Shown here: positions 1 to 64,000 of the stretch, piece by piece
Numbering within the stretch: position 1 is the first letter of the stretch
Layout of the letters: each line of letters opens with the position of its first letter
DNA from: Pseudomonadota bacterium
GTDB lineage: Bacteria > Pseudomonadota > Gammaproteobacteria > Burkholderiales > Burkholderiaceae_D
DNA: 64,000 nt
Assembly: GCA_040386255.1 (NCBI GenBank)
Contig: JAZKFW010000084.1
Coordinates: 7,295 to 71,294, forward strand
Reading direction: 5' to 3'
Translations under genes and position numbers: made by a program
Notes under the pieces: model-generated
Databases searched by the model: none
Seen by the model: only the letters and a program-made list of their open reading frames with translations
Told to the model about the DNA's origin: nothing

Positions 1-2110
1 CGGCACCGTCGGCCGCGGTTCGGCGTCGGTCGACATGAACACCATCCCGACGGCGATCGTGCGCACCATCGAAGTGCTGCGCGACGGCGCGTCGGCCCAA
101 TACGGTTCCGATGCCATCTCCGGCGTCGTCAACATCCGCCTGCGCACCGACCGCAGCGGCGGCGAAGCGGGGGTGACCTACGGCGCCCGCGTGACCGAAT
201 ACGATGTCGTCGCCGACGCCCCGCCGGCCGGCGCCAACTATGGCGCGGCGCCGAAATCGCGCAGCCGCACCGACGGCCATGCCGCCACCGTCAGCATGTG
301 GAAAGGCCTGCCGTGGGGCGAGAGCGGCTTCGTCACGCTGGCCGCCGAATACAAGGACCAGGCGCACACCCAACGCAGCGGCTACGACATGCGCCCGGCC
401 TACCTCAAGATCAACGGCGCCTTCGATCCGCGCGAAGCGACCTTCAACCGCTTCGATACCTGGTATGGCGAGCCGGAACTGAAACAGGCGACCTTGTTCG
501 CGAACGCCGCCAACCCGCTCGGCAACGGCGTCAAGCTGTACGCCTGGGCCAGTTACCAGAACCGCGACGCCAAGTCGGCCGCCAACGTGCGCCGCGCGGT
601 GCAGGACCAGAACCTCGCGTCGATCTATCCGGACGGCTTCATCCCGTTCATCGTGCCCAATGTCGAAGACTTCTCCGCCACCGGCGGCGTCAACTGGGTG
701 ATGGCCGACTGGGACATGGACCTCTCGCTCAGCTACGGCAAGAACAAGATGCGCTTCGACCTTGAGAACACGCTGAACCGCTCGCTCGGCGCTGCCAGCC
801 CGACCACGTTCTACGCCGGCGGCTATTCCTACGACCAGCTGGTGATGAACCTGTCGGGCGTGCGCACGATCGCGATGGACAGCCTGGCCTCGCCGCTGAA
901 CGTGGCGATCGGCGCCGAAGCACGCAATGAAGGCTACGTGCTCAATGCCGGCGAAGTCAATTCCTACGTCGCCGGCCCGGCCCTGCTGCCGAACGGCACG
1001 CGGGCGCCCGCCGGCGCTCAGGGTTTTCCCGGCTTTACGCCAGCCGATGCGTCCGATTCCTCGCGCAGCGCGATCGGCGCGTTCATCGACCTGGAAGCGA
1101 ACCTGACCAAGCAACTGCTGGCGTCGGTGGCGATCCGCGCCGAACACTATTCGGACTTCGGCAACAACGTCGCCGGCAAGCTGGCCGCGCGCTACGACTT
1201 CAGCCCGGCATTCGCGCTGCGCGGCTCGGTGCAGAACGGCTTCCGCGCGCCGTCGCCGCAACAGCAGGGCTTCGCCGCCACCTCGACCATCTTCATCAAC
1301 GGCGTGGCAACCGACCTGACCACCTTCAAGCCGACCGACGCCATCGCCCGCGCGCTCGGCGCCAAGCCGCTCGACGCCGAAAAATCGGTCAACCTGTCGC
1401 TCGGCGGCGTGATGCGGTTCGGCAAAGCCAGCCTGACGGTCGACGCCTACCGCATCAAGATCAAGGACCGCATCGTGCTGTCCGAGAACCTGATCGAAGG
1501 CACTTTGCCGGGCATCGTCAACTTCCTCGCCGCGCGCGGCTTCCGCTCGGCCGGCGGCCGCTTCTTCATCAACGGCGTCGACACCACCACCGACGGCGTC
1601 GATGTGGTGCTGAACATGCCGGTCAATACCGACGGCGCCGGCCGCTTCGACCTCACGCTGGCGGCCAACGCCAACAGCACCGAAGTGACCAGGCTGCCGA
1701 CGGTGGACACGCTGTCGGCGTTCAAGCCGGCGCCGGTGCTGTTTGGCCGCGTCAACACCTTGACGTTCGAAAAAGGCACGCCGCGCAACAAGCTCAGCGC
1801 CAACCTCAACTGGAAGCTCGGCCAGTGGGGCGCCACCGCGCGCGCCACCCGTTACGGCGAAACCCTCAGCCCGGGCACCAGCGCCGCCTTCGACTTCACG
1901 CTGTCGGCCAAGACCCTGGTCGACCTCGAGGCGCGCTATGCGCTGACGTCGAAGATGAACCTGGCCGTCGGCGCCGACAACGTGTTCGACGTCTATCCGG
2001 ACGCGTTCCCGCCGGCCCTCAACAGCACCGGCGCGGCGATGTTCTCGAACTACTCGCCGTTCGGCCGCTCCGGCCGCTTCGTCTACGCCCGCGCCAGCTA
2101 CAGCTTCTGA
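1..2110 (+). CDS. TonB-dependent outer-membrane receptor (5' end lies outside the window)
   Basis: The frame is open from the window edge (track ORF 35..2110). It has the plug-type motif IEVLRDGASAQYGSDAISGVVNIRL, a long beta-barrel-like body, and the terminal ...FVYARASYSF aromatic C-terminus typical of TonB-dependent receptors. Confidence 0.85.
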   Translation, partial: GTVGRGSASVDMNTIPTAIVRTIEVLRDGASAQYGSDAISGVVNIRLRTDRSGGEAGVTYGARVTEYDVVADAPPAGANYGAAPKSRSRTDGHAATVSMWKGLPWGESGFVTLAAEYKDQAHTQRSGYDMRPAYLKINGAFDPREATFNRFDTWYGEPELKQATLFANAANPLGNGVKLYAWASYQNRDAKSAANVRRAVQDQNLASIYPDGFIPFIVPNVEDFSATGGVNWVMADWDMDLSLSYGKNKMRFDLENTLNRSLGAASPTTFYAGGYSYDQLVMNLSGVRTIAMDSLASPLNVAIGAEARNEGYVLNAGEVNSYVAGPALLPNGTRAPAGAQGFPGFTPADASDSSRSAIGAFIDLEANLTKQLLASVAIRAEHYSDFGNNVAGKLAARYDFSPAFALRGSVQNGFRAPSPQQQGFAATSTIFINGVATDLTTFKPTDAIARALGAKPLDAEKSVNLSLGGVMRFGKASLTVDAYRIKIKDRIVLSENLIEGTLPGIVNFLAARGFRSAGGRFFINGVDTTTDGVDVVLNMPVNTDGAGRFDLTLAANANSTEVTRLPTVDTLSAFKPAPVLFGRVNTLTFEKGTPRNKLSANLNWKLGQWGATARATRYGETLSPGTSAAFDFTLSAKTLVDLEARYALTSKMNLAVGADNVFDVYPDAFPPALNSTGAAMFSNYSPFGRSGRFVYARASYSF

Positions 2111-2155
2111 CGCCGGCCGAAAAACCGACCCATTTCGCATACGGCCTGTAAGTAC

Positions 2156-2186
2156 GCCATCCGTTGAACTTACGGATGGCCTTTTC
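2156..2186 (+). terminator. Rho-independent terminator after the first receptor gene
   Basis: GCCATCCGT, a 7-nt loop, ACGGATGGC, then CTTTTC. It sits 46 nt downstream of the stop at 2110. Confidence 0.6.
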
Positions 2187-2373
2187 GCGGCTCGTTTATG
2201 GCTTGGTGTCAAGCGCCACACACGGACTGTTGGAATTGTCCCAAATAAAACTTAAACCATTGACATTGATTCATACCAATGTTCTGATTCGACTTGCCTA
2301 GGCAGCACTGGAAGATCCCAGGGCATTGCTTGGCCAATTTGTAGGTTTAAATAACAACAGAGAGGGATTTCGA

Positions 2374-5358
2374 ATGAATTTTCATACGTCGCGCATCCAG
2401 CGCAGCGCTATCAGCATCGCCATCGGCCTGATGATTTCCACCGTGGCATATGCACAGAGCTCGGAAGGTTCGATCTATGGCCGCGGCAAGCCAGGCGACA
2501 AGGTCACCATCACCAGCGTCGACAGCAACACGTCGCGCCAGGTTACCGTCAACAGCGACGGCTCGTTCTCCCTCGGTAAGCTGCCGCCAGGCATGTACCG
2601 TGTGGTCGGCGCCGGCGTCAGCAAGGACGTCAGCGTTGCCATCGGTTCCGGCACCAACGTCACCCTCGAAGACACCGCCGTCGTCGACAGCACCCAGCGC
2701 GTCGTCATCTCGCGCGTGCGCAGCGCGATCGACGTTTCGAGCGTCGAATCGAACACCGTCTTCACCGCCGAGCAGATGCAGGCGCTGCCAGTTGGCCGCG
2801 ACGCCAACTCGTTTGCGCTGCTCGCTCCAGGCGTGGTCAAGGGCGACGCCGAAATCGGCGCCGGCGGCCTGCCAGCGTTCGGCGGCGCTTCGGTCGCTGA
2901 GAACGGTTACTACATCAACGGTTTCGACGTTACCAACATCCGTAACTTCCTGACCTATGCCAACCTGCCATTCGACGCCATCGGCGCCGAGCAGATCAAG
3001 ACCGGCGGCTACGGCGCCGAGTTCGGCCGTTCGCTGGGCGGCGTCATCTCGCTGGTCACCAAGCGCGGCACCAACACCTGGAAGGGCGGCGCCGCCGTCT
3101 ACTGGGAGCCGCAACAGTTGCGTTCGGAAGGCAAGAACGTCCTCGACCTGGATCCGGACCACCCTGACACCTACACCGTGTTCAACAAGGACCGCAAGCA
3201 GACCGACCTGTCGTTCAACCTGTACGGCGGCGGTCCGATCATCAAGGACAAGCTGTTTGTCTTCGGCCTGATCGAAGGTCGCCGCGACACCCTGAGCACG
3301 TTCCAGGAAACCGGCAGCATCCGCACCAAGGACTCCAAGCCGAACGGCATGATCAAGATCGACTTCACGCCATCCGACGCGCACCGCTTCGAGATGACCG
3401 CGATTTCGAACAAGAAGGATCAGGAAGTCGTCGACTACAACAACACCACTGCCCAGCGCAACGCCACCAGCCACCAGGGTAAAGGCGCTGTCAGCAACAT
3501 CACCAGTGGCGGCGAAGTGCTGATCGGTAAGTACACCGGTTACATCACCGATGCGCTGACGGTATCGGCACTGGTGGGCGCGGTCAACGACAACGTTGCC
3601 AAGACCACCGGCGCGCGTACCGCCGACCAGTCCTGCCCGGTCGTGCTGGAAACCAACCTGAACGAAATCGGCTGCTGGATCAAGCCATTCCCAGGCAATC
3701 CTGTGCGCGCTCCTGGTTCGCCGGACGACACCGACGAGCGCCGCGCGTTCCGTTTCGACGTCGACTATGCGCTGGGCAACCACTCCCTGCGCGCCGGTGT
3801 CGACCGCCAGAAGTTCACCTCGTCGGAAGCGGGCAGCTCGACCTTCTCGGGCGGCTACTACTACCGTTACTTCATCAGCACCAACGGCACCGTCAACGGC
3901 GTCGCCAATGCTGTCGCTCCTGGCGCCCAGTACGTGCGTCGCCGCGAAGTGACCAGCACCTCCGGCGCCTTCGAAACCGAGAACAACGCGTTCTACATCG
4001 AAGACAACTGGAAAGCGACCAAGAACGTGCTGGTGTACGCCGGCCTGCGTTCGGAGTCGTTCAACAACAAGGATGCCGACGGTACCAGCTTCATCAAGGC
4101 CGACAACCTGCTGGCGCCACGTCTGGGCGCTTCGTGGGACGTCGCCGGCGACTCGTCGCTGAAAGTGTACGCTAACGCCGGCCGTTACTACATCCCGGTC
4201 GCCGTCAACACCAACATCCGCGCCACCCGTGGCGAGCTGTCGGAAACGCGCTACTACACCTTCACCGGCCGCGATCCTGTCACCCAGGGCCCAACTGGCC
4301 TGGGCGCCAACCAGATCGGTATTCCGCAAGTCGTCGGTGACGGCAGCCTGCCTAACCCGGCAACGATCGCCGATACCGAGCTCAAGCCGATGTCGCAAGA
4401 CGAGTTCATCCTCGGCTTCCAGAAGACCATCGCCAAGGGCTGGAGCCTGGGCGCGAAAGCGACCCACCGCAAGATCAACAACGGCATGGACGACTACTGC
4501 TCGCACATCGGTTTCGAGCGTTGGGCTGCTGACAACAAGTACACCAACTTCGACAGCCACACGATGGCGCAGTGCATCATGGTCAACCCAGGTAACGATG
4601 TGAACCTGCAAGTCGACGTCAACAACGATGGCGTGCTGAAGAACGTGACGATCCCGGCCAGCTACCTCGGCCTGGCCAAGTACACTCGCGTCTACAAAGG
4701 CCTCGAACTGACGCTGGATCGTCCGTACGATGGTTCGTGGGGCCTGAACGCGTCGTACACGCTGTCGTCAGTCAAGGGTACCGCCGAAGGTTACGTGAAC
4801 TCGGTGATCAACCAGGAAGATGCTGGCGTAACCCAGGACTTCGACTTCGGTTCGCTGACCGACGGTTCCGACGGCTACCTGGCCAACGACCGCCGCCACG
4901 TGATCAAGGCCTACGGCGTGTACTCGCTGAACCGCGAATGGCGCGTTGGCTTCAACTCGACGATCGCTTCGGGCCGTCCGGTCAACTGTATCGGTTTCGT
5001 GCCTGAGTCGGTGCCTGACTACGTCGATGCCAGCAACTACTCGACCGCGTCGTCGTACTACTGCCTGAACAGCTCCGGCAAGTCGGTGCTGACCCCGCGC
5101 GGCACCAGCGGCCGTACGCCATGGACCGGCACGCTCGACCTGCAACTGGCTTACCAGCCAGCGATCAACAAGGGCAAGCTGACGCTGCAAGCGGACGTCT
5201 TCAACGTGTTCAACTCGCAGAAGACCACCGAGTTCAACGAAACGCGCGACTACTCGCGTGCTGACGTTGCAAGCGGCAAGCTGAACCAGAACTACCTGCA
5301 GCCGACCTCGTTCCAGTCGCCACGTTCGGTCCGTCTGACCGCCCGTTACGAGTTCTAA
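2374..5358 (+). CDS. TonB-dependent receptor with N-terminal carboxypeptidase-regulatory-like domain (Oar-like)
   Basis: ATG 2374 is preceded by AGAGGGA. Signal peptide MNFHTSRIQRSAISIAIGLMISTVAYAQ. ITSVDSNTSRQVTVNSDGSFSLGKLPPGMYRV resembles the CarboxypepD_reg fold. A plug-like GAEQIKTGGYGAEFGRSLGGVISLVTKRGTN is present and the protein ends ...VRLTARYEF. Confidence 0.85.
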   Translation: MNFHTSRIQRSAISIAIGLMISTVAYAQSSEGSIYGRGKPGDKVTITSVDSNTSRQVTVNSDGSFSLGKLPPGMYRVVGAGVSKDVSVAIGSGTNVTLEDTAVVDSTQRVVISRVRSAIDVSSVESNTVFTAEQMQALPVGRDANSFALLAPGVVKGDAEIGAGGLPAFGGASVAENGYYINGFDVTNIRNFLTYANLPFDAIGAEQIKTGGYGAEFGRSLGGVISLVTKRGTNTWKGGAAVYWEPQQLRSEGKNVLDLDPDHPDTYTVFNKDRKQTDLSFNLYGGGPIIKDKLFVFGLIEGRRDTLSTFQETGSIRTKDSKPNGMIKIDFTPSDAHRFEMTAISNKKDQEVVDYNNTTAQRNATSHQGKGAVSNITSGGEVLIGKYTGYITDALTVSALVGAVNDNVAKTTGARTADQSCPVVLETNLNEIGCWIKPFPGNPVRAPGSPDDTDERRAFRFDVDYALGNHSLRAGVDRQKFTSSEAGSSTFSGGYYYRYFISTNGTVNGVANAVAPGAQYVRRREVTSTSGAFETENNAFYIEDNWKATKNVLVYAGLRSESFNNKDADGTSFIKADNLLAPRLGASWDVAGDSSLKVYANAGRYYIPVAVNTNIRATRGELSETRYYTFTGRDPVTQGPTGLGANQIGIPQVVGDGSLPNPATIADTELKPMSQDEFILGFQKTIAKGWSLGAKATHRKINNGMDDYCSHIGFERWAADNKYTNFDSHTMAQCIMVNPGNDVNLQVDVNNDGVLKNVTIPASYLGLAKYTRVYKGLELTLDRPYDGSWGLNASYTLSSVKGTAEGYVNSVINQEDAGVTQDFDFGSLTDGSDGYLANDRRHVIKAYGVYSLNREWRVGFNSTIASGRPVNCIGFVPESVPDYVDASNYSTASSYYCLNSSGKSVLTPRGTSGRTPWTGTLDLQLAYQPAINKGKLTLQADVFNVFNSQKTTEFNETRDYSRADVASGKLNQNYLQPTSFQSPRSVRLTARYEF

Positions 5359-5391
5359 CAACGGTTCGCCGCAGCCAGTTCGCTGCAAATG

Positions 5392-5420
5392 AAAAGGCCA
5401 CCTTCGGGTGGCCTTTTTTT
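5392..5420. terminator. Bidirectional intrinsic terminator between convergent genes
   Basis: AAAA-GGCCACC-TTCG-GGTGGCC-TTTTTTT. The A-run and T-run flank a perfect 7-bp GC stem between the stops at 5358 (+) and 5441 (-). Confidence 0.75.
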
Positions 5421-5440
5421 GTATCTGCGCCGCGCGCCGC

Positions 5441-5827
5441 CTATTGCCCGGCCGGCGGCTGCCACAGTTCGATGCGGGTGCCTTCCGGGTCGGTCACCCA
5501 GCCGAACTTGCCGTACTCGGAATCTTCCATCTTGTCCTCGACCAGGCAGCCTTCGGCGCGCAGCGCGGCCAGCAGCGCGACCAGGTCGTCGACGCGGAAG
5601 TTGATCATGAACGGCGACGGGCCCGGGCCGAAATAATCGGTGTCCGGCTTGAAGATGCTCCACACGGTGGTGCCGACGCCTTGCGGGTTGTCGGGAGACT
5701 GCCAGCGGAACGCGGTGCCGCCCCATTCCTCGATCGGCACGCCCAGGTGAACGCGGTACCACTCGCGCAGCAACTCCGGATTGCTGGCCTTGAAGAACAC
5801 GCCGCCTATGCCTGTGACTCGTTTCAT
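5441..5827 (-). CDS. VOC (glyoxalase/bleomycin-resistance/dioxygenase) family protein
   Basis: 128 aa. GIGGVFFKASNPELLREWY ... FMINFRVDDLVALLAALRAEG ... GKFGWVTDPEGTRIELWQP fits the VOC-fold pattern. ATG 5827 is preceded by AAAGGGG. Confidence 0.75.
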   Translation of the reverse strand: MKRVTGIGGVFFKASNPELLREWYRVHLGVPIEEWGGTAFRWQSPDNPQGVGTTVWSIFKPDTDYFGPGPSPFMINFRVDDLVALLAALRAEGCLVEDKMEDSEYGKFGWVTDPEGTRIELWQPPAGQ

Positions 5828-5984
5828 GTGCACCCCTTTGGTTGATATTTGCGAATCTTACAACAGCAAAGTTCGCCGCAGCCAAATCGTTTCGTTTGAC
5901 GTGGATCAGGGAGCGTCCCGCCGGATATTCCACAATGCACCTGTCGTTTCCACACGGAAACTCTTTTCAGGGGAGCAGGTTCAC

Positions 5985-6800
5985 ATGGACTCGAAAAAAA
6001 TCAGTCGCCGCAACTTCCACGCCGCCGCACTCGGCCTGGTGCTGGGCGGCGCGGCATCGACCGCGCAGTCGGGCGTCATCCTTGGCGCCAGCCGGCCCAA
6101 GACGTACGTGCTGGTGCACGGCGCCTGGTACGGCGGCTGGTGCTGGGACAAGGTGGCGCGCTCGATGCGCGCGCAGGGCCACGTGGTGTCGGCGCCCACC
6201 TGCCCCGGCGTCGGCGAGCAGGCCCACCTGCTGTCGAAGGACATATCGCTGTCGACCTTTATTACCAGCATCACCAATCATATCGTCTACCAGAGCATCA
6301 GCGACGTCATCCTCGTCGGCAGCGGCTTCGGCGGCGTGGTGATCAGCGGCGTCGCCGACCGCATTCCCCACCTGCTCAACAGCCTGGTCTACATCGATGC
6401 GATGGTGCTCGAGAGCGGCTCGTCGGTATTCGAAGCGCAGCCGGCTGCGGTGACGAAGAAGCGGCTCGAGCAGGTCGCCAGCACCGGCAAGGGCGTCGCC
6501 ATCCCGCCGCCGCCGGCGGCGCAGGCGGGCATGGACAAGGAAACGCTGTCGTGGGTGAGCGCGCGCATGACGCCGCATCCGGTCGGCACCTACCAGGAGA
6601 AGCTGGTGCTCAACAACCCGCTCGGCAATGGCCGCCCGCGCATCTACGTCGATTGTGTGGCGTCGCCGTTCGAGCCGCTGGTGGAAGTGAAGAAGAACCT
6701 GCGACAGCAGGCCGGCTGGAAGTGGGTCGAGCTCAACACGCACCACGATCCGATGATCACCGAACCGCAGATGCTGTCGGATTACCTGGTGACCGTCTGA
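5985..6800 (+). CDS. Secreted alpha/beta-hydrolase-fold protein (esterase-like) with Tat-type leader
   Basis: ATG 5985 follows GGGGAG. Twin-arginine leader SRRNFHAAALGLVLGGAASTAQS. YVLVHGAWYGGWCW resembles the oxyanion region of SABP2/MES-type esterases. The nucleophile-elbow region reads LVGSGFGG, which is not a clean G-x-S-x-G. HHDPMI lies near the C-terminus. Confidence 0.7.
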   Translation: MDSKKISRRNFHAAALGLVLGGAASTAQSGVILGASRPKTYVLVHGAWYGGWCWDKVARSMRAQGHVVSAPTCPGVGEQAHLLSKDISLSTFITSITNHIVYQSISDVILVGSGFGGVVISGVADRIPHLLNSLVYIDAMVLESGSSVFEAQPAAVTKKRLEQVASTGKGVAIPPPPAAQAGMDKETLSWVSARMTPHPVGTYQEKLVLNNPLGNGRPRIYVDCVASPFEPLVEVKKNLRQQAGWKWVELNTHHDPMITEPQMLSDYLVTV

Positions 6801-6812
6801 AGCGCCATGCGC

Positions 6813-7256
6813 TCAGCTGCGATCGACGATCTTCGTGATCAGCGCGCCGTCGAACCAGAATTCGGATTGACCCTGCAGGTCCAGCACGGTTCCGGCGCGG
6901 GGGCCGTCCGGGACATCCACCGCAAGCTTGCCGCGGTAGGCGATGCCGGTGATGACCGAGCCCTCGCCGTGTTCGATGGCCGTAATGCGCTGTTCTCGTT
7001 CGGAGAACACCGCCTTCGACTGCTCGGCGAGGCGCCTGAATTCATCGATACCGCTCGCCTGCGCCGTCAACTGACCGCCTGAATAATTCTCGAAGCGAAC
7101 TCCCGGCGCCAGCAAAGCCAGCATGCCTGCAACGTCGAAGGCGTTGTAGGCGGCCAGATAGCGTTCGATCGACTCGACTCGCCTTGCGCTGTCGTTTGAT
7201 GTATTTTCCATGCCTGCAAAGATACCGGACAAGAACGCTTTTTTCAATCCGCTCAC
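6813..7256 (-). CDS. SnoaL-like / NTF2-fold protein
   Basis: SIERYLAAYNAFDVAGMLALLAPGVRFENY is a typical SnoaL-like N-terminus. A GTG start at 7256 overlaps the GNAT stop (GTGTGA), suggesting coupling. An alternative ATG lies at 7211 (MENTSN...). Confidence 0.7.
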   Translation of the reverse strand: MSGLKKAFLSGIFAGMENTSNDSARRVESIERYLAAYNAFDVAGMLALLAPGVRFENYSGGQLTAQASGIDEFRRLAEQSKAVFSEREQRITAIEHGEGSVITGIAYRGKLAVDVPDGPRAGTVLDLQGQSEFWFDGALITKIVDRS

Positions 7257-7777
7257 ACGTGCTGGCCTCGCGAGTCATTCACCCTGCGCACCATCTGCAG
7301 GTCATCGTGCAACACGCCATCGACCAGCAAGGCGTCGGGCTCGCGCCCGTACACGGCAAAGCCCATCGACGCGTACAGGGCCACGGCGGCGGCGTTGTCG
7401 GCGGTAACTGCCAGCGTCACCTGGTGCAGGTTCGGCAGCGCGTCGGCAAAGGCCAGCGCCCGCTCCATCAGCAGCCTGCCCACGCCCTTGCCGCGCCAGG
7501 CCGGCGCGACGTACATGCCGGCGATGAAGGCCTTGTGGCGCGCCTTGAGGGCGCCGTGGCGGCCGACGCCGACCACCGCGACCAGCGTGGCGCCGTCGAA
7601 GGCGCCGAAGCGGTTGCGGCCGGAGCCGGGCGCCATGTGCGCTTCGATCGTCGACAGCGGCGTGTCGCACTCCTCCTCATCGCTCGAGCTGAAGGCGGTC
7701 GGACTCTCGCGCAGCGCCGCCAGCCGCAGCGACTGGTAAGCAGCGGCATCGGACGGAACGAGGCGGCGGATGAGCAT
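7253..7777 (-). CDS. GNAT family N-acetyltransferase
   Basis: 174 aa from ATG 7777 (MLIRRLVPSD...). The acetyl-CoA motif-A-like sequence is MYVAPAWRGKGVGRLLMERALAF. The longer track ORF (to 8149) would run into the neighbouring gene and is Arg/Gly-rich. Confidence 0.8.
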   Translation of the reverse strand: MLIRRLVPSDAAAYQSLRLAALRESPTAFSSSDEEECDTPLSTIEAHMAPGSGRNRFGAFDGATLVAVVGVGRHGALKARHKAFIAGMYVAPAWRGKGVGRLLMERALAFADALPNLHQVTLAVTADNAAAVALYASMGFAVYGREPDALLVDGVLHDDLQMVRRVNDSRGQHV

Positions 7778-7857
7778 GAGGTTTGTCCACAGTTTCAAAG
7801 TGAGCAATTTAGCATGCCCCTGCGCGCATCGCACCATCGCGCGGCCGGAAGCGACGG

Positions 7858-9372
7858 TCAGTCGCGTCGCGCCGCCGCGCGGTCCGCTTCGCGCGGGGTC
7901 TGGCCCGGCTCTACCGGCGTCGACACTTCCTTCGGCGATTTCGGTTTTTCCTCCGGCGCCTTGCCGGTGGAGCGAATCGAAATAATGCGGTTGAGCATAT
8001 CGAACCAGAAGGGTGCGCCCAGGGTGGCGGCCAGCGCGGTAATCAGCCAGCCGATCAGGTGTTGCTGCATCCTGTCGAGGCCGTCGTTGAAGGTGCGCGG
8101 AATCACCTGCCCGTTCTTTTCCTGCGCCGGGCTGCCGCGCGCCACCCATCCGATCGGCAAGCCAAGGTCCTTCAGACTATTCTGCACGCCGGTGAACTGC
8201 GCCGACAGGCTTTGCCGCACCTCCAGCCGGAAGGCGCCTTCGGCAGCCCCCTTGGCGCTGATGGTGGCGATGGCCGGCGTGTCGGAGAGGACGGTCTCGA
8301 CCTCGAACGCGACGCCCGTATCGCCTGGCTGCACCTTCGCCGTGGAGGGCGTCACCTTGACGCCGGCGATGTCGCTGGCGAGCTTGACTTCGCCCTCAGC
8401 GGCCGCCGGCGCGGAAAAGACGATCGTGCCCTTGTAGTTGTCGCCGCTGGCGATGCTCGGCCTGGCCGGGTCCACCGCGGTCGGATCGACCATGCTTGGC
8501 GCCTTGTCGGCGAAAACCTTCGCCTGCGCGACCAGCGCTTCGCGGGCGCCGGAATTGGCCTGCAGGTGCTTGACGATGAGGATGGCGTCGACATTGACGC
8601 CCACCGCGGCGATGACGGCCAGGATCACCACCGCGCGTTGCGAGCGTCGCTTGTACCAGCCGCTGATGCGGTCCATCGAATTGTTGAACCAGATCTCGAT
8701 GTTCTCCTTGAACTTCTCGACGTCGTTCTGGGCGTCCTCGAACAGCGCCAGCAAGGCGTCGCGCATGCGGAGGTCCGGCAGTCCCTCGATCATTTCGCGC
8801 AGGTAGCGCGTCTGCATGCCGTCGATCAGGCGCTGGATGTCTGCCTGCGCGTCGGCCACCGTGTAGGGCGTCTTCAGCCGCTCGCCCAGGCTCGCCAGGT
8901 CGCGGGTGATCGCTTCGGCCAGCGCCGCGTGCGAATGCGCCAGCACCAGCCTGTTGATGTTCGGTAGCGCGGCAGCGACCTGGCTCTTCAGCGTTTCGAC
9001 CGTGGCGCCGCTGTCGACCGCGCCGGTAATCACAGCCTGCAGCGTGCGCCGCACCTGCCGCACGCTGCCGGCGCTGTCGTGCAGCAGCGCCATCAGCACG
9101 TTGGCGAACGAACGCGACGCGATATACGAGGGGACGTAGCCGCCGGCCGGGTGCTTGGCCGACAGTGCCTGGGCGCCGCCGATCAGCGGATGGGCGAACA
9201 TGGCGCGCGCCCAATCGGTGCCGAGCAGGCGCTCGAGTCCGAGCTTGAGGTACTTGGCGCGCGCGCCAAGCGCCGCGGCGATCAGTTCATTGGAAATCGT
9301 GACCAGCATGCTCACGAGCAAAAACACGAAGATCAGGCCGATGACCGTGTCGAGGATTCCGGAACCAAACAT
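7858..9372 (-). CDS. Conserved-looking membrane protein of unknown function
   Basis: 504 aa. Hydrophobic N-terminus GILDTVIGLIFVFLLVSMLVTISNELIAAAL, a central helix AVVILAVIAAVGVNVDAILIV, a beta-rich segment (GTIVFSAPAAAEGEVKLASDIAGVKVTPSTAKVQPGDTGVAFEVETV), a C-terminal helix LIGWLITALAATLGAPFWFDMLNRII and a Lys/Pro/Glu tail. I recognise no family. Confidence 0.6.
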   Translation of the reverse strand: MFGSGILDTVIGLIFVFLLVSMLVTISNELIAAALGARAKYLKLGLERLLGTDWARAMFAHPLIGGAQALSAKHPAGGYVPSYIASRSFANVLMALLHDSAGSVRQVRRTLQAVITGAVDSGATVETLKSQVAAALPNINRLVLAHSHAALAEAITRDLASLGERLKTPYTVADAQADIQRLIDGMQTRYLREMIEGLPDLRMRDALLALFEDAQNDVEKFKENIEIWFNNSMDRISGWYKRRSQRAVVILAVIAAVGVNVDAILIVKHLQANSGAREALVAQAKVFADKAPSMVDPTAVDPARPSIASGDNYKGTIVFSAPAAAEGEVKLASDIAGVKVTPSTAKVQPGDTGVAFEVETVLSDTPAIATISAKGAAEGAFRLEVRQSLSAQFTGVQNSLKDLGLPIGWVARGSPAQEKNGQVIPRTFNDGLDRMQQHLIGWLITALAATLGAPFWFDMLNRIISIRSTGKAPEEKPKSPKEVSTPVEPGQTPREADRAAARRD

Positions 9373-9717
9373 AAAGCCTCCCTTGCTGAAAGACTATGCG
9401 AATTAGTGCGCCGAGAAAATTGTGACCAAATAATCTTACTCCTGGCCGACCGACAGTTTCATTTTTTTTAACTTGTGCTTTAAATGCAACAAGTGCGCCT
9501 GAGTCCCCCATCTGGCTCTCCCCCGACTGGTCAATGACGTCGCTATGACGCTGACGATTTCGATCGAAAAATATATGGATTGCACCTCGGTGGCGGGCTG
9601 ATGTGTATCAAGTGCCGGCTACTGCTCGCGCGCAACAATGCACCCCAGTTCGACGCAGCCCAGGCGCGATCCCGCGCACCTTCCGTCGAGGTTTTCACGG
9701 GTCAGAGGAGCTTTAAC

Positions 9718-12495
9718 GTGGCGCAGTTATTCCCTCGCTTTACTCAAGACTCCCGTTTGCTCAGGATAACCACGCCGCTCGGTCCAGATAAGGTACTGGT
9801 CGAATGTGTACGGGGGAGCGAAGGCCTGAGCCGCGGCTATTCGTTCGACGTATCGGTGCTATCGACAGATGCCCACATTCCGCTCAAGTCCCTGCTCGGG
9901 CAGCCAGCCCTGCTCGAACTCCTGACCGCCGTGCAGGGAATAAAATGGCGTCCCTTCCACGGTCACATAACCTGCGCACGGCTGGCAGGCGCCAACGGAG
10001 GTTTTGCGCGCTATTGCCTCACCATCGAACCGTGGTCTGCCTTCATGGCATTTGGCCGTGACAGCCGGATGTTCCAGGATAAAACCGTCTTTGAGATTCT
10101 TGATGCGGTATTTCAGGGGTGGCAGGGCCTGGGCAAACTGGTCCCAGCCTGGCGATACGATATTGTTGAACGCGGTTCCTATCCGGTCCGATCGCTGACC
10201 TGCCAATACCAGGAATCGAATCTCGCCTTCGCCGAGCGGCTGATGTACGAGGAGGGGCTGTTCTACTACTTTGAACACAGCGCCACCCCGGACAGCGACC
10301 ATCTGGGCAGCCACACGCTGGTCATCGCCGACCATAACGGCAGCTTCAAGCCGAATCCACAAGCCGAGGTACGCTTCACCAAGCCCGGCGCGGTGATGCG
10401 TGACGACAGTATCGATCGCTGGCGCGTTACGTCCAGCGCGGTTACCGGTGAGGTGGCCATCAGCAGTTGGGATTACCGTTCGCGAAGCAGCCGTCCGGTC
10501 AGCGTCAGCGCGGACGATGCCTGGAACGGGGCGCGGCTAAGCAGCAGCGATGCGCCCGGGATCTATTCCTACCCGACACAAGCACACGGGCAGCGTATTG
10601 TTGACAGGCAGCTGCAAGCGTACGAGGTCGCAAAGGAAACCCATACTGGCGCCGGCACCGTGCGCACCTTCGTGCCCGGCACCACTTTCATCTTGCGCGA
10701 GCACGCCCAGTTCGACCAGGCCGACGATGACGAAGCGCGTACCTTCGCGATCATGCGCGTGCACCACCTGGCACACAACAACCTCAACGCCGAATTGCGG
10801 TCGACGATCACGCAAGCGCTCGGAGAAAACCCGCTCGATCCAAGTCATTTTGCAAACGCGACCGCGCAGCCTATCGGCGGGCGGCCGCTGTACCGGAACC
10901 GCTTCGACGCGATTGTTCGCGCCGTTGCCTATCGAAGCAGCAGCGACGACGGCCATGGCGTCCTGTTGCATCCGCGGCCCACCGTGTTCGGGCAGCAAAC
11001 GGCCATCGTGGTCGGTCCGCCCGGTGCCGTCACTCACACCGACCGCGATCACCGCATCAAAGTGCAATTCCACTGGCAGCGCAACGCCGGTAACGACGAC
11101 CTGAGCCACAGCCGCCTGAACCATCCCGCGCCGGAAGGCCAGACTGGTGCGCCGGCCGACGATCGCGCCGGCACCTGGGTACGCGTCGCCACACCGCTCG
11201 CCGGCGCCAACTGGGGCTCGGTTGCCATTCCGCGGGTCGGCAGCGAAGTGCTGATCGATTTCATTGACGGCAATATCGACCGCCCTGTTGTCATCGGCTG
11301 CCTGTACAACGGAAAGGGGCAGGCAGACGCCCAGTACAACCAGTTCTCCCAAGGCGTGGGCGTGGCGACCGGCAACGCACCAGCCTGGTTTCCCGGCGGG
11401 AGCGGCGCACACGCGCATCCGGCAACGCTGTCCGGCATCAAGACGCAGGCGATGAGCACGAGCCAGAGCGGCAACGGCGCCTACAACCAGCTCGTATTCG
11501 ACGACAGTGCCGGCCAGCCGCGTGTGGCGCTGCAAACCCATGCCAGTCCGCACGCGGGAACGGCCGAACTGAACCTGGGCACGCTGCGTCACCAGACCGA
11601 TAACCAGCGCCTCGACGCGCTCGGTTTTGGCGCCGAGCTGATGACAGGGCACAGCGCCGCACTGCGTGCTGGCCAGGGCCTGCTGCTGTCGACCGATACG
11701 CGGCAGGGCGCCAGCGGCAGCCAGCTCGATTCGCGCGAGGCGCTGGCGCAAATCGAACAAAGCCACGCACTGCAAGCAGCGCTCGCTGGCACGGCACAGA
11801 AGCACAATGCCGCGCTGAAAGACGAGAAGGGCGGCGCCGAACCGGCCGCAGAGAAGCTGCCCGCTATCGACGCGACTGAGCAAAGCATCGGCGTGCTCAA
11901 AAACGTCGAGGGAAAAATAACGGCCTATTCCGAGCCGCAGCTGCAACTGTCGAGCCCGGCGGGCATCGCCGCCACCACGCCGGCCGATGCCATTATCGCC
12001 GCAGGAAACACCACCAGTATCACTGCCGGGCAAGACATCAATTTTGCGGCGAGCGGCAACAGCTTCCATGCCGTCAGGGCCGGCATCAGCTTGTTCACGT
12101 ACGGAAAGGCCAGCGCGAAGGAAAAACCGAACCAGGAAACCGGGATCAAGCTGCACGCCGCCAGCGGCAAGGTGAGCAGCCAAAGCCAGTCGGACGAGAC
12201 GCGGATCACCGCCGATAAAGCCATCACCGTGGCCAGCATCACCAAGAGCGTTACTGCCGCAGCCAAGGAGCACGTGCTGCTGACCGCGCAGGGCGCGTAT
12301 CTGAAGATCGAGGGCGTCAACATCATGCTTCACGCGCCGGGCAAGGTGGAATTTAAGGCGTCGACGAAGGAGCTCGCCGGGCCGAAAGGCGTGAACAGTA
12401 AACTGCCCGTGCTTAAGGAAGTCGGGCAGATAAAAGGATGCGCACTGAAACTGGCATCTGCAACCGAAGCGGGCGGCGCCAGTGTCAAACGATAA
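9718..12495 (+). CDS. vgrG: Type VI secretion spike protein VgrG (TssI)
   Basis: GTG 9718 lies 7 nt after AGAGGAG. The N-terminus FTQDSRLLRITTPLGPDKVLVECVRGSEGLSRGYSFDVSVLS is the canonical VgrG start. The gp27/gp5-like body includes VGSEVLIDFIDGNIDRPVVIGCLYN, and the C-terminal repeats are DUF2345-like. Confidence 0.9.
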   Translation: MAQLFPRFTQDSRLLRITTPLGPDKVLVECVRGSEGLSRGYSFDVSVLSTDAHIPLKSLLGQPALLELLTAVQGIKWRPFHGHITCARLAGANGGFARYCLTIEPWSAFMAFGRDSRMFQDKTVFEILDAVFQGWQGLGKLVPAWRYDIVERGSYPVRSLTCQYQESNLAFAERLMYEEGLFYYFEHSATPDSDHLGSHTLVIADHNGSFKPNPQAEVRFTKPGAVMRDDSIDRWRVTSSAVTGEVAISSWDYRSRSSRPVSVSADDAWNGARLSSSDAPGIYSYPTQAHGQRIVDRQLQAYEVAKETHTGAGTVRTFVPGTTFILREHAQFDQADDDEARTFAIMRVHHLAHNNLNAELRSTITQALGENPLDPSHFANATAQPIGGRPLYRNRFDAIVRAVAYRSSSDDGHGVLLHPRPTVFGQQTAIVVGPPGAVTHTDRDHRIKVQFHWQRNAGNDDLSHSRLNHPAPEGQTGAPADDRAGTWVRVATPLAGANWGSVAIPRVGSEVLIDFIDGNIDRPVVIGCLYNGKGQADAQYNQFSQGVGVATGNAPAWFPGGSGAHAHPATLSGIKTQAMSTSQSGNGAYNQLVFDDSAGQPRVALQTHASPHAGTAELNLGTLRHQTDNQRLDALGFGAELMTGHSAALRAGQGLLLSTDTRQGASGSQLDSREALAQIEQSHALQAALAGTAQKHNAALKDEKGGAEPAAEKLPAIDATEQSIGVLKNVEGKITAYSEPQLQLSSPAGIAATTPADAIIAAGNTTSITAGQDINFAASGNSFHAVRAGISLFTYGKASAKEKPNQETGIKLHAASGKVSSQSQSDETRITADKAITVASITKSVTAAAKEHVLLTAQGAYLKIEGVNIMLHAPGKVEFKASTKELAGPKGVNSKLPVLKEVGQIKGCALKLASATEAGGASVKR

Positions 12496-13423
12496 TCCGA
12501 CCCTCAATCATGTCGCTGAGGAGATCGATGCCCTTTGCCTGCAACGCGGGCGCTGCGTGCTATTGCTTGATCCGTTTGGCGGCAATCACTTGAAGGCGGC
12601 GATCGATGCGCTGGTATCCCCGCCGGCCCAACGCCTGCGCCTGAACGACCCGATCTTCAAGGACGACCTGGAGAGTGCGCCTTTATTGATCGAGCTGTTA
12701 AGCACGGAGGAGACCCATCAGGAGTTGCTAGCGCAGAGCATCACGCGCGCGCAGGAAGAGGCGCGTAACACGGCCGGGCCGCGCGGAGTCTGCGCTTGGT
12801 TGTTCACCGACGCCCCGCTGCAGCGACTGCAGCACGCAATGCGCCAACGCCTCGATGCGCAATACCCGAAGCGCGAACGCGTATACCTGCGCTATTTCGA
12901 TCCGCGGGTCATGCCACGGTTGGCCGAATTGCTCGGTTCGCCCACCGAAAAGCCAACGCCGCCTTATAGCAGCCTGACGCACCTGCTCGGCCCAATCCAA
13001 ACCTGGTGCCATCTCAATCGCGAAGGCGATCTGCAGCGCCACGACAACCCACAACCCGCCAACGCGGGACTCGGCGGGTACCTGCATTTCGACCAAACGA
13101 CGGCGGCGGCGATCGACCGCATCGAGGCTATCAATTTGACTGCGCGTGCGCTCCTTCAGCGCGCAATGCCGTGCAAGCAAAGCGATGACGGGATGATCGA
13201 CACGCATTTGAGACATGCGAAAAGCCTTGGGCTAACTCAGATTGCTGATTGGGTCGCTTACGCGTGGCGTGCGATGCATCACGGTACCGCATTCACGCGC
13301 CATTCGATGCTGCATCAACTACTTGCGCAAGCGGCGTCGAACGGCATCCCATTCGACGTGCTAGTGGAAGCGCACTTGCCAGCAACCTCTTTCGACATCG
13401 CCCCTAGTGAGACGACAGCATGA
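12482..13423 (+). CDS. DUF4123-family T6SS effector adaptor/chaperone (VasW/Tap-1-like)
   Basis: It overlaps the vgrG stop by 14 nt. The motifs CVLLLDPFGG, APLLIEL and RVYLRYFDPRVMPRL match my memory of DUF4123. Its position between vgrG and a large effector fits that role. Confidence 0.8.
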   Translation: MSNDNPTLNHVAEEIDALCLQRGRCVLLLDPFGGNHLKAAIDALVSPPAQRLRLNDPIFKDDLESAPLLIELLSTEETHQELLAQSITRAQEEARNTAGPRGVCAWLFTDAPLQRLQHAMRQRLDAQYPKRERVYLRYFDPRVMPRLAELLGSPTEKPTPPYSSLTHLLGPIQTWCHLNREGDLQRHDNPQPANAGLGGYLHFDQTTAAAIDRIEAINLTARALLQRAMPCKQSDDGMIDTHLRHAKSLGLTQIADWVAYAWRAMHHGTAFTRHSMLHQLLAQAASNGIPFDVLVEAHLPATSFDIAPSETTA

Positions 13424-16400
13424 GCGGAAAAAAAGACTGCAAATTCTGCGAGAAAAACGGCCTGCTGTGGCTACCCCTGCGCTACAGCGTAGTCGGTTCC
13501 GACTACCCGACCGCGTTCGATCGCCTTCCTGAAATCGGCGGCAAAAAGCTCGGCAAAGGCGTCGTCGACATCAAACTGACTGACCCCAAAAGCAAATACG
13601 CGGTCCGCCTGCTGCGCCCAGGCTATTTATACCTGCTGCTCGATCACAGGGGACTGCGGTACTGGCGCGCGTACCAAGTGCTCGATGACGCCAACTTATA
13701 TGAATTTGACGTCGACAACCCTCCACAAATCGAACCGCAATTCAGCTGCGATCCAATTCTTTGCGGCGTCAATGCGAGCGTGGTGTCGATCCCAGATCCG
13801 CGTAACGTCAAGAAAATGTTTGCGCTCTTCACGCACGCGCCGCTGACCAAAGCGAAGCTGTCGGAGTACCGAGCCAGTGCAGACGCCTACGCGCGCGAAG
13901 GCAAGATGCAAACCTTCAGTCCGGCCGATTGGCTGAACGGAGACACCGAGCAGCTGCACAGCCTGCTAGGGGCGGAATTGTTGACCACCGTAGCGGAATA
14001 CCGGCTCTTTACAGAACCCGGTAACCCCGCGTCACCGCATGCGCGGCCATTCGCCACGCCGTTGAGCCAGGCATTGAACGAGCAGATGATCCCGGCCACG
14101 CGAGACGCCTATGGCGTGGCAATCCCCAACGAAAAAGGCGTGTATGGCGGACGGATGGGTGCGCTGCAAGACCTCATCAAACGCAACGGATACGCCGCAT
14201 TCGTTTTGTACGACCATATCGGCATAACGCAAGAACTGAACGACTTCCGGAACGACGCGTTTATGCCGATCGATGCGTTCATGGGGCAGCGGGACGGTCC
14301 GGGACCCGACAACAGACGCAAGTTTGACGTCTACAACGAAATCACAGAGTGGCGTCAGTTGATGGAGAAAGGTCTGGTGACCAATGCTGAGCACTCTGTG
14401 GAGCAGGCCGATTATTTGCGCCGTGTTCAGCGAGAACCTTTATTCATTGACGACTCCAAAACGATGTTGGCAGATAAAGCCGCAAAGAGCGGTGTTGTAC
14501 CAACGGTCCGGGAGCGCCAGAAATTCCCCAGGCGTAAGGAATGGGAGTCAGCACATCCGGCGATTGTGGAAGAACTTGAGCGAGAACGACAGGTTGACGA
14601 GGACAGCTACATCGAGTTCGCGCAAAACAAAGCGAAAAACGATTGGCGGGACAGATACGCACCCCATCTGGACCTAATGGAGATGGAGAGATTCATCGCC
14701 AAGATGAATGGCATCTCAAAGCAGAGCCAGACAAACGCAAACACACGTGCCGCGCAACACATTAGCTGGCTGAAATCGGAGCGCGTTATCCGCGCGCTTG
14801 ACGTCTGCGACCAAGAGGATCCGATTTCCGGCGAAGCTTTGAGCGCACAGATCTTCCAATGCATCTTCGGAATGGAGGGATGCGCAGAAACAGAGAGAGT
14901 GCTAACAGATTGGGCGACCGCAATACATGTGGAACGCGAAAACCTTTTCTTGCGCGCATTCACCCGCGATCAGAAAGGCGTGAAAGAGGAGTTGGATAAG
15001 TCATTATCCGAAGTACCCGAACAAACGACCGGTACCACAGAATTCACGGTCGGCCCAGCTACGAGTAGCACGACGGCCTCAAAGGGCGTTGTCGCCGCCA
15101 TGAAAGCAACCGATTCAGCGCTCGACGAGTGGATGCGTCAGCAAGGTCAAAGTAAAAGTTACCTCAATCCTAAACACATTGCAAACGTCGAAGCCCGGTT
15201 TTTCTACCTCGTTTCCACAGTGACACGCGCAGTGGCGAGAAAGGGTATCGGAAGCATGCTTGAGATGAAGTTGGTAGGTCGGGCCAATGTGCTTTTGATG
15301 TCGCGTTTAGGAGATTTGGCCGCGAAGTTAGAACATGATACGTTGACCGCACAAATTGACCCAAGTAAATGGAACGATATCAAACAAAAGCATAAGCAGG
15401 CCGAAGTCCAAGCAAGAGCAGCGGAGGCTCGAAAAACCGCGCAACAGAGAAAAGCGTATCGCCTTGCCAAGCGCGCTAAGGCGCAGTTGGAGAACGCTGC
15501 ACTAGATCTAATCTCGGATGCACAATGTAAAGCAAAGTTGCACGTGGCTGCAGGTGCAAAAAGTTTAGGATGGAACGCGCTTCAAGGAGATCTGGAGGAA
15601 AGCGCTAAACAGCATCGAAATTACAAGGACGTCGCAAAGAATCTCGAAGGAAAAAAAACTTCGGCTGAAAGAATACCTAGTTCTCCTAGCCCGACGAACA
15701 ACTATCACCAAGTTCGCCTGGGAGGCGCCCTAGCAGCGATTGAAAGCTTATCTTTGTACAGCAAGATTAAGGAAATGAAAGAACCCGGCTTTAATATTGC
15801 CACAGGCGAAATCATCGCTTCTGCTGCCAGTCTGTCCAGCATACTCGCCGATATGATGTACGCATATACAAAATCAGTTCGCGAACTACCGAATTATATT
15901 GCCATTGATGGAATCAAACAAGGCGCAGATATTGTTCGCGGTGGCTTCAAACTTATCGCTGGATCGTTGGCCTTACTTGCAGGCGTATCAACCGTACTTA
16001 TTGAGTACAGGAAAGCCAAAAACGAGCATGATCCATTTCTACAAGGAATTTTGTACGCGAGGTCATTCCATGGAGGTGCATCAACAATTTTTGGTGCCCT
16101 TGCCGCATTTTCGTATACGGGTCCGCTTCTAAACCATCTTGCAAAGAAGCATTCCCGCGCGGTATATGTTTCAAAGCGCTTGAATGCAGCCGGGACCTTG
16201 GCAAACGCACTTGTTGATCGGGTCACATTGTTGCGCACCGTTGCTTGGCTCGGCTGGGTAGGCGTCATCATTACGGTCGCTGATCTTGCCGTCGCCGGAT
16301 ATCGATGGCATGTCGAGTACACCGCAATTACGCGATGGCTCAGTCGCTGTACGTTCCGCAAGATGAAAACAAACAAGTGCTTCAACTCCCGATGCGAAGA

Positions 16401-16446
16401 GCTCGAAGAACTTCGAAAAGCGCTACAACCGAGAAGCGGAATCTGA
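13420..16446 (+). CDS. T6SS effector, VasX-N-terminal-region family, with hydrophobic C-terminal (pore-forming-like) domain
   Basis: ATGA overlap with the adaptor gene. The N-terminus CKFCEKNGLLWLPLRYSVV has the Cys-x2-Cys plus LP(L/V)RY signature. A Lys/Ala/Gln-rich coiled-coil-like stretch is followed by 4-5 hydrophobic helices in the last ~250 aa. Confidence 0.8.
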   Translation: MSGKKDCKFCEKNGLLWLPLRYSVVGSDYPTAFDRLPEIGGKKLGKGVVDIKLTDPKSKYAVRLLRPGYLYLLLDHRGLRYWRAYQVLDDANLYEFDVDNPPQIEPQFSCDPILCGVNASVVSIPDPRNVKKMFALFTHAPLTKAKLSEYRASADAYAREGKMQTFSPADWLNGDTEQLHSLLGAELLTTVAEYRLFTEPGNPASPHARPFATPLSQALNEQMIPATRDAYGVAIPNEKGVYGGRMGALQDLIKRNGYAAFVLYDHIGITQELNDFRNDAFMPIDAFMGQRDGPGPDNRRKFDVYNEITEWRQLMEKGLVTNAEHSVEQADYLRRVQREPLFIDDSKTMLADKAAKSGVVPTVRERQKFPRRKEWESAHPAIVEELERERQVDEDSYIEFAQNKAKNDWRDRYAPHLDLMEMERFIAKMNGISKQSQTNANTRAAQHISWLKSERVIRALDVCDQEDPISGEALSAQIFQCIFGMEGCAETERVLTDWATAIHVERENLFLRAFTRDQKGVKEELDKSLSEVPEQTTGTTEFTVGPATSSTTASKGVVAAMKATDSALDEWMRQQGQSKSYLNPKHIANVEARFFYLVSTVTRAVARKGIGSMLEMKLVGRANVLLMSRLGDLAAKLEHDTLTAQIDPSKWNDIKQKHKQAEVQARAAEARKTAQQRKAYRLAKRAKAQLENAALDLISDAQCKAKLHVAAGAKSLGWNALQGDLEESAKQHRNYKDVAKNLEGKKTSAERIPSSPSPTNNYHQVRLGGALAAIESLSLYSKIKEMKEPGFNIATGEIIASAASLSSILADMMYAYTKSVRELPNYIAIDGIKQGADIVRGGFKLIAGSLALLAGVSTVLIEYRKAKNEHDPFLQGILYARSFHGGASTIFGALAAFSYTGPLLNHLAKKHSRAVYVSKRLNAAGTLANALVDRVTLLRTVAWLGWVGVIITVADLAVAGYRWHVEYTAITRWLSRCTFRKMKTNKCFNSRCEELEELRKALQPRSGI

Positions 16447-16502
16447 GCAAAGAAAAAAAACAACAAACGGGTAGCCTACATTCTAAGTTGAGGGGTATCA
16501 CA

Positions 16503-17264
16503 ATGAATATGCAACAGGAAGCTCAATTCTTTGTTGTCGAAGGCACGATCCAAGCTATGCAGATATCATCCGGCAGTGTGAATCTAATCGAAGACATACA
16601 AAATGGTGCTTTCTGGACCGGCGTGGCCGCAGGAGTTGGAGGTGAAGCCGGAGTGTTAGCGAATTCCGCCAGTCTGACCCTGTATGACGGCGAAGAAGTC
16701 GAGCATATGGCTTTACTAATTAACGATCGGCTTGCAATTGGAACATTCGAATGGCTTCGAGATCTGATGATAGATGACGATGTAAAGCTAGTCGTGTCTG
16801 AAACCGACGCCGGGCCATTATTTGTTCACGCGATTCTTCGCAAGAACGACCAGTTACTATGGACACCACTCTGTGTGAATCATACGCGCCGGGGCTGGAT
16901 GTTACACGGCGTAAAGCTGGGTTCGACAGGTCTTTTGGGCATGATTCTTATGTTCGGATCAATTTTCGTTTTGGATGAGAAGAGCAGACCCGACGGGCCA
17001 TGGCTATTATTCGGAATATTTTTCACAATCGCATTAATTTCATTTGTCGTATTTATGAGCACTGCAAGCGTTATCCATCAGGGAGACTACGCGGAGAAAA
17101 TATTTCGTGCGCTCGGGGTCCCAAAAGCTGACAGGTTTCAGATAAAGCCTTATTCAATTTTCAATTTGCATTTTGAACACGCAGAGGAACCTTTTAAAAA
17201 AAACCATATCTATCAATTTTCCGATGCGCTGTACGCTCATAAACTCAAGTTTAATCTACCGTAG
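16503..17264 (+). CDS. Putative immunity protein 1 (2-TM membrane protein, unknown family)
   Basis: ATG 16503 lies 7 nt after GAGGGG, immediately downstream of the effector. Two hydrophobic helices (LGSTGLLGMILMFGSIFVL and WLLFGIFFTIALISFVVFMSTASVI). It is a paralog of the next gene. Confidence 0.55.
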   Translation: MNMQQEAQFFVVEGTIQAMQISSGSVNLIEDIQNGAFWTGVAAGVGGEAGVLANSASLTLYDGEEVEHMALLINDRLAIGTFEWLRDLMIDDDVKLVVSETDAGPLFVHAILRKNDQLLWTPLCVNHTRRGWMLHGVKLGSTGLLGMILMFGSIFVLDEKSRPDGPWLLFGIFFTIALISFVVFMSTASVIHQGDYAEKIFRALGVPKADRFQIKPYSIFNLHFEHAEEPFKKNHIYQFSDALYAHKLKFNLP

Positions 17265-17565
17265 TTCTTTAAAATCTCTCCGGCTGTATGCGCGTGGCGC
17301 TATTCATCGATGAAAGCACATTCACTGCGCCGGGACGCGTGCATTTCATTTCGATACCGAAAACGACTCATTTGTCACAAGGAAAAACGCCGGGGCGTCG
17401 CGGGGGAAGCCGGTTCGATGATGGTTGCACCATATCATGAGGACTACACTATGTGCGGACATCTAGCTTACTAATGACGATCGCTGCGGCGCGCGCACAG
17501 CAGCTTTCTGACCGTGGGTTCTTACGAATGCCCCAATCAGCCATGATTAGCAGTGGAGAATGACT

Positions 17566-18312
17566 ATGCCGGAAACTCAACAATTATTTATCGTTCAAGG
17601 TCCGATTCAAGAACTACGAGTATCTCCTGACATCGCAAAATTAATTTTCGATCTGCAAACTGAAGCATTTGTTTCTGGTGTATTTTCCGGCTTCGCGGGA
17701 CAAGCGGGCGTGGCGGCAAATTCGGCAAGCGTCGCAATGTATGACGGCGAAGATGTGGAGCATTTAGCCCTGCTGATTAATGACAAACTTGTCGTCGGCA
17801 CCTTTGAATGGCTACGTAACCTGAACGTGGGAGATCAGGTCACACTGGTGGTATCGACAATTGACGATGGCCCCCTGTTCGCGCACGCTATCCTTCGCAG
17901 CAATGATCAGCTCCTGTGGACCCCGTTTTCCGTCGATCACACACGCCGGGGCTGGATACTGCACGCTGTGAAATTAGGGCTGCTTGGTTTAATCGGAACT
18001 TGGCTTATGCTTGGCTCGTTCTATATTCTTGGTAGTAGACCGACCGCAGAGGTTATGGCTTGGACGTTCGTCTTTTCTATTTTGCTAATCACTTTCGTCG
18101 TGTCTATGAGCACAATGGGGGTGATGCACTTAGGTGTGCAGGCGGAGGCTATTTTTCAAGCGTTGAAAGTACCAAAATTCGAGCAATTTAGAATCAAGCC
18201 CTACTCACTTCTTCGCATGCGCTCTGCGAACGACGCAGACCGCTTCAGAAAAGGGCATATATTCTATTTTGCAGATGCATTATCTGCGCACAAAAAGAAG
18301 TTTAGATTGTAG
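17566..18312 (+). CDS. Putative immunity protein 2 (paralog of 16503..17264)
   Basis: It shares blocks with the previous gene: YDGE(E/D)VEH(M/L)ALLIND, GTFEWLR, NDQLLWTP, HTRRGW, (Q/R)IKPYS. The two-helix topology is the same. ATG 17566 lies 7 nt after GGAGA; the alternative ATG is at 17560. Confidence 0.55.
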   Translation: MPETQQLFIVQGPIQELRVSPDIAKLIFDLQTEAFVSGVFSGFAGQAGVAANSASVAMYDGEDVEHLALLINDKLVVGTFEWLRNLNVGDQVTLVVSTIDDGPLFAHAILRSNDQLLWTPFSVDHTRRGWILHAVKLGLLGLIGTWLMLGSFYILGSRPTAEVMAWTFVFSILLITFVVSMSTMGVMHLGVQAEAIFQALKVPKFEQFRIKPYSLLRMRSANDADRFRKGHIFYFADALSAHKKKFRL

Positions 18313-18337
18313 TAAACGCCTCGCAGCGTTACCTCGT

Positions 18338-21093
18338 TCACGCGATCAGTTTCAGCCCTTGAGGCAGCGTCTCGCCGAACACGCGCCGTTCGGTCGCCTC
18401 GTCCAGTGCGACCACTTCTTCCACCATCTGGATCCAGATAGCTGGCGCATTCACCTGGCGCAGGCGCGCGGCGATGGTGTCGCGCAGCGCCTGCGGCAAA
18501 TCGCGCGCGCGATCGCCCGTCATGCGCGCCAGGTAGGCGGCGGCAAATGCGGCCGGCTCGAGCCGGCGCCAGTCGAGCGCGAGGACGGCGTCGAGCCAGG
18601 TGGCGACAACGTCAGCCGGCACCAGGTCGTCGAGGTTGCCGTAAAAAGGCTGGCGCGCGCCGATCCGGCCCAGCGCCCACAGCGTGAGCGCGTCGTTCGC
18701 CTTGCCGAGGCGCGCCAGCAGCCACTCGCCGATCTCCACCTTGTAGGCGGGCGGGATGCGTTCGAGCGAGGCGCCCAGGCGCAGCATGTCGTCGTCGCTG
18801 CCGCGCACCACCGCGCCATCGTCCACGCCGCCTTCGTTGACTTCCAGGTTGGCGGCGAAATCTTGAAGCAATCGCTGCTGCTGTTGCGCATCGAGGCCGC
18901 CGGCCACGCGCCGCCACAAGGTCCACCATTCGGCCTGCACCTGCTTGTCGGCGCCGTGTGCCACGCCGGCCTCGAACAAGGTCCACAGCTGCTGCAGCCG
19001 CCAATCGTCCAACGCGAAGCCGAAGCCGGGCCGCAGGCAGTATCCGGCGAGGTTGAGCCACAGCCGCTCGTGTTCTGGCGAGCGGCGCCGCGCCTTGGCG
19101 CGCAGCCACAGGGCATCGAACAGCTGACGCAGCAGCGGCGTGCTCCAGCCGGCACGATCGCCCAGCACCTGCTCGAGCTGCGCGCGCAGCTGCTTCACTT
19201 CCTTGGCCGGCACCTGCTGCGCCTTGGCGCCGAAGATCCGTTCGATCTGCGGCAGCGCCAGCGCCAGCCGCGCGGCAGCGCCATCGTCGTCGATGGCTTC
19301 GGCGGCTTCATCGTGCTGGCGCAGGTCGAACTCCAGCAGCCAGCGCTCGCTCGCATCGTCGACGCCGACGCAATGCATTTCCAGCGTACCCACCTCGGTC
19401 AGCGCGGTGGCCAGCTGCACCGGCACTTCGCGCCGCGTGGTAGTTGCGGACGCGCGCAGGACCATCGCGATCGGCGGCAGGCGCGCAAAGTCGCCGTCGT
19501 CGAGGTCGACCAGTTCGCCCAGCGCGAACGGCGCGCGGCCGGCGACCTCCGCGCTCGACGTGAACAAGTGGAAGCGCACCGGCTCGCCGACCCGCAACGC
19601 AAAGTTGTGCGCGTCGAGGCGCAGTTCCTGGCCCGCCTCGCTGCCGCGCGGCAGGATGCAGATGGCGCGGCGCGCGCCTTTCCTGGCCTCGCCGAGCAGC
19701 AGAAAATAGCTGCGCGCGGCGCCGCCACCGATCTTCGGCGTGCCGCCTTCGCCGGCCAGCGCGTACGCCACCGCGCCGCGTGCCACCGCGACGTCCGGGT
19801 CGTCGTTGTGCAGCACCCGCAGCGGGGCGCCGCGCCAGGCGCCCAGGGTCGCCTCGATGCGGCTTGCCAGTGCACTGGCGCGGAACACGCCGCCGTTAAG
19901 CAGCAGGGTGTCAGGCACTGTCTCGTTGTTGGCCTCGCGCACGGCATCGGCGTGGCGGCGCAGGAAGTCGGCAACGTGGCGCGTGATGGCCGCGTCGCGC
20001 GCATAAGGCAGGCCGAATTCGACGATGCCGGCGCGCCGTTGCAGCAGCGGCTCGGCGGCGTCCACGCGCGGGAAGAAGCCGTCGACGATCAGCGTTTCGA
20101 CTTCATCGCGCGTCAACGTGGCCGAGCGCGCGCCGCCGATCAGCCGCGCGCCGGCGCCGAGCAGCGTGACGTTGACATGGTCCGGCGCATCGGCGGCGAG
20201 CAGCTGCTCCTTGGCGGCGCGGCAGCGCTCTACCAGCTGCGACAGGCGGCTGGCCGACAGCCGCTCGGCGCCGCCGCCCAGGCGCGACTCGGCCAGGTGG
20301 GCCAGCGCGGTGTCCATGTTGTCCCCGCCCAGCATCAGGTGGTTGCCGACGCCGATGCGCGTGATGCTGGTCTGGCCGTCGCGCAGTTCGACCTTGATCA
20401 GGCTGAGGTCCGTGGTGCCGCCGCCGACGTCGCACACCAGCACCAGGCGCGTGTCGGCCAGCGCCTCAGCGAGCGAGGCGCGGTGGCGCCGCAGCCAGTC
20501 GTAGAACACCGCCTGCGGTTCTTCCAGCAGCCGCAGCGTCGGCAGGCCGGCGGAGCGGGCCGCCGCCAGCGTCAGCGCGCGCGCCGCTTCGTCGAACGAG
20601 GCGGGCACCGTCAGCACCAGGTCCTGCTGCTCCAGCGGGTCGTGCGGGAAGCGATGGTTCCAGGCCGATCGCAGGTGCGCGAGGTAGCTGGCGCTCGCTT
20701 CCACCGGCGACACCTTGGGCACGTCGGGCGCACCGCCCCATGGCAGGATCGGCGCAAGGCGGTCGACGCCGGAATGCGAGAGCCAGCTCTTGGCGCTGGC
20801 CACCAGGCGCCCTGGCACCTGCGCGCCGAGCTTGCGCGCCAGCGTGCCAACGACCACATGCTCCGGCGTCGCCCACGGCAGCTGCAGGTCGGCTTCGGCC
20901 AGCTCGCCGGCGCCGGCCTGGTAACGCACCGACGGCAGCAGCGGCAGCGCGGATACTTCGCCTGGCGCGACCAGCTGCTCGACTTCGAACAACGTCACCG
21001 GTCCCGCAGTCTTGCCTAGTTCGGAGTAGGCGAGCACGGTGTTGCTGGTGCCCAGATCGATGCCGACCGCGTACCTGGCCACGCGCGCCGCCA

Positions 21094-21094
<1 letters not shown>
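18338..21094 (-). CDS. Atypical long Hsp70-family ATPase (about 918 aa) with helical C-terminal extension
   Basis: Actin/Hsp70 nucleotide-binding motifs: AVGIDLGTSNTVLAY, CDVGGGTTDLSLI, LGGDNMD. About 300 aa of uncharacterised Leu/Ala/Trp-rich C-terminus. A GTG at 21094 overlaps the upstream TAG by 1 nt; the alternative GTG is at 21082. Confidence 0.8.
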
Positions 21095-22931
<1,837 letters not shown>

Positions 22932-22935
<4 letters not shown>

Positions 22936-23510
22936 AGTTCCACCTCGGCCTGGGCCAGCACGGTGGCGTCGTGGCCGCTCGCCAGCTGCGGCAGGCGCAC
23001 GTCGGTGGCGCGCCAGCCGCGGTGACTGAGGCTGCCCTTGAACGGCGCGCTGCCGACGACGTTGCCGGTGAGGCGGATGGCGCCGGCGTCGAAGCCGGCG
23101 TCGAGGCTGATGCGGCTGCCCTCGGCTTCGGCGCGCACCGGGGCGATGGTGAAATGCTCGCGCAGCACCTTGCGGCAGCCCTCGTGGACGATGCGCGCGG
23201 CCGCGCCGATGTCGGCGTCGGCGTAGCTGGCGAGGTCCTCTTCGGTGAAGTCGATCAGGCGCGCGTCGCGCTGGAACAGCGCCAGCAACTGCAGCGCCGC
23301 GTCGGGCGTGGCCTGGCGCAGCGGCGCCACGGGAGCGGCCGGCGCGACCGGCGCTGCGGCGGGCGCCGGCGCCTCGTCGCGGTGCAGGCGGCCCGCGCGC
23401 GCGGCGACGGCAGGGCTCGACAGGATGCTGAAAAAGGCGCCGAACGCCAGGGAAATACGTTGCATCAGCGACGGCTGCGGCGTCTGCTGCTCAGGTGTGG
23501 CGTTGTTCAT
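22932..23510 (-). CDS. DUF2760-like protein, first gene of the Hsp70-pair operon
   Basis: ATG 23510 lies 9 nt after AGGAGC. A hydrophobic LAFGAFFSIL segment, an Ala/Pro-rich linker, then ALQLLALFQRDARLIDFTEEDL...IVHEGCRKVL, which I recall as DUF2760. The start is uncertain (alternative 23540). Confidence 0.65.
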
Positions 23511-24102
23511 GTTGTTGTTGCTCCTGGATCGTTGGGGCATCCGCCCGCCTGCCCGCGCATGCGCTCGAGGTCTCGCGCCGCCGCCGGTTCAGAAGGGAAA
23601 TGCCAGTGCCGGCAGGGGCGCCGCCGCATGCGGCGCCACCCAAGAACGGCGTATCGTTAAATTGTATGCTGCGCCGCAGTATAAATCATCTGATATCGAA
23701 GCCGCATGCGGGCGACGAGTGGAGCTCGGAGCGCGGGCAGGTCCAGGAGGCGGCCAGTGGTGCGGGAACGAGGGAGTCGACCAGCACGAGCAGGGGCGGG
23801 GCGATGCGGATGCAGCGCAGGCGGCCGGCCACTATCGGTCCCAACAGCGCGAGCATCGCGGTCATCATAAAAATAAGTTCCATGCCATTCTCCTGTTCAG
23901 CAAGGACAAGGTAGGTCATTGCGGCAGAAGTATCCGTGCGGTACAGCGCATACCGTCAGGCGATTGCTGGACTCCGGCGAATCCGTGTCGCAACAGCAAC
24001 GTATGACGGATACCGAACATACCCGGCCCGGATCTATCGATAGCATGGGTCAGGTCAGGGTCGACGCCGCGAAATGACGCGCGCGCACTGACGGCAACCA
24101 GC

Positions 24103-24130
24103 TTGATCAATTCCAGCTGGAATTGATCAA
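24103..24130. promoter_or_regulatory. Perfect 28-bp palindrome (candidate operator) upstream of the MEDS kinase gene
   Basis: TTGATCAATTCCAG|CTGGAATTGATCAA is exactly self-complementary and ends 30 nt before ATG 24161. Confidence 0.4.
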
Positions 24131-24160
24131 TCGCTGCGGCGCAGTCCGGCCGCAAATAGG

Positions 24161-25951
24161 ATGTATATGGAAAATTCGGCCCGGCAGTCCGGCATTGCAG
24201 CAGTTGGCTCGGTCCCGTGGGGATCGCATTTCTGCCAGTTCTACAACGACGACAATGACCTCACCGAGACGCTGGTGCCGTATTTCGAAGCCGGATTGCG
24301 AAGCGGCGAAGCCTGCCTGTGGGTGACCGGACGCACGCTCGAAGCCCAGCGCGCCGAAGCGCTGATGACCGACGCGGTGCCCGAATTTAAAAAATATATC
24401 AGCTCGGGCCAGATGGAAATCGCCTCGATCTCGGACTGGTACAGCCCCGGCGACGTGTTCGACGCCGACGCCGTGCTGCAGGGCTGGATCGCCAAGGAAG
24501 CGGAATCGAAGCTGCGCGGCTTCGCCGGCCTGCGCCTGACCGGCGACACCATCTGGGTGGAGCGTTCGGGCTGGGCCAACTTCATGGAATACGAGCGCAA
24601 GATCAACACCTCGTTTCGGCGCTACAACCTGGTGGCGCTGTGCACCTATTGCATGGACCGCTGCAGCGCCTCGGATGTCATCGATGTCTGCTGCCAGCAT
24701 CAATTCGCGCTGGCGCGCCGCGAGGGCCACTGGGAGCTGCTGGAAAGCTCCTCGCTGAAGGTGGCGAAGGACGACCTGATGCGCCTGAACGGCGAACTCG
24801 AATCGCGCGTGGACGTCCGTACCGCCGAACTGAGTGCCGCGCTGCGCTCGCGCGACGAGTTCCTGGCGATGCTGGGCCACGAATTGCGCAATCCGCTGGC
24901 GCCGATCCGCACCGCCTCCGAGGTGATCCGCGCGCTGACCCCGGACGATTCGCCGATCGCCGCCAGTTCGCAGATCCTGTACCGCCAGGTCGGCCACCTG
25001 ACCCGCCTGGTCGACGACCTGCTCGACGTTGCCCGCGTCACGCAGGGACAGTTTCAGATGGAATTGCAGGATACCTCGCTGGCCGACATCATCGCGATGG
25101 CCGTCGAGCAGTCGCGTCCGATCATCGATGAACGCATGCATTCGCTGTCGGTCACGCTGCCGGCGCGCGCCGCGCGCGTGCGCGCCGATCCGACCCGGCT
25201 GGCGCAGGTATTCGGCAACCTGCTGCACAACGCCGCCAAATACACGCCCGATGGCGGCACGGTGGGCATTGCCGCCCGCATCGACGGCGCCGAGATGGTG
25301 GTCTCGGTCACCGATAGCGGCGCCGGCATTCCCGAAGCGATGCTGCTGCCGATCTTCGACCTGTTCACCCAGGTGCCGCGTTCGCTGGCGCGCGCCGACG
25401 GCGGCCTGGGCATCGGACTGACGCTGGCCAAGCGCATTATCGACATGCATGGCGGCACCATCGTGGCGCGCAGCGCGGGCCTGGACAAGGGTACCGAATT
25501 CACCGTTCGCCTGCCGCTCGTGAACACGGCGGCGCCGCGCGCCGTTGGCGCCGCCGCGGCGCTGGTGGTGGAGCCGGTCAAGTCGGCCTGCAACATCCTG
25601 CTCGTCGACGACAACGACGACGCCCGTCTGACCATGCTCACGCTGCTGGAAATTCACGGCCATGATGTGGCGTGCGCCCATGACGGCCGCAGCGCACTGG
25701 CGCTTGCTTCGACGGTCGAGCCGACCATCGTGATCCTCGATATCGGCTTGCCCGACATCGACGGCTACGAAGTGGCGCGCCAGCTGCGAGCGCGTCCCAA
25801 CGGCGACCAGCTCAAGCTGATTGCGTTGACGGGATACGGCCAGGCCAACGATCTGGCCGATGCGGCGGCGGCAGGCTTCGACACCCACATCCTGAAACCG
25901 GCGAACATCGAGGACGTGCTGGCCAAGATAGCCGGCTTCATGGCGCACTGA
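24161..25951 (+). CDS. Hybrid sensor histidine kinase/response regulator with N-terminal MEDS domain
   Basis: MEDS-like GSHFCQFYNDDNDLTETLVPYFEAGLRSGEACLWV. HisKA H-box LAMLGHELRNPLAP. HATPase N/G boxes (LLHNAAKYT, DSGAGIP, GGLGIGL). C-terminal REC domain (ILLVDDNDD...ILDIGLPDIDGYEV...LTGYG). Confidence 0.85.
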   Translation: MYMENSARQSGIAAVGSVPWGSHFCQFYNDDNDLTETLVPYFEAGLRSGEACLWVTGRTLEAQRAEALMTDAVPEFKKYISSGQMEIASISDWYSPGDVFDADAVLQGWIAKEAESKLRGFAGLRLTGDTIWVERSGWANFMEYERKINTSFRRYNLVALCTYCMDRCSASDVIDVCCQHQFALARREGHWELLESSSLKVAKDDLMRLNGELESRVDVRTAELSAALRSRDEFLAMLGHELRNPLAPIRTASEVIRALTPDDSPIAASSQILYRQVGHLTRLVDDLLDVARVTQGQFQMELQDTSLADIIAMAVEQSRPIIDERMHSLSVTLPARAARVRADPTRLAQVFGNLLHNAAKYTPDGGTVGIAARIDGAEMVVSVTDSGAGIPEAMLLPIFDLFTQVPRSLARADGGLGIGLTLAKRIIDMHGGTIVARSAGLDKGTEFTVRLPLVNTAAPRAVGAAAALVVEPVKSACNILLVDDNDDARLTMLTLLEIHGHDVACAHDGRSALALASTVEPTIVILDIGLPDIDGYEVARQLRARPNGDQLKLIALTGYGQANDLADAAAAGFDTHILKPANIEDVLAKIAGFMAH

Positions 25952-25959
25952 AACCGGCG

Positions 25960-27954
25960 TCAGGCGCCGTTGACCTGCAGCAGCTGGACCTTTCCTTCGG
26001 TCCAATTGATGCGCAGGCCGCGCGCCATTTCAACGGAGGTCGCCTTCACCGCGGCGAGCAGTCCGTAAGCCATGTTCCTGCCGTTCTGCTTGGCCAGGTA
26101 CAGCGCCTGGTCGGCCATCAGCACCACCTCTTCCCAGTTCATCTCGCGGTCGTTCAGGTCCAGCTTCAGCCTGCAGATGCCGACCGACACCGTCACGTTC
26201 ATCGTGACGCAGTCGACAACGATCGGCTTGGCCGACACCGCGGCGAGGATCCGCGCGGCGATACTTTCCGCTTCGCTGGCGTGGGCGGTTGGCAGGAGCG
26301 CCAGGAATTCCTCGCCGCCCCACCGGACCACGATGTCGTCGCTGCGAAACAGCGCCGACAGCCGCGCCGCCGTCGATTGCAGGACCTGGTCGCCGACAGC
26401 ATGGCCGTATGTATCATTGAGCCGCTTGAAGTGATCGATATCCATCAACAACACCAGCCCATGTCCCACCGGCGAGTGGAAATCGGCCAGGCTCGGCGAC
26501 GGCCCGGCGACGTAATTTTCGACATAGCGACGATTGAAAAGACCGGTCAGCGAATCGCGATTGCTCGAAATGTAGAGCTGCCGATTGCTCGCCTCGAGCA
26601 GGCGGGTGCTCACGCGCAGGCGCCAGTACAAGAACAGCATGCCGATCAATCCGGACCCCGAGAGCACCGCCGCAATCAGCCATACATTGCGCTGCGCGCG
26701 GTCGTTAATCGCTTCCAGGTCCTTCAATTCGCGCAGGCGCGCCAGCGAGGCGATCTGGCCTTGTGCCTTTTCTTCCGCTTTGGCCCGATGCACCGCTTCG
26801 TCCAGTTCGATCTGCTCGTGCAGCGCGCCTGCCTGGACTGCGGCATTGACCTCGCCGGCGTGGGTGAGGGCGGCGATGTAGCGCGGCAGGTAGACCAGCA
26901 ATTGCGTGCGCTTGAGCTTCGACTGGAACAGCCGCTCGACTTCCGCCTTTCCTTCGGCGGCGTTACCCAAGTGGATAGTCGCGATAGCGTGATTGAAATG
27001 CGCGCGGCTTGCGAGCTGCTCGTCGGCCAACACGGTTTCGAGGCTCAGGGCTTCTTCGGATAATGCGGCAGCTTCGGCGTGGCGATTGCTTTTGAGCTGA
27101 AGGTCGGAATACTCCACCAGCGTGCGGCCGAGGCTTTCATCGAGACGCAATTCGCGCATCAGCCGTATTCTTTCGGCCATCGCTTCGCTGGCGCGCGCGG
27201 TCAGCCCGGCGGCGGAGGCGACCGTGTATTCCATGTCTTTGGCGCGCACCAGGCGCTCGCGATATGGCGACTTCAGTCCGAGCGTCAGCAGCCGGTCCAC
27301 TGCCGTCAAAGCGAGCGGCATGTCGTTTGCGGTGATCGCCACGAATGCCTGAATGCGCGACGCCATGAACAGCAGCGCGTCGTCGCCGGTCGCGCCGGCC
27401 AGGCGCAAAGCCTCGTTGACGGTCCGCAAAGCCGATTGATGCCGGTGTTCTTCCGATTCCACTTGCGCCGTCGTCAGCAGCGACTTGATCCTGGCGGTGG
27501 CACTTATTTTAGCTGGCGAGAACCGCGCGGCACGGCGCGAGAACTGGTAGGCGGCTTCGATTTTGCCAATCGCCCAGTTGCCGTAAACCTGGGAAAGCAG
27601 GCCCAGGCACTCGGCACTTTCATCGTGCTGCTGCTTGCCCAGTGCTTCCAGCAACCTTGCGTCCTGGACGGCGCCGGCGGGATCGCCGGTGTAAAACTTG
27701 GCGCTGCTGAGCTGTTCGTAGACGAGGGCCTGGTGGCGCGGCGACAAGGGTGCGTGCGCGGCCTGGATCTTGGCGAGGGTGTAGAGGGCTTCGCGCGGCG
27801 CGACATACGCGCGTTCGGTGACGGCGGCGAGTTCGCCTTCCAACGCCGGCAGCGCCGCGGCGCACGCGGAGAGCAGCACTCCGGCCTGCGCAGCGGTTGC
27901 GACCAACAATTTGAACCACGCAACCCGCGGCATACAACCTCTAAAAAGACCCAC
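25960..27954 (-). CDS. Diguanylate cyclase (GGDEF) with TPR-like periplasmic sensor region
   Basis: Signal/TM segment, a repeated helical N-terminal region, a TM helix VWLIAAVLSGSGLIGMLFLYW, then DSLTGLFNRRY ... DIDHFKRLNDTYGH ... RWGGEEFLALL (GGEEF active site). Confidence 0.85.
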   Translation of the reverse strand: MGLFRGCMPRVAWFKLLVATAAQAGVLLSACAAALPALEGELAAVTERAYVAPREALYTLAKIQAAHAPLSPRHQALVYEQLSSAKFYTGDPAGAVQDARLLEALGKQQHDESAECLGLLSQVYGNWAIGKIEAAYQFSRRAARFSPAKISATARIKSLLTTAQVESEEHRHQSALRTVNEALRLAGATGDDALLFMASRIQAFVAITANDMPLALTAVDRLLTLGLKSPYRERLVRAKDMEYTVASAAGLTARASEAMAERIRLMRELRLDESLGRTLVEYSDLQLKSNRHAEAAALSEEALSLETVLADEQLASRAHFNHAIATIHLGNAAEGKAEVERLFQSKLKRTQLLVYLPRYIAALTHAGEVNAAVQAGALHEQIELDEAVHRAKAEEKAQGQIASLARLRELKDLEAINDRAQRNVWLIAAVLSGSGLIGMLFLYWRLRVSTRLLEASNRQLYISSNRDSLTGLFNRRYVENYVAGPSPSLADFHSPVGHGLVLLMDIDHFKRLNDTYGHAVGDQVLQSTAARLSALFRSDDIVVRWGGEEFLALLPTAHASEAESIAARILAAVSAKPIVVDCVTMNVTVSVGICRLKLDLNDREMNWEEVVLMADQALYLAKQNGRNMAYGLLAAVKATSVEMARGLRINWTEGKVQLLQVNGA

Positions 27955-28062
27955 TTATTTAACGATTATAGCCCACGAGCAACTTTTAAGTGGCTATTTC
28001 CCCCGTTCGTGGTCAATCCATTCGTCGATTTGCCACACAGTTTTCAAAGCGATAAGGTTGCC

Positions 28063-29058
28063 TCAATTCAGCTTGACGAGTTGCTTGCCGAAGTTCTTGC
28101 CCTTCAGAAGACCGATGAATGCGTCGGGCGCCGCGGCCAGGCCATGCGCGACCGTTTCCCGGTACTTGAGCTTGCCGCCGGCGACGAGTTCGGCCAGTTC
28201 TGCCAGGCCGGTCGGCCAGAATTCCAGGTGCTCGCTGACGATGAAGCCGCGAATCGACAGCCGGTTGGTCAGCACCGAATTAAAGTTATGCAGCGGCACA
28301 TCCTCGCCGTTGTAACCGGCGATGTAGCCGCAGACGGCGATCCGGCCGAATGCATTCATGCGCGCCAGCGACGCGTCCAGCACCGGACCGCCGACGTTTT
28401 CGAAGACCGCGTCGACGCCGTCCGGCGCGGCGGCGGCGAGGTCGGCCGACAGGTTGCCGGCCTTGTAATCGACACAGGCATCGAAGCCGAGTTCGTCGAC
28501 GACGTAGGCGCACTTTTCCTTGCCGCCGGCGATGCCGACCACGCGACAGCCCTTCAGCCTGGCCAGCTGGCCGACGACGCTGCCGACGGCGCCGCTGGCG
28601 GCCGACACGACCACGGTTTCACCGGGCTTGGGGTCCATGATCTGGTTCAGGCCGTACCAGGCGGTCATGCCGGGCATGCCGGCCACGCCGAGGTAGGCCG
28701 ACAGCGGCACCTGGCTGGTATCGACCTTGCGCAGCATGCTGCCATCGGACACGCCCATTTCCGCCCAGCCCGCCATGCCGACGACCTTGTCGCCGACGGC
28801 AAATTTCGGATTCTTCGACGCGATGACTTCGCCCGCGGTGCCGCCGATCATGGTCTGGTCCAGCGGCTGCGGCGCGGCATAGCTCTTGCCCGCGCTCATG
28901 CGGCCGCGCATGTACGGGTCGAGCGACAGGTAGTCGTTGCGCACCAGGACTTCACCCTCGGCGAGGTCCGGCAGGTCGACGGTTTCGAGGCGGAAGTTGT
29001 CGGCGCCGGCCTCGCCGGAAGGACGCGAGGCGAGGACGATGCGTTGGAAGGTGGTCAT
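28063..29058 (-). CDS. NADP-dependent alkenal/one oxidoreductase (medium-chain reductase, YncB/CurA-like)
   Basis: FRLETVDLPDLAEGEVLVRNDYLSLDPYMRGRM plus the Rossmann motif VVVSAASGAVGSVVGQLARLKGCRVVGIAGG. Confidence 0.85.
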   Translation of the reverse strand: MTTFQRIVLASRPSGEAGADNFRLETVDLPDLAEGEVLVRNDYLSLDPYMRGRMSAGKSYAAPQPLDQTMIGGTAGEVIASKNPKFAVGDKVVGMAGWAEMGVSDGSMLRKVDTSQVPLSAYLGVAGMPGMTAWYGLNQIMDPKPGETVVVSAASGAVGSVVGQLARLKGCRVVGIAGGKEKCAYVVDELGFDACVDYKAGNLSADLAAAAPDGVDAVFENVGGPVLDASLARMNAFGRIAVCGYIAGYNGEDVPLHNFNSVLTNRLSIRGFIVSEHLEFWPTGLAELAELVAGGKLKYRETVAHGLAAAPDAFIGLLKGKNFGKQLVKLN

Positions 29059-29105
29059 GCGGTTATCTCCTGTGGGAAAGCGTTGCTGACAGTATAGCGA
29101 CAGCG

Positions 29106-30914
29106 CTATGGTCGATCGGGCGCCGCACGCGAGCGGTCAGGGCGGGTCAGCCTGGACAAGGCATCGACACCGACCGGCGGGGTCGCCAGCCACGGCAGGG
29201 CGAAGGTTTTCCTGGCAAGCCGTCCGGTGACGCGCGCGATCTGTCTTGCCTCACCCGACAGGCGCGCACGCAGCAGCGGATCCTGCGTGCCGGTGGCCAG
29301 GATGCTCCTGTTGATCACCCAGGCAAAAGGTTCAATCCTGGCTCTGCGCAGGTCTTCCTGTAACGCTTCGGCCTGGGACACCGGCGTGGTTTCGGGAAGC
29401 GTGACCAGGATTATTCTTGTGTACTGTGCGTCTTGCAGCCGCATCAATGGCGTGACGAGCCTGCCCGCCGCTCTCCCTTCGAATTCGCGCACCATCTGCC
29501 GATGATATGCACCGGTGGCGTCCATCAGCAGCATCGAGTGCCCGGTAGGTGCGGTATCGAGCACCACGAAGGCGCTCCTCGCTTCCGCCACGATATGTGA
29601 AAATGCATGGAATACCGCGACCTCTTCGGTGCATGGGGAGCGCAGGTCTTCCAGCATCAGGGCGCGCTCTTCGTCGTCGAGTGCGGCCCCTTTCGACGCC
29701 ATGATCTTGTCGACGTAGCGCTGCGTTTCAATGGCTGGGTCGATGCGGTCGACCCGCAGGCCCGCGACGGCACCGTCCAGGGTCGCCGACAGGTGCGATG
29801 CCGGATCTGTCGTACTGAGATGAACCGACTTGCCGCGTGCGACCAGGCCCAATGCGAGCGCCGCGGCAATGGTGGTCTTGCCGACACCGCCTTTGCCCAT
29901 CACCATGATCAGACCGCTGTCCGCCTGCGCTAACTCATCAGCGAGCGCATCGAGTCCCATCCCCGCTTCCAGCGCGGGCATCGCCACAGCGGTCTCCGCA
30001 GGCAATGACGCATCCGCTGCGAGGAGGGCGCGCAACGCCGGCAACCCTACCGTGTCGAAGGGCCGCAGCGGCACCTGGTCGTGCGGAAGCCTTCGCAGGT
30101 TCGGTGGCATGTCATCGATCGCTCGCTGGCCGAGCGACTCCATCGCGTTGGCGACGGCATCATTGTTGCGCGACGATTTGAACACGCCGTTAACAATCAG
30201 CCGTTGATTGCCCAGGCCAAGGCTCTGCAATTCTTCGGACGTGCGCGAGGCTTCCGCAATCGCCCCCTTTTCTGGCCGGGTCACGAGGACTACTGTCGTC
30301 AACGCAGGGTCGGACAGCGCATCGAGTGCAGCCTTGAAACGGATCTCTTGCATCTTCAATCCGGAGTGCGGCCCCAGGCAGGAGGCGCCGCGGTCGTTGC
30401 CGGCCAAGAATCCCGTCCATGCTTTCGGCAGGCTCAACAAGCGCAAGGTATGGCCGGTCGGAGCGGTGTCGAAGATGACGTGGTCATAGAGGCTGTTCTC
30501 GTCTGCAATCAGGGAAGAAAACTCGTCGAAAGACGCAATCTCCGTCGTGCAAGCGCCGGACAGTTGCTCGAGGACTGTCGAGATGTCGCTATCGGTCGCG
30601 CCCGGGGCCATTTGCGCGATGACGCGCTGCCGATAGGTTTGCGCTGCGGCATCCGGGTCGATGTTCAACACGGACAGGCCAGGCGCCTGCGGCACGGCCG
30701 TGGCCTGGTTGCGCAATGCGACCCCGAGCATTTCGTCCAGGTTGGAAGCAGCGTCGGTACTGACCAGCAGCACCTGGTCCCCCTCATCGGCCAGGTACAG
30801 CGCTACTGCTGCCGAGAGCGGCGTCTTGCCGACTCCACCTTTGCCCGTAAAGAACATGTATCTTGTCGTGTGGTTCAATAGATCGAGCGGCGCGGGTTTC
30901 AAACTGATTTTCAT
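29106..30914 (-). CDS. arsA: Arsenite-activated ATPase ArsA (two-domain)
   Basis: Two homologous halves, each with a P-loop (FFTGKGGVGKT and VMGKGGVGKTT) and DTAPTGH. All three metalloid-binding Cys contexts of plasmid R773 ArsA are recognisable (SGACTTEIASFDEF, GASCLGPHSGL, RSPCTEEVAVFHAF). The RBS is AGGTGA. Confidence 0.85.
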   Translation of the reverse strand: MKISLKPAPLDLLNHTTRYMFFTGKGGVGKTPLSAAVALYLADEGDQVLLVSTDAASNLDEMLGVALRNQATAVPQAPGLSVLNIDPDAAAQTYRQRVIAQMAPGATDSDISTVLEQLSGACTTEIASFDEFSSLIADENSLYDHVIFDTAPTGHTLRLLSLPKAWTGFLAGNDRGASCLGPHSGLKMQEIRFKAALDALSDPALTTVVLVTRPEKGAIAEASRTSEELQSLGLGNQRLIVNGVFKSSRNNDAVANAMESLGQRAIDDMPPNLRRLPHDQVPLRPFDTVGLPALRALLAADASLPAETAVAMPALEAGMGLDALADELAQADSGLIMVMGKGGVGKTTIAAALALGLVARGKSVHLSTTDPASHLSATLDGAVAGLRVDRIDPAIETQRYVDKIMASKGAALDDEERALMLEDLRSPCTEEVAVFHAFSHIVAEARSAFVVLDTAPTGHSMLLMDATGAYHRQMVREFEGRAAGRLVTPLMRLQDAQYTRIILVTLPETTPVSQAEALQEDLRRARIEPFAWVINRSILATGTQDPLLRARLSGEARQIARVTGRLARKTFALPWLATPPVGVDALSRLTRPDRSRAAPDRP

Positions 30915-31049
30915 GTTGCTTCACCTATATGATCCGGTCCGTTTCAGGTGCCGATGAATCATGCCCGCCCCATTCTAACGGTTCGGGTCGCGTGGTGGCA
31001 TCGTGGCGTGCCGGATGCGGTTACACTCAACACGGAAGGAGATTTGACC

Positions 31050-31745
31050 ATGCTGAGGCGACATCGTGAATTTCACAAGCTGGGCAATGTTGGCTGGCTG
31101 CGCGCTGCCGTCCTCGGCGCCAACGACGGCATCGTGTCGACGTCCAGTCTCATTCTCGGCGTCGCCGCATCGCAGGCGACCCACCACAGCATCCTGGTGG
31201 CCGGTGTCGCCGGACTGGTCGCCGGCGCCATGTCGATGGCGACCGGCGAATACGTTTCCGTGCAGTCCCAGGCGGACACCGAAGCGGCAGCGCTCGACAA
31301 GGAGCGGAAGGAGCTGATCGACAATCCCAAAGGCGAGCATCTCGAACTGGCGCACATCTACGTCACGCGCGGCCTCGATCCGGCGCTGGCCGACCAGGTC
31401 GCGACCAGCCTGATGGCCCACGATGCGCTGGCGGCGCATTCCAAGGATGAGCTGGGACTGAGCGAGACGATGACCGCCAGGCCGCTGCAGGCGGCGTTCG
31501 CGTCGGCGCTCAGCTTCGCCATCGGCGCGGCCTTGCCGTTGCTGGTCGTGGTGATGGCGCCGCACAAACAGTTGATCCCGGTCACCGTGGTGACGTCGCT
31601 GCTGTTTCTCGCCTTCCTCGGCGGTCTGGCCGCCAAGGCCGGTGGCGCCAGCGTCAGGAAAGGGGTCATCCGCGTCGCGTTCTGGAGCGCGCTGTCGATG
31701 GCGGCCGCCGCGGGCATCGGCGCCTTGTTCGGCACCGTGGTCTGA
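31050..31745 (+). CDS. VIT1/CCC1 family iron/manganese transporter
   Basis: ATG 31050 follows GGAAGGAG. LRAAVLGANDGIVSTSSLILGVAAS, MATGEYVSVQSQ and the C-terminal TM helices are typical of the VIT family. Confidence 0.8.
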   Translation: MLRRHREFHKLGNVGWLRAAVLGANDGIVSTSSLILGVAASQATHHSILVAGVAGLVAGAMSMATGEYVSVQSQADTEAAALDKERKELIDNPKGEHLELAHIYVTRGLDPALADQVATSLMAHDALAAHSKDELGLSETMTARPLQAAFASALSFAIGAALPLLVVVMAPHKQLIPVTVVTSLLFLAFLGGLAAKAGGASVRKGVIRVAFWSALSMAAAAGIGALFGTVV

Positions 31746-31752
31746 AAGGTGG

Positions 31753-31911
31753 AAAATTCATGAGGCATTTGTCTTTGGGTCTGTAGCCGCTGGCAAAGAC
31801 ACCAGTAACAGCGATATTGATGTTCCCGGCGCCGCCGCGCCGGTGCTCGGCTTCAGCTACTCCTCCGAGGCCGATCGGAGTTTATCCGTAGTTCGGCTAT
31901 TCGGGATCTAG
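31753..31911 (+). pseudogene. Remnant of a nucleotidyltransferase (MNT-type) gene
   Basis: The translation KIHEAFVFGSVAAGKDTSNSDIDV carries the G-S...D-x-D minimal nucleotidyltransferase signature. There is no usable start or N-terminal region, the similarity is lost after the motif, and the remnant abuts the VIT1 stop. Confidence 0.3.
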
Positions 31912-32310
31912 CTGGAATTCGGCTATATTGACTTCGCCCGCACACCCGCGGTCGTCGACAAGGTCGGCAGCGAGCTGCCCCCTGGATTTTCGCAAAAGGT
32001 CGCCGACAAGATTCTCGGCGGCCTTCTCGACCCCGCGCGCGCACCTGAACGGATGGCGCCTCGCTAAGCAAGACAGCTTCTCATACGCAGGAACTAGCCT
32101 GTCGGCAGCGACGCACGCGCGGAACGCGTCCGCGGGCAGTAGTTACGACAATGCGCCAAGTCCGATGGGTGGTTACTCCACCAAGCTCAGAACGCTGATC
32201 ACAGTTCCATCCTGGACCCGAAATAAGTGGAATCGGACTTGGTGTCGGGACGCTTCACGATCTGAGAGCCAATGTTGACCGAGACTGCTAGCAAGCTGCC
32301 GCCCGCACCG

Positions 32311-32949
32311 CTAGAACAGGTCGATCCCATGAAGGGTCAGGAAGGCATCTGTCCCTGTCGCGGTCAGCAATGGCACGGCCGCGCCGGCGACCGCCAGGCT
32401 AACCCGGTCAAACACCGCCACGCAAGGTTCGCCCGAGAAGCGCGAGGTGAAATAGATGCCGTCGAGGTTGTTCACGTTGTCATGCACAGCCTCGCTCCAC
32501 AAGCTCGGGCCTTCATAGTCATTGACTGACATGATCAGCGTGCTTGCGCCGAACGGTGCCAGCGGCTGGGTGAAGTCGACCAGGCGCAATGGCCGTGCGG
32601 GATCGGTCACGACGCGCGAGATGCTACGGGTGTCGAACTCGGTCTGCTCGATGAGCAAGGGCACCGGCACGCCGGCAAAACGGTCGCGCACAATGGTCTC
32701 GAACACGCAGCATGATAGCGAAAAGCCGCCATACAGGACACCAAACTCGCGTCCCGGGGCGCTCCCGGCCGGGGCGTCGAAGCGGTACCGTTGGGTGGTG
32801 ACGGAGGGTTGATTGAAGTGGACGGCGCCGCGCGAGCTACGATGGACCCGGTACAGGGGCCGCGCGTGCAGGTCGATCGTGACGACCGGAAGTGTGCGGT
32901 TGGTAATCCCTGGCGGCGGAAGCGGACAACCCCCTGCCGCAGTCATCAT
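32311..32949 (-). CDS. RES-domain toxin (Xre/RES, MbcT/ParT-type)
   Basis: RYRFDAP (Arg), GVLYGGFSLSCCVFETIVRD (Glu) and GIYFTSRFSG (Ser) give the R-E-S pattern. ATGA overlap with the upstream antitoxin gene. Confidence 0.8.
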   Translation of the reverse strand: MMTAAGGCPLPPPGITNRTLPVVTIDLHARPLYRVHRSSRGAVHFNQPSVTTQRYRFDAPAGSAPGREFGVLYGGFSLSCCVFETIVRDRFAGVPVPLLIEQTEFDTRSISRVVTDPARPLRLVDFTQPLAPFGASTLIMSVNDYEGPSLWSEAVHDNVNNLDGIYFTSRFSGEPCVAVFDRVSLAVAGAAVPLLTATGTDAFLTLHGIDLF

Positions 32950-33692
32950 CCGGCCCCCTGGTCACCGTGGAAGCGGTTACGTGCCAGGACGGCCACGCGC
33001 TCAAGGTCCTGCGCGGCGTCGCTGATCCAGTCGCGTGGTGCTGCGCCGTCGAGCAAGCTGCTGGGGGATATCATGAAGACATGGATTCCCCAGGCAGTGG
33101 AGCCCGCTGCGCGCGCGATGGCGAGCACCGATTGCAGGCGCTGCTCCGGCACGTCAAACTGCCATCGCGGGAAGCGAAACCCGCGGGTTTGCCCTTCTGC
33201 CAACAGCGCATAGTAGCGGCCGTCGTTGCGGCGCTCGTTGATCACGCGGGTCGACAGGCCAACATGCTCGGAAGCCTGTTCCAGCGACAGATTGCCGGGG
33301 TTGGCATATTCCGTGCGTTTCCACGCAGCGCCGCGTTCGCGCGCGGCGGCAACCGCCTCGCTGGGAGGGTTGAGGCGCTCGGCCAGCTTCTCCTCCACCG
33401 CCTTGTTTATCATCTGTTCGAGGGTCGAACTCGCGCCATGCGCCCACCGTTTCGCTCTGATCCTTGCACGCTTGGACAAGAAGGCGGCCACCCTGCTCGG
33501 AGCATTGGGGACGAATGCGTCGATATTGCCCGCCAATGCCCTGGGTCCGCCCAGTTTTCTTGGCTGCACGAGTGGCGTCTGCAGCACGCCGGTCGCGTCG
33601 CCGTTCCCTTGCGGAGTTATGACGGAGGTCGACCCAACCCGGGGGCGGATGCGGTTTTTACTCTGCAATGGTCGGAACGGCGCGTAGGTCAT
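32946..33692 (-). CDS. Xre/MbcA/ParS-type antitoxin (HTH plus C-terminal DUF2384-like toxin-binding domain)
   Basis: HTH-like LSLEQASEHVGLSTRVINERRNDG. The C-terminus AWGIHVFMISPSSLLDGAAPRDWISDAAQDLERVAVLARNRFHG resembles DUF2384. The N-terminal ~100 aa is low-complexity, so the true start is uncertain. Confidence 0.7.
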   Translation of the reverse strand: MTYAPFRPLQSKNRIRPRVGSTSVITPQGNGDATGVLQTPLVQPRKLGGPRALAGNIDAFVPNAPSRVAAFLSKRARIRAKRWAHGASSTLEQMINKAVEEKLAERLNPPSEAVAAARERGAAWKRTEYANPGNLSLEQASEHVGLSTRVINERRNDGRYYALLAEGQTRGFRFPRWQFDVPEQRLQSVLAIARAAGSTAWGIHVFMISPSSLLDGAAPRDWISDAAQDLERVAVLARNRFHGDQGAG

Positions 33693-33698
33693 GAAACC

Positions 33699-33727
33699 AG
33701 TATAAGTCGTTACTTTGGTGACCGCAA
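33699..33727 (-). promoter_or_regulatory. Candidate sigma-70 promoter for the toxin-antitoxin pair
   Basis: On the minus strand: TTGCGG, 17 nt, TATACT, then only 6 nt (GGTTTC) before ATG 33692. This would give a near-leaderless transcript. No hairpin terminator is seen between the glmS stop and this site. Confidence 0.3.
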
Positions 33728-33738
33728 GCGCCTTGTTG

Positions 33739-35568
33739 TTACTCCACCGTCACGGATTTAGCCAGGTTGCGCGGCTTGTCGACGTCGGTGCCACGCGCCA
33801 AGGCAGTGTGATACGCCAGCAACTGCAGCGCAGCCACGTGCAGGATCGGCGACAGCAGGCCGTAGTGTTCCGGCAAGCGGATCACGTGTACGCCGTCGCC
33901 CGAGGTGATGCGCGAATCGACGTCGGCAAATACGTACAGCTGGCCGCCGCGCGCGCGCACTTCCTGCATGTTCGACTTCAGCTTTTCCAGCAGCGCGTCG
34001 TTCGGCGCGATCGTTACCACCGGCATCTCTTCGGTCACCAGCGCCAGCGGGCCGTGCTTGAGCTCGCCGGCAGGGTAGGCTTCGGCGTGGATGTACGAGA
34101 TTTCCTTCAGCTTCAGCGCGCCTTCGAGGGCGATCGGGTAGTGGATGCCGCGGCCGAGGAACAGCGCGTTTTCCTTGCGCGCGAAGTCGTCGGCCCAGGC
34201 GATGATCTGCGGCTCGAGCGCCAGCACGGCGGCCAGCGCAACCGGCAAGTGACGCATCTGTTTCAGGTAAGTTGCTTCCTCGTCGTCGGACAGGCGGCCG
34301 TTCACTTGCGCCAGCGTCAGCGTCAGCAGGAACAGCGCGGCCAGCTGGGTGGTGAAGGCCTTGGTCGATGCCACGCCCACTTCGACACCGGCGCGGGTGA
34401 TGTAAGCGAGCGCACACTCGCGCACCATGGCGCTGGTAGCGACGTTGCAGATGGTCAGGGTGTGCTCCATGCCGAGGCTGCGCGCGTGCTTCAGCGCGGC
34501 CAGCGTGTCGGCCGTTTCGCCGCTTTGCGTGATCGTCACCACCAGCGTGTTCGGATGCGGCACGCTGTCGCGGTAGCGGTATTCGCTGGCGATCTCGACG
34601 CTGACCGGTACCTTGGCGACCGACTCGATCCAGTATTTGGCGGTCAGGCCCGCATAGTAGCTGGTGCCGCAGGCGAGGATCAGCACGCGGTCGATCTGCT
34701 TGAATACCTTGAAGGCGTTGTCGCCGAACAGCTCCGGCATGATGCCGGTGACGCCTTCGAGGGTGTCGCCGATGACGCGCGGCTGCTCGAAGATTTCCTT
34801 CTGCATGTAGTGGCGGTACGGACCCAGCTCGGCGGCGCCGGTGTGCGCGTGCACGGTCTTGACTTCGCGCGTGACCGCACGGCCATCGACGTCAACGATC
34901 CAGTAGCGGCCCAGTTGCAGGTCGACGACGTCGCCTTCTTCGAGGTAGATGATCTGGTCGGTGGTGCCGGCCAGCGCCATCGCGTCGGAAGCGACGAAGT
35001 TCTCGCCCTCGCCGACGCCGACGATCAGCGGCGAACCCTGGCGCGCGGCGACCACGCGGTGCGGCTCCTCGCGGCTGAAGACGGCGATCGCGTAGGCGCC
35101 ATGCAGGCGCTTGACCGCCTGCTGGACAGTGTCGAACAGGTCGCCGTTGTACATGTGGTCGACCAGGTGGGCGATCACTTCGGTGTCGGTCTGGCTGGTG
35201 AACACGTAGCCGAGCGCGGTCAGTTCGGCGCGCAGTTCGTCGTGGTTCTCGATAATGCCGTTGTGGACCAGCGCGATGCGGGCCGATTCTTCGGTCGGCG
35301 AAAAGTGCGGGTGCGCATTGTGCGACAGCGGCGCGCCGTGCGTTGCCCAGCGCGTGTGGGCGATGCCGGTGAAGCCTTCCATGCCGGCACTGTTCATCTG
35401 AGCTTCCAGCTCGGTGACGCGCGAGGTGCTGCGCGAACGCTGCAGCTTGCCGTCCCGATGCAGGGCGACGCCGCAGGAGTCATACCCGCGATACTCGAGG
35501 CGCTTCAGGCCTTCGAGCAGGATAGGGGTGATGTTACGCTGCGCTACTGCTCCGACGATGCCGCACAT
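33739..35568 (-). CDS. glmS: Glutamine--fructose-6-phosphate aminotransferase
   Basis: [33 protein letters not shown] (N-terminal Cys nucleophile), two SIS domains, C-terminal ...NLAKSVTVE. 609 aa. Confidence 0.97.
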
Positions 35569-35731
35569 AGGGACCTCATTTGAAAGATTGACAATGGATG
35601 TATCCTAGATGAATCTGTTTGAAATAAGCTTTCTAAATCGCGGCTGTTTTGGCATATTATTTCATGGCGGGGAACCTATGAAATATAATTTCATTTAAAG
35701 AGAATATTTTGTTTAATCGATTAATACAGCC

Positions 35732-36205
35732 ATGGCAAACCCATCAGCCACGATGGACGATGTAGATCGTCGCATCCTCAATGCCCTCCAGCTTGATTCA
35801 TCGCATACCAATGCGGAGCTGGCGGAACTCGTCCACGTGTCGCCGCCGACGTGCCTGCGGCGGGTGAAGCTGCTGACCGACGCCGGCATCATCGCGCGCC
35901 AAGTGGCGATCGTGTCGCCCGACAAGGTCGGCGCCCGCCTCACCGCCATCGTCGAGATCTCGCTCGACGTCCAGGCGGCCGAACGGATGGATGAATTCGA
36001 ATCGCTCGTCGCCGCCGAGGCCGCGGTGCTGCAATGCTACCGGGTCGCGCCCGGCCCGGACTTCGTGCTCATCGTGCAGGTGGCCGACATGCCGGCCTAC
36101 CACGCGCTGGCGCACCGGCTGTTCGCCACCCACGCCAACGTGCGCAACGTAAAAACGTATTTCTCCACCTTCCGCAGCAAATTCGAAACCCGCATCGCCG
36201 TCTGA
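35732..36205 (+). CDS. Lrp/AsnC family transcriptional regulator
   Basis: DDVDRRILNALQLDSSHTNAELAELVHVSPPTCLRRVKLLTDAGII (HTH_AsnC) plus a RAM-type C-terminal domain. It is divergent from glmS across an AT-rich spacer. Confidence 0.85.
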   Translation: MANPSATMDDVDRRILNALQLDSSHTNAELAELVHVSPPTCLRRVKLLTDAGIIARQVAIVSPDKVGARLTAIVEISLDVQAAERMDEFESLVAAEAAVLQCYRVAPGPDFVLIVQVADMPAYHALAHRLFATHANVRNVKTYFSTFRSKFETRIAV

Positions 36206-36314
36206 ACGTTGCTCTTGAGCATCATCAATGGATTCCGATAAGAAATAGTTTCTACTGGCAACACTGCGCGGTATCCATCCGGGATGCCTGCCGCAAGTCA
36301 GACAGGGGCCGGCG

Positions 36315-37091
36315 ATGGATGCGATGGTGGTGAGCGGCGCGAACACCGGCGAGGCGAGGCCGACGACCGAACTGGTGCGCCTGGCCGGCGTGCACAAGGT
36401 CTACGGCCGCGGCCTGGCCGGCGTCCATGCGCTCAACGACATCAACATGCACGTGGCGACCGGCGAGATGGTGGCCATCTGCGGCCCCTCGGGCCATGGC
36501 AAGACCAGCCTGCTGAACCTGATCGGCATGCTGGAGACGGCCAGCGAAGGCAGCGTCGTCATCGCCAACCTGCTCACCTCCAAGCTGTCCGAGCAGGCGC
36601 GCGCCGACCTGCGCAGCGAAGTGATCGGCTTTGTATTCCAGTCGTTCAGCCTGATTCCGGTGCTCACCGCGCTGGAAAACGTCATGCTGCCGCTGATACT
36701 GCGCGGACGCATCGGCGCGGCGGCGCTGGCCGAGGCGCAAGCCTACGGCGCCGAATTGCTGGCCCGGGTCGGCCTCAAGACCCAGACCCATCACTATCCG
36801 GCGCGGCTCGACGCCAGCCAGTGCCAGCGCATCGCCATCGCGCGCGCCCTGGTCACGCAGCCGCGCCTGGTGGTGGCCGACGAGGCCACGTCGCGCCTCG
36901 ACAACGGCAGCATCCGCCTCGTCATGGACCTGTTCGCCACGCTGCAGCGCGACCACGCCACCACCTTCGTCATGTCGACCCGCGACCAGCGCCAGCTGAG
37001 CCGGGTGACGCGCACGCTGCAGCTCAACGAAGGCCGGCTGACCAGCACGCCGTCGGACAGCGGGCGCCGGACCTTGCGGGTGCAAGGATGA
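36315..37091 (+). CDS. ABC transporter ATP-binding protein (MacB/LolD-like) with degenerate signature and H-loop
   Basis: Walker A GPSGHGKTS, Q-loop FVFQSF, Walker B LVVADEAT. The signature position reads LDASQ instead of LSGGQ, and the H-loop position reads STRD instead of THD. Confidence 0.8.
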   Translation: MDAMVVSGANTGEARPTTELVRLAGVHKVYGRGLAGVHALNDINMHVATGEMVAICGPSGHGKTSLLNLIGMLETASEGSVVIANLLTSKLSEQARADLRSEVIGFVFQSFSLIPVLTALENVMLPLILRGRIGAAALAEAQAYGAELLARVGLKTQTHHYPARLDASQCQRIAIARALVTQPRLVVADEATSRLDNGSIRLVMDLFATLQRDHATTFVMSTRDQRQLSRVTRTLQLNEGRLTSTPSDSGRRTLRVQG

Positions 37092-38269
37092 GCCCGCACC
37101 GGCTGGCGCTGCGCACGGTATTGCTGGGACGCCCGCGCAGCGTGCTGACGATCCTGCTGATCGCGGCCTGCCTGTGCCTGCTCGACCTGTTCGCCGGCAA
37201 CATCGCCAGCACCCGCGTGCGCCTCGAGCACCAGGCGGTGGTGGGCGAGCGGCTCGGCCACCTGACCATCACCCGCGCCGGCCCGGCCGGCGGCGGCACC
37301 GCGTTCGAGCCGGCCGACGCCAAGCGGATCAGGGCGATGGTGGCAGCGCTGCCCGGCGTGGCGCAAGTGGCGCCGCAGATGAGCGTGTCCGGCATCGCCT
37401 CCACCGGCCAGCGCTCGGCGCTGTTTCATGGCGAAGGGATCAGCGGCCCGGGCTCGCTGCAGCATGGCAAGCTCAACCCTGGCCAGCCGAACGGCATCGC
37501 GCTCAGCAGCGACCATGCGCGCGCGCTCGGGCTGCGTCCGGGCAGCAACCTGACGCTGACCGGCGTCAGCGCCGCGGGGCAGGCGGCGCCGGCCAAAGCC
37601 GAGGTGGTGGACGTCTTCAGCGTGGCCGACTTCAACGGCGGCGCGCGCGCGCTGCTGATGCCGTTCGAAATGGCGCAGAACCTGCTCGACACCCAGCGCA
37701 CCGAGCGGCTGGTGGTGACGCTGGCCGATTCCAAGCGGCTCGACGCGATGCGCGCGGCGGTGCTGGTCCACCTGCGCGGCGCCGGCCTTGCCGTCGACGT
37801 CCACACCTGGCAGGAATTGTCGGCCAGCTATCTGCACGCGCGCAGCGCCTCCGACCTGACGTTCGACAGCGTGGCCGGCATGGTGTTCGCGGTGATTGCC
37901 GCCGCCATCGCCGCGACGATTTCGATGAACGCCTTCGAGCGCCGGCGCGAAGTGGCGACGCTGCGCGCGCTGGGCATGCACAGCACCGGCGTGTTCTTCA
38001 TGTTTGCCGCGGAGGCGCTGTGGATGGCCGCGTTTGCGGTGGGCATCAGCCTGGTGGCGAGCGGGCTGATCGCCTGGGTGGTGAACCGGGCGGCACTGTC
38101 GTACACCACCCAGCAGGCGCTGACGCAGGCGCCGATGCTCGTCGAGCTCGACTTTCACCGGATGATGATGGCGGTGGTGACGGTGATGGCGGTGGCGCTG
38201 CTGGCGGCGCTGGCGCCGGCGTTCAAGGCCGCGCGCGGCGAAGTGGCCGAAGGGCTGGCCACCCAATAA
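37088..38269 (+). CDS. ABC transporter permease (FtsX/MacB-type)
   Basis: ATGA overlap with the ATPase gene. N-terminal TM helix, a large extracytoplasmic segment, and a C-terminal FtsX-like 3-TM bundle (FAVIAAAIAATISMNAFERRREVATLRALGM...). Confidence 0.75.
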   Translation: MSPHRLALRTVLLGRPRSVLTILLIAACLCLLDLFAGNIASTRVRLEHQAVVGERLGHLTITRAGPAGGGTAFEPADAKRIRAMVAALPGVAQVAPQMSVSGIASTGQRSALFHGEGISGPGSLQHGKLNPGQPNGIALSSDHARALGLRPGSNLTLTGVSAAGQAAPAKAEVVDVFSVADFNGGARALLMPFEMAQNLLDTQRTERLVVTLADSKRLDAMRAAVLVHLRGAGLAVDVHTWQELSASYLHARSASDLTFDSVAGMVFAVIAAAIAATISMNAFERRREVATLRALGMHSTGVFFMFAAEALWMAAFAVGISLVASGLIAWVVNRAALSYTTQQALTQAPMLVELDFHRMMMAVVTVMAVALLAALAPAFKAARGEVAEGLATQ

Positions 38270-38314
38270 ACCATCGACGTCATCCCGCGTTCGCCCGGAT
38301 GACGTCGATGCAAC

Positions 38315-39691
38315 CTACTTCTTGACCTTGACCGGCCGCTGCCAGGCGTCGATCGTCATCTGCCTGGCGCGCGAAATGGTCAGCTTGCCGGCCGGCGCAT
38401 CCTTCGTCAGCGTCGTGCCCGCGCCCAAGGTCGCCCCTTTGCCCACCGTCACCGGCGCCACCAGCTGGCTGTCGCTGCCGATGAAGGCGTCGTCCTCGAT
38501 CACCGTCCGGTATTTGTTGACGCCATCGTAATTGCAGGTAATCGTGCCGGCGCCGATATTGACGCGCGAACCGACCGTCGCATCGCCCACGTAGCTCAAG
38601 TGGTTGGCCTTGCTGTGCGCCGCGATGGTGCTGTTCTTCACTTCGACGAAGTTACCGATATGAACGTCCTCGGCCAGCTCGGCGCCCGGACGCAGGCGCG
38701 CGTACGGGCCGATCATCGACTTCGGCCCGACCTTGGCGCCTTCGATGTGGCAGAACGGCTTGATCTGCGCGCCCGCCGCGATGCTGGCGTTGACGATGAC
38801 GTTGTGCGCGCCGACCGACACGCCGTCGGCCAGCTCGACGCGGCCCTCGAACACGCAGCCGACGTCGATCGTCACGTCGCGCCCGCAGATGAGCGTGCCG
38901 CGGATATCGATGCGCGCCGGATCCATCAGCGTGACGCCTTGCTCGAGCAGCGCGTTGGCCTTGTTCAACTGGTGGCGGCGCTCCAGCTCGGCCAGCTGCA
39001 CCTTGCTGTTGACGCCGGCCACTTCCCACTCGGCCGACGGCTGCGCCGACACCACCGGCACGCCGTCCGCCACCGCCTTGGCGACGATGTCGGTCAGGTA
39101 ATACTCGCCCTGCGCATTGTTGTTCGACAGCGAGCCCAGCCATTCTTTCAGCTGGCGGGTCGGGGCGACGATGATGCCGCTGTTGATCTCGCGGATCGCG
39201 CGCTCGGCCTCGCTGGCGTCTTTCTCTTCGACGATGCGGACGATGTTGCCGCCGTCGCGCACGATGCGGCCCAGCCCGAACGGGTTGGCCTGTTCGACCG
39301 TCAGGATCGCCAGCTTGTCGCTGCCGGCGGCCTCGACCAGGCGGCGCAGCGAGGCCGACGTGGTCAGCGGAACGTCGCCGTACAGGATCAGCGTCGGCGC
39401 GTTGTCGTCGAGCTGAGGCGCCGCCTGCATCACGGCGTGGCCGGTGCCCAATTGCGGTTCCTGCAGCGCGGTATCGATGATTGCGTGCTCGCCATTGTTC
39501 TGCAGTTTCACCATCTCAGGCACCGCTGCGCCGCCGTGCCCGTAAATAACGCATAATTTGCGCGGCGCAAGTTCACGTGCGGTATCAATAACGTGTTGCA
39601 ACAATGGCTTGCCCGCTAAAGGATGCAAGACTTTTGGCAGTGCGGATTGCATCCGCTTTCCCATGCCGGCGGCGAGAATCACAACATTCAT
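38315..39691 (-). CDS. glmU: Bifunctional UDP-N-acetylglucosamine diphosphorylase / glucosamine-1-phosphate N-acetyltransferase
   Basis: [32 protein letters not shown]-terminus and a left-handed beta-helix hexapeptide C-terminal half. 458 aa. Confidence 0.95.
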
Positions 39692-39717
39692 AAGCGGTAT
39701 TTGAAAGAGTTGAATAG

Positions 39718-40617
39718 ATGAAAAAGTTTAACACGAGCGGCACCGTCGCAAACCGCGTTCGCGCGCTGTTTCTGATCCTGCTGATGGTGACGGCGGCCGG
39801 TTGCAGCAGCATCCGCTTCACCTACAACCACGGCGACACCCTGCTGTACTGGTGGCTGAACAACTATCTCGACCTCGACTCCGACCAGTCCGGCTGGGTG
39901 AAGAAGGACATCGACAACCTGTTCCAGTGGCACCGCAAGACCCAGCTCAAGGATTACGTCCAGCTGCTGCAGAATGGCCAGCGCCAGCTTGCCGGCAACC
40001 TGACCCAGGCCGACCTGGCGGGCAATTACCACGACATCAAGGCGCGCACCGAATTGCTCGCTTACAAGGCGTTGCCCGAACTGGCCGACCTGGCGCGCTC
40101 CGTGCGCCCCGACCAGATCGCTCAGATGGAAAAGAAATTTGCGAAGAACAACGAGGACTACCGCAAGAAGTTTATGCGTGGCGACCTCGAGGCGCGGCAG
40201 AAGGCGCGCTTCAAGAAATCGATGGAGCAGTTCGACCTATGGTTCGGCAACTTCAGTTCCGAGCAGGAAGCGATCCTGCGCAAGGCATCCGATGCGCGCG
40301 TGCTCGACAACGACGTCTGGATGGACGAGCGGATGCGGCGCCAGAAGCAGATCGTCGGCGCGCTGCGCAAGATCCACAACGAAAAGCTGGGCAAGGACGC
40401 CACCGTGTCGGTGCTGCACAACCTGGTCAAGGAACTGTTCGGCCGTTTCGAAGCGCCTGAGCGCAAGGCCTTCTTCGATACCTATACCGACCAGACAATC
40501 CAGCTGATCCAGACCGCCGTGAAGATTGCCACGCCGGCGCAGAAAGCGCACGCGCAGAAGCGGATGCAGGGCTGGATCGAAGACTTCAACGTCCTCGCTG
40601 CCGACGCGCGCCGCTAG
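39718..40617 (+). CDS. DUF6279-like lipoprotein
   Basis: Lipobox [36 protein letters not shown]...[10 protein letters not shown] matches my memory of DUF6279 lipoproteins. Confidence 0.65.
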
Positions 40618-40637
40618 CTTAAAGCTGGTGTCATAAA

Positions 40638-40703
40638 GCTGGTGTCAGGTCTGACATTAAGACATTCGCGCGCGAATGTCTTAATGTCAGACCTGACACC
40701 AGC
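40638..40703. repeat. Perfect 66-bp palindrome (33+33, no loop), probable long terminator hairpin or REP-like element
   Basis: GCTGGTGTCAGGTCTGACATTAAGACATTCGCG|CGCGAATGTCTTAATGTCAGACCTGACACCAGC, verified base by base. It is preceded by the 13-bp tandem repeat AAAGCTGGTGTCA (40621 and 40635) and followed by GTTTTA. Confidence 0.85.
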
Positions 40704-40731
40704 GTTTTACCCCCGTGATATAGTGGCGCCC

Positions 40732-41376
40732 ATGCAAAAAAAGCCAGCTAAAGTCCCGGTCCACCGGCCGCCGCCGCCGCAACACGTGCGCATCATCGGC
40801 GGCGCCTGGAAACGCACCCAGTTGCCGGTGCTCGACGCGCTCGGCTTGCGCCCGACGCCCGACCGCGTGCGCGAGACCGTGTTCAACTGGATCAGCCATC
40901 AGTGGGGCAACGACTGGAGCGCGGCCGCCGTACTCGACCTGTTCGCCGGCAGCGGCGCACTCGGCTTCGAAGCGGCCAGCCGCGGCGCCCGCTCGGTCGT
41001 CATGATCGACACCCACACTCCGGTCGTCCGCCAGCTTGAAACCATCAAGGAAAAACTGCACGCCGACGCGGTGACGCTGCTGCGCGCCGACGCCCTGGCG
41101 AGCGCACAGTCGATGGCCTTGCGCGGCCAGCGCTTCGACCTGGTGTTCCTGGATCCGCCTTATCAGCAGGACATGTTGTCGAAGACGCTGCCGCTGTGCG
41201 TCAACCTGCTCGCCGAAGACGGCCTGGTCTACGTTGAATCGGGCGCGCGGCTGCCGTTTGCCGAAGACGACGCCGATGCGACGCCGGAATGGCTGGCGCC
41301 GTGGGAAGCGATTCGCGCCGACAAGGCCGGCATCGTGTTCTACCATCTGCTGCGCTTGCGGACCCGGCCGGAGTAA
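40732..41376 (+). CDS. rsmD: 16S rRNA (guanine966-N2)-methyltransferase
   Basis: RIIGGAWKRTQLPVLDALGLRPTPDRVRETVFNW, LDLFAGSGALGFEAASRGA and VFLDPPY are RsmD motifs. The start was chosen downstream of the palindrome. Confidence 0.85.
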   Translation: MQKKPAKVPVHRPPPPQHVRIIGGAWKRTQLPVLDALGLRPTPDRVRETVFNWISHQWGNDWSAAAVLDLFAGSGALGFEAASRGARSVVMIDTHTPVVRQLETIKEKLHADAVTLLRADALASAQSMALRGQRFDLVFLDPPYQQDMLSKTLPLCVNLLAEDGLVYVESGARLPFAEDDADATPEWLAPWEAIRADKAGIVFYHLLRLRTRPE

Positions 41377-41434
41377 CATCCTGTAAATACGCTCGCCAAA
41401 AATCGCCGCCCTTGGTCTGCTCTGGGGTAGCTGA

Positions 41435-42252
<818 letters not shown>

Positions 42253-42350
42253 GCAACCGAGGGTTGACGAAGGTATCGACGCTCTACAGGCCATCATTGA
42301 CTCACCACTCATTCCTCGCAGTGTCGTTTAATTGGCGCTAGATTGGAAAG

Positions 42351-42377
42351 AAAAAGCCGCTCGATGGGCGGTTTTTT
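42351..42377 (+). terminator. Weak intrinsic terminator downstream of the ferredoxin gene
   Basis: AAAAAGCCGC, a 7-nt loop, GCGGTTTTTT. Only 4-5 GC pairs, extended by A:T pairs. Confidence 0.35.
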
Positions 42378-42638
42378 CACATCTGAAAGTTTCACCAACT
42401 ACCTTGATGGTGGGTCGAAAAAATCCCAACAGCACCATCGGCAACGCGATCAGCGCCTACGCTCGATGATGCTATCCAGTCACATCTACCTCGCCCTCCA
42501 CAACCTTGTGCGTTGCTGCGAATTTATTTCTTTTTGGAAATGCCTGTCTATTATGTTTTAGGAGAGTAAGTGGTGATATATTTATCCAAGGCAATTTTTT
42601 TGCCCCACTATTCGCAAAAAATAATGAGAGACAGCGCC

Positions 42639-44276
42639 ATGAACATTCGAAACTTGGGAATAGGCCAGCGCCTGGCCATCGGCTTTGGGGTCGTGATCGC
42701 GCTCCTGATCATGCTCGCCGCCTTGTCCTATCTGCGCATCGGTAGCCTGAACCAGGAAGTGACGACGATGGTGAAGTCGCGCTATCCGACGACGGTGGTG
42801 GCGAACGGCATCAAGGCCGATGTCAACGAAGTCACCCGCAGCATGCTCAACGTGCTGGTGATGAGCGATCCGGACCAGATCAAGGCCGAACTGGCCATCA
42901 TGGCCAAAAAGAACGCCAGCGCGACCGCTGCCTTGAACGACCTGGCCAAAAGCACCACCGAGCCGCGCGGCCAGGAAATTCTCAAGGCGATTGCCGCCAT
43001 CCGCGCCAAGTTCATTCCCGCACAGGTCGACTTCATCGCCCTCATCAACGACGACAAGAAGGAGAGCGCGATGGCCAATTTCATGTTCGGCCTGCGTCCC
43101 CAGCAAGCCAAATACTTCGAGGAACTCGACAAGTTTACTGCCTACCAGAATGCAGCGATGGTCGAAGCCGGCGATGCCGCGACGGCAGTGTCGAGCCGCA
43201 CCCAGCTGCTGATCCTGGTGCTGGCGCTCGGCGCGAGCATCGTGTCGGTCGCGGTGGCGTACTTTTCCACACGCAGCATTACGCGCCCGCTGGGCGCTGC
43301 GGTCGATATCGCCAAGCGGGTGGCCGACGGTGACCTCAGCAGCGTCATCGAGGTCACCAGCAACGACGAGACCGGCCAGATGATGGGCGCGCTCAAGCAC
43401 ATGAACAACAGCCTGATCAGGATAGTTGCGGAAGTACGGGCCGGCACCGAGGCGATTGCCTCGGCCTCGAGTGAAATCGCCAGCGGCAACCTGGACCTGT
43501 CGAACCGCACCGAACAGCAGGCTTCATCGCTCGGCCACACCTCCGGCTCGATGCGCGAACTGACCGCCACCGTGCAACAGAACGCCGACAATGCGCGGCA
43601 GGCAAACCAGCTCGCCGCCAAGGCGTCCGAGGTGGCGATCCGCGGCGGCTCGGTGGTCTCGCACGTGGTCGACACGATGGGGTCGATCACGGCGTCGTCG
43701 AAAAAGATCGTCGACATCATCGGCGTCATCGATGGCATTGCGTTTCAGACCAACATCCTGGCGCTGAACGCCGCGGTGGAAGCGGCGCGCGCCGGCGAGC
43801 AGGGCCGTGGCTTCGCCGTGGTCGCCGCGGAGGTGCGCAGCCTGGCGCAGCGCTCGGCCGCCGCAGCCAAGGAAATCAAGATCCTGATCGGCGACTCGGT
43901 CGACAAGGTACGCGAAGGCAGCACCCTGGTCGAGCAGGCCGGCGTCACGATGGAAGAAGTGGTGGCCAGCGTACGCCGGGTCACCGACATCATGGGTGAA
44001 ATCACCGCCGCCAGCCAGGAACAGAGCGTCGGCATCGCCAGCGTCAACCACACAATCCTGGAAATGGACGAAACGACTCAGCAGAATGCGGCGCTGGTCG
44101 AAGAAGCGGCCGCCGCGGCCGCCTCGATGCAGGACCAGGCGGCAAACCTGGCGCGCGTGGTCAGCGTGTTCAAGCTGGAACAGGGCGCCGCGCTGGCGCA
44201 GGTGGAGGCGGAAGCAGCCGTCGGCAGGCCTGCGCGCGCGTCGCGCAAAGCGCTCCGCGCCCTCGAGGCAGCCTGA
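42639..44276 (+). CDS. Methyl-accepting chemotaxis protein
   Basis: TM helix, a 4-helix-bundle-type periplasmic domain, a second TM helix, HAMP, and the conserved signalling hairpin [48 protein letters not shown]. Confidence 0.9.
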
Positions 44277-44288
44277 CGATTCGACCGG

Positions 44289-44510
44289 TCACCCGGCCTC
44301 GTGCCACTTGCCGCTCGCCTCGTCCTTCTTGTACTTCTTCTTCACTGCCGTCCACGCCACCTTGTGGGCGGTCGATTCGCGGTCCTCGGCGCCGCGCTCG
44401 GCATATTCGTCGAACGCGCTGTTGAACGCTTCCTTGTAGATCTCCTGCGCATGCTTCGGCAGATTGTCGCGCACGCTGTCGGGCAGCTCGGCAATGGATG
44501 AATAAGGCAT
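44289..44510 (-). CDS. chaB: ChaB family protein
   Basis: 73 aa. MPYSSIAELPDSVRDNLPKHAQEIYKEAFNSAFDEY...AHKVAWTAVKKKY. Strong RBS GGAGGGGG. The rest of track ORF 44289..45335 is antisense to the next gene. Confidence 0.8.
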   Translation of the reverse strand: MPYSSIAELPDSVRDNLPKHAQEIYKEAFNSAFDEYAERGAEDRESTAHKVAWTAVKKKYKKDEASGKWHEAG

Positions 44511-44612
44511 CGTTACCCCCTCCTTTTTGTAGTGTTCCTGCAGGCAAGTAGTGATATATTCATCACAGACAGCTTCGCAAGTCACTTTTGATAAAAACAT
44601 GGAGATAACAAT

Positions 44613-45206
44613 ATGGTAACGACGAAACTCGGTTTCAAGGGCCTGCTGGCCGGCCTGCTGCTGGCATGCGCCTGCGTCCAGGGCGCGATCGCGGCCGAAG
44701 TCAGCGGCATCAAGCTCGACGACACCGCCAAGGTGGCGGGCAAGGACCTGGTATTGAACGGCGCCGGCATCCGCACCAAGTTCATCATCAAGGTCTACGC
44801 CGCCGGCCTGTACCTGACGGAAAAGAAAAACACCGTCGCCGACGTCCTCAAGCTGGAAGGCCCACGCCGCCTGACGCTGGTGATGATGCGCGACATTAGC
44901 TCGGAAGACTTCGGCCAGTCGTTCATGACCGGCATTAACAGCAACGTCAGCGAGGCCGAGAAGGCCAAGTACGTCAGCCAGCTCAGCAAGTTCGGCGAAA
45001 TGTTCGGCTCCATCCCGGGCCTGAAGAAGGGCGACGTGCTGCACCTCGACTGGATTCCGGGCAGCGGCACCGTAACCGAACTGAACGGCAAGAAGATCGG
45101 CGAAGTCGTGCCTGACTTCGGCTTCAACAACGCCGTGATGCGCATCTGGATCGGCGACAAGCCGGCCGACAGCTCGCTCAAGCCGGCACTGCTGGGCGCC
45201 CGCTAA
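44613..45206 (+). CDS. Chalcone-isomerase-like family protein (secreted)
   Basis: Signal peptide. LVLNGAGIRTKFIIKVYAAGLYL is the hallmark of bacterial chalcone_isomerase-like proteins. Confidence 0.75.
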   Translation: MVTTKLGFKGLLAGLLLACACVQGAIAAEVSGIKLDDTAKVAGKDLVLNGAGIRTKFIIKVYAAGLYLTEKKNTVADVLKLEGPRRLTLVMMRDISSEDFGQSFMTGINSNVSEAEKAKYVSQLSKFGEMFGSIPGLKKGDVLHLDWIPGSGTVTELNGKKIGEVVPDFGFNNAVMRIWIGDKPADSSLKPALLGAR

Positions 45207-45218
45207 TCGTCGACGCAC

Positions 45219-45261
45219 AAAAAAACGCGGCGCCAGGGGAAACCCCGGCGCCGCGTTTTTT
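45219..45261. terminator. Bidirectional intrinsic terminator
   Basis: A7-CGCGGCGCC(A)GGGG-AAA-CCCCGGCGCCGCG-T6. A 13-bp stem with one bulge, between the convergent stops at 45206 and 45277. Confidence 0.8.
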
Positions 45262-45276
45262 ATGCAGCGGTGAAAT

Positions 45277-45564
45277 TTATGCGCGTGCCGACAGGGCCCG
45301 CAGTTCTGCGGCCTGGCTCGGATCTTGCGATGCATTGATGATTCGCTGAAACTGGCGTGCGTCGAGCAACTGGCGGCGCGCGATACGCTCTTCTTTGGTG
45401 CGGCGCGGACGCACGGTCAGAACCAGTGCACGAAAGATGCCCAGCAGCAGGGGTTTAAAGAACAGGACGAAGCCGGCGAGAGCCGACAGGCCCAGCGCGC
45501 CGCGCAGCAGCGGCAGGATCTGAACGTTGGCGGTGGCTTGAAGCAAAGTTGCGGTAGTAGACAC
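45277..45564 (-). CDS. Small hypothetical membrane protein
   Basis: 95 aa with one hydrophobic helix (LGLSALAGFVLFFKPLLLGIF) followed by a basic stretch. No recognisable family. It is divergent from the LysR gene. Confidence 0.4.
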   Translation of the reverse strand: MSTTATLLQATANVQILPLLRGALGLSALAGFVLFFKPLLLGIFRALVLTVRPRRTKEERIARRQLLDARQFQRIINASQDPSQAAELRALSARA

Positions 45565-45726
45565 AGTGATTCCAATTGCGATTTATGTTGTTGTACGGCA
45601 CTATAGTGCAATGCAACATATAAAGCTAATTCGAAGATCTGATACCGATTATATTAATCATGAATGGATTGATGTACTATTTGGCGTAGTGCATCCACCT
45701 TCCGTCATCCACATTCCATTTCTATC

Positions 45727-46677
45727 ATGAGTTTTCTCACGCTTGACCTGAACCTGCTGCGCGTATTCGACGCGGTGATGACTGAGCAAAACCTGACGCG
45801 CGCCGCCGGCCACCTGGCGATGACCCAGCCGGCGGTATCGAACGCCATCAAGCGGCTGCGCGAAAGCCTCGGCGACGATCTGCTGATCCGCACCGCCTAC
45901 GGCGTCAAGCCGACGCCGCGCGCCGAGTCGCTGTGGCCGGCCGTGCGCCAGGCGCTGGCCGGGCTCGAGGCCGCCGTCACGCCCGGCACCTTCGACGTGT
46001 CCAAGGCCAACGCCACGTTCCGCATGGCGATGGCCGACGCCACCGCCGCCTTCTGGCTGCCGTCGCTGATGCGCTCGATCGAGAGCGAGGCGCCGGGCGT
46101 CAATGTGCGCATGGTGCCGTTGACCACGCGCGAGCCGCGGCCGATGCTGCTGCGCGGCGACATCGACCTGGCCGTCGGCTTCTTTCCCGGCGTGGCGGCG
46201 CAGCTGTCGTCCGACACCAGTTCGCCGATCCGCCACGAGCGCCTGTATTCGGGCCGCTATGTCTGCGTGATGCGCAAGAACCATCCGCTGGCCAAGGTCG
46301 AGCTCACGCTCGACAACTACGTCGCCGCCAACCACTTGCTGGTGAGTTTTTCCGGACGCGCGCACGGGCTGTCCGACGAAGCGCTGGCGCAATTGGGGCG
46401 CGAGCGCCGCATCCTGCTGACGGTCAACCAGTTCTTCACGGCCGGCCGCGTCGTGGCCAATTCCGATTTGATCACGGTCCTGCCGAAGCACCTGATTGCG
46501 TCGACCGGCATGACCGATGCGCTGGTCTGGCGCGAGCTGCCGTTCACGCTGCCGGCGGTGCACCTCGACATGCTCTGGCATGAGCGCGACGCCCGCAGCC
46601 CGGCGCACACCTGGCTGCGCAAGCACCTCGAGTCGATGGACACCACCGCGGTCACGTCGCTGACAGCGGCATCATAG
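45727..46677 (+). CDS. LysR family transcriptional regulator
   Basis: LDLNLLRVFDAVMTEQNLTRAAGHLAMTQPAVSNAIKRLRE (wHTH) plus a LysR substrate-binding domain. Confidence 0.9.
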   Translation: MSFLTLDLNLLRVFDAVMTEQNLTRAAGHLAMTQPAVSNAIKRLRESLGDDLLIRTAYGVKPTPRAESLWPAVRQALAGLEAAVTPGTFDVSKANATFRMAMADATAAFWLPSLMRSIESEAPGVNVRMVPLTTREPRPMLLRGDIDLAVGFFPGVAAQLSSDTSSPIRHERLYSGRYVCVMRKNHPLAKVELTLDNYVAANHLLVSFSGRAHGLSDEALAQLGRERRILLTVNQFFTAGRVVANSDLITVLPKHLIASTGMTDALVWRELPFTLPAVHLDMLWHERDARSPAHTWLRKHLESMDTTAVTSLTAAS

Positions 46678-46737
46678 TCACGAGACCGAAGATCTGTCGT
46701 CCTCGCGAAGGCGGGAACGACGATTCATTGGATAACT

Positions 46738-47193
46738 CTACTTGATCGGCAGCTTGGTCGTGTTCTTCACTTCTTCCATCACCGCATAGGTATGCGTCTC
46801 GCGCACGCCCTTCTGCAGCAGCGTCTTGCCGAGGAATTCGCGGTACGCCGCCATGTCCTTCACACGCGCCTTGACCAGGTAGTCGAAGCCGCCGGCCACC
46901 ATGTGGCACTCCAGCACCTCGGGGATCAGCTGCACGCTGTTCTTGAAAGCGTCGAACACCTCCGGCGTGGTGCGGTCCAGCACCACCTCGATGAACACCA
47001 GCAGCGATACATCGAGCAGCTGCGGATTGAGCTGGGCGGTATAGCCCATGATGTAGCCTGATTCATGCAGCTTGCGCACCCGCTCCAGGCAGGCCGCCGG
47101 CGACAGGTTGACACGGGAGGCCAGTTCGACATTGCTGATGCGTCCGTCGTTCTGCAACTCGGAGAGGATCTTCTTACTAATCTTGTCCAGCAT
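46738..47193 (-). CDS. Lrp/AsnC family regulator, divergent from putA (PutR-like position)
   Basis: LDKISKKILSELQNDGRISNVELASRVNLSPAACLERVRKLHESGYI plus a RAM domain. Assignment as the putA activator is inferred from synteny only. Confidence 0.85.
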   Translation of the reverse strand: MLDKISKKILSELQNDGRISNVELASRVNLSPAACLERVRKLHESGYIMGYTAQLNPQLLDVSLLVFIEVVLDRTTPEVFDAFKNSVQLIPEVLECHMVAGGFDYLVKARVKDMAAYREFLGKTLLQKGVRETHTYAVMEEVKNTTKLPIK

Positions 47194-47374
47194 GTCAGGC
47201 GTCTCCCAAGATAAATATAATTTGGTTAAATTGTCTCACCAAAAACTATCTATTGCTAGTCTTCCTTAATTCCAGAATTAATCCAGAAGAATCCGCACTA
47301 CAATCGAATCAATTTTTTTGCGCCCGCGATTTTCCGCGCGACGTCGTTCGTCCCTTCTGATTAAAGAGTCATCC

Positions 47375-50300
47375 ATGCACACCGCCCCCTTTGCCGCCCT
47401 CCACGCAGAAATCAAACCCCAGCAGTCCGCGCTGCGTGCCGCGATCACCGCAGCCTACCGTCGCGACGAAGCCGAAGCGGTGAACTGGCTGCTGGCGCAG
47501 GGCGCGCAGGCCAACGGCGGCGCCGCGGCGCTGGCGCACAAGCTGGTGTCGCAGGTGCGCGACAAGCGCACCCGCTCGTCCGGCGTGGACGCCTTGATGC
47601 ACGAGTTTTCGCTGTCGTCGGAAGAAGGCGTGGCGCTGATGTGCCTCGCCGAAGCGCTGCTGCGCATCCCCGACAGCCAGACCGCCGACCGCCTCATCGC
47701 CGACAAGATCAGCAAGGGCGACTGGCGCAAGCACCTCGGCGAATCGCCTTCCCTGTTCGTCAACGCCGCCACCTGGGGCCTGCTCATCACCGGGAAGCTG
47801 GTCGGCACCAGCAGCGAAACCGGGCTCGGTTCGGCGCTGACCAGATTGATCGGCAAGGGCGGCGAGCCGCTGATCCGCAAAGGCGTCGACCTGGCCATGC
47901 GCATGCTCGGCAACCAGTTCGTCACCGGCCAGACCATCGACGAAGCGCTCAAGAACAGCCGCGACAACGAAGCGCGCGGCTACCGCTATTCGTACGACAT
48001 GCTGGGCGAAGCGGCGCTGACCGAACTCGATGCGCAGAACTACTACAAGTCCTACGAGACGGCGATCCATGCGATCGGCAAGGCGTCCAACGGGCGCGGC
48101 ATCAAGGACGGCCCGGGCATCTCGGTGAAGCTGTCGGCGCTGCACCCGCGCTACAGCCGCGCGCAGTACACGCGCGTGATGGAAGAACTGCTGCCGCGCG
48201 TGCGCAGCCTGGTGCTGCTGGCGAAGCACTACAACATCGGCCTGAACATCGACGCCGAAGAAGCCGACCGTCTCGAGATCTCGCTCGACCTGATGGAAGC
48301 TTTGGCGTTCGATCCCGACCTGGCTGCTTTTGAGGGCATCGGCTTCGTAGTGCAGGGCTATCAGAAGCGCTGCCCGTTCGTCATCGACTACCTGGCCGAC
48401 CTGGCCAGGCGCAGCGGCCGCAAGTTCATGGTGCGCCTGGTGAAGGGCGCCTATTGGGACGCCGAGATCAAGCGCGCCCAGGTCGACGGCATGCCTGGCT
48501 ATCCGGTCTACACGCGCAAGGTCTACACCGACGTCTCTTACCTCACCTGCGCCAAGAAGCTGCTCGCCGCGAGCGACCTGCTGTATCCGCAGTTCGCCAC
48601 CCACAACGCGCACTCGCTGGCGGTGATCTACACCTGGGCCAAGCAGGATGGCGTCAGCAACTACGAGTTCCAGTGCCTGCATGGCATGGGCGAGACGCTG
48701 TACGATCAGGTCGTCGGCAAGGAAAACCTCGACAAGGCATGCCGCATTTACGCGCCGGTCGGCTCGCACGAAACGCTGCTGGCCTACCTGGTGCGCCGGC
48801 TGCTGGAAAACGGCGCCAACTCGTCGTTCGTCAACCAGATCGTCGACCAGAAGGTATCGATCGAATCGCTGATCGCCGATCCGTTCGACGCCGCGCGCGC
48901 GCAGGGCGGGGCGCCGCATCCCGGCATCGCGCTGCCGGTCGCGCTGTTCGGCGCCGAGCGCAGGAATTCGTCCGGCATCGACCTGACCAACGAGGACGTG
49001 CTGACGGACCTAGCGGCGACGCTGTCGAAGCGCCGCGTGTACGACGCGGCGCCGCTGATCGACGGCCAGTTGGCCCAATCGGCGTCGCAGGCAATCGTCA
49101 ATCCGGCCAACCATGCCGACGTGGTCGGGCATGTCGCCGAAGCCACGAGCGCCGATGTCGAAACCGCGCTGGCCGCCGCCACCGCGTTCGCGATGGACTG
49201 GCAGACCATCGAGCCGTCGGTCCGCGCCGATACCATCGCGCGCGTGGCCGACCTGTTCGAGGCACACTGCCACGAGCTGATGGCGCTCGCCGTGCGCGAA
49301 GCCGGCAAGTCGCTGCCGAACGCGATCGCCGAAGTACGCGAAGCGGTCGACTTCCTGCGCTACTACGCCGCGCAAGTGCATGGTTCGCCGAATACGCTGG
49401 CACTGGGCCCGGTCACCTGCATCAGCCCATGGAACTTCCCGCTGGCGATTTTCACGGGCCAGGTGGCCGCGGCGCTGGCCGCCGGTAACGTGGTGCTGGC
49501 CAAGCCGGCCGAACAAACGCCGCTGATCGCGCACCGCGCTGTGCAGCTGTTCCACGAGGCCGGCATCCCGAAGGGCGCCTTGCAATTCCTGCCGGGCCGC
49601 GGCGAAGTGGTGGGCGCGGCGCTGACCGCCGATGCGCGCGTGCGCGGCGTGATCTTCACCGGCTCGACCGAAGTGGCCCAGCTGATCAACCGCACGCTGG
49701 CCAGGCGTTCGCTCGACGAGTCGAACGAGATCCCGCTGATCGCCGAAACCGGCGGCCAGAATGCGCTGATCGTCGATTCGTCGGCGCTGCCGGAACAGGT
49801 GGTGCAGGATGCGCTCAGTTCCGCGTTCGACAGCGCCGGCCAGCGCTGCTCTGCGCTGCGCGTGCTGTTCCTGCAGGAGGAGATCGCCGACAAGACGATC
49901 CGCATGCTCAAGGGCGCGATGCAGGAACTGCGCGTCGGCGTGCCGGACCGCCTGTCGACCGATATCGGTCCGGTGATCGACTCCGAAGCGCGCGACAACC
50001 TGCTAGCGCATATCGAACGCACCAAGCTTAAAGCGAAGTCTGTCTATTCGCTGCCGCTGCCGGCAGGGCTGGAGGCGCAAGGCACCTTCGTCGCGCCGAC
50101 GGTGCTGGAAATCGGCTCGCTGTCGGAGCTGACGCAGGAAGTGTTCGGCCCGGTGCTGCACATCATCCGCTACAAGCGCGCCGCGCTGGCGCAGCTGATC
50201 GACTCGATCAACACCAGCGGCTTCGGCCTGACGCTGGGCGTGCACTCGCGCATCGACGAGACGATCGATTTCATCGCCTCGCACGCGCATGTCGGCAACA

Positions 50301-50998
50301 TCTACGTGAACCGCAATATCGTCGGCGCGGTGGTCGGCGTGCAGCCGTTCGGCGGCGAAGGCAAATCCGGCACCGGCCCGAAGGCGGGCGGTCCGCTGTA
50401 CATCAAGCGCCTGCAACGCGCGGCGCCGCCATTGATGCGCCACGAACGCCACGCCACGCCAGGGCTCGACGCGCTGATGGTGTGGGCGCGCACGCACGGC
50501 CAGCAGCGGGTGGTCACGCTGGCCGAACAGTACATGCGCACGACGCTGCTCGGCACCACGCTGGCGCTGCCGGGGCCGACGGGCGAACGCAACACGCTGT
50601 CGTTCGCCCACCGCGGCATGGTGCTGTGCGCGTCGTCGCACATCGGCGTGCTGCTCAACCAGCTGGCCGCGGTGCTGGCCACCGGCAACCGCGCCATCGT
50701 GCTGGCCGGCTCCGGCCACCTGCTGCCGGAAGGGCTGCCGCCGGAAGTGCGCGACCGCATCCAGGTCATCGGCGATATCGAACAATGTACTTATCCGTTC
50801 CAGGTGGCGCTGCTGGAAGCGTCCACCGCGCACGCGCTGCGGCCGTTGCTGGCAGCCAGGGACGGGGCAATCATCAGCATGATCGACACCACCGAAGAAG
50901 GTGCGATCCCGTTGTGGCGTCTGGTGGCGGAGCGGGCGTTGTGTGTGAACACGACTGCCGCTGGCGGTAACGCAAGCCTCATGACGCTGGGTCTGTAA
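47375..50998 (+). CDS. putA: Bifunctional proline dehydrogenase / L-glutamate-gamma-semialdehyde dehydrogenase
   Basis: 1207 aa. PRODH barrel (YSYDMLGEAA, VKGAYWD) followed by an aldehyde dehydrogenase domain (ISPWNFPLAIF, ETGGQNA, QRCSALR). No N-terminal ribbon-helix-helix domain is apparent. Confidence 0.95.
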   Translation: MHTAPFAALHAEIKPQQSALRAAITAAYRRDEAEAVNWLLAQGAQANGGAAALAHKLVSQVRDKRTRSSGVDALMHEFSLSSEEGVALMCLAEALLRIPDSQTADRLIADKISKGDWRKHLGESPSLFVNAATWGLLITGKLVGTSSETGLGSALTRLIGKGGEPLIRKGVDLAMRMLGNQFVTGQTIDEALKNSRDNEARGYRYSYDMLGEAALTELDAQNYYKSYETAIHAIGKASNGRGIKDGPGISVKLSALHPRYSRAQYTRVMEELLPRVRSLVLLAKHYNIGLNIDAEEADRLEISLDLMEALAFDPDLAAFEGIGFVVQGYQKRCPFVIDYLADLARRSGRKFMVRLVKGAYWDAEIKRAQVDGMPGYPVYTRKVYTDVSYLTCAKKLLAASDLLYPQFATHNAHSLAVIYTWAKQDGVSNYEFQCLHGMGETLYDQVVGKENLDKACRIYAPVGSHETLLAYLVRRLLENGANSSFVNQIVDQKVSIESLIADPFDAARAQGGAPHPGIALPVALFGAERRNSSGIDLTNEDVLTDLAATLSKRRVYDAAPLIDGQLAQSASQAIVNPANHADVVGHVAEATSADVETALAAATAFAMDWQTIEPSVRADTIARVADLFEAHCHELMALAVREAGKSLPNAIAEVREAVDFLRYYAAQVHGSPNTLALGPVTCISPWNFPLAIFTGQVAAALAAGNVVLAKPAEQTPLIAHRAVQLFHEAGIPKGALQFLPGRGEVVGAALTADARVRGVIFTGSTEVAQLINRTLARRSLDESNEIPLIAETGGQNALIVDSSALPEQVVQDALSSAFDSAGQRCSALRVLFLQEEIADKTIRMLKGAMQELRVGVPDRLSTDIGPVIDSEARDNLLAHIERTKLKAKSVYSLPLPAGLEAQGTFVAPTVLEIGSLSELTQEVFGPVLHIIRYKRAALAQLIDSINTSGFGLTLGVHSRIDETIDFIASHAHVGNIYVNRNIVGAVVGVQPFGGEGKSGTGPKAGGPLYIKRLQRAAPPLMRHERHATPGLDALMVWARTHGQQRVVTLAEQYMRTTLLGTTLALPGPTGERNTLSFAHRGMVLCASSHIGVLLNQLAAVLATGNRAIVLAGSGHLLPEGLPPEVRDRIQVIGDIEQCTYPFQVALLEASTAHALRPLLAARDGAIISMIDTTEEGAIPLWRLVAERALCVNTTAAGGNASLMTLGL

Positions 50999-51034
50999 TG
51001 ATGCAGATGTTCGTTGTACAACTTGGAGGAAGAC

Positions 51035-52150
51035 ATGATAGTAGGGGTTCCAAAAGAGATTAAGAACAACGAGTACCGGGTCGGCCTCACGCCTCCCAGC
51101 GTACGCGAACTGACCTCGCGGGGTCACCAGGTGCTGGTGCAGAAAAGCGCCGGCCTCGAGATCGGCTTGCCTGACGAACAGTACGTCGCGGCAGGCGCGT
51201 CCATCGTCGACACCGCGAAGGAAATCTTTGCCCGTGCGGAAATGATCGTCAAGGTCAAGGAACCGCAGCCCGGCGAATGCGCGATGCTGGGCGAAGGCCA
51301 GATCCTGTACACCTATCTGCACCTGGCGCCGGATCCGGATCAGACGGCGGCGCTGGTGCGTTCGGGCGCGGTCTGCATCGCCTACGAAACCATCACCGGC
51401 GCCGGCGGCGGCCTGCCGCTGCTCGCGCCGATGAGCGAAGTGGCGGGGCGCATGGCGATCCAGGCCGGCGCCGCCCACCTCGAGAAATCGAAAGGCGGCA
51501 TGGGCTTGCTGCTGGGCGGCGTGCCTGGCGTTGCCGCCGGTCACATCGTGATCATCGGCGCCGGCGTGGTCGGCACCAACGCGCTGCAGATGGCGATCGG
51601 CACCGGTGCGCGCGTTACCGTGCTCGACAAGAACATGGACCGCCTGCGCCAGCTCGACCTGATTTTCGGCAACCGCATCGCCACCCAGTATTCGAACGCG
51701 CACGCAATCGAGGAAGCGGTGCTGTCGGCCGACCTGGTCATCGGCGGCGTGCTGGTGCCAGGCGCCGCGGCGCCGAAGCTGGTCACGCGCGACATGATTT
51801 CACGCATGAAACCGGGCGCGGTGGTGGTCGACGTCGCCATCGACCAGGGCGGCTGCTTCGAGACTTCGCACGCGACGACGCACGCCGATCCGACCTTCAA
51901 CCTCGATGGCGTGGTGCACTATTGCGTCGCCAACATGCCTGGCGCCGTTGCCCGCACCTCGACCTTCGCGCTCAACAACGCCACCATTGGCCACGCTGTG
52001 GCACTTGCGGAGAAGGGCTGGAAGCAGGCCATGCGCGACGACCCGCACCTCAGGAACGGCCTTAACGTGTGCCTGGGCAAGGTCACCTACGCCGCGGTGG
52101 CGCAGGCGCTGGACTACGAGTACGCGGCGGCGGACTCGATGCTTGGGTAA
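51035..52150 (+). CDS. ald: Alanine dehydrogenase
   Basis: [20 protein letters not shown], the NAD motif [11 protein letters not shown] and [23 protein letters not shown]. It starts 36 nt after putA. Confidence 0.93.
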
Positions 52151-52914
52151 TCCAGGCAAAAACGCCTGACGATATGGAAGGCATAGCGCGCGGCGACCGA
52201 TTTCACGAAATGTAGAAAATCGGTCGCCGCGTCTTCATTTGCGTTGTCGGAAATCGTACGGATGACGGCGAACGGCACGCCCAGCTCGAAACACACTTGC
52301 GCCACCGCCGCCCCCTCCATCTCGACCGCCAGCAAGCCTGGATGGGACGAATTCAATCGTTCGATATGGCCACGGCTGCTGACGAACTGGTCGCCGCTGG
52401 CGATCAGGCCGCGGTGCACCCGCGGCTGACCCAGCCTGAACACCTGCCTGTCTTCCAAACCGATCACATCCCGAAAGTCCGCTTCCAGGAATCCGAGCGC
52501 CGCGCCGGCCAGCTGCGCCGACAACCGTGAATCCGAGGGAAAGTTCGAAATACCGGTCAACGGCACCTCGAAACGAGGGAAAAGGGGACTGGCGTCCATG
52601 TCGTGCTGCACCAGCGATTCGCCGATGACAATGTCGCCAACCCGCACGCCGGCATCGCCAGAACCTGCCACACCGGTGAACAGGATGTGGGTAACTCCGA
52701 ACTTCTCCACAAGCATCGCCGCCGTCATCGATGCCGCGACCTTGCCAATACGCGACAGGACGCACACAGCGTCGATGCCGAACAGTCGGCCGGTGGAGTA
52801 GTCACGCATGCCGTGCACGACCATGGCGGCCCCTTCCATGGCTTGCACGAGCCCTTCCTGTTCTTCATGAAGGGCGCTGATGATTCCTAAGCGCTTGATT
52901 TTGTGGTGATTCAT
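52114..52914 (-). CDS. PNP_UDP_1 family nucleosidase (MTA/SAH nucleosidase-like)
   Basis: LGIISALHEEQ, FTGVAGS, GDQFV and VEMEGAAVAQVC...IRTISD are Pfs/MtnN-like motifs. Its 3' end overlaps the ald 3' end by 37 nt (convergent). Confidence 0.75.
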   Translation of the reverse strand: MNHHKIKRLGIISALHEEQEGLVQAMEGAAMVVHGMRDYSTGRLFGIDAVCVLSRIGKVAASMTAAMLVEKFGVTHILFTGVAGSGDAGVRVGDIVIGESLVQHDMDASPLFPRFEVPLTGISNFPSDSRLSAQLAGAALGFLEADFRDVIGLEDRQVFRLGQPRVHRGLIASGDQFVSSRGHIERLNSSHPGLLAVEMEGAAVAQVCFELGVPFAVIRTISDNANEDAATDFLHFVKSVAARYAFHIVRRFCLDYPSIESAAAYS

Positions 52915-52966
52915 GGTTCTGGAAGACGGTTTTCAGCGCTTGTCCACATTCTTCGCTGCGTTTACT

Positions 52967-53031
52967 GTTTTATACAAAGATATATATATAAATTTAGTAG
53001 TAATAGTAAACGGCGATTTTTTTGTGGATAA
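52967..53031 (+). repeat. Origin-unwinding-like module 1: A/T tract, TAG/TAA trinucleotide run, spacer, DnaA box
   Basis: 52967-52994 is an A/T-rich tract with a single C and two Gs. 52995-53009 reads TAG TAG TAA TAG TAA. A 13-nt spacer ACGGCGATTTTTT follows, then TGTGGATAA at 53023-53031. Confidence 0.5.
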
Positions 53032-53400
53032 CTCGGTTTTTATCAACAGGCTCAACGGTTTACGGCGTTTACAAGTACGCTCAAAAACATTGTATCCAGT
53101 TGGGATCATTGTTGGATAAAAAATCGGCTGTGGACAAATGGATGAGTTCTGCACATTAGACCCTGTGGATATCCAACAGCTTATCCACAGCCTTGGCCGT
53201 CGAGCCGTCAACTCGCGAAAGCGGGGATCAATGCCGAGCTATCAAAAGGGTAAGCTTGTCAAAATGGTTGGCTCATCGATTTTTGAAAAAGTAAAACCGT
53301 CTGCACAAAAAATAGTCATCAACGTTTGCCTTCTTTTTTTGACGCGAAGGTCCGGAGACACGGTTTTCGGGCTTTTCGAAGTCCTCTTTTCGTTTGCTTG

Positions 53401-53467
53401 TTTACTTAAACAAGTATGTATACAAGTTTAGTAGTAGTAGTTAACGCAGGCCATTTTCTGTGGATAA
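53401..53467 (+). repeat. Origin-unwinding-like module 2 (direct repeat of module 1 architecture)
   Basis: 53401-53428 is AT-rich and contains TATACAA, as module 1 does. 53429-53440 reads TAG TAG TAG TAG. An 18-nt spacer TTAACGCAGGCCATTTTC follows, then TGTGGATAA at 53459-53467. Confidence 0.5.
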
Positions 53468-53633
53468 GGCCATATTCTTTCACAAAATCAACAACTTGCA
53501 CGCTGTATAAACCGGTTAACGACTTTGTATGCTGCTGGTGGCAATTCTGGACAATTTCTGGGGTGTGAATAAAATAGGGTTTATCCACAAACCGTACCTG
53601 TGGATATTCATAGACTTATCCACAGGAGGTTGT

Positions 53634-54671
53634 ATGGACGTGTTGTCGCTGATGGAATTCCCGATCGTTCAAGGGCCGATGGCCGGAGGTTCCTGCACGC
53701 CTGCCCTGGTGGCCGGGGTGTCGAACGCCGGTGGTCTGGGCAGCCTGCCCGGCTCGCTTCTCACGCCCGCGGCAATCCGCGAGCAGGTCGGACAGGTCCG
53801 CACGATGACCGATCGGCCGTTCCAACTCAATTTCTTCGTTCAGGCAACGCCCGCGCCCAGCGAACAGGAAGTGAAAGCCGGCGTCGAATTGCTGCGCCCC
53901 ATATGGGAAAGCCTGGGCTGGAGCGAACTGCCGCTGCCGGCCCAGTGGGCGCAGGACTTCGGCGCCCAGTTCGAAACGCTGCTCGAATTGAAGCCCGCCG
54001 CCGCCAGCTTCACTTTCGACATCTTGTCGGAGACGCAAGTCGAGCGCCTGCACTCGGCCGGCATCGCCGTCATCGGCACCATCACCACGTTGGAAGAAGC
54101 GCTGGCCTGGGAGAAAATCGGCGCCGACGCCGTGGTGGCGTCCGGCATCGAGGCGGGCGGACACCGCGGTACTTTCCTCGGCCCGCAGGAAGAAGCGACG
54201 CTGTCGGCGCGCAAGCTGTGGCCGCTGGTGGCGGAAGCGGTCGAGATTCCCGTCATTGCCGCCGGCGGCATCATGACCGGCGTCGACATCCAAGAAGCAT
54301 TGTCGCTCGGCGCCAGGGCCGTACAGATGGGAACCGCCTTCCTCGTGACCGACGAGTCCGGCATCCATCCAGCCTACAAGCAGAAGCTGCTGTCGGGCAG
54401 CGGCCTGACGACGCGGCTGACCCGCAGTTTCTCCGGCCGCTACGCCCGCGGCATCGAAAATCGTTTCATGAAGCAAATGGAGAGTGTGGAGACGCAAGTT
54501 CCAGCGTATCCTGTGCAAAATGCATTGACAGGAAGTATACGAGCAGCCGCCGCAGCCAGCGGCGACACCGAACTGATGTCGATGTGGGCCGGCGCCGAAG
54601 TCGGCCGTTCGCGCGCGCTGTCGGTGGCGCAGCTGATGCAAACGCTGGTGGCGGAGATGCGCCCTACTTGA
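53634..54671 (+). CDS. Nitronate monooxygenase (NMO / 2-nitropropane dioxygenase family)
   Basis: ATG 53634 follows AGGAGG. PIVQGPMAGGSCTPALVAGVSNAGGLGSL, GIEAGGHRG and IPVIAAGGI are FMN-binding TIM-barrel motifs. Confidence 0.85.
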   Translation: MDVLSLMEFPIVQGPMAGGSCTPALVAGVSNAGGLGSLPGSLLTPAAIREQVGQVRTMTDRPFQLNFFVQATPAPSEQEVKAGVELLRPIWESLGWSELPLPAQWAQDFGAQFETLLELKPAAASFTFDILSETQVERLHSAGIAVIGTITTLEEALAWEKIGADAVVASGIEAGGHRGTFLGPQEEATLSARKLWPLVAEAVEIPVIAAGGIMTGVDIQEALSLGARAVQMGTAFLVTDESGIHPAYKQKLLSGSGLTTRLTRSFSGRYARGIENRFMKQMESVETQVPAYPVQNALTGSIRAAAAASGDTELMSMWAGAEVGRSRALSVAQLMQTLVAEMRPT

Positions 54672-54681
54672 GGAGCCTTGA

Positions 54682-56307
54682 TTGGAATCGGCAGGACAAT
54701 ACGACTACATTATCGTGGGAGCCGGCACTGCCGGCTGCCTGCTGGCAAACCGCCTCACACGCAAGAAAGACACCACCGTCCTGCTGATCGAGGCCGGCGG
54801 CAAGGACGATTACCTGTGGATCCACATTCCGGTCGGCTACCTGCATTGCATCGGCAATCCGCGCACCGACTGGCTGTACAAGACCGAAGCCGACGCCGGC
54901 ATCGGCGGGCGCTCGCTGGTCTACCCGCGCGGCAAGGTGCTGGGCGGCAGTTCGTCGATCAACGGCATGATCTACATGCGCGGCCAGGCCGGCGACTACG
55001 ACCGCTGGGCCGAGCTGACCGGTGACTCGTCCTGGGCCTGGGACAAGGTGCTGCCGCTGTTCATGAAAACCGAGGACCACCACGGCGGCGCCAGCGCAAG
55101 CCACGGCAGCGGCGGCGAATGGCGCGTCGAAAAGCAGCGCCTGTCGTGGCAGATCCTCGACGCCTTCCGCGACGCCGCCGACCAGGCCGGCATCCCGAAA
55201 GTCGACGATTTCAATACCGGCGACAACGAGGGCTCTTCCTATTTCGAGGTCAACCAGCGCCGCGGCATCCGCTGGAATACCGCCAAGGCATTCCTGAAGC
55301 CGATCGCCGCGCGCGAAAACCTGACCATCATGACCGGCTGCCATGTCGAGCGCCTGGTGATCGAGAATACGGAACTTGGCCCGGTGTGCAAGGGCGTTGA
55401 ATTTACCGGCGGCGGCAGGAAGTATCGCGCCGACGCCGTCCGCGAAACCTTGCTGGCGGCGGGCGCCATCGGTTCGCCGCAAATTTTGCAGTTGTCCGGC
55501 GTCGGCCCCGCGGCAGCGCTCAACCAGCATGGCATCGTCCCGCTGGTCGACGCGCCAGGCGTCGGCGAAAACCTGCAGGACCATTTGCAGTTGCGCATGA
55601 TTTACAAGGTGAACGGCGCCAAGACGCTCAACACCAGCGCCGCGACCTGGTTCGGCAAGATGAAGATTGGCCTCGAATATGCGGTGCGGCAGAGCGGGCC
55701 GATGTCGATGGCGCCGTCGCAGCTGGGCGCGTTTGCCAGGTCCGACCCCGGCCAGGCCAGCGCCAACCTGCAGTATCACGTGCAGCCGCTGTCGCTGGAG
55801 AAGTTCGGCGATCCGCTGCACCCGTTTCCGGCCTTCACCGCCAGCGTCTGCAACCTGCGCCCGACTTCACGCGGGCACGTCCGCATCGCCGGCAACGACA
55901 GCTACGCGCCGCCGAAAATCACCCCCAATTACCTGAGCACGGCCGAGGACCGCAAGACCGCCGCCGCGGCGCTGACGCTGACGCGCAAGATCGTCGCCGC
56001 GCAGGCGCTGGCCAGATATGCGCCGGAGGAATTCAAGCCCGGCATGCATTACCGCACCGAGGACGAACTGGCGGAAGCTGCCGGCCTGATCGGCACGACG
56101 ATCTTCCATCCGGTCGGCACCTGCAAGATGGGTCGCGCCGATGACCCGATGGCGGTGGTCGATAGTCAATTGCGCGTCATCGGAGTGGGGGGCTTGCGCG
56201 TTATTGATGCATCCGTCATGCCGAACATAACATCGGGCAACACGAATTCGCCGACCTTGATGATCGCGGAGCGGGCCGCTGAGCTCATCGCTGCTGTGCC
56301 GCGATGA
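54682..56307 (+). CDS. GMC family oxidoreductase (choline-dehydrogenase-like)
   Basis: TTG 54682 lies 6 nt after GAGGAG. YDYIIVGAGTAGCLLANRL (FAD), GKVLGGSSSINGMIYMRG, and the C-terminal HPVGTCKMG...VIDASVMP. Confidence 0.85.
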   Translation: MESAGQYDYIIVGAGTAGCLLANRLTRKKDTTVLLIEAGGKDDYLWIHIPVGYLHCIGNPRTDWLYKTEADAGIGGRSLVYPRGKVLGGSSSINGMIYMRGQAGDYDRWAELTGDSSWAWDKVLPLFMKTEDHHGGASASHGSGGEWRVEKQRLSWQILDAFRDAADQAGIPKVDDFNTGDNEGSSYFEVNQRRGIRWNTAKAFLKPIAARENLTIMTGCHVERLVIENTELGPVCKGVEFTGGGRKYRADAVRETLLAAGAIGSPQILQLSGVGPAAALNQHGIVPLVDAPGVGENLQDHLQLRMIYKVNGAKTLNTSAATWFGKMKIGLEYAVRQSGPMSMAPSQLGAFARSDPGQASANLQYHVQPLSLEKFGDPLHPFPAFTASVCNLRPTSRGHVRIAGNDSYAPPKITPNYLSTAEDRKTAAAALTLTRKIVAAQALARYAPEEFKPGMHYRTEDELAEAAGLIGTTIFHPVGTCKMGRADDPMAVVDSQLRVIGVGGLRVIDASVMPNITSGNTNSPTLMIAERAAELIAAVPR

Positions 56308-56414
56308 CAATTCAGGGTGAAATGGTAGTTATACCGTATTGTGACGAAATTTTATTGTGTGTATTATCGTAAAAAAAATACATAGCAGTATGATAAAAAT
56401 ATCACGGAGACCCA

Positions 56415-57185
56415 ATGACGGATGTCATATTACAGACAAAAAACCTGACCAAAGAGTTCAAAGGTTTCACAGCAGTAAGTGACGTCAACCTCAGTGTCGA
56501 GCGCGGTCACATCCACGCTCTGATCGGCCCGAACGGCGCCGGCAAGACCACCTGCTTCAACCTGCTGACCAAGTTCCTGGTGCCGACCTCGGGCCAGATC
56601 CTGTTCAACGGCAAGGACATCACGCACGCCAAGCCGGCCCAGATCGCCCGCATGGGCATCATCCGTTCGTTCCAGATTTCGGCGGTATTTCCGCACCTGA
56701 CGGTGCTGCAGAACGTGCGCATCGGCTTGCAGCGCGAACTGGGCACGTCCTTCAATTTCTGGCAGAGCGAGCGTTCACTGTCGCGCCTCGACGACCGCGC
56801 CATGCAGTTGCTGGCCGAGGTCGACCTGACCGAATTCGCCGACACCGTTACCGTCGACATGCCGTACGGCCGCAAGCGCGCGCTCGAAATCGCCACCACC
56901 CTGGCGATGGACCCCGAGCTGATGCTGCTCGATGAGCCGACCCAGGGCATGGGCCACGAAGACGTCCACCGCGTCACCGAGCTGATCAAAAAAGTATCGG
57001 CCGGCCGCACCATCCTGATGGTCGAACATAATATGAACGTGGTTTCCGGTATTTGCGACAAGATTTCAGTGCTGCAGCGCGGCGCCATGCTGGCCGAGGG
57101 CACGTATGCCGAGGTATCGCGCAACCCGCAGGTGATGGAAGCCTACATGGGCACCACCAGCGCCGACCTCGAAGGAGCGCACTGA
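56415..57185 (+). CDS. Branched-chain-amino-acid-type ABC transporter ATP-binding protein (LivG-like)
   Basis: GPNGAGKTT, the LivG-type insertion, PYGRKRALEIATTL, LLDEPTQGM, MVEHNM. Confidence 0.85.
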   Translation: MTDVILQTKNLTKEFKGFTAVSDVNLSVERGHIHALIGPNGAGKTTCFNLLTKFLVPTSGQILFNGKDITHAKPAQIARMGIIRSFQISAVFPHLTVLQNVRIGLQRELGTSFNFWQSERSLSRLDDRAMQLLAEVDLTEFADTVTVDMPYGRKRALEIATTLAMDPELMLLDEPTQGMGHEDVHRVTELIKKVSAGRTILMVEHNMNVVSGICDKISVLQRGAMLAEGTYAEVSRNPQVMEAYMGTTSADLEGAH

Positions 57186-57892
57186 TGGCCGCCGCTCTCG
57201 AGATCAGCAACCTGCAGGCGTGGTACGGCGAATCGCACATCCTGCACGACGTCAACCTGACGGTGAACCAGGGCGAAGTGGTGACCTTGCTGGGCCGTAA
57301 CGGCGCCGGCCGCACCACCACGCTGCGCGCCATCATGGGCCTGACCGGCAAGCGCACCGGCTCGATCAAGGTCAACGGCGTCGAGGCGATCGGCATGCCG
57401 ACCCACAAGATCGCCCACCTCGGCATCGGCTACTGCCCCGAGGAACGCGGCATCTTCTCGTCGCTGTCGACCGAGGAAAACCTGATGCTGCCGCCGGCGC
57501 TGGCCGGCGCCGAAAAGGGCATGTCGGTGCAGGAAATCTATCAGATGTTTCCGAACCTGTACGAGCGCCGCAACAGCCAGGGCACCCGCCTGTCGGGCGG
57601 CGAACAGCAGATGCTGGCGGTGGCGCGCATCCTGCGCACCGGCGCGCGGTTGCTGCTGCTCGACGAGATTTCCGAAGGCCTGGCGCCGGTCATCGTGCAG
57701 GGCCTGGCCCGCATGATCACCGAGCTGAAGGCCAAGGGCTACACCATCGTCATGGTGGAACAGAATTTCCGCTTCGCCGCACCTCTGGCGGATCGGTTTT
57801 ACGTGGTGGAGCACGGTCAGATCGTCGAGACCTTCGCTTCGTCGGAATTAAGCGCCAAGATGCCGGTTCTTACCGAGCTCCTCGGCGTATAA
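57185..57892 (+). CDS. Branched-chain-amino-acid-type ABC transporter ATP-binding protein (LivF-like)
   Basis: ATGA-type overlap with the previous gene. GRNGAGRTTT, LSGGEQQMLAVARIL, LLLDEISEGLAP, MVEQN. Confidence 0.85.
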   Translation: MAAALEISNLQAWYGESHILHDVNLTVNQGEVVTLLGRNGAGRTTTLRAIMGLTGKRTGSIKVNGVEAIGMPTHKIAHLGIGYCPEERGIFSSLSTEENLMLPPALAGAEKGMSVQEIYQMFPNLYERRNSQGTRLSGGEQQMLAVARILRTGARLLLLDEISEGLAPVIVQGLARMITELKAKGYTIVMVEQNFRFAAPLADRFYVVEHGQIVETFASSELSAKMPVLTELLGV

Positions 57893-57942
57893 GCATCACC
57901 CAGGCTTCAACAACAAACAACTATCCTCACGGAGACAAGAAA

Positions 57943-59151
57943 ATGAAACGTAAAGCTATTGCCATCGCCGCTACCGCAGCATGCGCACTCGGTATGTCCT
58001 TCTCGGCCCAAGCGCAGGTGTCGGGCGATACCATCAAGATTGGTTTCATCACCGACCTGTCCGGCACCTACTCTGACATCGACGGCAACGGCGGCGCCGA
58101 AGCCATCAAGATGGCGATCGCCGACATGGGCGGCATGGTCAACGGCAAGAAAGTCGAATTCGTCGTCGCCGACCACCAGAACAAGGCCGACATCGCCGCC
58201 AGCAAGGCGCGCGAGTGGTTCGACCAGCAGGGCGTCGACATGCTGATCGGCGGCACCAACTCCGGCACCAACCTGGCCATGGCCAAGCTGGCGGCCGAAA
58301 AGAAGAAGGTCTTCATCTCGATCGGCGCCGGCTCGGCCCGCCTGACGAACGAAGAGTGCACCCCGTACACCGTGCACTATGCCTACGACACCATCGCGCT
58401 GGCGCGCGGCACCGGCTCGACCATCGTCAAGCAGGGCGGCAAGTCGTGGTACTTCATGACGGCCGACTACGCGTTCGGCCAGTCGCTGCAGAACGACACC
58501 TCCGACGTCATCAAGGCCAACGGCGGCACCGTGCTGGGCGCGTCGAAGCACCCGCTGGCAGCATCTGACTTCTCGTCGTTCCTGCTGCAGGCGCAATCGT
58601 CGAAAGCGCAGATCCTCGGCCTGGCCAATGCCGGCGGCGACACCATCAACACCATCAAGGCGGCCAACGAGTTCGGCATCACCAAGACGATGAAGCTGGC
58701 CGGCCTGCTGATGTTCATCAACGACGTCCACTCGCTGGGCCTGAAGCTGACCCAGGGCATGTACCTGACCGACGGCTGGTACTGGGACCAGAACGCGGAA
58801 TCGCGCGCCTGGGCCAAGCGCTACTTCGCCAAGATGAAGAAAGAGCCGTCGATGCTGCAGGCGGCCGACTACTCGGCGACGATGACGTACCTGAACGCCG
58901 TCAAGGCCACCGGTACCGACGACGCCGACAAGGTCATGGCGCAGCTGAAGAAGACCAAGGTCAATGACATGTTCGCCAAGAACGGCGAAATCCGTCCGGA
59001 CGGCCGCATGGTCCACGACATGTACCTGATGCAGGTGAAGACGCCGGCCGAGTCGAAGTATCCATGGGATTACTACAAGGTCGTCGCCACCATCCCGGGC
59101 GCCCAGGCGTATGCCACCAAGGCCGAGACCAAGTGCTCGCTCTGGAAGTAA
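57943..59151 (+). CDS. ABC transporter periplasmic substrate-binding protein (type-1 PBP, Leu/Ile/Val-binding-like)
   Basis: Signal peptide MKRKAIAIAATAACALGMSFSAQA. IKIGFITDLSGTYSDIDG and the rest are typical of Liv-type binding proteins. Confidence 0.85.
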   Translation: MKRKAIAIAATAACALGMSFSAQAQVSGDTIKIGFITDLSGTYSDIDGNGGAEAIKMAIADMGGMVNGKKVEFVVADHQNKADIAASKAREWFDQQGVDMLIGGTNSGTNLAMAKLAAEKKKVFISIGAGSARLTNEECTPYTVHYAYDTIALARGTGSTIVKQGGKSWYFMTADYAFGQSLQNDTSDVIKANGGTVLGASKHPLAASDFSSFLLQAQSSKAQILGLANAGGDTINTIKAANEFGITKTMKLAGLLMFINDVHSLGLKLTQGMYLTDGWYWDQNAESRAWAKRYFAKMKKEPSMLQAADYSATMTYLNAVKATGTDDADKVMAQLKKTKVNDMFAKNGEIRPDGRMVHDMYLMQVKTPAESKYPWDYYKVVATIPGAQAYATKAETKCSLWK

Positions 59152-59177
59152 CTTGCACTACCTGGCAGCTGTTTGAC

Positions 59178-59208
59178 AAAGAAGCGGGTCGCGTACCCGC
59201 TTCTTTTG
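59178..59208 (+). terminator. Intrinsic terminator after the binding-protein gene
   Basis: AAA-GAAGCGGGT-CGCGT-ACCCGCTTC-TTTTG. A 9-bp stem plus A:T extension. Confidence 0.6.
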
Positions 59209-59271
59209 TAATTGCGCGGCAATGTGGTCGGCGCGGCCCGGTTCTCGGGCAGGCGTTTTTCTTTTAGTCTT

Positions 59272-59296
59272 CACCGGTTCGATACCGGTGCTTTTG
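59272..59296 (+). terminator. Second terminator-like hairpin just upstream of the permease gene
   Basis: CACCGGT-TCGAT-ACCGGTG-CTTTTG, 13 nt before ATG 59309. Confidence 0.4.
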
Positions 59297-59308
59297 TACT
59301 GTGATGCC

Positions 59309-60193
59309 ATGGAAATCTTCGGCGTTCCTCTCCAGGCCATGATGAGCCAGCTCCTTCTCGGACTGGTCAACGGCTCGTTCTACGCCATGCTGTCGCTTGG
59401 CCTTGCCGTCATCTTCGGCCTTCTTAACGTAATTAATTTCTCGCACGGCGCGCTGTACATGATGGGCGCGTTCCTCGCCTACATCGGCGTCACCACGTTC
59501 GGCCTGAATTACTGGGCGATGCTGGTGATCGCTCCCTTGCTGGTCGGCGCCTTCGGCATCATCGTCGAAAAAACCATGCTGCGCTGGCTCTACAAGCTCG
59601 ACCACCTTTACGGGCTGCTGCTGACGTTCGGCATCACCCTGCTGCTCGAAGGCGTGTTCCGCTCCTTCTTCGGCGTCTCCGGCCAGTCGATCGACGTGCC
59701 CGAGCTGCTCACCGGCGCCACCGACCTCGGCTTCATGGTGCTGCCGAACTACCGCGCCTGGGTCGTCCTCGCCTCGCTCGGCGTGTGCCTGGTTACCTGG
59801 TACGTCATCGAGAAAACCAAGCTCGGCTCCTACCTGCGGGCCGGCACCGAGAACCCGAAGCTGGTGGAAGCGTTCGGCGTCAACGTCCCGCTGATGGTCA
59901 CCCTGACCTACGGCTTCGGCGTCGCGCTGGCCGCGTTCGCCGGCGTACTGGCGGCGCCGATCATCAACGTCACCCCGCTGATGGGCTCGAACCTGATCAT
60001 CGTCGTCTTCGCCGTCGTCGTGATTGGCGGCATGGGTTCGATCATGGGTTCGATCCTCACCGGCCTGGGCCTGGGCATCATCGAAGGCTTCACCCGGGTG
60101 TTCTACCCGGAAGGCTCGGAAGTGGTGGTGTTCGTGGTGATGGTGATCGTCCTGATGATCCGTCCTGCCGGCTTGTTCGGCAAAGAGAAGTAA
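59309..60193 (+). CDS. Branched-chain-amino-acid-type ABC transporter permease (LivH-like)
   Basis: LLLGLVNGSFYAMLSLGLAVIFGLLNVINFSHGALYMMGAF and the following multi-TM body. Confidence 0.85.
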   Translation: MEIFGVPLQAMMSQLLLGLVNGSFYAMLSLGLAVIFGLLNVINFSHGALYMMGAFLAYIGVTTFGLNYWAMLVIAPLLVGAFGIIVEKTMLRWLYKLDHLYGLLLTFGITLLLEGVFRSFFGVSGQSIDVPELLTGATDLGFMVLPNYRAWVVLASLGVCLVTWYVIEKTKLGSYLRAGTENPKLVEAFGVNVPLMVTLTYGFGVALAAFAGVLAAPIINVTPLMGSNLIIVVFAVVVIGGMGSIMGSILTGLGLGIIEGFTRVFYPEGSEVVVFVVMVIVLMIRPAGLFGKEK

Positions 60194-60217
60194 GCGTCAA
60201 TCGAAACGGAGCATTCA

Positions 60218-61201
60218 ATGAACAAAAACATCGGCTATATCATCGCGCTGGCCATTGCGCTGATCGCCCCCTTTGTCGGCTACCCCGTCTTCCTGATGAA
60301 GCTGTTGTGTTTCGGGCTGTTCGCCTGTGCCTTCAACTTGCTGATCGGCTACACCGGCCTGCTGTCGTTCGGCCATGCGGCCTTCTTTGGCACCGCCGGT
60401 TACGTTACCGGCTACGCGCTGGGTACGCTCGGCTTGCCGACCGAACTGGGCATCCTGGCGGGCGTCGTGGCCGGCGCCCTGATCGGCCTGGTCATGGGCA
60501 AGCTGGCGATCCGTCGCCAGGGCATCTACTTCTCGATGATCACGCTGGCGCTGGCGCAGATGGTGTATTTCGTCATGCTGAAGGCGCCGTTCACCCACGG
60601 CGAGGACGGCCTGCAGGGCGTACCGCGCGGTAAGCTGTTCGGCGTCATCGACCTGGCCAACGACGTCACCATGTACTACGTGGTGTTGGCGATCGCCATC
60701 GCAGGCTTCGCGCTGATCGTGCGCACCGTTCATTCGCCGTTCGGCCAGGTGTTGCGGGCGATCAAGGAAAATGAGCCGCGCGCGATTTCGCTCGGCTACG
60801 ACGTCGACAAGTACAAGCTGATGGCATTCGTGCTGTCGGCGGCGCTGGCGGCATTGGCCGGCGGCACCAAGACCGTCGTGCTGGGCTTCGAAACCCTGAC
60901 CAACGTCCACTGGACCATGTCCGGCCTGGTGATCCTGATGACGCTGGTAGGGGGCATGGGCACGCTGGTCGGTCCTATCCTTGGCGCCTTCATCATCATC
61001 ACGCTGGAAAACAAGCTCAGCGACGTTGGCGCCTTCCTGGTGCGCACCACCGGTGTCGAGTGGTTTTCGACGCTGGGCGAATCGGTCGGCATGGTCACCG
61101 GCCTGATCTTCATTGCCTGCGTGCTGCTGTTCCGGCGCGGCATTGTCGGCGAGATCGGCGCGGCGATCGCCGCCGCCAACCGCAAGAAGAAGACTGCCTG
61201 A
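60218..61201 (+). CDS. Branched-chain-amino-acid-type ABC transporter permease (LivM-like)
   Basis: LIGYTGLLSFGHAAFFGTAGY, AIKENEPRAISLGYDVDKYK and a multi-TM body. Confidence 0.85.
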   Translation: MNKNIGYIIALAIALIAPFVGYPVFLMKLLCFGLFACAFNLLIGYTGLLSFGHAAFFGTAGYVTGYALGTLGLPTELGILAGVVAGALIGLVMGKLAIRRQGIYFSMITLALAQMVYFVMLKAPFTHGEDGLQGVPRGKLFGVIDLANDVTMYYVVLAIAIAGFALIVRTVHSPFGQVLRAIKENEPRAISLGYDVDKYKLMAFVLSAALAALAGGTKTVVLGFETLTNVHWTMSGLVILMTLVGGMGTLVGPILGAFIIITLENKLSDVGAFLVRTTGVEWFSTLGESVGMVTGLIFIACVLLFRRGIVGEIGAAIAAANRKKKTA

Positions 61202-61228
61202 CCGCCGCCTTTTTCTGATTGCTACCTG

Positions 61229-61259
61229 AACGCCGCGCTTGAAACGCGGCGTTTTTTTT
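61229..61259 (+). terminator. Intrinsic terminator of the ABC importer operon
   Basis: AACGCCGCG, a 7-nt loop, CGCGGCGTT, within a T8 run. Confidence 0.7.
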
Positions 61260-61302
61260 GGGCGATGACCATCCACACGCAGACGCTGAAGGTAAATGGG
61301 TT

Positions 61303-62352
61303 GGCTATGTGCGCGTTAAGTCGGGGATATTGAACTAGCTCCTATGGCTGAGGTCTGAAACAGATCGATGGCCGTGGGAGTGAGCGTGGGAGTACGCCGA
61401 TTCAAGCAGTTGCTCGAGCAGGCCAAGGGCCTGCCGCCGCACCTGCGCGCGGAACTTGTCGCCGCGCTGACCGGGCTCTCGCGGCTGGCGTCGACCGTGG
61501 CGGTGATCGACGCCGCGCGCGACCCGCACCCCTGCCCGCGCTGCCGCTCGCGGCAGGTGCATCGCGATGGCCGGAAAAACGATCTGCAGCGCTACCGCTG
61601 CCTCCACTGCGGCCGCTCGTTCAACGATCTGAGCGGGACTGCGCTGGCGCGACTGCGTCACAAGGCCAAATGGCTCGCCTATCTCGACTGCGTGCTGCAG
61701 TCGGCCACCGTGCGCCGCGCCGCCACGCAGGTCGGGGTGCACAAGAACACCAGCTTTCGCTGGCGCCACCGCTTCCTGCACGACACCAAGCACGACCGCA
61801 GCGTGCCGCTGACGGGCATCACCGAGGCCGACGAGACCTACCTGCTCGAATCGCAGAAGGGGTCGCGCACCTTGAGCCGGCCGGCGCGCCGGCGCGGTGG
61901 CACCGCCAGGCGGCGCGGCATCTCGCGCGAGCACGACTGCATCCTGGTCGCGCGCGACCGCTCCGGCAAGACGGTCGATTTCGTCACAGGCCGCGCGCCG
62001 CTGCGCCCGGCGCATGTGCATGGCTGCCTGCGACCGGTGGTCGCACCCGATATCGTGCTGGTGACGGACGGCCACGCGGCCTATCGCAGCTTTGCGCGCA
62101 CCGCCCGCATCGCCCACCGCGCCGTCAACCTGGCGGCCGGGGTGCGGGTGGACGGGCCGCTGCACGTGCAGAACGTCAACGCGTATCACAGCCGCTTCAA
62201 GCAGTGGCTGCGCCACTTCAACGGCGTCGCCAGCCGCTACCTGCCGAATTACCTCGGCTGGCGCTGGGCGATCGACGCCAAGCGGATCAGCTCGCCAGAA
62301 GCGCTGCTGAGGTCGGCACTGGGAGCGCCCCCGACGTAACGGTGACATAGCC
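61303..62352 (+). mobile_element. IS1595-family insertion sequence (1050 bp)
   Basis: Imperfect 24-bp terminal inverted repeats: GGCTATGTGCGCGTTAAGTCGGGG (61303-61326) versus the reverse complement of 62329-62352, GGCTATGTCACCGTTACGTCGGGG (20/24 identical). Flanking 8-bp direct repeat AATGGGTT at 61295-61302 and 62353-62360. A single transposase ORF. Confidence 0.85.
61368..62339 (+). CDS. IS1595-family (ISXO2-like) DDE transposase
   Basis: N-terminal zinc ribbon CPRCRSRQVH...YRCLHCGRSF, then ITEADETYL, LVTDGHAAY, NVNAYHSRFKQWL and GVASRYLPNYLGW, typical of ISXO2-like transposases. The stop lies inside the right IR. Confidence 0.9.
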   Translation: MAVGVSVGVRRFKQLLEQAKGLPPHLRAELVAALTGLSRLASTVAVIDAARDPHPCPRCRSRQVHRDGRKNDLQRYRCLHCGRSFNDLSGTALARLRHKAKWLAYLDCVLQSATVRRAATQVGVHKNTSFRWRHRFLHDTKHDRSVPLTGITEADETYLLESQKGSRTLSRPARRRGGTARRRGISREHDCILVARDRSGKTVDFVTGRAPLRPAHVHGCLRPVVAPDIVLVTDGHAAYRSFARTARIAHRAVNLAAGVRVDGPLHVQNVNAYHSRFKQWLRHFNGVASRYLPNYLGWRWAIDAKRISSPEALLRSALGAPPT

Positions 62353-62770
62353 AATGGGTTGGACATGCTGGTCGCCACCGCCGGCGACGGCACGCCGGTG
62401 CTGCTGCTGCACAGGAAGTTGGCCATGCATGCTCCAGGACGGTTTGAGCGGCTCGTGGTGCTGTCCGTCGGGCATCCGAGAGCCTTCGCCACTGCCGGGC
62501 TTGCACGGCGCCTCAGGTCGTTCTACATGGGCTTGTTCCTCGTGCGCGGCCTGGCCGGGCGCATGCTGCCGATAGGCGATTGGTTTTTGATGCGGCAGGC
62601 AACCATCAATCGTGAACTGATTGCCCAATGGCGCGCTGATTTTGCGGCGCCGGGTCGCCTGACTGCGGCTCCACTGGCTGCAACTTGGCGCGCCGGAGCG
62701 CGTCAACGCATTACTGCTCGAGTTTCTGGCGCCGGCGCGTTTGGCTTGATTCTGACGGCTCAGTCCACAG

Positions 62771-63937
62771 CTACAGCGCCGCGGCGTAAATTGCCCGTGC
62801 GTCTGCGCGCGTCAGTTCGCGTGGATTGTTGCCGAGCAGGCGAGTCTGCTTCATCGCGTCGTCGGCCATCCGGTCGAGGTCGGACTCGGTAACCCCGACC
62901 TGGCGAAGGGTCGTCTCGATCCCAGTGACCGTGGCGATTTGCTGCATCGCAGCAATCAGCGCCTCGGCACGCGCTTCCTGGCTGCCTCCCACGTGCGGCG
63001 CGACGATCCCGGCGATTTCGGCATAGTGCTCGACGGCGTCCGGCATGTTGAAGCGCAGCACATGCGGCAGCACCAGCGAATTGGACAGCCCGTGCGGCAC
63101 GTGGAAAATTCCGCCGATCGGGTACGCCAGCGCATGCACCGCCGCCACCGGCGAATTCGAAAATGCCTGGCCGGCAAAGTAAGCGCCTAACAGCATTGCC
63201 TGCCGCGCCTTCAGATTGCGGCCGTTCTGGCACGCGGTCACGAGGTTGGTCGACAACAGCGACAGCGCCTGCCGCGCCAGCATGTCCGACATCGGGTTCT
63301 TCTTGTGCTTGCTGGTGAACGCCTCGATCGCATGCACCATCGCGTCGATGCCGGTTGCCGCGGTAACCAGCGGCGGCAGGCCCAGCGTCAGTTCGGCGTC
63401 GAGCACCGCCAGGTCCGCATACAACTGCGGCGCCACCACGCCCATCTTCGTCGTCTCGCCGGTGGTGACGATGGCGATATTGGTCACCTCCGATCCCGTG
63501 CCAGCGGTGGTCGGCACCTGCACCAGCGGCAGTCGCTCGCCGGTGACGTTGCCGATGCCATAGGCCTGGCTGAGTTCCTGGCCGCTACCGGCCAGCACTG
63601 CGATCAGCTTGGCGACATCCATCGAACTGCCGCCGCCGAAGCCGATGACGATGTCGATCTCGTGCTCGCGTGCGAATTCGACCGCGCTGAGGACGACGTT
63701 TTCCGGCGGATCTGCGACTACATCCGAATAGATCTTCACCGTCAGATTGTGCTTTTCCAGGTCGCGCGCGGGCGCGTCGATGAGGCCGGTGCGCAGGAAC
63801 CCTGGATCGGTGACGATCAGCGCGCGCCGCACCTGCGGGAAGCGAGTACGGATGTGCTGTCCCAGTTGTGCCGCGGCGCCAGGCTGCGAAACCAGATGGG
63901 GAACAGTGCTGAAGGTGAACGGAGCGAAGGTCGTCAT
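62771..63937 (-). CDS. Iron-containing (group III) alcohol dehydrogenase
   Basis: ALIVTDPGF, the GFGGGSSMDVAKLIA (GGGS) motif, and metal-binding His contexts (DAMVHAIEAF, HALAYPIGGIFHVPHG). Confidence 0.85.
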   Translation of the reverse strand: MTTFAPFTFSTVPHLVSQPGAAAQLGQHIRTRFPQVRRALIVTDPGFLRTGLIDAPARDLEKHNLTVKIYSDVVADPPENVVLSAVEFAREHEIDIVIGFGGGSSMDVAKLIAVLAGSGQELSQAYGIGNVTGERLPLVQVPTTAGTGSEVTNIAIVTTGETTKMGVVAPQLYADLAVLDAELTLGLPPLVTAATGIDAMVHAIEAFTSKHKKNPMSDMLARQALSLLSTNLVTACQNGRNLKARQAMLLGAYFAGQAFSNSPVAAVHALAYPIGGIFHVPHGLSNSLVLPHVLRFNMPDAVEHYAEIAGIVAPHVGGSQEARAEALIAAMQQIATVTGIETTLRQVGVTESDLDRMADDAMKQTRLLGNNPRELTRADARAIYAAAL

Positions 63938-64000
63938 GGCAGGGGAGTCGGGCAGTGATCGATGAAGCAAGCTTACACCAACTGCCCGGGACTGAGGGGT

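Follow-up and report, generated by a model that had tools for sequence, protein, structure and literature searches.

A probable dnaA-distal chromosomal origin made of two tandem units in a Massilia-group Oxalobacteraceae bacterium

An AT-rich gap with clustered DnaA boxes

The locus described here is the gap between two divergent genes, mtnN and a nitronate monooxygenase gene, which both point away from it (Table 1). It lies in a 64-kb window (the whole stretch of DNA that was analysed), in which glmS, glmU and coaD are present as core genes. The protein family matches (NF004079 and PF03060) agree with the names that the first-pass annotation had given to the two flanking genes. The gap (52915-53633, 719 bp) has a GC content of 41.2%, against 63.4% and 64.6% in the 2-kb flanks, which bears out its description as far more AT-rich than its surroundings; the 719 bp with the lowest GC content in the window (40.8%, at 52894) practically coincide with it. 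An 8.5-kb contig, reached through exact protein matches, carries an identical gap.

Five perfect copies of the DnaA-box 9-mer TTATCCACA/TGTGGATAA start at 53023(-), 53181(+), 53459(-), 53581(+) and 53616(+), exactly where they had been reported; no other perfect copy exists in the 64-kb window, for which the expected number is 0.08. The first-pass annotation had counted ten boxes; its five perfect and five one-mismatch boxes stand, and its total does not, since a sixth one-mismatch box, TTATCAACA at 53040, had been overlooked. With one-mismatch boxes at 52940, 53040, 53129, 53164, 53564 and 53599, the gap holds 11 DnaA boxes that have one mismatch or none. In 2000 dinucleotide-preserving shuffles of the gap itself, the means were 0.007 perfect and 0.22 one-mismatch boxes and the maxima 1 and 3, confirming that this density exceeds chance. 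The last box was said to overlap the ribosome-binding site of the monooxygenase gene; in fact, box 53616-53624 directly abuts the GGAGG at 53625-53629 and does not overlap it. Gating of the monooxygenase gene by DnaA is plausible. A hidden gene or RNA in the gap was rejected, as searches of the gap for Rfam families and for credible ORFs were both empty.

Table 1. Positions, in the window, of the flanking genes and of the elements found in the gap
Feature	Position	Strand	Remarks
mtnN, 5'-methylthioadenosine/S-adenosylhomocysteine nucleosidase	52114..52914	-	NCBIfam NF004079, 7e-80
DnaA box left of unwinding element 1, TTGTCCACA	52940..52948	+	1 mismatch; weakly conserved column in the mtnN-proximal alignment
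GTTTAC hexamer	52960..52965	+	with the inverted GTAAAC at 53006-53011 brackets unwinding element 1
Predicted DNA unwinding element, unit 1	52969..53009	.	AT-rich; least stable 40-bp duplex of the 64-kb window
DnaA-trios, unit 1: TAG TAG TAA TAG TAA	52995..53009	+	5 trios, 3'-GAT-5' type on this strand
R1-type DnaA box, unit 1	53023..53031	-	perfect (TGTGGATAA on + strand); 14 bp after element 1
DnaA box TTATCAACA	53040..53048	+	1 mismatch; overlaps weak IHF-like stretch 53041-53062
Box array, unit 1	53111..53172	.	53111(-, 2 mismatches), 53129(-, 1), 53147(+, TTCTGCACA, 2), 53164(-, 1)
R4-type DnaA box, unit 1	53181..53189	+	perfect; 158 bp after R1
Inter-unit spacer	53190..53399	.	no gene or RNA family found
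Predicted DNA unwinding element, unit 2	53403..53443	.	AT-rich; second least stable 40-mer locally, fourth in the 64-kb window
DnaA-trios, unit 2: TAG x4	53429..53440	+	followed by 18-nt spacer 53441-53458 containing GTTAAC
R1-type DnaA box, unit 2	53459..53467	-	perfect; 16 bp after element 2
IHF-like site AATCAACAACTTG	53486..53498	+	exact match to WATCAANNNNTTR; 19 bp after unit 2 R1
Box array, unit 2	53546..53607	.	53546(-, 2 mismatches), 53564(-, 1), 53581(+, perfect), 53599(-, 1)
R4-type DnaA box, unit 2	53616..53624	+	perfect; 157 bp after unit 2 R1
Nitronate monooxygenase gene	53634..54671	+	Pfam PF03060, 8e-86; transcribed away from the gap

Unit anatomy, homology to confirmed origins and replicon context

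The gap consists of two tandem copies of one complete origin-type unit, 435-436 bp apart. Each unit runs in the same order, from AT-rich, least-stable DNA through DnaA-trios of the TAG type, a reverse box without mismatches, an IHF-like site and a box array to a perfect forward box, which sits 157-158 bp after the reverse one. The AT-rich side of unit 1 adjoins mtnN, whose transcription heads away from it, and the stability of its predicted unwinding element is -0.94 kcal/mol per step by nearest-neighbour free energy, against a regional mean of -1.54. The trios of unit 1 are separated from the R1-type box by 13 nt (53010-53022); in unit 2, the arrangement of GTTAAC plus trios is one that is also seen in the B. 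cenocepacia origin. Within both arrays, boxes follow one another at start-to-start distances of 17-18 bp. The first-pass annotation had missed this two-unit tandem structure. We rejected the idea that the GTTTAC...GTAAAC repeat bracketing the unwinding element forms a cruciform or hairpin, since the folding z-scores (-1.6 and -0.6) are not significant.

About 38 Oxalobacteraceae loci, from Massilia, Janthinobacterium, Duganella, Pseudoduganella and relatives, carry two or three such units in the same syntenic place upstream of mtnN, while the mtnN loci of Cupriavidus, Paraburkholderia, Caballeronia and Comamonadaceae have no such box cluster. The synteny matches are complete chromosomes, and the synteny of the flanks is conserved, including the core genes coaD and rsmD in related loci. 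Among complete chromosomes, that of Massilia sp. R2A-15 (CP131935.1) has its units at about 4.4451-4.4463 Mb, a short way upstream of mtnN (4,446,313), and that of Duganella sp. P38 (NZ_CP193936.1) has the locus at about 0.369 Mb. When 94 units were aligned, the R1-R4 spacing was 157-159 bp in most, with extremes of 160-161, and the trio, motif and box-array columns were conserved. The GTTTAC hexamer is highly conserved in the 94-unit consensus; it precedes unwinding element 2 as well (53400-53405) and occurs also in the Burkholderia and Cupriavidus origins. The IHF-like column, aaATCAnnnGtTTAC in the family, is conserved family-wide and aligns with GATCAAGG of the Burkholderia origin; in unit 1 of the window, the TTATCAACA box aligns to it.

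An nhmmer profile built from the 94 units matched the chromosome-1 origins of B. cepacia (E = 5e-13) and B. cenocepacia (E = 4.7e-12) in a database of 722 kb, the alignment spanning the unwinding element, the trios, R1 and the IHF-like site. The other published origins and 41 control loci gave E values of at least 0.1, and no match to the profile was seen in the initial 400 nt of the C. necator origin, a region of 1177 bp. The Burkholderia chromosome-1 origins have been confirmed by marker frequency and lie about 48 kb from the DoriC prediction (PMC13342612); the C. necator N-1 origin, confirmed in the same way, is some 80 kb away from the DoriC site. Du et al. 2016 (PMC4948915) placed the B. 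cenocepacia origin at the GC-skew minimum, and in Cupriavidus CH34 the GC-skew switch is found about 90 kb from dnaA, beside three perfect boxes. An origin of the Burkholderiales type lies tens to hundreds of kb from dnaA, and in this order an origin away from dnaA is documented as the norm.

In line with what had been stated, family scans found no dnaA, gidA or parAB in the window, and a tblastn search with E. coli DnaA found no dnaA in the window or within +/-10 kb of 82 loci. By its homology to the confirmed Burkholderia origins and the absence of an adjacent dnaA, the locus falls with the B. cenocepacia-type dnaA-distal oriC. A search of the window for parS, allowing up to 3 mismatches, gave no site, which counts against an origin here. 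Polarity of KOPS (GGGNAGGG) was rejected as a marker, there being only one site in 64 kb and the counts in the loci tracking gene strand. A plasmid or chromid origin was also rejected: a plasmid collection matched the flanking metabolic genes only, and there are no rep/par genes in the window.

GC skew is -0.015 to the left and -0.014 to the right of the gap, with no switch. Among relatives, 25 of 30 loci, which are syntenic and not independent, go from -0.019 on one side of the cluster to +0.015 on the other, with flanks of 10-53 kb; no switch is seen in several Massilia loci or in the complete locus of Massilia sp. R2A-15. At third codon positions, the skew is above zero on either flank of almost every locus, a result of the dominance of C-ending codons and of most genes sharing a strand. 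We discarded local GC skew as a guide to where the origin lies, as it is uninformative at 10-50 kb, where coding-strand bias dominates; for the same reason the flat skew of the window is not contradictory, and the positive skew in relatives is also weak evidence. A point against an origin in the gap is that about 59% of the genes to its left (23/39, rough calls) would be head-on to a fork leaving it.

The gap presents all five sequence features by which Weigel (2025, bioRxiv 10.1101/2025.08.05.668638) predicts an oriC: (i) an unwinding element of 20-50 bp prone to strand separation, recognized here by nearest-neighbour stability as a proxy for SIDD; (ii) the mandatory box, a perfect TGTGGATAA near each unwinding element (53023, 53459); (iii) the flanking-gene orientation, mtnN (-) leaving unit 1, and unit 2 having unit 1 and no gene upstream; (iv) a box array, each unit having 6-7 boxes (up to 2 mismatches) between R1 and +158 bp; and (v) the optional DnaA-trios, present in both units. 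Under the BUS rule (Pelliciari et al. 2021, PMC8287927), the box may have up to 2 mismatches, the spacer may not be longer than 16 bp, and 3 or more NAN trios are required. Unit 1 conforms to it, with a perfect box, five trios and a spacer of 13 nt, the commonest length in the BUS definition (PMC8287927); unit 2 has a perfect box and four trios, but its 18-nt spacer exceeds the limit. By our own count, the spacer of the confirmed B. cenocepacia origin is about 24 nt, so the 16-nt limit may be too strict for Burkholderiales.

Taking into consideration: (i) these sequence criteria, (ii) the syntenic conservation in about 38 Oxalobacteraceae genomes and (iii) the homology to origins confirmed by marker frequency, we conclude that the gap is very probably the chromosomal oriC of a Massilia-group Oxalobacteraceae bacterium, of the Burkholderiales dnaA-distal type, with two tandem paralogous units. 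The proposal of a dnaA-distal chromosomal origin made in the first-pass annotation is thereby supported. A tandem multi-unit origin architecture is apparently undescribed so far; in the literature on Oxalobacteraceae origins and on tandem origins, we found nothing specific.

From the arrangement of the parts, we infer how such an origin could work. DnaA would be permanently bound to the perfect outer boxes, the R1-type beside the unwinding element and the R4-type 157-158 bp away, a distance of about 15 helical turns that would place both on the same helix face. The IHF-like site just inside R1 would bend the DNA, and the weaker boxes in between, alternating in orientation every 17-18 bp, would be filled by ATP-DnaA. 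The DnaA oligomer anchored at R1 could then span the 13-18 nt spacer onto the TAG-type DnaA-trios and melt the adjacent AT-rich element, where the helicase would be loaded. Unit 1, beside mtnN, is the likelier primary unwinding site, because its duplex is the least stable, its spacer has the canonical length of 13 nt and the gene next to it points away; unit 2 may be either an alternative initiation site or an auxiliary platform for DnaA loading.

Readings of the tandem array

A further question is whether the locus is more than one origin. If the array were truly multi-origin, its two units (three in many relatives) would each be an independent functional initiation site, able to unwind and load helicase by itself. 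In favour of this, each unit class has retained a perfect R1 box (37/38 mtnN-proximal, 19/19 middle and 31/37 distal units), an AT-rich 30-mer with a median AT content of 80% or more and, in most cases, three or more TAG-type trios. Within Massilia, units orthologous by position are 75-76% identical between species, against 57% between the two units of the window; as identity between species exceeds identity between units, the duplication is old, with both copies maintained. The distance between units is not conserved, being 0.4 kb here and up to 3.4 kb in Duganella. Intact units flank a 3-kb GGDEF/EAL gene in Duganella and Pseudoduganella, and in Undibacterium and Lacisediminimonas mtnN itself separates them; units that stay intact despite variable spacing and intervening genes argue that each is self-contained. 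Against independent firing, unit 2 and the other distal units have spacers of 18-21 nt, beyond the 16-nt BUS limit, and the R4-type box is perfect in only 13/38 proximal units, a hint that units share boxes or cooperate; units 0.4 kb apart could, moreover, not be told apart in coverage profiles. Weighing these points, we regard independent initiation at each unit as a tentative reading, possible but on balance doubtful. The same caution applies to its evolutionary form, in which the Massilia/Janthinobacterium/Duganella clade might keep an array of 2-3 complete, independently competent origins derived from a tandem duplication of a Burkholderiales-type oriC that predates the separation of the genera, and retained even where genes came to lie between the copies; this, too, could be so, though it is less likely than not.

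Dense DnaA boxes with an IHF-like site also make up datA, and the gap fits that description. The locus could then be one for DnaA titration or nucleotide-state control, like datA/DARS or the B. subtilis clusters, which does not initiate, with the real origin elsewhere, for example beside dnaA. The window has no local skew switch, DoriC 6.5 sets the Herminiimonas and Herbaspirillum origins beside dnaA, and a position near dnaA is also given, if loosely, in genome papers on Herbaspirillum, Janthinobacterium HH01 and 'Minibacterium'; B. subtilis, with six DnaA-box clusters outside its origin (PMC3245932), provides a precedent. However, the datA/DARS-type definition has no unwinding element or trio module, and here both units carry a conserved element and phased trios at the correct distance from an R1-type box. 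In Oxalobacteraceae, the DoriC predictions beside dnaA have very weak trio scores (3-4), DoriC was wrong by 48-80 kb for Burkholderia and Cupriavidus, and the units are homologous to origins confirmed by marker frequency. A non-initiating control locus is thus quite unlikely.

Least probable is that the gap holds divergent promoters of mtnN and the monooxygenase gene under DnaA control and plays no part in replication: the genes are divergent, box 52940 lies 26 bp upstream of the mtnN start codon, another box abuts the monooxygenase ribosome-binding site, and a sigma-70-like site (53548-53575(+)) lies over the box array of unit 2, but such matches occur at chance frequency, 11 boxes and two unwinding elements go far beyond any known DnaA-controlled promoter, the units are homologous to the Burkholderia origin, and they persist where the monooxygenase gene is missing or replaced by a different neighbour and on either side of mtnN.

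The preferred reading, a dnaA-distal oriC with two tandem units, would locate the origin for a large soil and freshwater group (Massilia, Janthinobacterium, Duganella and relatives) for which genome papers and some database entries say that it lies beside dnaA. Genomes are rotated by origin position, which is also used in replichore analyses and in estimating growth rates from metagenome coverage. The tandem array also offers a natural system for asking whether a bacterial chromosome can both carry and use more than one origin, and it permits testing of the interplay between origin copy number, DnaA titration and initiation timing. If every unit were a working origin, the family would break the rule that a bacterial chromosome has one origin; should a single unit fire, the locus would be an ordinary origin with a duplicated DnaA-binding platform.

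Comparison with known systems

The closest likeness is to chromosome-1 oriC of Burkholderia cenocepacia J2315 and B. cepacia ATCC 25416 (PMC4948915; PMC13342612), which also belong to the Burkholderiales and whose origin is not beside dnaA. The shared core comprises TTATCCACAGAA (R1), the GTTAAC spacer, CTACTAC trios, the GTATA..ATAC AT-rich block and GTAAAC; an IHF-like site of the ATCAA type lies inside R1 in both, and the distal box is TGTGGATAA. The distance from R1 to the distal box is 181 bp in Burkholderia and 157-158 bp here, and the distal box pair is forward-N6-reverse there, whereas it is reverse-N8-forward here. Burkholderia has one unit within the 400 nt compared, against two here and up to three in relatives, and the flanking genes differ, the Paraburkholderia and Caballeronia mtnN loci being without boxes.

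In E. coli oriC, an AT-rich unwinding element is followed by a reverse R1, an IHF site, an array of weaker boxes and a forward R4. The units described here have this order in common with it, and in both cases the gene on the side of the unwinding element is transcribed away. Unlike E. coli oriC, the gap has no 13-mer and no GATC/Dam-SeqA system (only 2 GATC sites); its inner boxes alternate at 17-18 bp, where E. coli has same-orientation arrays with 2-bp gaps, and it shows explicit TAG-type trios and a tandem duplication of the whole unit.

E. coli datA/DARS and the B. subtilis box clusters resemble the gap in having DnaA boxes and an IHF-type site away from dnaA. They are not known to have a phased unwinding element or trios, and their boxes are fewer or weaker; unlike the units here, they are not known to be homologous to a confirmed origin.

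With the bipartite origins of B. subtilis and H. pylori and with BUS (PMC8287927), the units share the arrangement of box, spacer, DnaA-trio and AT-rich DNA, and in Duganella a gene splits the box clusters, as in bipartite origins. Those origins, however, have the unwinding element in one sub-region only and dnaA in between, whereas here an element and trios are found in each cluster, no gene lies between the clusters in the window and dnaA is absent.

Pseudomonas aeruginosa, described as the sole experimentally supported multi-origin case, has oriC1 and oriC2 about 5 kb apart with different flanking genes, and they have been argued not to be duplicates (Weigel 2025, bioRxiv 10.1101/2025.08.05.668638). 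As in this pair and in the predicted dual origins of Halomonadaceae, the gap contains two complete sets of elements close together, each with an unwinding element and an R1-type box and conserved in the family. Unlike oriC1 and oriC2, the units here are paralogous tandem copies, 0.4 kb apart and sometimes three in number.

Two tandem units between mtnN and the monooxygenase gene

Every perfect TTATCCACA site of the 64-kb window, five in number against 0.08 expected, lies in the AT-rich gap of 719 bp (window 52915-53633) between mtnN and the nitronate monooxygenase gene, together with six one-mismatch DnaA boxes; in dinucleotide-preserving shuffles of the gap, perfect sites averaged 0.007 and near-perfect ones 0.22. 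The first-pass annotation had placed the five perfect boxes correctly, and its five one-mismatch boxes are true, although a sixth, at 53040, had been missed. The GC content is 41.2% in the gap versus 63-65% in the flanks, the lowest-GC stretch of this length in the window being essentially the gap itself, and neither a tRNA nor an Rfam family nor a credible ORF was found in it. On its left side, ald (51014-52150, plus strand, ORF extent) and mtnN are convergent, with 3' ends overlapping by 37 bp (52114-52150); ald is missing from this position in Janthinobacterium and Duganella loci.

The cluster of DnaA boxes reported in the first-pass annotation is real; however, it is not single and diffuse but consists of one unit in two tandem copies, in register and ~435 bp apart, with unit 1 on the mtnN side and unit 2 on the monooxygenase side. 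Their parts, with coordinates checked against the sequence, are tabulated in order from left to right. Nearest-neighbour calculations rank the AT-rich block of unit 1 as the least stable of all 40-mers in the window and its counterpart in unit 2 as the fourth. The hexamer GTTTAC/GTAAAC, which is not a DnaA box, has five of its nine window copies in the gap; two of these form an inverted repeat around the unwinding element of unit 1. Its columns rank with the best conserved in a 94-unit alignment, it recurs in Burkholderia and Cupriavidus origin sequences, and it may be a site for an origin-binding factor; single-strand folding gave no significant hairpin for it.

Features of the window and of compared loci (L-numbers denote loci in other genomes)
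Feature	Position or unit 1	Unit 2	Strand	Remark
VgrG	9580-12495			type VI secretion cargo island, 9580-18312
DUF4123 chaperone	12482-13423			same island
VasX-N toxin, 1008 aa	13420-16446			same island
mtnN, 5'-methylthioadenosine/S-adenosylhomocysteine nucleosidase	52114-52914		minus	left border of gap
Nitronate monooxygenase	53634-54671		plus	right border of gap
GTTTAC hexamer	52960-52965	53400-53405		
AT-rich block	52969-53009	53403-53443		
TAG-type DnaA-trios	52995-53009 (5 trios)	53429-53440 (4 trios)		
Spacer, trios to box	13 nt	18 nt		
Perfect box, TGTGGATAA	53023	53459		reverse orientation
IHF-like site	53041-53062 (weak)	53486-53498 (exact WATCAANNNNTTR)		
Weaker boxes	53111-53172	53546-53607		alternating orientation, 17-18 bp apart
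Perfect box, TTATCCACA	53181 (158 bp past first box)	53616 (157 bp)		forward orientation
GTTTAC/GTAAAC copies in gap	52960-52965, 53006-53011, 53058-53063, 53067-53072, 53400-53405			
dCache-PAS-GGDEF-EAL gene between units	L022 6726-9810; L027 6045-9633			c-di-GMP signalling; also L026, L028-L030, L032, L033
Units flanking mtnN, L059	9732-9898, 10803-10969			
Units flanking mtnN, L037	9735-9901, 10827-10992			

The layout of the gap agrees with all five criteria for a predicted oriC (Weigel, 2025; bioRxiv 10.1101/2025.08.05.668638): an unwinding element, a consensus box in reverse some two turns farther downstream, transcription of the upstream gene (mtnN) away from the element, a contiguous box array and DnaA-trios. 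Unit 1 also conforms to the basal unwinding system (BUS) rule (Pelliciari et al., 2021; PMC8287927), its 13-nt spacer being of modal length; the spacer of unit 2 exceeds the 16-nt limit by 2 nt.

Relation to known origins of the Burkholderiales

A marker-frequency study of 2026 (PMC13342612) lists in its supplement the origin sequences that it confirmed, those of B. cepacia and B. cenocepacia chromosome 1 among them, and for B. cenocepacia this cluster, located at the minimum of the GC skew, had already been indicated by Du et al. (2016; PMC4948915). The Burkholderia origin shares with the window units a core of TTATCCACAGAA, a spacer containing GTTAAC, CTACTAC trios, a GTATA..ATAC block and GTAAAC, and like them has an ATCAA-type site inside the first box, the one beside the unwinding element, and a distal TGTGGATAA. 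A profile HMM of 94 Oxalobacteraceae units matched these two Burkholderia origins (E = 5e-13 for B. cepacia and 4.7e-12 for B. cenocepacia, 722-kb database); for Deinococcus, Paracoccus and Pseudoalteromonas origins and 41 control loci, E was at least 0.1. By these sequence matches, the window units are homologues of an experimentally supported origin.

In Cupriavidus metallidurans CH34, the genome paper places the GC-skew switch ~90 kb from dnaA, beside three perfect boxes, and in DoriC 6.5 the Janthinobacterium sp. Marseille origin lies ~106 kb from dnaA and that of Collimonas likewise away from the record start (PMC8287927, Suppl. Table S2). Together with Burkholderia, these cases show that an origin far from dnaA is the norm in this order. 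For Herminiimonas arsenicoxydans and Herbaspirillum seropedicae, DoriC 6.5 gives an origin next to dnaA whose trio score, 3-4, is very weak (PMC8287927); such calls in the family of the window may be mispredictions, as shown for Burkholderia and Cupriavidus. The dnaA-distal origin proposed in the first-pass annotation is thus supported by homology to the marker-frequency-confirmed Burkholderia origins and by the predicted-oriC criteria.

The decisive evidence for a probable origin comes from these literature sequences; local strand asymmetry could not settle the question. In 25 of 30 loci of relatives, GC skew moves from -0.019 to +0.015 across the cluster, and in a simple regression the change is independent of gene strand; the loci are syntenic and hence not independent tests. 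No GC-skew switch was found in the window, in several Massilia loci or in the complete Massilia sp. R2A-15 locus. At third positions, coding-strand bias swamps any replication signal at local scale, and KOPS and parS searches were uninformative on origin position.

Conservation of the locus and of its units

Among the matches listed, the closest named isolates for mtnN are Massilia (83% amino-acid identity to Massilia sp. R2A-15), and metagenome proteins reach 91%; the closest among the genome loci is M. soli (74%). The box cluster lies upstream of mtnN in ~38 loci of Massilia, Janthinobacterium, Duganella, Pseudoduganella, Noviherbaspirillum and Undibacterium, and is missing at the mtnN loci examined of Cupriavidus, Paraburkholderia, Caballeronia, Ralstonia and Comamonadaceae. 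Gene order is kept on both sides (Fe-ADH, ABC transporter, GMC oxidoreductase, (NMO), [units], mtnN, (ald), putA, asnC-type, lysR-type, coaD, rsmD), and the core genes glmS and glmU are also within the window, which makes this a chromosomal locus passed on vertically.

From these loci, 94 units were extracted. The outer boxes are 157-159 bp apart in most of them, and motif columns are strongly conserved, the sequence in between not. Most genomes have two or three units. Each positional class retains a perfect box beside the unwinding element and a 30-mer that is 80% AT or more, and trios usually number at least three. Massilia units orthologous by position share 75-76% identity between species versus 57% between units 1 and 2 of the window, which makes the duplication an old one with both copies retained; recent duplications or conversions are also present (76% for m2/m3 of locus L082, 74% for m1/m2 of L038). 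Inter-unit spacing is not fixed: in Duganella and Pseudoduganella a ~3-kb dCache-PAS-GGDEF-EAL gene separates two units, and in Undibacterium sp. Di24W and a Lacisediminimonas MAG (L059 and L037) mtnN has one unit on its upstream and one on its downstream side, which places this gene inside the origin region. The GGDEF-EAL gene is a single 1030-aa ORF in L027 and two ORFs (501 and 411 aa) in Duganella sp. P38, suggesting a frameshift or pseudogene.

Further observations concern the surroundings. The GMC oxidoreductase and adjoining ABC-transporter genes (54700-56940) show 71-73% nucleotide identity to Rhizobium and Paracoccus plasmids and are nonetheless syntenic across Oxalobacteraceae. The gap is 100% identical on contig JAWVHG010012459.1 (L081; 8.5 kb) of GCA_040384025.1, an assembly of >12,000 contigs in which the organism of the window, or a very close strain, is thus represented. 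The type VI cargo island, which includes two further ORFs without family matches, looks horizontally acquired, since its GC falls to 48% at 14-18 kb. Region 18338-23025 has a very high GC (~72%) and encodes, on the minus strand, a 1032-aa Hsp70-like protein with a C-terminal DUF3731 ('DnaK-related'), followed by a 434-aa ORF without Pfam match. At 32311-33692 (minus), a RES-domain gene (212 aa) directly downstream of a 248-aa ORF without family match resembles a RES-Xre toxin-antitoxin pair.

Proposed function and precedents

In the mechanism we propose, DnaA would hold the perfect outer boxes, IHF would bend the DNA beside the box adjoining the unwinding element, and ATP-DnaA would fill the weaker, alternately oriented boxes. 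From its anchor at the first box, an oligomer would span the spacer, reach the TAG trios and melt the AT-rich block, the presumptive place of helicase loading. Taking into consideration that unit 1 has (i) the least stable DNA, (ii) the canonical spacer and (iii) the correct orientation of the flanking gene, it seems to be the primary site, and unit 2 could serve as a second origin or as a platform for loading DnaA. The last box of unit 2 directly adjoins the ribosome-binding site of the monooxygenase gene, where bound DnaA might dampen this gene as well, although the sole promoter-like match is at chance frequency.

Neither a titration or control locus (of the datA, DARS or box-cluster kind) nor a promoter region with a regulatory role only is likely: in each unit the unwinding element and trios are in phase, and each is homologous to a confirmed origin.

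As an origin, and in its distance from dnaA, the locus is of an already known kind. Our literature searches turned up no account of complete, paralogous origin units arranged in tandem and kept throughout a family; closest are the dual origins of P. aeruginosa and Halomonadaceae, for which it is stated outright that neither is a duplicate of the other, whereas the units of the window are paralogous.

Follow-up and report, generated by a model that had tools for sequence, protein, structure and literature searches.

The 64,000-nucleotide stretch of DNA analysed here (the window) carries two DnaA-trio-like modules in the 720-bp spacer between mtnN and a nitronate monooxygenase-like gene (Table 1). 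Both genes are read away from the spacer, and the start codon of the monooxygenase gene lies 11 nt past the last DnaA box. A preliminary description of the window had reported the modules as direct repeats in the same orientation, about 435 bp apart; all of its coordinates and sequences proved correct on re-reading, and a repeat finder pairs 52981-53012 with 53415-53446, both on the + strand, at 84% identity and a spacing of 434 nt. As that description also held, each module runs from AT-rich DNA (an A/T tract with one C and two G in module 1, a tract with the word TATACAA at 53419-53425 in module 2) through 5'-TAG/TAA-3' trios and a spacer to 5'-TGTGGATAA-3', which is the element order of published descriptions of the DnaA-trio model and of R1-type boxes. 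It had further suggested, as one possibility, a duplicated or bipartite unwinding element. The duplication stands, but each module forms the left-hand end of a whole origin-type unit of ~245 nt and not an unwinding element alone. The two trio modules are the leading parts of two complete replication-origin-like units, unit A and unit B, which are conserved separately.

Table 1. Features of the mtnN-monooxygenase region, by position in the window
Feature	Position	Strand	Remarks
mtnN, 5'-methylthioadenosine/S-adenosylhomocysteine nucleosidase, left flank	52114..52914	-	NCBIfam NF004079, E 7e-80
DnaA box TTGTCCACA, one mismatch, left of the unit A unwinding element	52940..52948	+	Kept in near relatives
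Unit A, complete oriC-type unit (module 1 and DnaA-box array)	52953..53198	+	nhmmer, profile of 79 units, E 2e-56
DUE-A, putative AT-rich unwinding element of unit A	52967..52994		With the first trios, least stable 25-mer of the spacer
Trio run of unit A	52995..53009	+	TAG TAG TAA TAG TAA; in relatives kept as TAGTAGTARTAGTAAACG
13-nt spacer ACGGCGATTTTTT of unit A	53010..53022		13 nt in nearly all of 51 A-type units, 14 nt in three
R1-type perfect DnaA box of unit A	53023..53031	-	Reads TGTGGATAA on the + strand
IHF-like site CTCAACGGTTTA of unit A	53051..53062	+	28 nt from the R1 start, as for the E. coli oriC IHF core
Right-hand DnaA-box array of unit A	53111..53189		GTTGGATAA at 53111, TGTGGACAA at 53129, TTCTGCACA at 53147, then the convergent pair
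Convergent box pair of unit A	53164 / 53181		TGTGGATAT / TTATCCACA; +141/+158 from R1
Linker between units A and B, non-conserved	53199..53384		Three near relatives: 51-61% identical, many indels
Unit B, second complete oriC-type unit (module 2 and DnaA-box array)	53385..53630	+	nhmmer, E 7e-50
DUE-B, putative AT-rich unwinding element of unit B	53398..53428		53419-53443 is the second least stable 25-mer of the spacer
Trio run of unit B	53429..53440	+	TAG x4; then GTTAAC, 53440-53445
18-nt spacer of unit B	53441..53458		
R1-type perfect DnaA box of unit B	53459..53467	-	TGTGGATAA
IHF consensus site AATCAACAACTTG of unit B	53486..53498	+	Match to WATCARNNNNTTR
Right-hand DnaA-box array of unit B	53546..53624		TCTGGACAA at 53546 and two convergent pairs
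Convergent box pairs of unit B	53564 / 53581; 53599 / 53616		TGTGAATAA / TTATCCACA; TGTGGATAT / TTATCCACA
Nitronate monooxygenase-like gene, right flank	53636..54671	+	Pfam PF03060, precomputed for the identical protein of contig L081

Runs of four TAG/TAA triplets occur at two sites only in the 64 kb, namely the trio runs of the two modules, and the pattern TARTARTARTAR, searched on both strands, is confined to the same two sites with three overlapping matches, against 0.01 expected; none of 100 shuffles reaches three. A composite pattern with fixed distances covering both modules has zero matches, because the two module spacers differ in length. Each trio run sits between a perfect TGTGGATAA and the least stable DNA of the mtnN-monooxygenase spacer: the two least stable 25-mers are 52981-53005 (-20.9 kcal/mol, exceeding the window mean by about 4.8 sd) and 53419-53443 (-25.4 kcal/mol), the mean of the window being -38.1 and its sd 3.6, and the least stable DNA stops 28 nt (unit A) or 30 nt (unit B) ahead of R1. 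Moreover, 11 of the 17 DnaA boxes with at most one mismatch in the window, and all five of the perfect ones, fall within 52940-53624, which is the densest DnaA-box cluster in the 64 kb; 4.3 such boxes would be expected in the whole window. The trio runs might be dismissed as chance low-complexity sequence or as a recent, meaningless duplication, a reading for which the shortness of the motif alone speaks; it is refuted by the match statistics, by the conserved register of the runs in dozens of genomes and by the fact that units A and B are only distantly alike, each being closer to its counterpart in other genera, and we consider it extremely improbable.

In their anatomy the units resemble oriC of Escherichia coli. 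Common to the two systems are an AT-rich unwinding element, one perfect R1 box in reverse orientation, an IHF core 28 nt from the R1 start, weak boxes in the same orientation, a terminal box in the opposite orientation, and a left gene transcribed away. Boxes with up to two mismatches, from R1 rightwards, number seven in unit A and six in unit B. R1 and the terminal box are inversely oriented in both units, as in E. coli, and lie 158 nt apart; the terminal box TTATCCACA is thus at +158, compared with +180 in E. coli oriC. The IHF-like site has the unit consensus AATCAnnnGTTTAC, which fits WATCARNNNNTTR, and in unit B its core, ATCAACAACTTG, shares 11 of 12 bases with the ATCAACAACCTG found at +28 in E. 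coli oriC. Unlike E. coli oriC, the units have explicit TAG/TAA trio runs and a convergent box pair at the far end, and they occur in two copies in the window and up to three in relatives, as against one. The clustered GATC sites for Dam/SeqA that characterise the E. coli origin are absent as well (unit A has a single GATC and unit B lacks it). Their absence is expected outside the gammaproteobacteria that carry Dam.

The modules also agree with the DnaA-trio/BUS model, in which the unwinding element is followed by the trios and then by an R1 box in reverse orientation (5'-TGTGNAWAA-3'), the left gene being transcribed away. BUS trios are runs of three or more trinucleotides that have A in the middle and the consensus 3'-GAT-5', and the published search program takes a box with up to two mismatches at 0-16 bp from the first trio, 13 bp being the commonest spacer, and accepts single boxes. 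Module 1 has five trios and module 2 four, all TAG or TAA, and in both the order and the orientation of the elements are those of the model. The perfect box of module 1, after a 13-nt spacer, falls within the program's range; that of module 2, after 18 nt, lies past the 16-nt limit. The likeness to the B. subtilis element covers element order, strand and the 3'-GAT-5' trio consensus, and for unit A also the commonest spacer length. B. subtilis has tandem boxes, 6 and 7, by its trios, whereas the modules have a single R1, as in E. coli, and two copies of the element; reading the spacers by eye for a second box with up to four mismatches between R1 and the trios gave none. A manual scheme for recognising oriC (Weigel, 2025, preprint) looks for an unwinding element, a consensus box in reverse orientation about two helical turns downstream and trios between them, together with a contiguous array of boxes and, on the left flank, a gene that is read away. 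Every sequence element of this scheme is present in both units. The flanking gene is found at unit A alone, where mtnN, directly on the left, reads away; to the left of unit B lies unit A, and no gene.

Such units adjoin mtnN in 38 Oxalobacteraceae genomes and in 120 metagenome stretches, mtnN being the neighbour in most of the metagenome loci. The metagenome stretches, many of which end prematurely, hold three units in 49 cases, two in 41 and one in 30; within the sequence at hand, most relatives have two or three copies and a few have one. Both window units are also present on an independent public contig, L081 (GCA_040384025.1), and an exact look-up of the window mtnN returned a single entry, a contig of 8.5 kb. 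A look through public sequencing runs yielded metagenome contigs alone, and neither isolate nor RNA runs. Taken together, the 94 units of the 38 genomes and the window share one layout, in which R1 is perfect in nearly all and has at most one mismatch in all 94, and a convergent pair stands at about +141/+158 in every unit, with the far box between +156 and +161. In the loci of Cupriavidus, Ralstonia, Paraburkholderia and Comamonadaceae, mtnN is without DnaA boxes next to it. Two types can be told apart, that of module 1 (A) and that of module 2 (B), and the arrays of the 38 genomes are ordered AAB in 17, AB in 13 and otherwise in eight. The distance from trios to box is 13, rarely 14, nt in the A type and 17-24 nt in the B type; the triplets between the trios and R1 stay in the trio register in module 2, as they do in relatives where this distance is 18, 21 or 24 nt. 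At least three consecutive strict TAG/TAA trios are found in about half of all units (26 of 51 A-type, 22 of 38 B-type). The mean least stable 25-mer is -23.7 kcal/mol in the A type and -25.0 kcal/mol in the B type, and a strict IHF site occurs in 21 of 38 B-type and 12 of 51 A-type units. GTTAAC stands 12-13 nt ahead of R1 in the B-type units checked. In the near relatives of unit B the first three trios are kept and the fourth is TTG in three of them, and the nearest canonical trio lies 21 nt from R1, compared with 18 nt in unit B itself. These distances, past the limit of the BUS search, and the presence of strict trio runs in just about half of all units weigh against the origin reading favoured below.

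The preliminary description had proposed to judge the modules by their conservation. Both are indeed kept, in near relatives and across genera, and the phasing of the trios is kept with them; the distance between the modules is variable. Near relatives are 78-87% identical in unit A and 83-87% in unit B, compared with 67-73% at third codon positions of mtnN, and the linker between the units is unconserved; both window units are under purifying selection. In a fourth near relative (L162) the linker is mostly absent, 36 nt aligning at 72% identity, and sequence comparison with L001 or L002 detected no linker conservation. Across genera the units cluster by type and position and not by genome, unit B grouping with the mtnN-distal units of Massilia, apart from unit A; the units are therefore old paralogues. 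They are arranged in tandem, split by a gene, inverted, or placed across mtnN, with start-to-start distances from about 290 nt to about 3.4 kb. Duganella-type loci have a GGDEF/EAL gene between units, and one locus (L059) has mtnN itself there. Because spacing, orientation and intervening genes vary in this way, each unit is arguably autonomous.

We favour the view, at a probability of roughly 0.55, that the 720-bp spacer is an Oxalobacteraceae chromosomal origin region with two paralogous, complete oriC-type units, both of them probably competent for unwinding. It is from the anatomy of the units that we infer their identity as origins; the binding of DnaA and of IHF is likewise a prediction, and so is unwinding at both units. 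DnaA would occupy the perfect R1-type box and the right-hand boxes of each unit, and IHF, at its site 28 nt from the start of R1, would introduce a bend. An R1-anchored DnaA-ATP filament may then reach over the spacer onto the trios of the + strand (5'-TAG/TAA-3', that is 3'-GAT/AAT-5') and keep this strand single-stranded, such that the adjacent AT-rich element could open for helicase loading. With both units competent, initiation could take place at either of two sites 434 bp apart, or at both at once, and the first unit to fire would passively replicate the other. Possibly, the region is an origin in which one unit alone fires, either A, with its canonical 13-nt spacer and weakest duplex, or B, whose type nearly all lineages possess. 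The remaining unit would in that case serve as a back-up or a decoy, or as an auxiliary module that binds DnaA and IHF and acts in the loading, titration or timing of DnaA. We regard this as rather doubtful. The two types do differ consistently, the A type by its 13-nt spacer and less stable DNA and the B type by GTTAAC, the 17-24-nt gap and more frequent strict IHF sites, and in the window the duplex of DUE-A (-20.9) is far weaker than that of DUE-B (-25.4). The regulation of DnaA in E. coli through separate loci of DnaA boxes and IHF sites (datA, DARS) also counts in its favour. However, a pure DnaA-binding module needs neither an AT-rich element nor trios at a fixed distance from R1, and every copy keeps both; a decoy, an option raised in the preliminary description, is disfavoured for this reason. 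Moreover, lineages with B-type units only and lineages with A-type arrays both occur. Three relatives have the B type alone (BB in two, a single B in one), where this type would therefore have to suffice as origin, if the units are origins.

That the array is not an origin at all, oriC lying elsewhere, for example at dnaA, seems to us unlikely. The units would in that case be a DnaA regulatory or titration locus, secondary or cryptic origins (in Pseudomonas aeruginosa, for comparison, a second element replicates autonomously), or promoters by which DnaA controls the flanking genes. In favour of this reading, unit B has its boxes overlapped by the predicted promoter and RBS of the monooxygenase gene (the sole hit of a promoter scan, at 53548-53575, lies inside this unit). 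DnaA protein motifs were absent from six-frame translations of the window and of 202 loci, and linkage to dnaA is therefore excluded. The window has no GC-skew switch at 53 kb, the 2-kb skew being about -0.015 on both sides, and no AT-skew switch there. As just 11 kb of sequence lies to the right, skew in the window is weak evidence, uninformative rather than contradictory. In addition, third-position skew on the coding strand of + strand genes is -0.11 on the left and -0.12 on the right, the coding-strand effect dominating, and the right flank varies among lineages, which can blur local skew. The window contains no parS consensus, and the single KOPS-like GGGNAGGG in the 64 kb is unusable for polarity. 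A search of plasmids ended without a match, and the region is therefore not an origin of the plasmid type. The array of Duganella sp. P38 (NZ_CP193936.1) lies about 364-368 kb into its record, and the genome papers on Herbaspirillum seropedicae and strain HH01, both Oxalobacteraceae, place the origin at dnaA; these calls come from coarse skew, without testing, and the literature searched contained no described oriC, tandem oriC or experimental origin data for this family. Against a role other than that of an origin stand the full set of origin hallmarks, with an R1-IHF spacing identical to that of E. coli oriC, the density of the box cluster with its five perfect boxes, and the documented occurrence of skew-supported origins far from dnaA in related Burkholderiales. 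In Cupriavidus metallidurans CH34, of the sister family, the GC skew switches at a distance of 90 kb from dnaA, next to a stretch of 213 nt that contains three perfect boxes. This cluster and the hemE-adjacent candidate of Ralstonia pickettii 12D are compact, with about three good boxes, and lie 90-290 kb from dnaA; by description, not by sequence, one unit with its about three strong boxes in 167 nt is alike. The CH34 and 12D clusters have other flanking genes and, unlike our units, are described as single.

According to the textbook view, each bacterial chromosome has one origin. One to three origin-like units per relative is unusual for bacteria. Pseudomonas aeruginosa has been called the only known exception to the single origin (2025 preprint); its oriC1 and oriC2, and the origins predicted in Halomonadaceae, resemble the units in that a chromosome holds more than one complete element of unwinding region, trios, R1 and IHF site, with lineage-specific loss or degradation of copies. 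Those origins, however, occupy separate intergenic regions (rpmH-dnaA; beside mnmG) with genes between, whereas the units are paralogous repeats, mostly in one shared spacer, up to three in number and without linkage to dnaA. Bipartite origins, such as incAB/incC of B. subtilis and oriC1/oriC2 of Helicobacter pylori, also have two DnaA-box clusters, sometimes with a gene between. They are described as having a single unwinding site and sub-regions that differ in role; every unit, in contrast, has its own AT-rich element and trios. The units offer a natural system that spans the family: two or three diverged copies of a complete origin-type unit have long been kept, in flexible arrangements. 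They would allow tests of whether neighbouring origins compete, cooperate or back up one another, of how an extra load of DnaA boxes affects the timing of initiation, and of how far the DnaA-trio mechanism tolerates changes in the box-to-trio distance (13 as against 18-24 nt). Predictors of origins or BUS elements that keep one candidate per genome, or that take the whole spacer as one oriC, would overlook the two-unit structure. More tentatively, and in our judgement improbably on the whole, Oxalobacteraceae chromosomes might start replication at two or three origins that form an array and fire independently of one another, with the A and B types specialised for different conditions or regulators. 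If so, the copy number and arrangement of origins (tandem, gene-split, inverted, flanking mtnN) would be an evolvable trait.

As to the surroundings of the units, a combination of GGTTTACA with TATACAA on the + strand was considered as a sigma-70 promoter and dismissed by eye, the spacing being just 12 nt. Rfam and tRNA scans returned no matches, and the region is therefore not a known RNA element. Open reading frames on the right flank of Duganella-type loci, considered as a replication gene (e.g., priA), turned out to encode GGDEF/EAL-type sensor proteins. A terminator-like hairpin at 53369-53384 lies within the linker. On the left, putA and ald point towards the region, which counts against its reading as an origin.

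Re-reading the sequence reproduced every coordinate and sequence given in the preliminary description for two DnaA-trio-like unwinding modules, as well as their common orientation on the + strand (Table). A repeat finder returns them as a direct repeat of 84% identity with 434-nt spacing, and both are housed in the 720-bp intergenic spacer between two divergent genes, mtnN and a nitronate-monooxygenase-like gene. This spacer holds all five of the window's perfect DnaA boxes and 11 of its 17 boxes with at most one mismatch. Runs of four TAG/TAA triplets (trios) occur only at the two modules, in 64 kb and on both strands, against 0.01 expected, and the spacer's two least stable 25-mers (-20.9 and -25.4 kcal/mol; window mean -38.1, sd 3.6) overlap the AT-tract/trio junctions of both modules. 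Rfam and tRNA scans found no RNA family or tRNA in the region.

We fetched mtnN neighbourhoods from one genome per species, the best match to the window being Massilia soli (74% amino-acid identity). Upstream of mtnN in Massilia, Janthinobacterium, Duganella, Pseudoduganella, Undibacterium, Noviherbaspirillum and other relatives, the same arrangement is repeated several times: AT-rich DNA, TAG/TAA trios, a perfect TGTGGATAA and, 141 nt on, the convergent pair TGTGGATAT-N8-TTATCCACA. No DnaA boxes were found beside mtnN in the Cupriavidus, Ralstonia, Paraburkholderia and Comamonadaceae loci. The consensus derived from an alignment of 79 stretches reads, on the left, GGTTTACA, AT-rich TATA.AAA, TAGTAGTAATAGTAAACG, N5 plus TTTTC, TGTGGATAA (R1, the reverse-oriented box next to the trios) and AATCAnnnGTTTAC, followed on the right by weak boxes such as cTGGACAA, then TTnnGCACA and TCCTGTGGATAT-N8-TTATCCACA. 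The resulting profile matches the 64-kb window at exactly two places, units A (E 2e-56) and B (E 7e-50), with no further copies elsewhere in it; each module therefore forms the left-hand end of a whole unit some 245 nt long, which bears out, and extends, the proposal that there are two modules and not one.

Table. Features of the mtnN region and of other loci; positions are those of the window, except for L059 and L037 (relatives' loci around mtnN)
Feature	Position	Strand	Remark
Unit A	52953-53198		identity to window 0.78-0.87 (near relatives, n=4)
Module 1 A/T tract	52967-52994
Module 1 trios	52995-53009	+	TAG TAG TAA TAG TAA
Module 1 spacer			13 nt, between trios and TGTGGATAA
Module 1 box	53023-53031	+	TGTGGATAA
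Unit A inverted repeat	52956-52970 / 53002-53015		GCCGTTTACTG / CAGTAAACGGC
Linker	53199-53384		identity 0.51-0.61 with numerous indels in three relatives; most of it is missing from the fourth
Hairpin, then T run	53369-53384	+	terminator-like
Unit B	53385-53630		identity to window 0.83-0.87 (near relatives, n=4)
Module 2 AT-rich DNA			contains TATACAA
Module 2 trios	53429-53440	+	TAG x4
Module 2 spacer			18 nt, between trios and TGTGGATAA
Module 2 box	53459-53467	+	TGTGGATAA
Direct repeat	52981-53012 / 53415-53446
Promoter-like site	53548-53575		TGGACA-16-TAAAAT
mtnN	52114-52914	-	third codon positions, identity to window 0.67-0.73 (near relatives, n=4)
Nitronate-monooxygenase-like gene	53636-54671	+
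L059 units	3730-3960, 4803-5032		direct
L037 units	3731-3961, 4768-4996		inverted
glmS / glmU	33739-35568 and 38315-39691	-
Type VI secretion effector island	9580-18312		includes two ORFs of no family
VgrG	9580-12495
DUF4123 chaperone	12482-13423
VasX-N toxin	13420-16446
Hsp70-like protein	18338-21436	-	1032 aa
RES-domain protein	32311-32949	-
RES-domain protein and upstream ORF	32311-33692	-	ORF of 248 aa, no family

In four near relatives (mtnN 82-87% identical in amino acids), the nucleotide identity of both units to the window exceeds that of mtnN third codon positions, and that of the linker falls below it; purifying selection thus acts on both units and not on the linker, and the same contrast is seen against the loci L001 and L002. 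In the comparison with relatives that the preliminary description proposed, both modules are thus conserved. Their trio runs are likewise kept in the near relatives; the one departure is in unit B, whose fourth trio reads TTG in three of them. A conserved inter-module spacing, by contrast, was not found, as unit distances and orientations vary among relatives.

A profile search recovered 94 units in 38 genomes and the window. Type A trios end in TAGTAAACG and lie 13 nt from R1 in nearly all of 51 copies (14 nt in three). In type B, GTTAAC precedes R1 by 12-13 nt in the copies checked, and between the last canonical trio and R1 there are 17-24 nt, a distance that varies mostly by multiples of three. 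A strict IHF site is commoner in type B (21 of 38 units) than in type A (12 of 51). The inverted repeat of unit A brackets its AT-rich element and trios and, as single-stranded DNA, folds at -9.1 kcal/mol (z -2.75), whereas unit B has no comparable stem; GTTTAC...GTAAAC recurs among A-type units, and B-type units have the palindrome GTTAAC in its place. This repeat may serve as a binding site for a protein, or it may form a hairpin that influences melting. The terminator-like hairpin that directly precedes unit B is not kept in sequence in L001 or L002, although a T-rich tract is.

Read outward from mtnN, the order of units is AAB in 17 genomes, AB in 13 (the window included) and BB in two, the rest being single or otherwise arranged. 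Units cluster by type and position across genera and not by genome: the mtnN-proximal units of L001, L002 and Janthinobacterium fall together with window unit A, and the distal ones of Massilia with unit B. This makes the copies old paralogues and not the product of recent duplication, with a separate, younger duplication in at least one lineage (locus L038). Start-to-start distances in tandem arrays are about 290-610 nt. In Duganella-type loci, the gap between units reaches 2.8-3.4 kb; a large GGDEF/EAL sensor gene (some 940-1050 codons when measured from stop to stop) lies there between the A-type unit or units and the B-type unit in Duganella- and Pseudoduganella-type genomes, splitting the array by about 3 kb (L018, L022, L026, L027, L028, L029, L030, L032 and L033). 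Inverted copies occur at L012 and L034, and a copy lies beyond mtnN, which thus stands between two units, in an Undibacterium genome (L059, direct) and a Lacisediminimonas MAG (L037, inverted). Scanning metagenomes for R1 together with the convergent pair yielded 120 stretches, many of them incomplete, with three units in 49, two in 41 and one in 30; mtnN adjoins the units wherever the flank is present.

The layout was compared with the annotated oriC of E. coli K-12, in which TGTGGATAA serves as R1 and the IHF core ATCAACAACCTG begins 28 nt after the start of R1. Likewise, ATCAACAACTTG in unit B lies at exactly +28, and CTCAACGGTTTA in unit A at +28; AATCAnnnGTTTAC, the consensus of the family, agrees with that for IHF, WATCARNNNNTTR. 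R1 and the terminal TTATCCACA are inverted to each other in the units as in E. coli, 158 nt apart versus 180 nt, with weaker boxes between, but the units lack GATC clusters. A published manual scheme (preprint) for predicting oriC expects an unwinding element and, roughly two turns downstream of it, a consensus box in reverse orientation, with trios in between; it further expects a contiguous array of boxes and, on the left, a gene whose transcription leads away. Units A and B both show these elements, save that unit B has unit A, and no gene, at its left. For the basal unwinding system (BUS), the commonest box-to-trio distance reported is 13 nt, that of unit A, whereas the 18 nt of unit B exceed the 16-nt limit of the BUS search program. 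The element order of both units supports the earlier reading in terms of the DnaA-trio model, and by analogy a unit would act as an oriC of the E. coli type that also bears an explicit trio run of the B. subtilis type.

On the DnaA-trio/BUS model and the E. coli orisome, DnaA would occupy R1 and the right-hand boxes of each unit, IHF would bend the DNA just after R1, and a DnaA-ATP filament anchored at R1 would reach the + strand trios and capture that strand, so that the AT-rich element could open for helicase loading. No copy has lost the AT-rich tract or the trios, whose distance from R1 is set by type, and only unwinding calls for these elements. Since, in addition, any mutual spacing and orientation is tolerated, in our view every unit is probably an initiation module in its own right, and the two units of the window are probably both competent. 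With a canonical spacer and a least stable 25-mer of -20.9 kcal/mol, unit A is expected to melt more readily than unit B. Type B occurs without type A in three relatives, where, if the units are origins, it must suffice.

From anatomy and conservation, we estimate a probability of about four in five that the chromosomal origin region is located here; if it is, that both units can unwind is likely, though a less secure proposition. Against an origin, putA and ald are oriented towards the region. No GC-skew switch is seen at 53 kb, from which the window runs on for only 11 kb to the right, and the coding-strand effect is strong. Over 2 kb the skew averages about -0.015 on each side, and third-position skew of + strand genes is similar left and right. 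No dnaA motif was found in the window or any fetched locus, and no parS-like site in the window. The genome papers of Herbaspirillum seropedicae and strain HH01 put the origin at dnaA by coarse skew, without tests. In favour of an origin, a distance of 90 kb separates the skew switch of Cupriavidus metallidurans CH34 from dnaA, and next to that switch is a 213-nt stretch that contains three perfect boxes. In Ralstonia pickettii, a candidate origin adjacent to hemE is 291 kb away from dnaA. Remoteness from dnaA is thus normal for origins in the Burkholderiales. Also in favour, a plasmid search gave no match to the array. The genes glmS and glmU are found 14-19 kb to the left of the DnaA-box array. 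The oriC of E. coli likewise has glmUS close by, a weak hint, by analogy, of an old origin-proximal neighbourhood.

What is unusual in the units is their multiplicity. Among the nearest precedents, the two origins of Pseudomonas aeruginosa, like those predicted for Halomonadaceae, occupy separate intergenic regions, one at dnaA; bipartite origins have a single unwinding site; and Mycobacterium bovis BCG carries large segmental duplications of the dnaA region. The literature searched contained no account of complete oriC units in tandem or in several copies, whether in Oxalobacteraceae or in other Burkholderiales.

The monooxygenase start codon lies 11 nt past the last DnaA box, with GGAGG in between; the sole promoter-like site of the region overlaps the unit B boxes, and transcription of the gene leads out of unit B. 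Its expression is probably tied to DnaA occupancy. For its protein, hmmscan found no family in NCBIfam or Pfam, whereas the identical protein in locus L081 carries precomputed Pfam PF03060 (NMO) and related families, a discrepancy that is probably a tool or filter oddity and not biology. Elsewhere in the window, the GC content of the type VI secretion effector island falls to 0.48-0.52, and the island was therefore probably acquired horizontally. It adjoins a gene for an Hsp70-like protein with a C-terminal DUF3731 'DnaK-related' domain. The RES-domain protein and the ORF that overlaps it upstream look like a RES/antitoxin pair.
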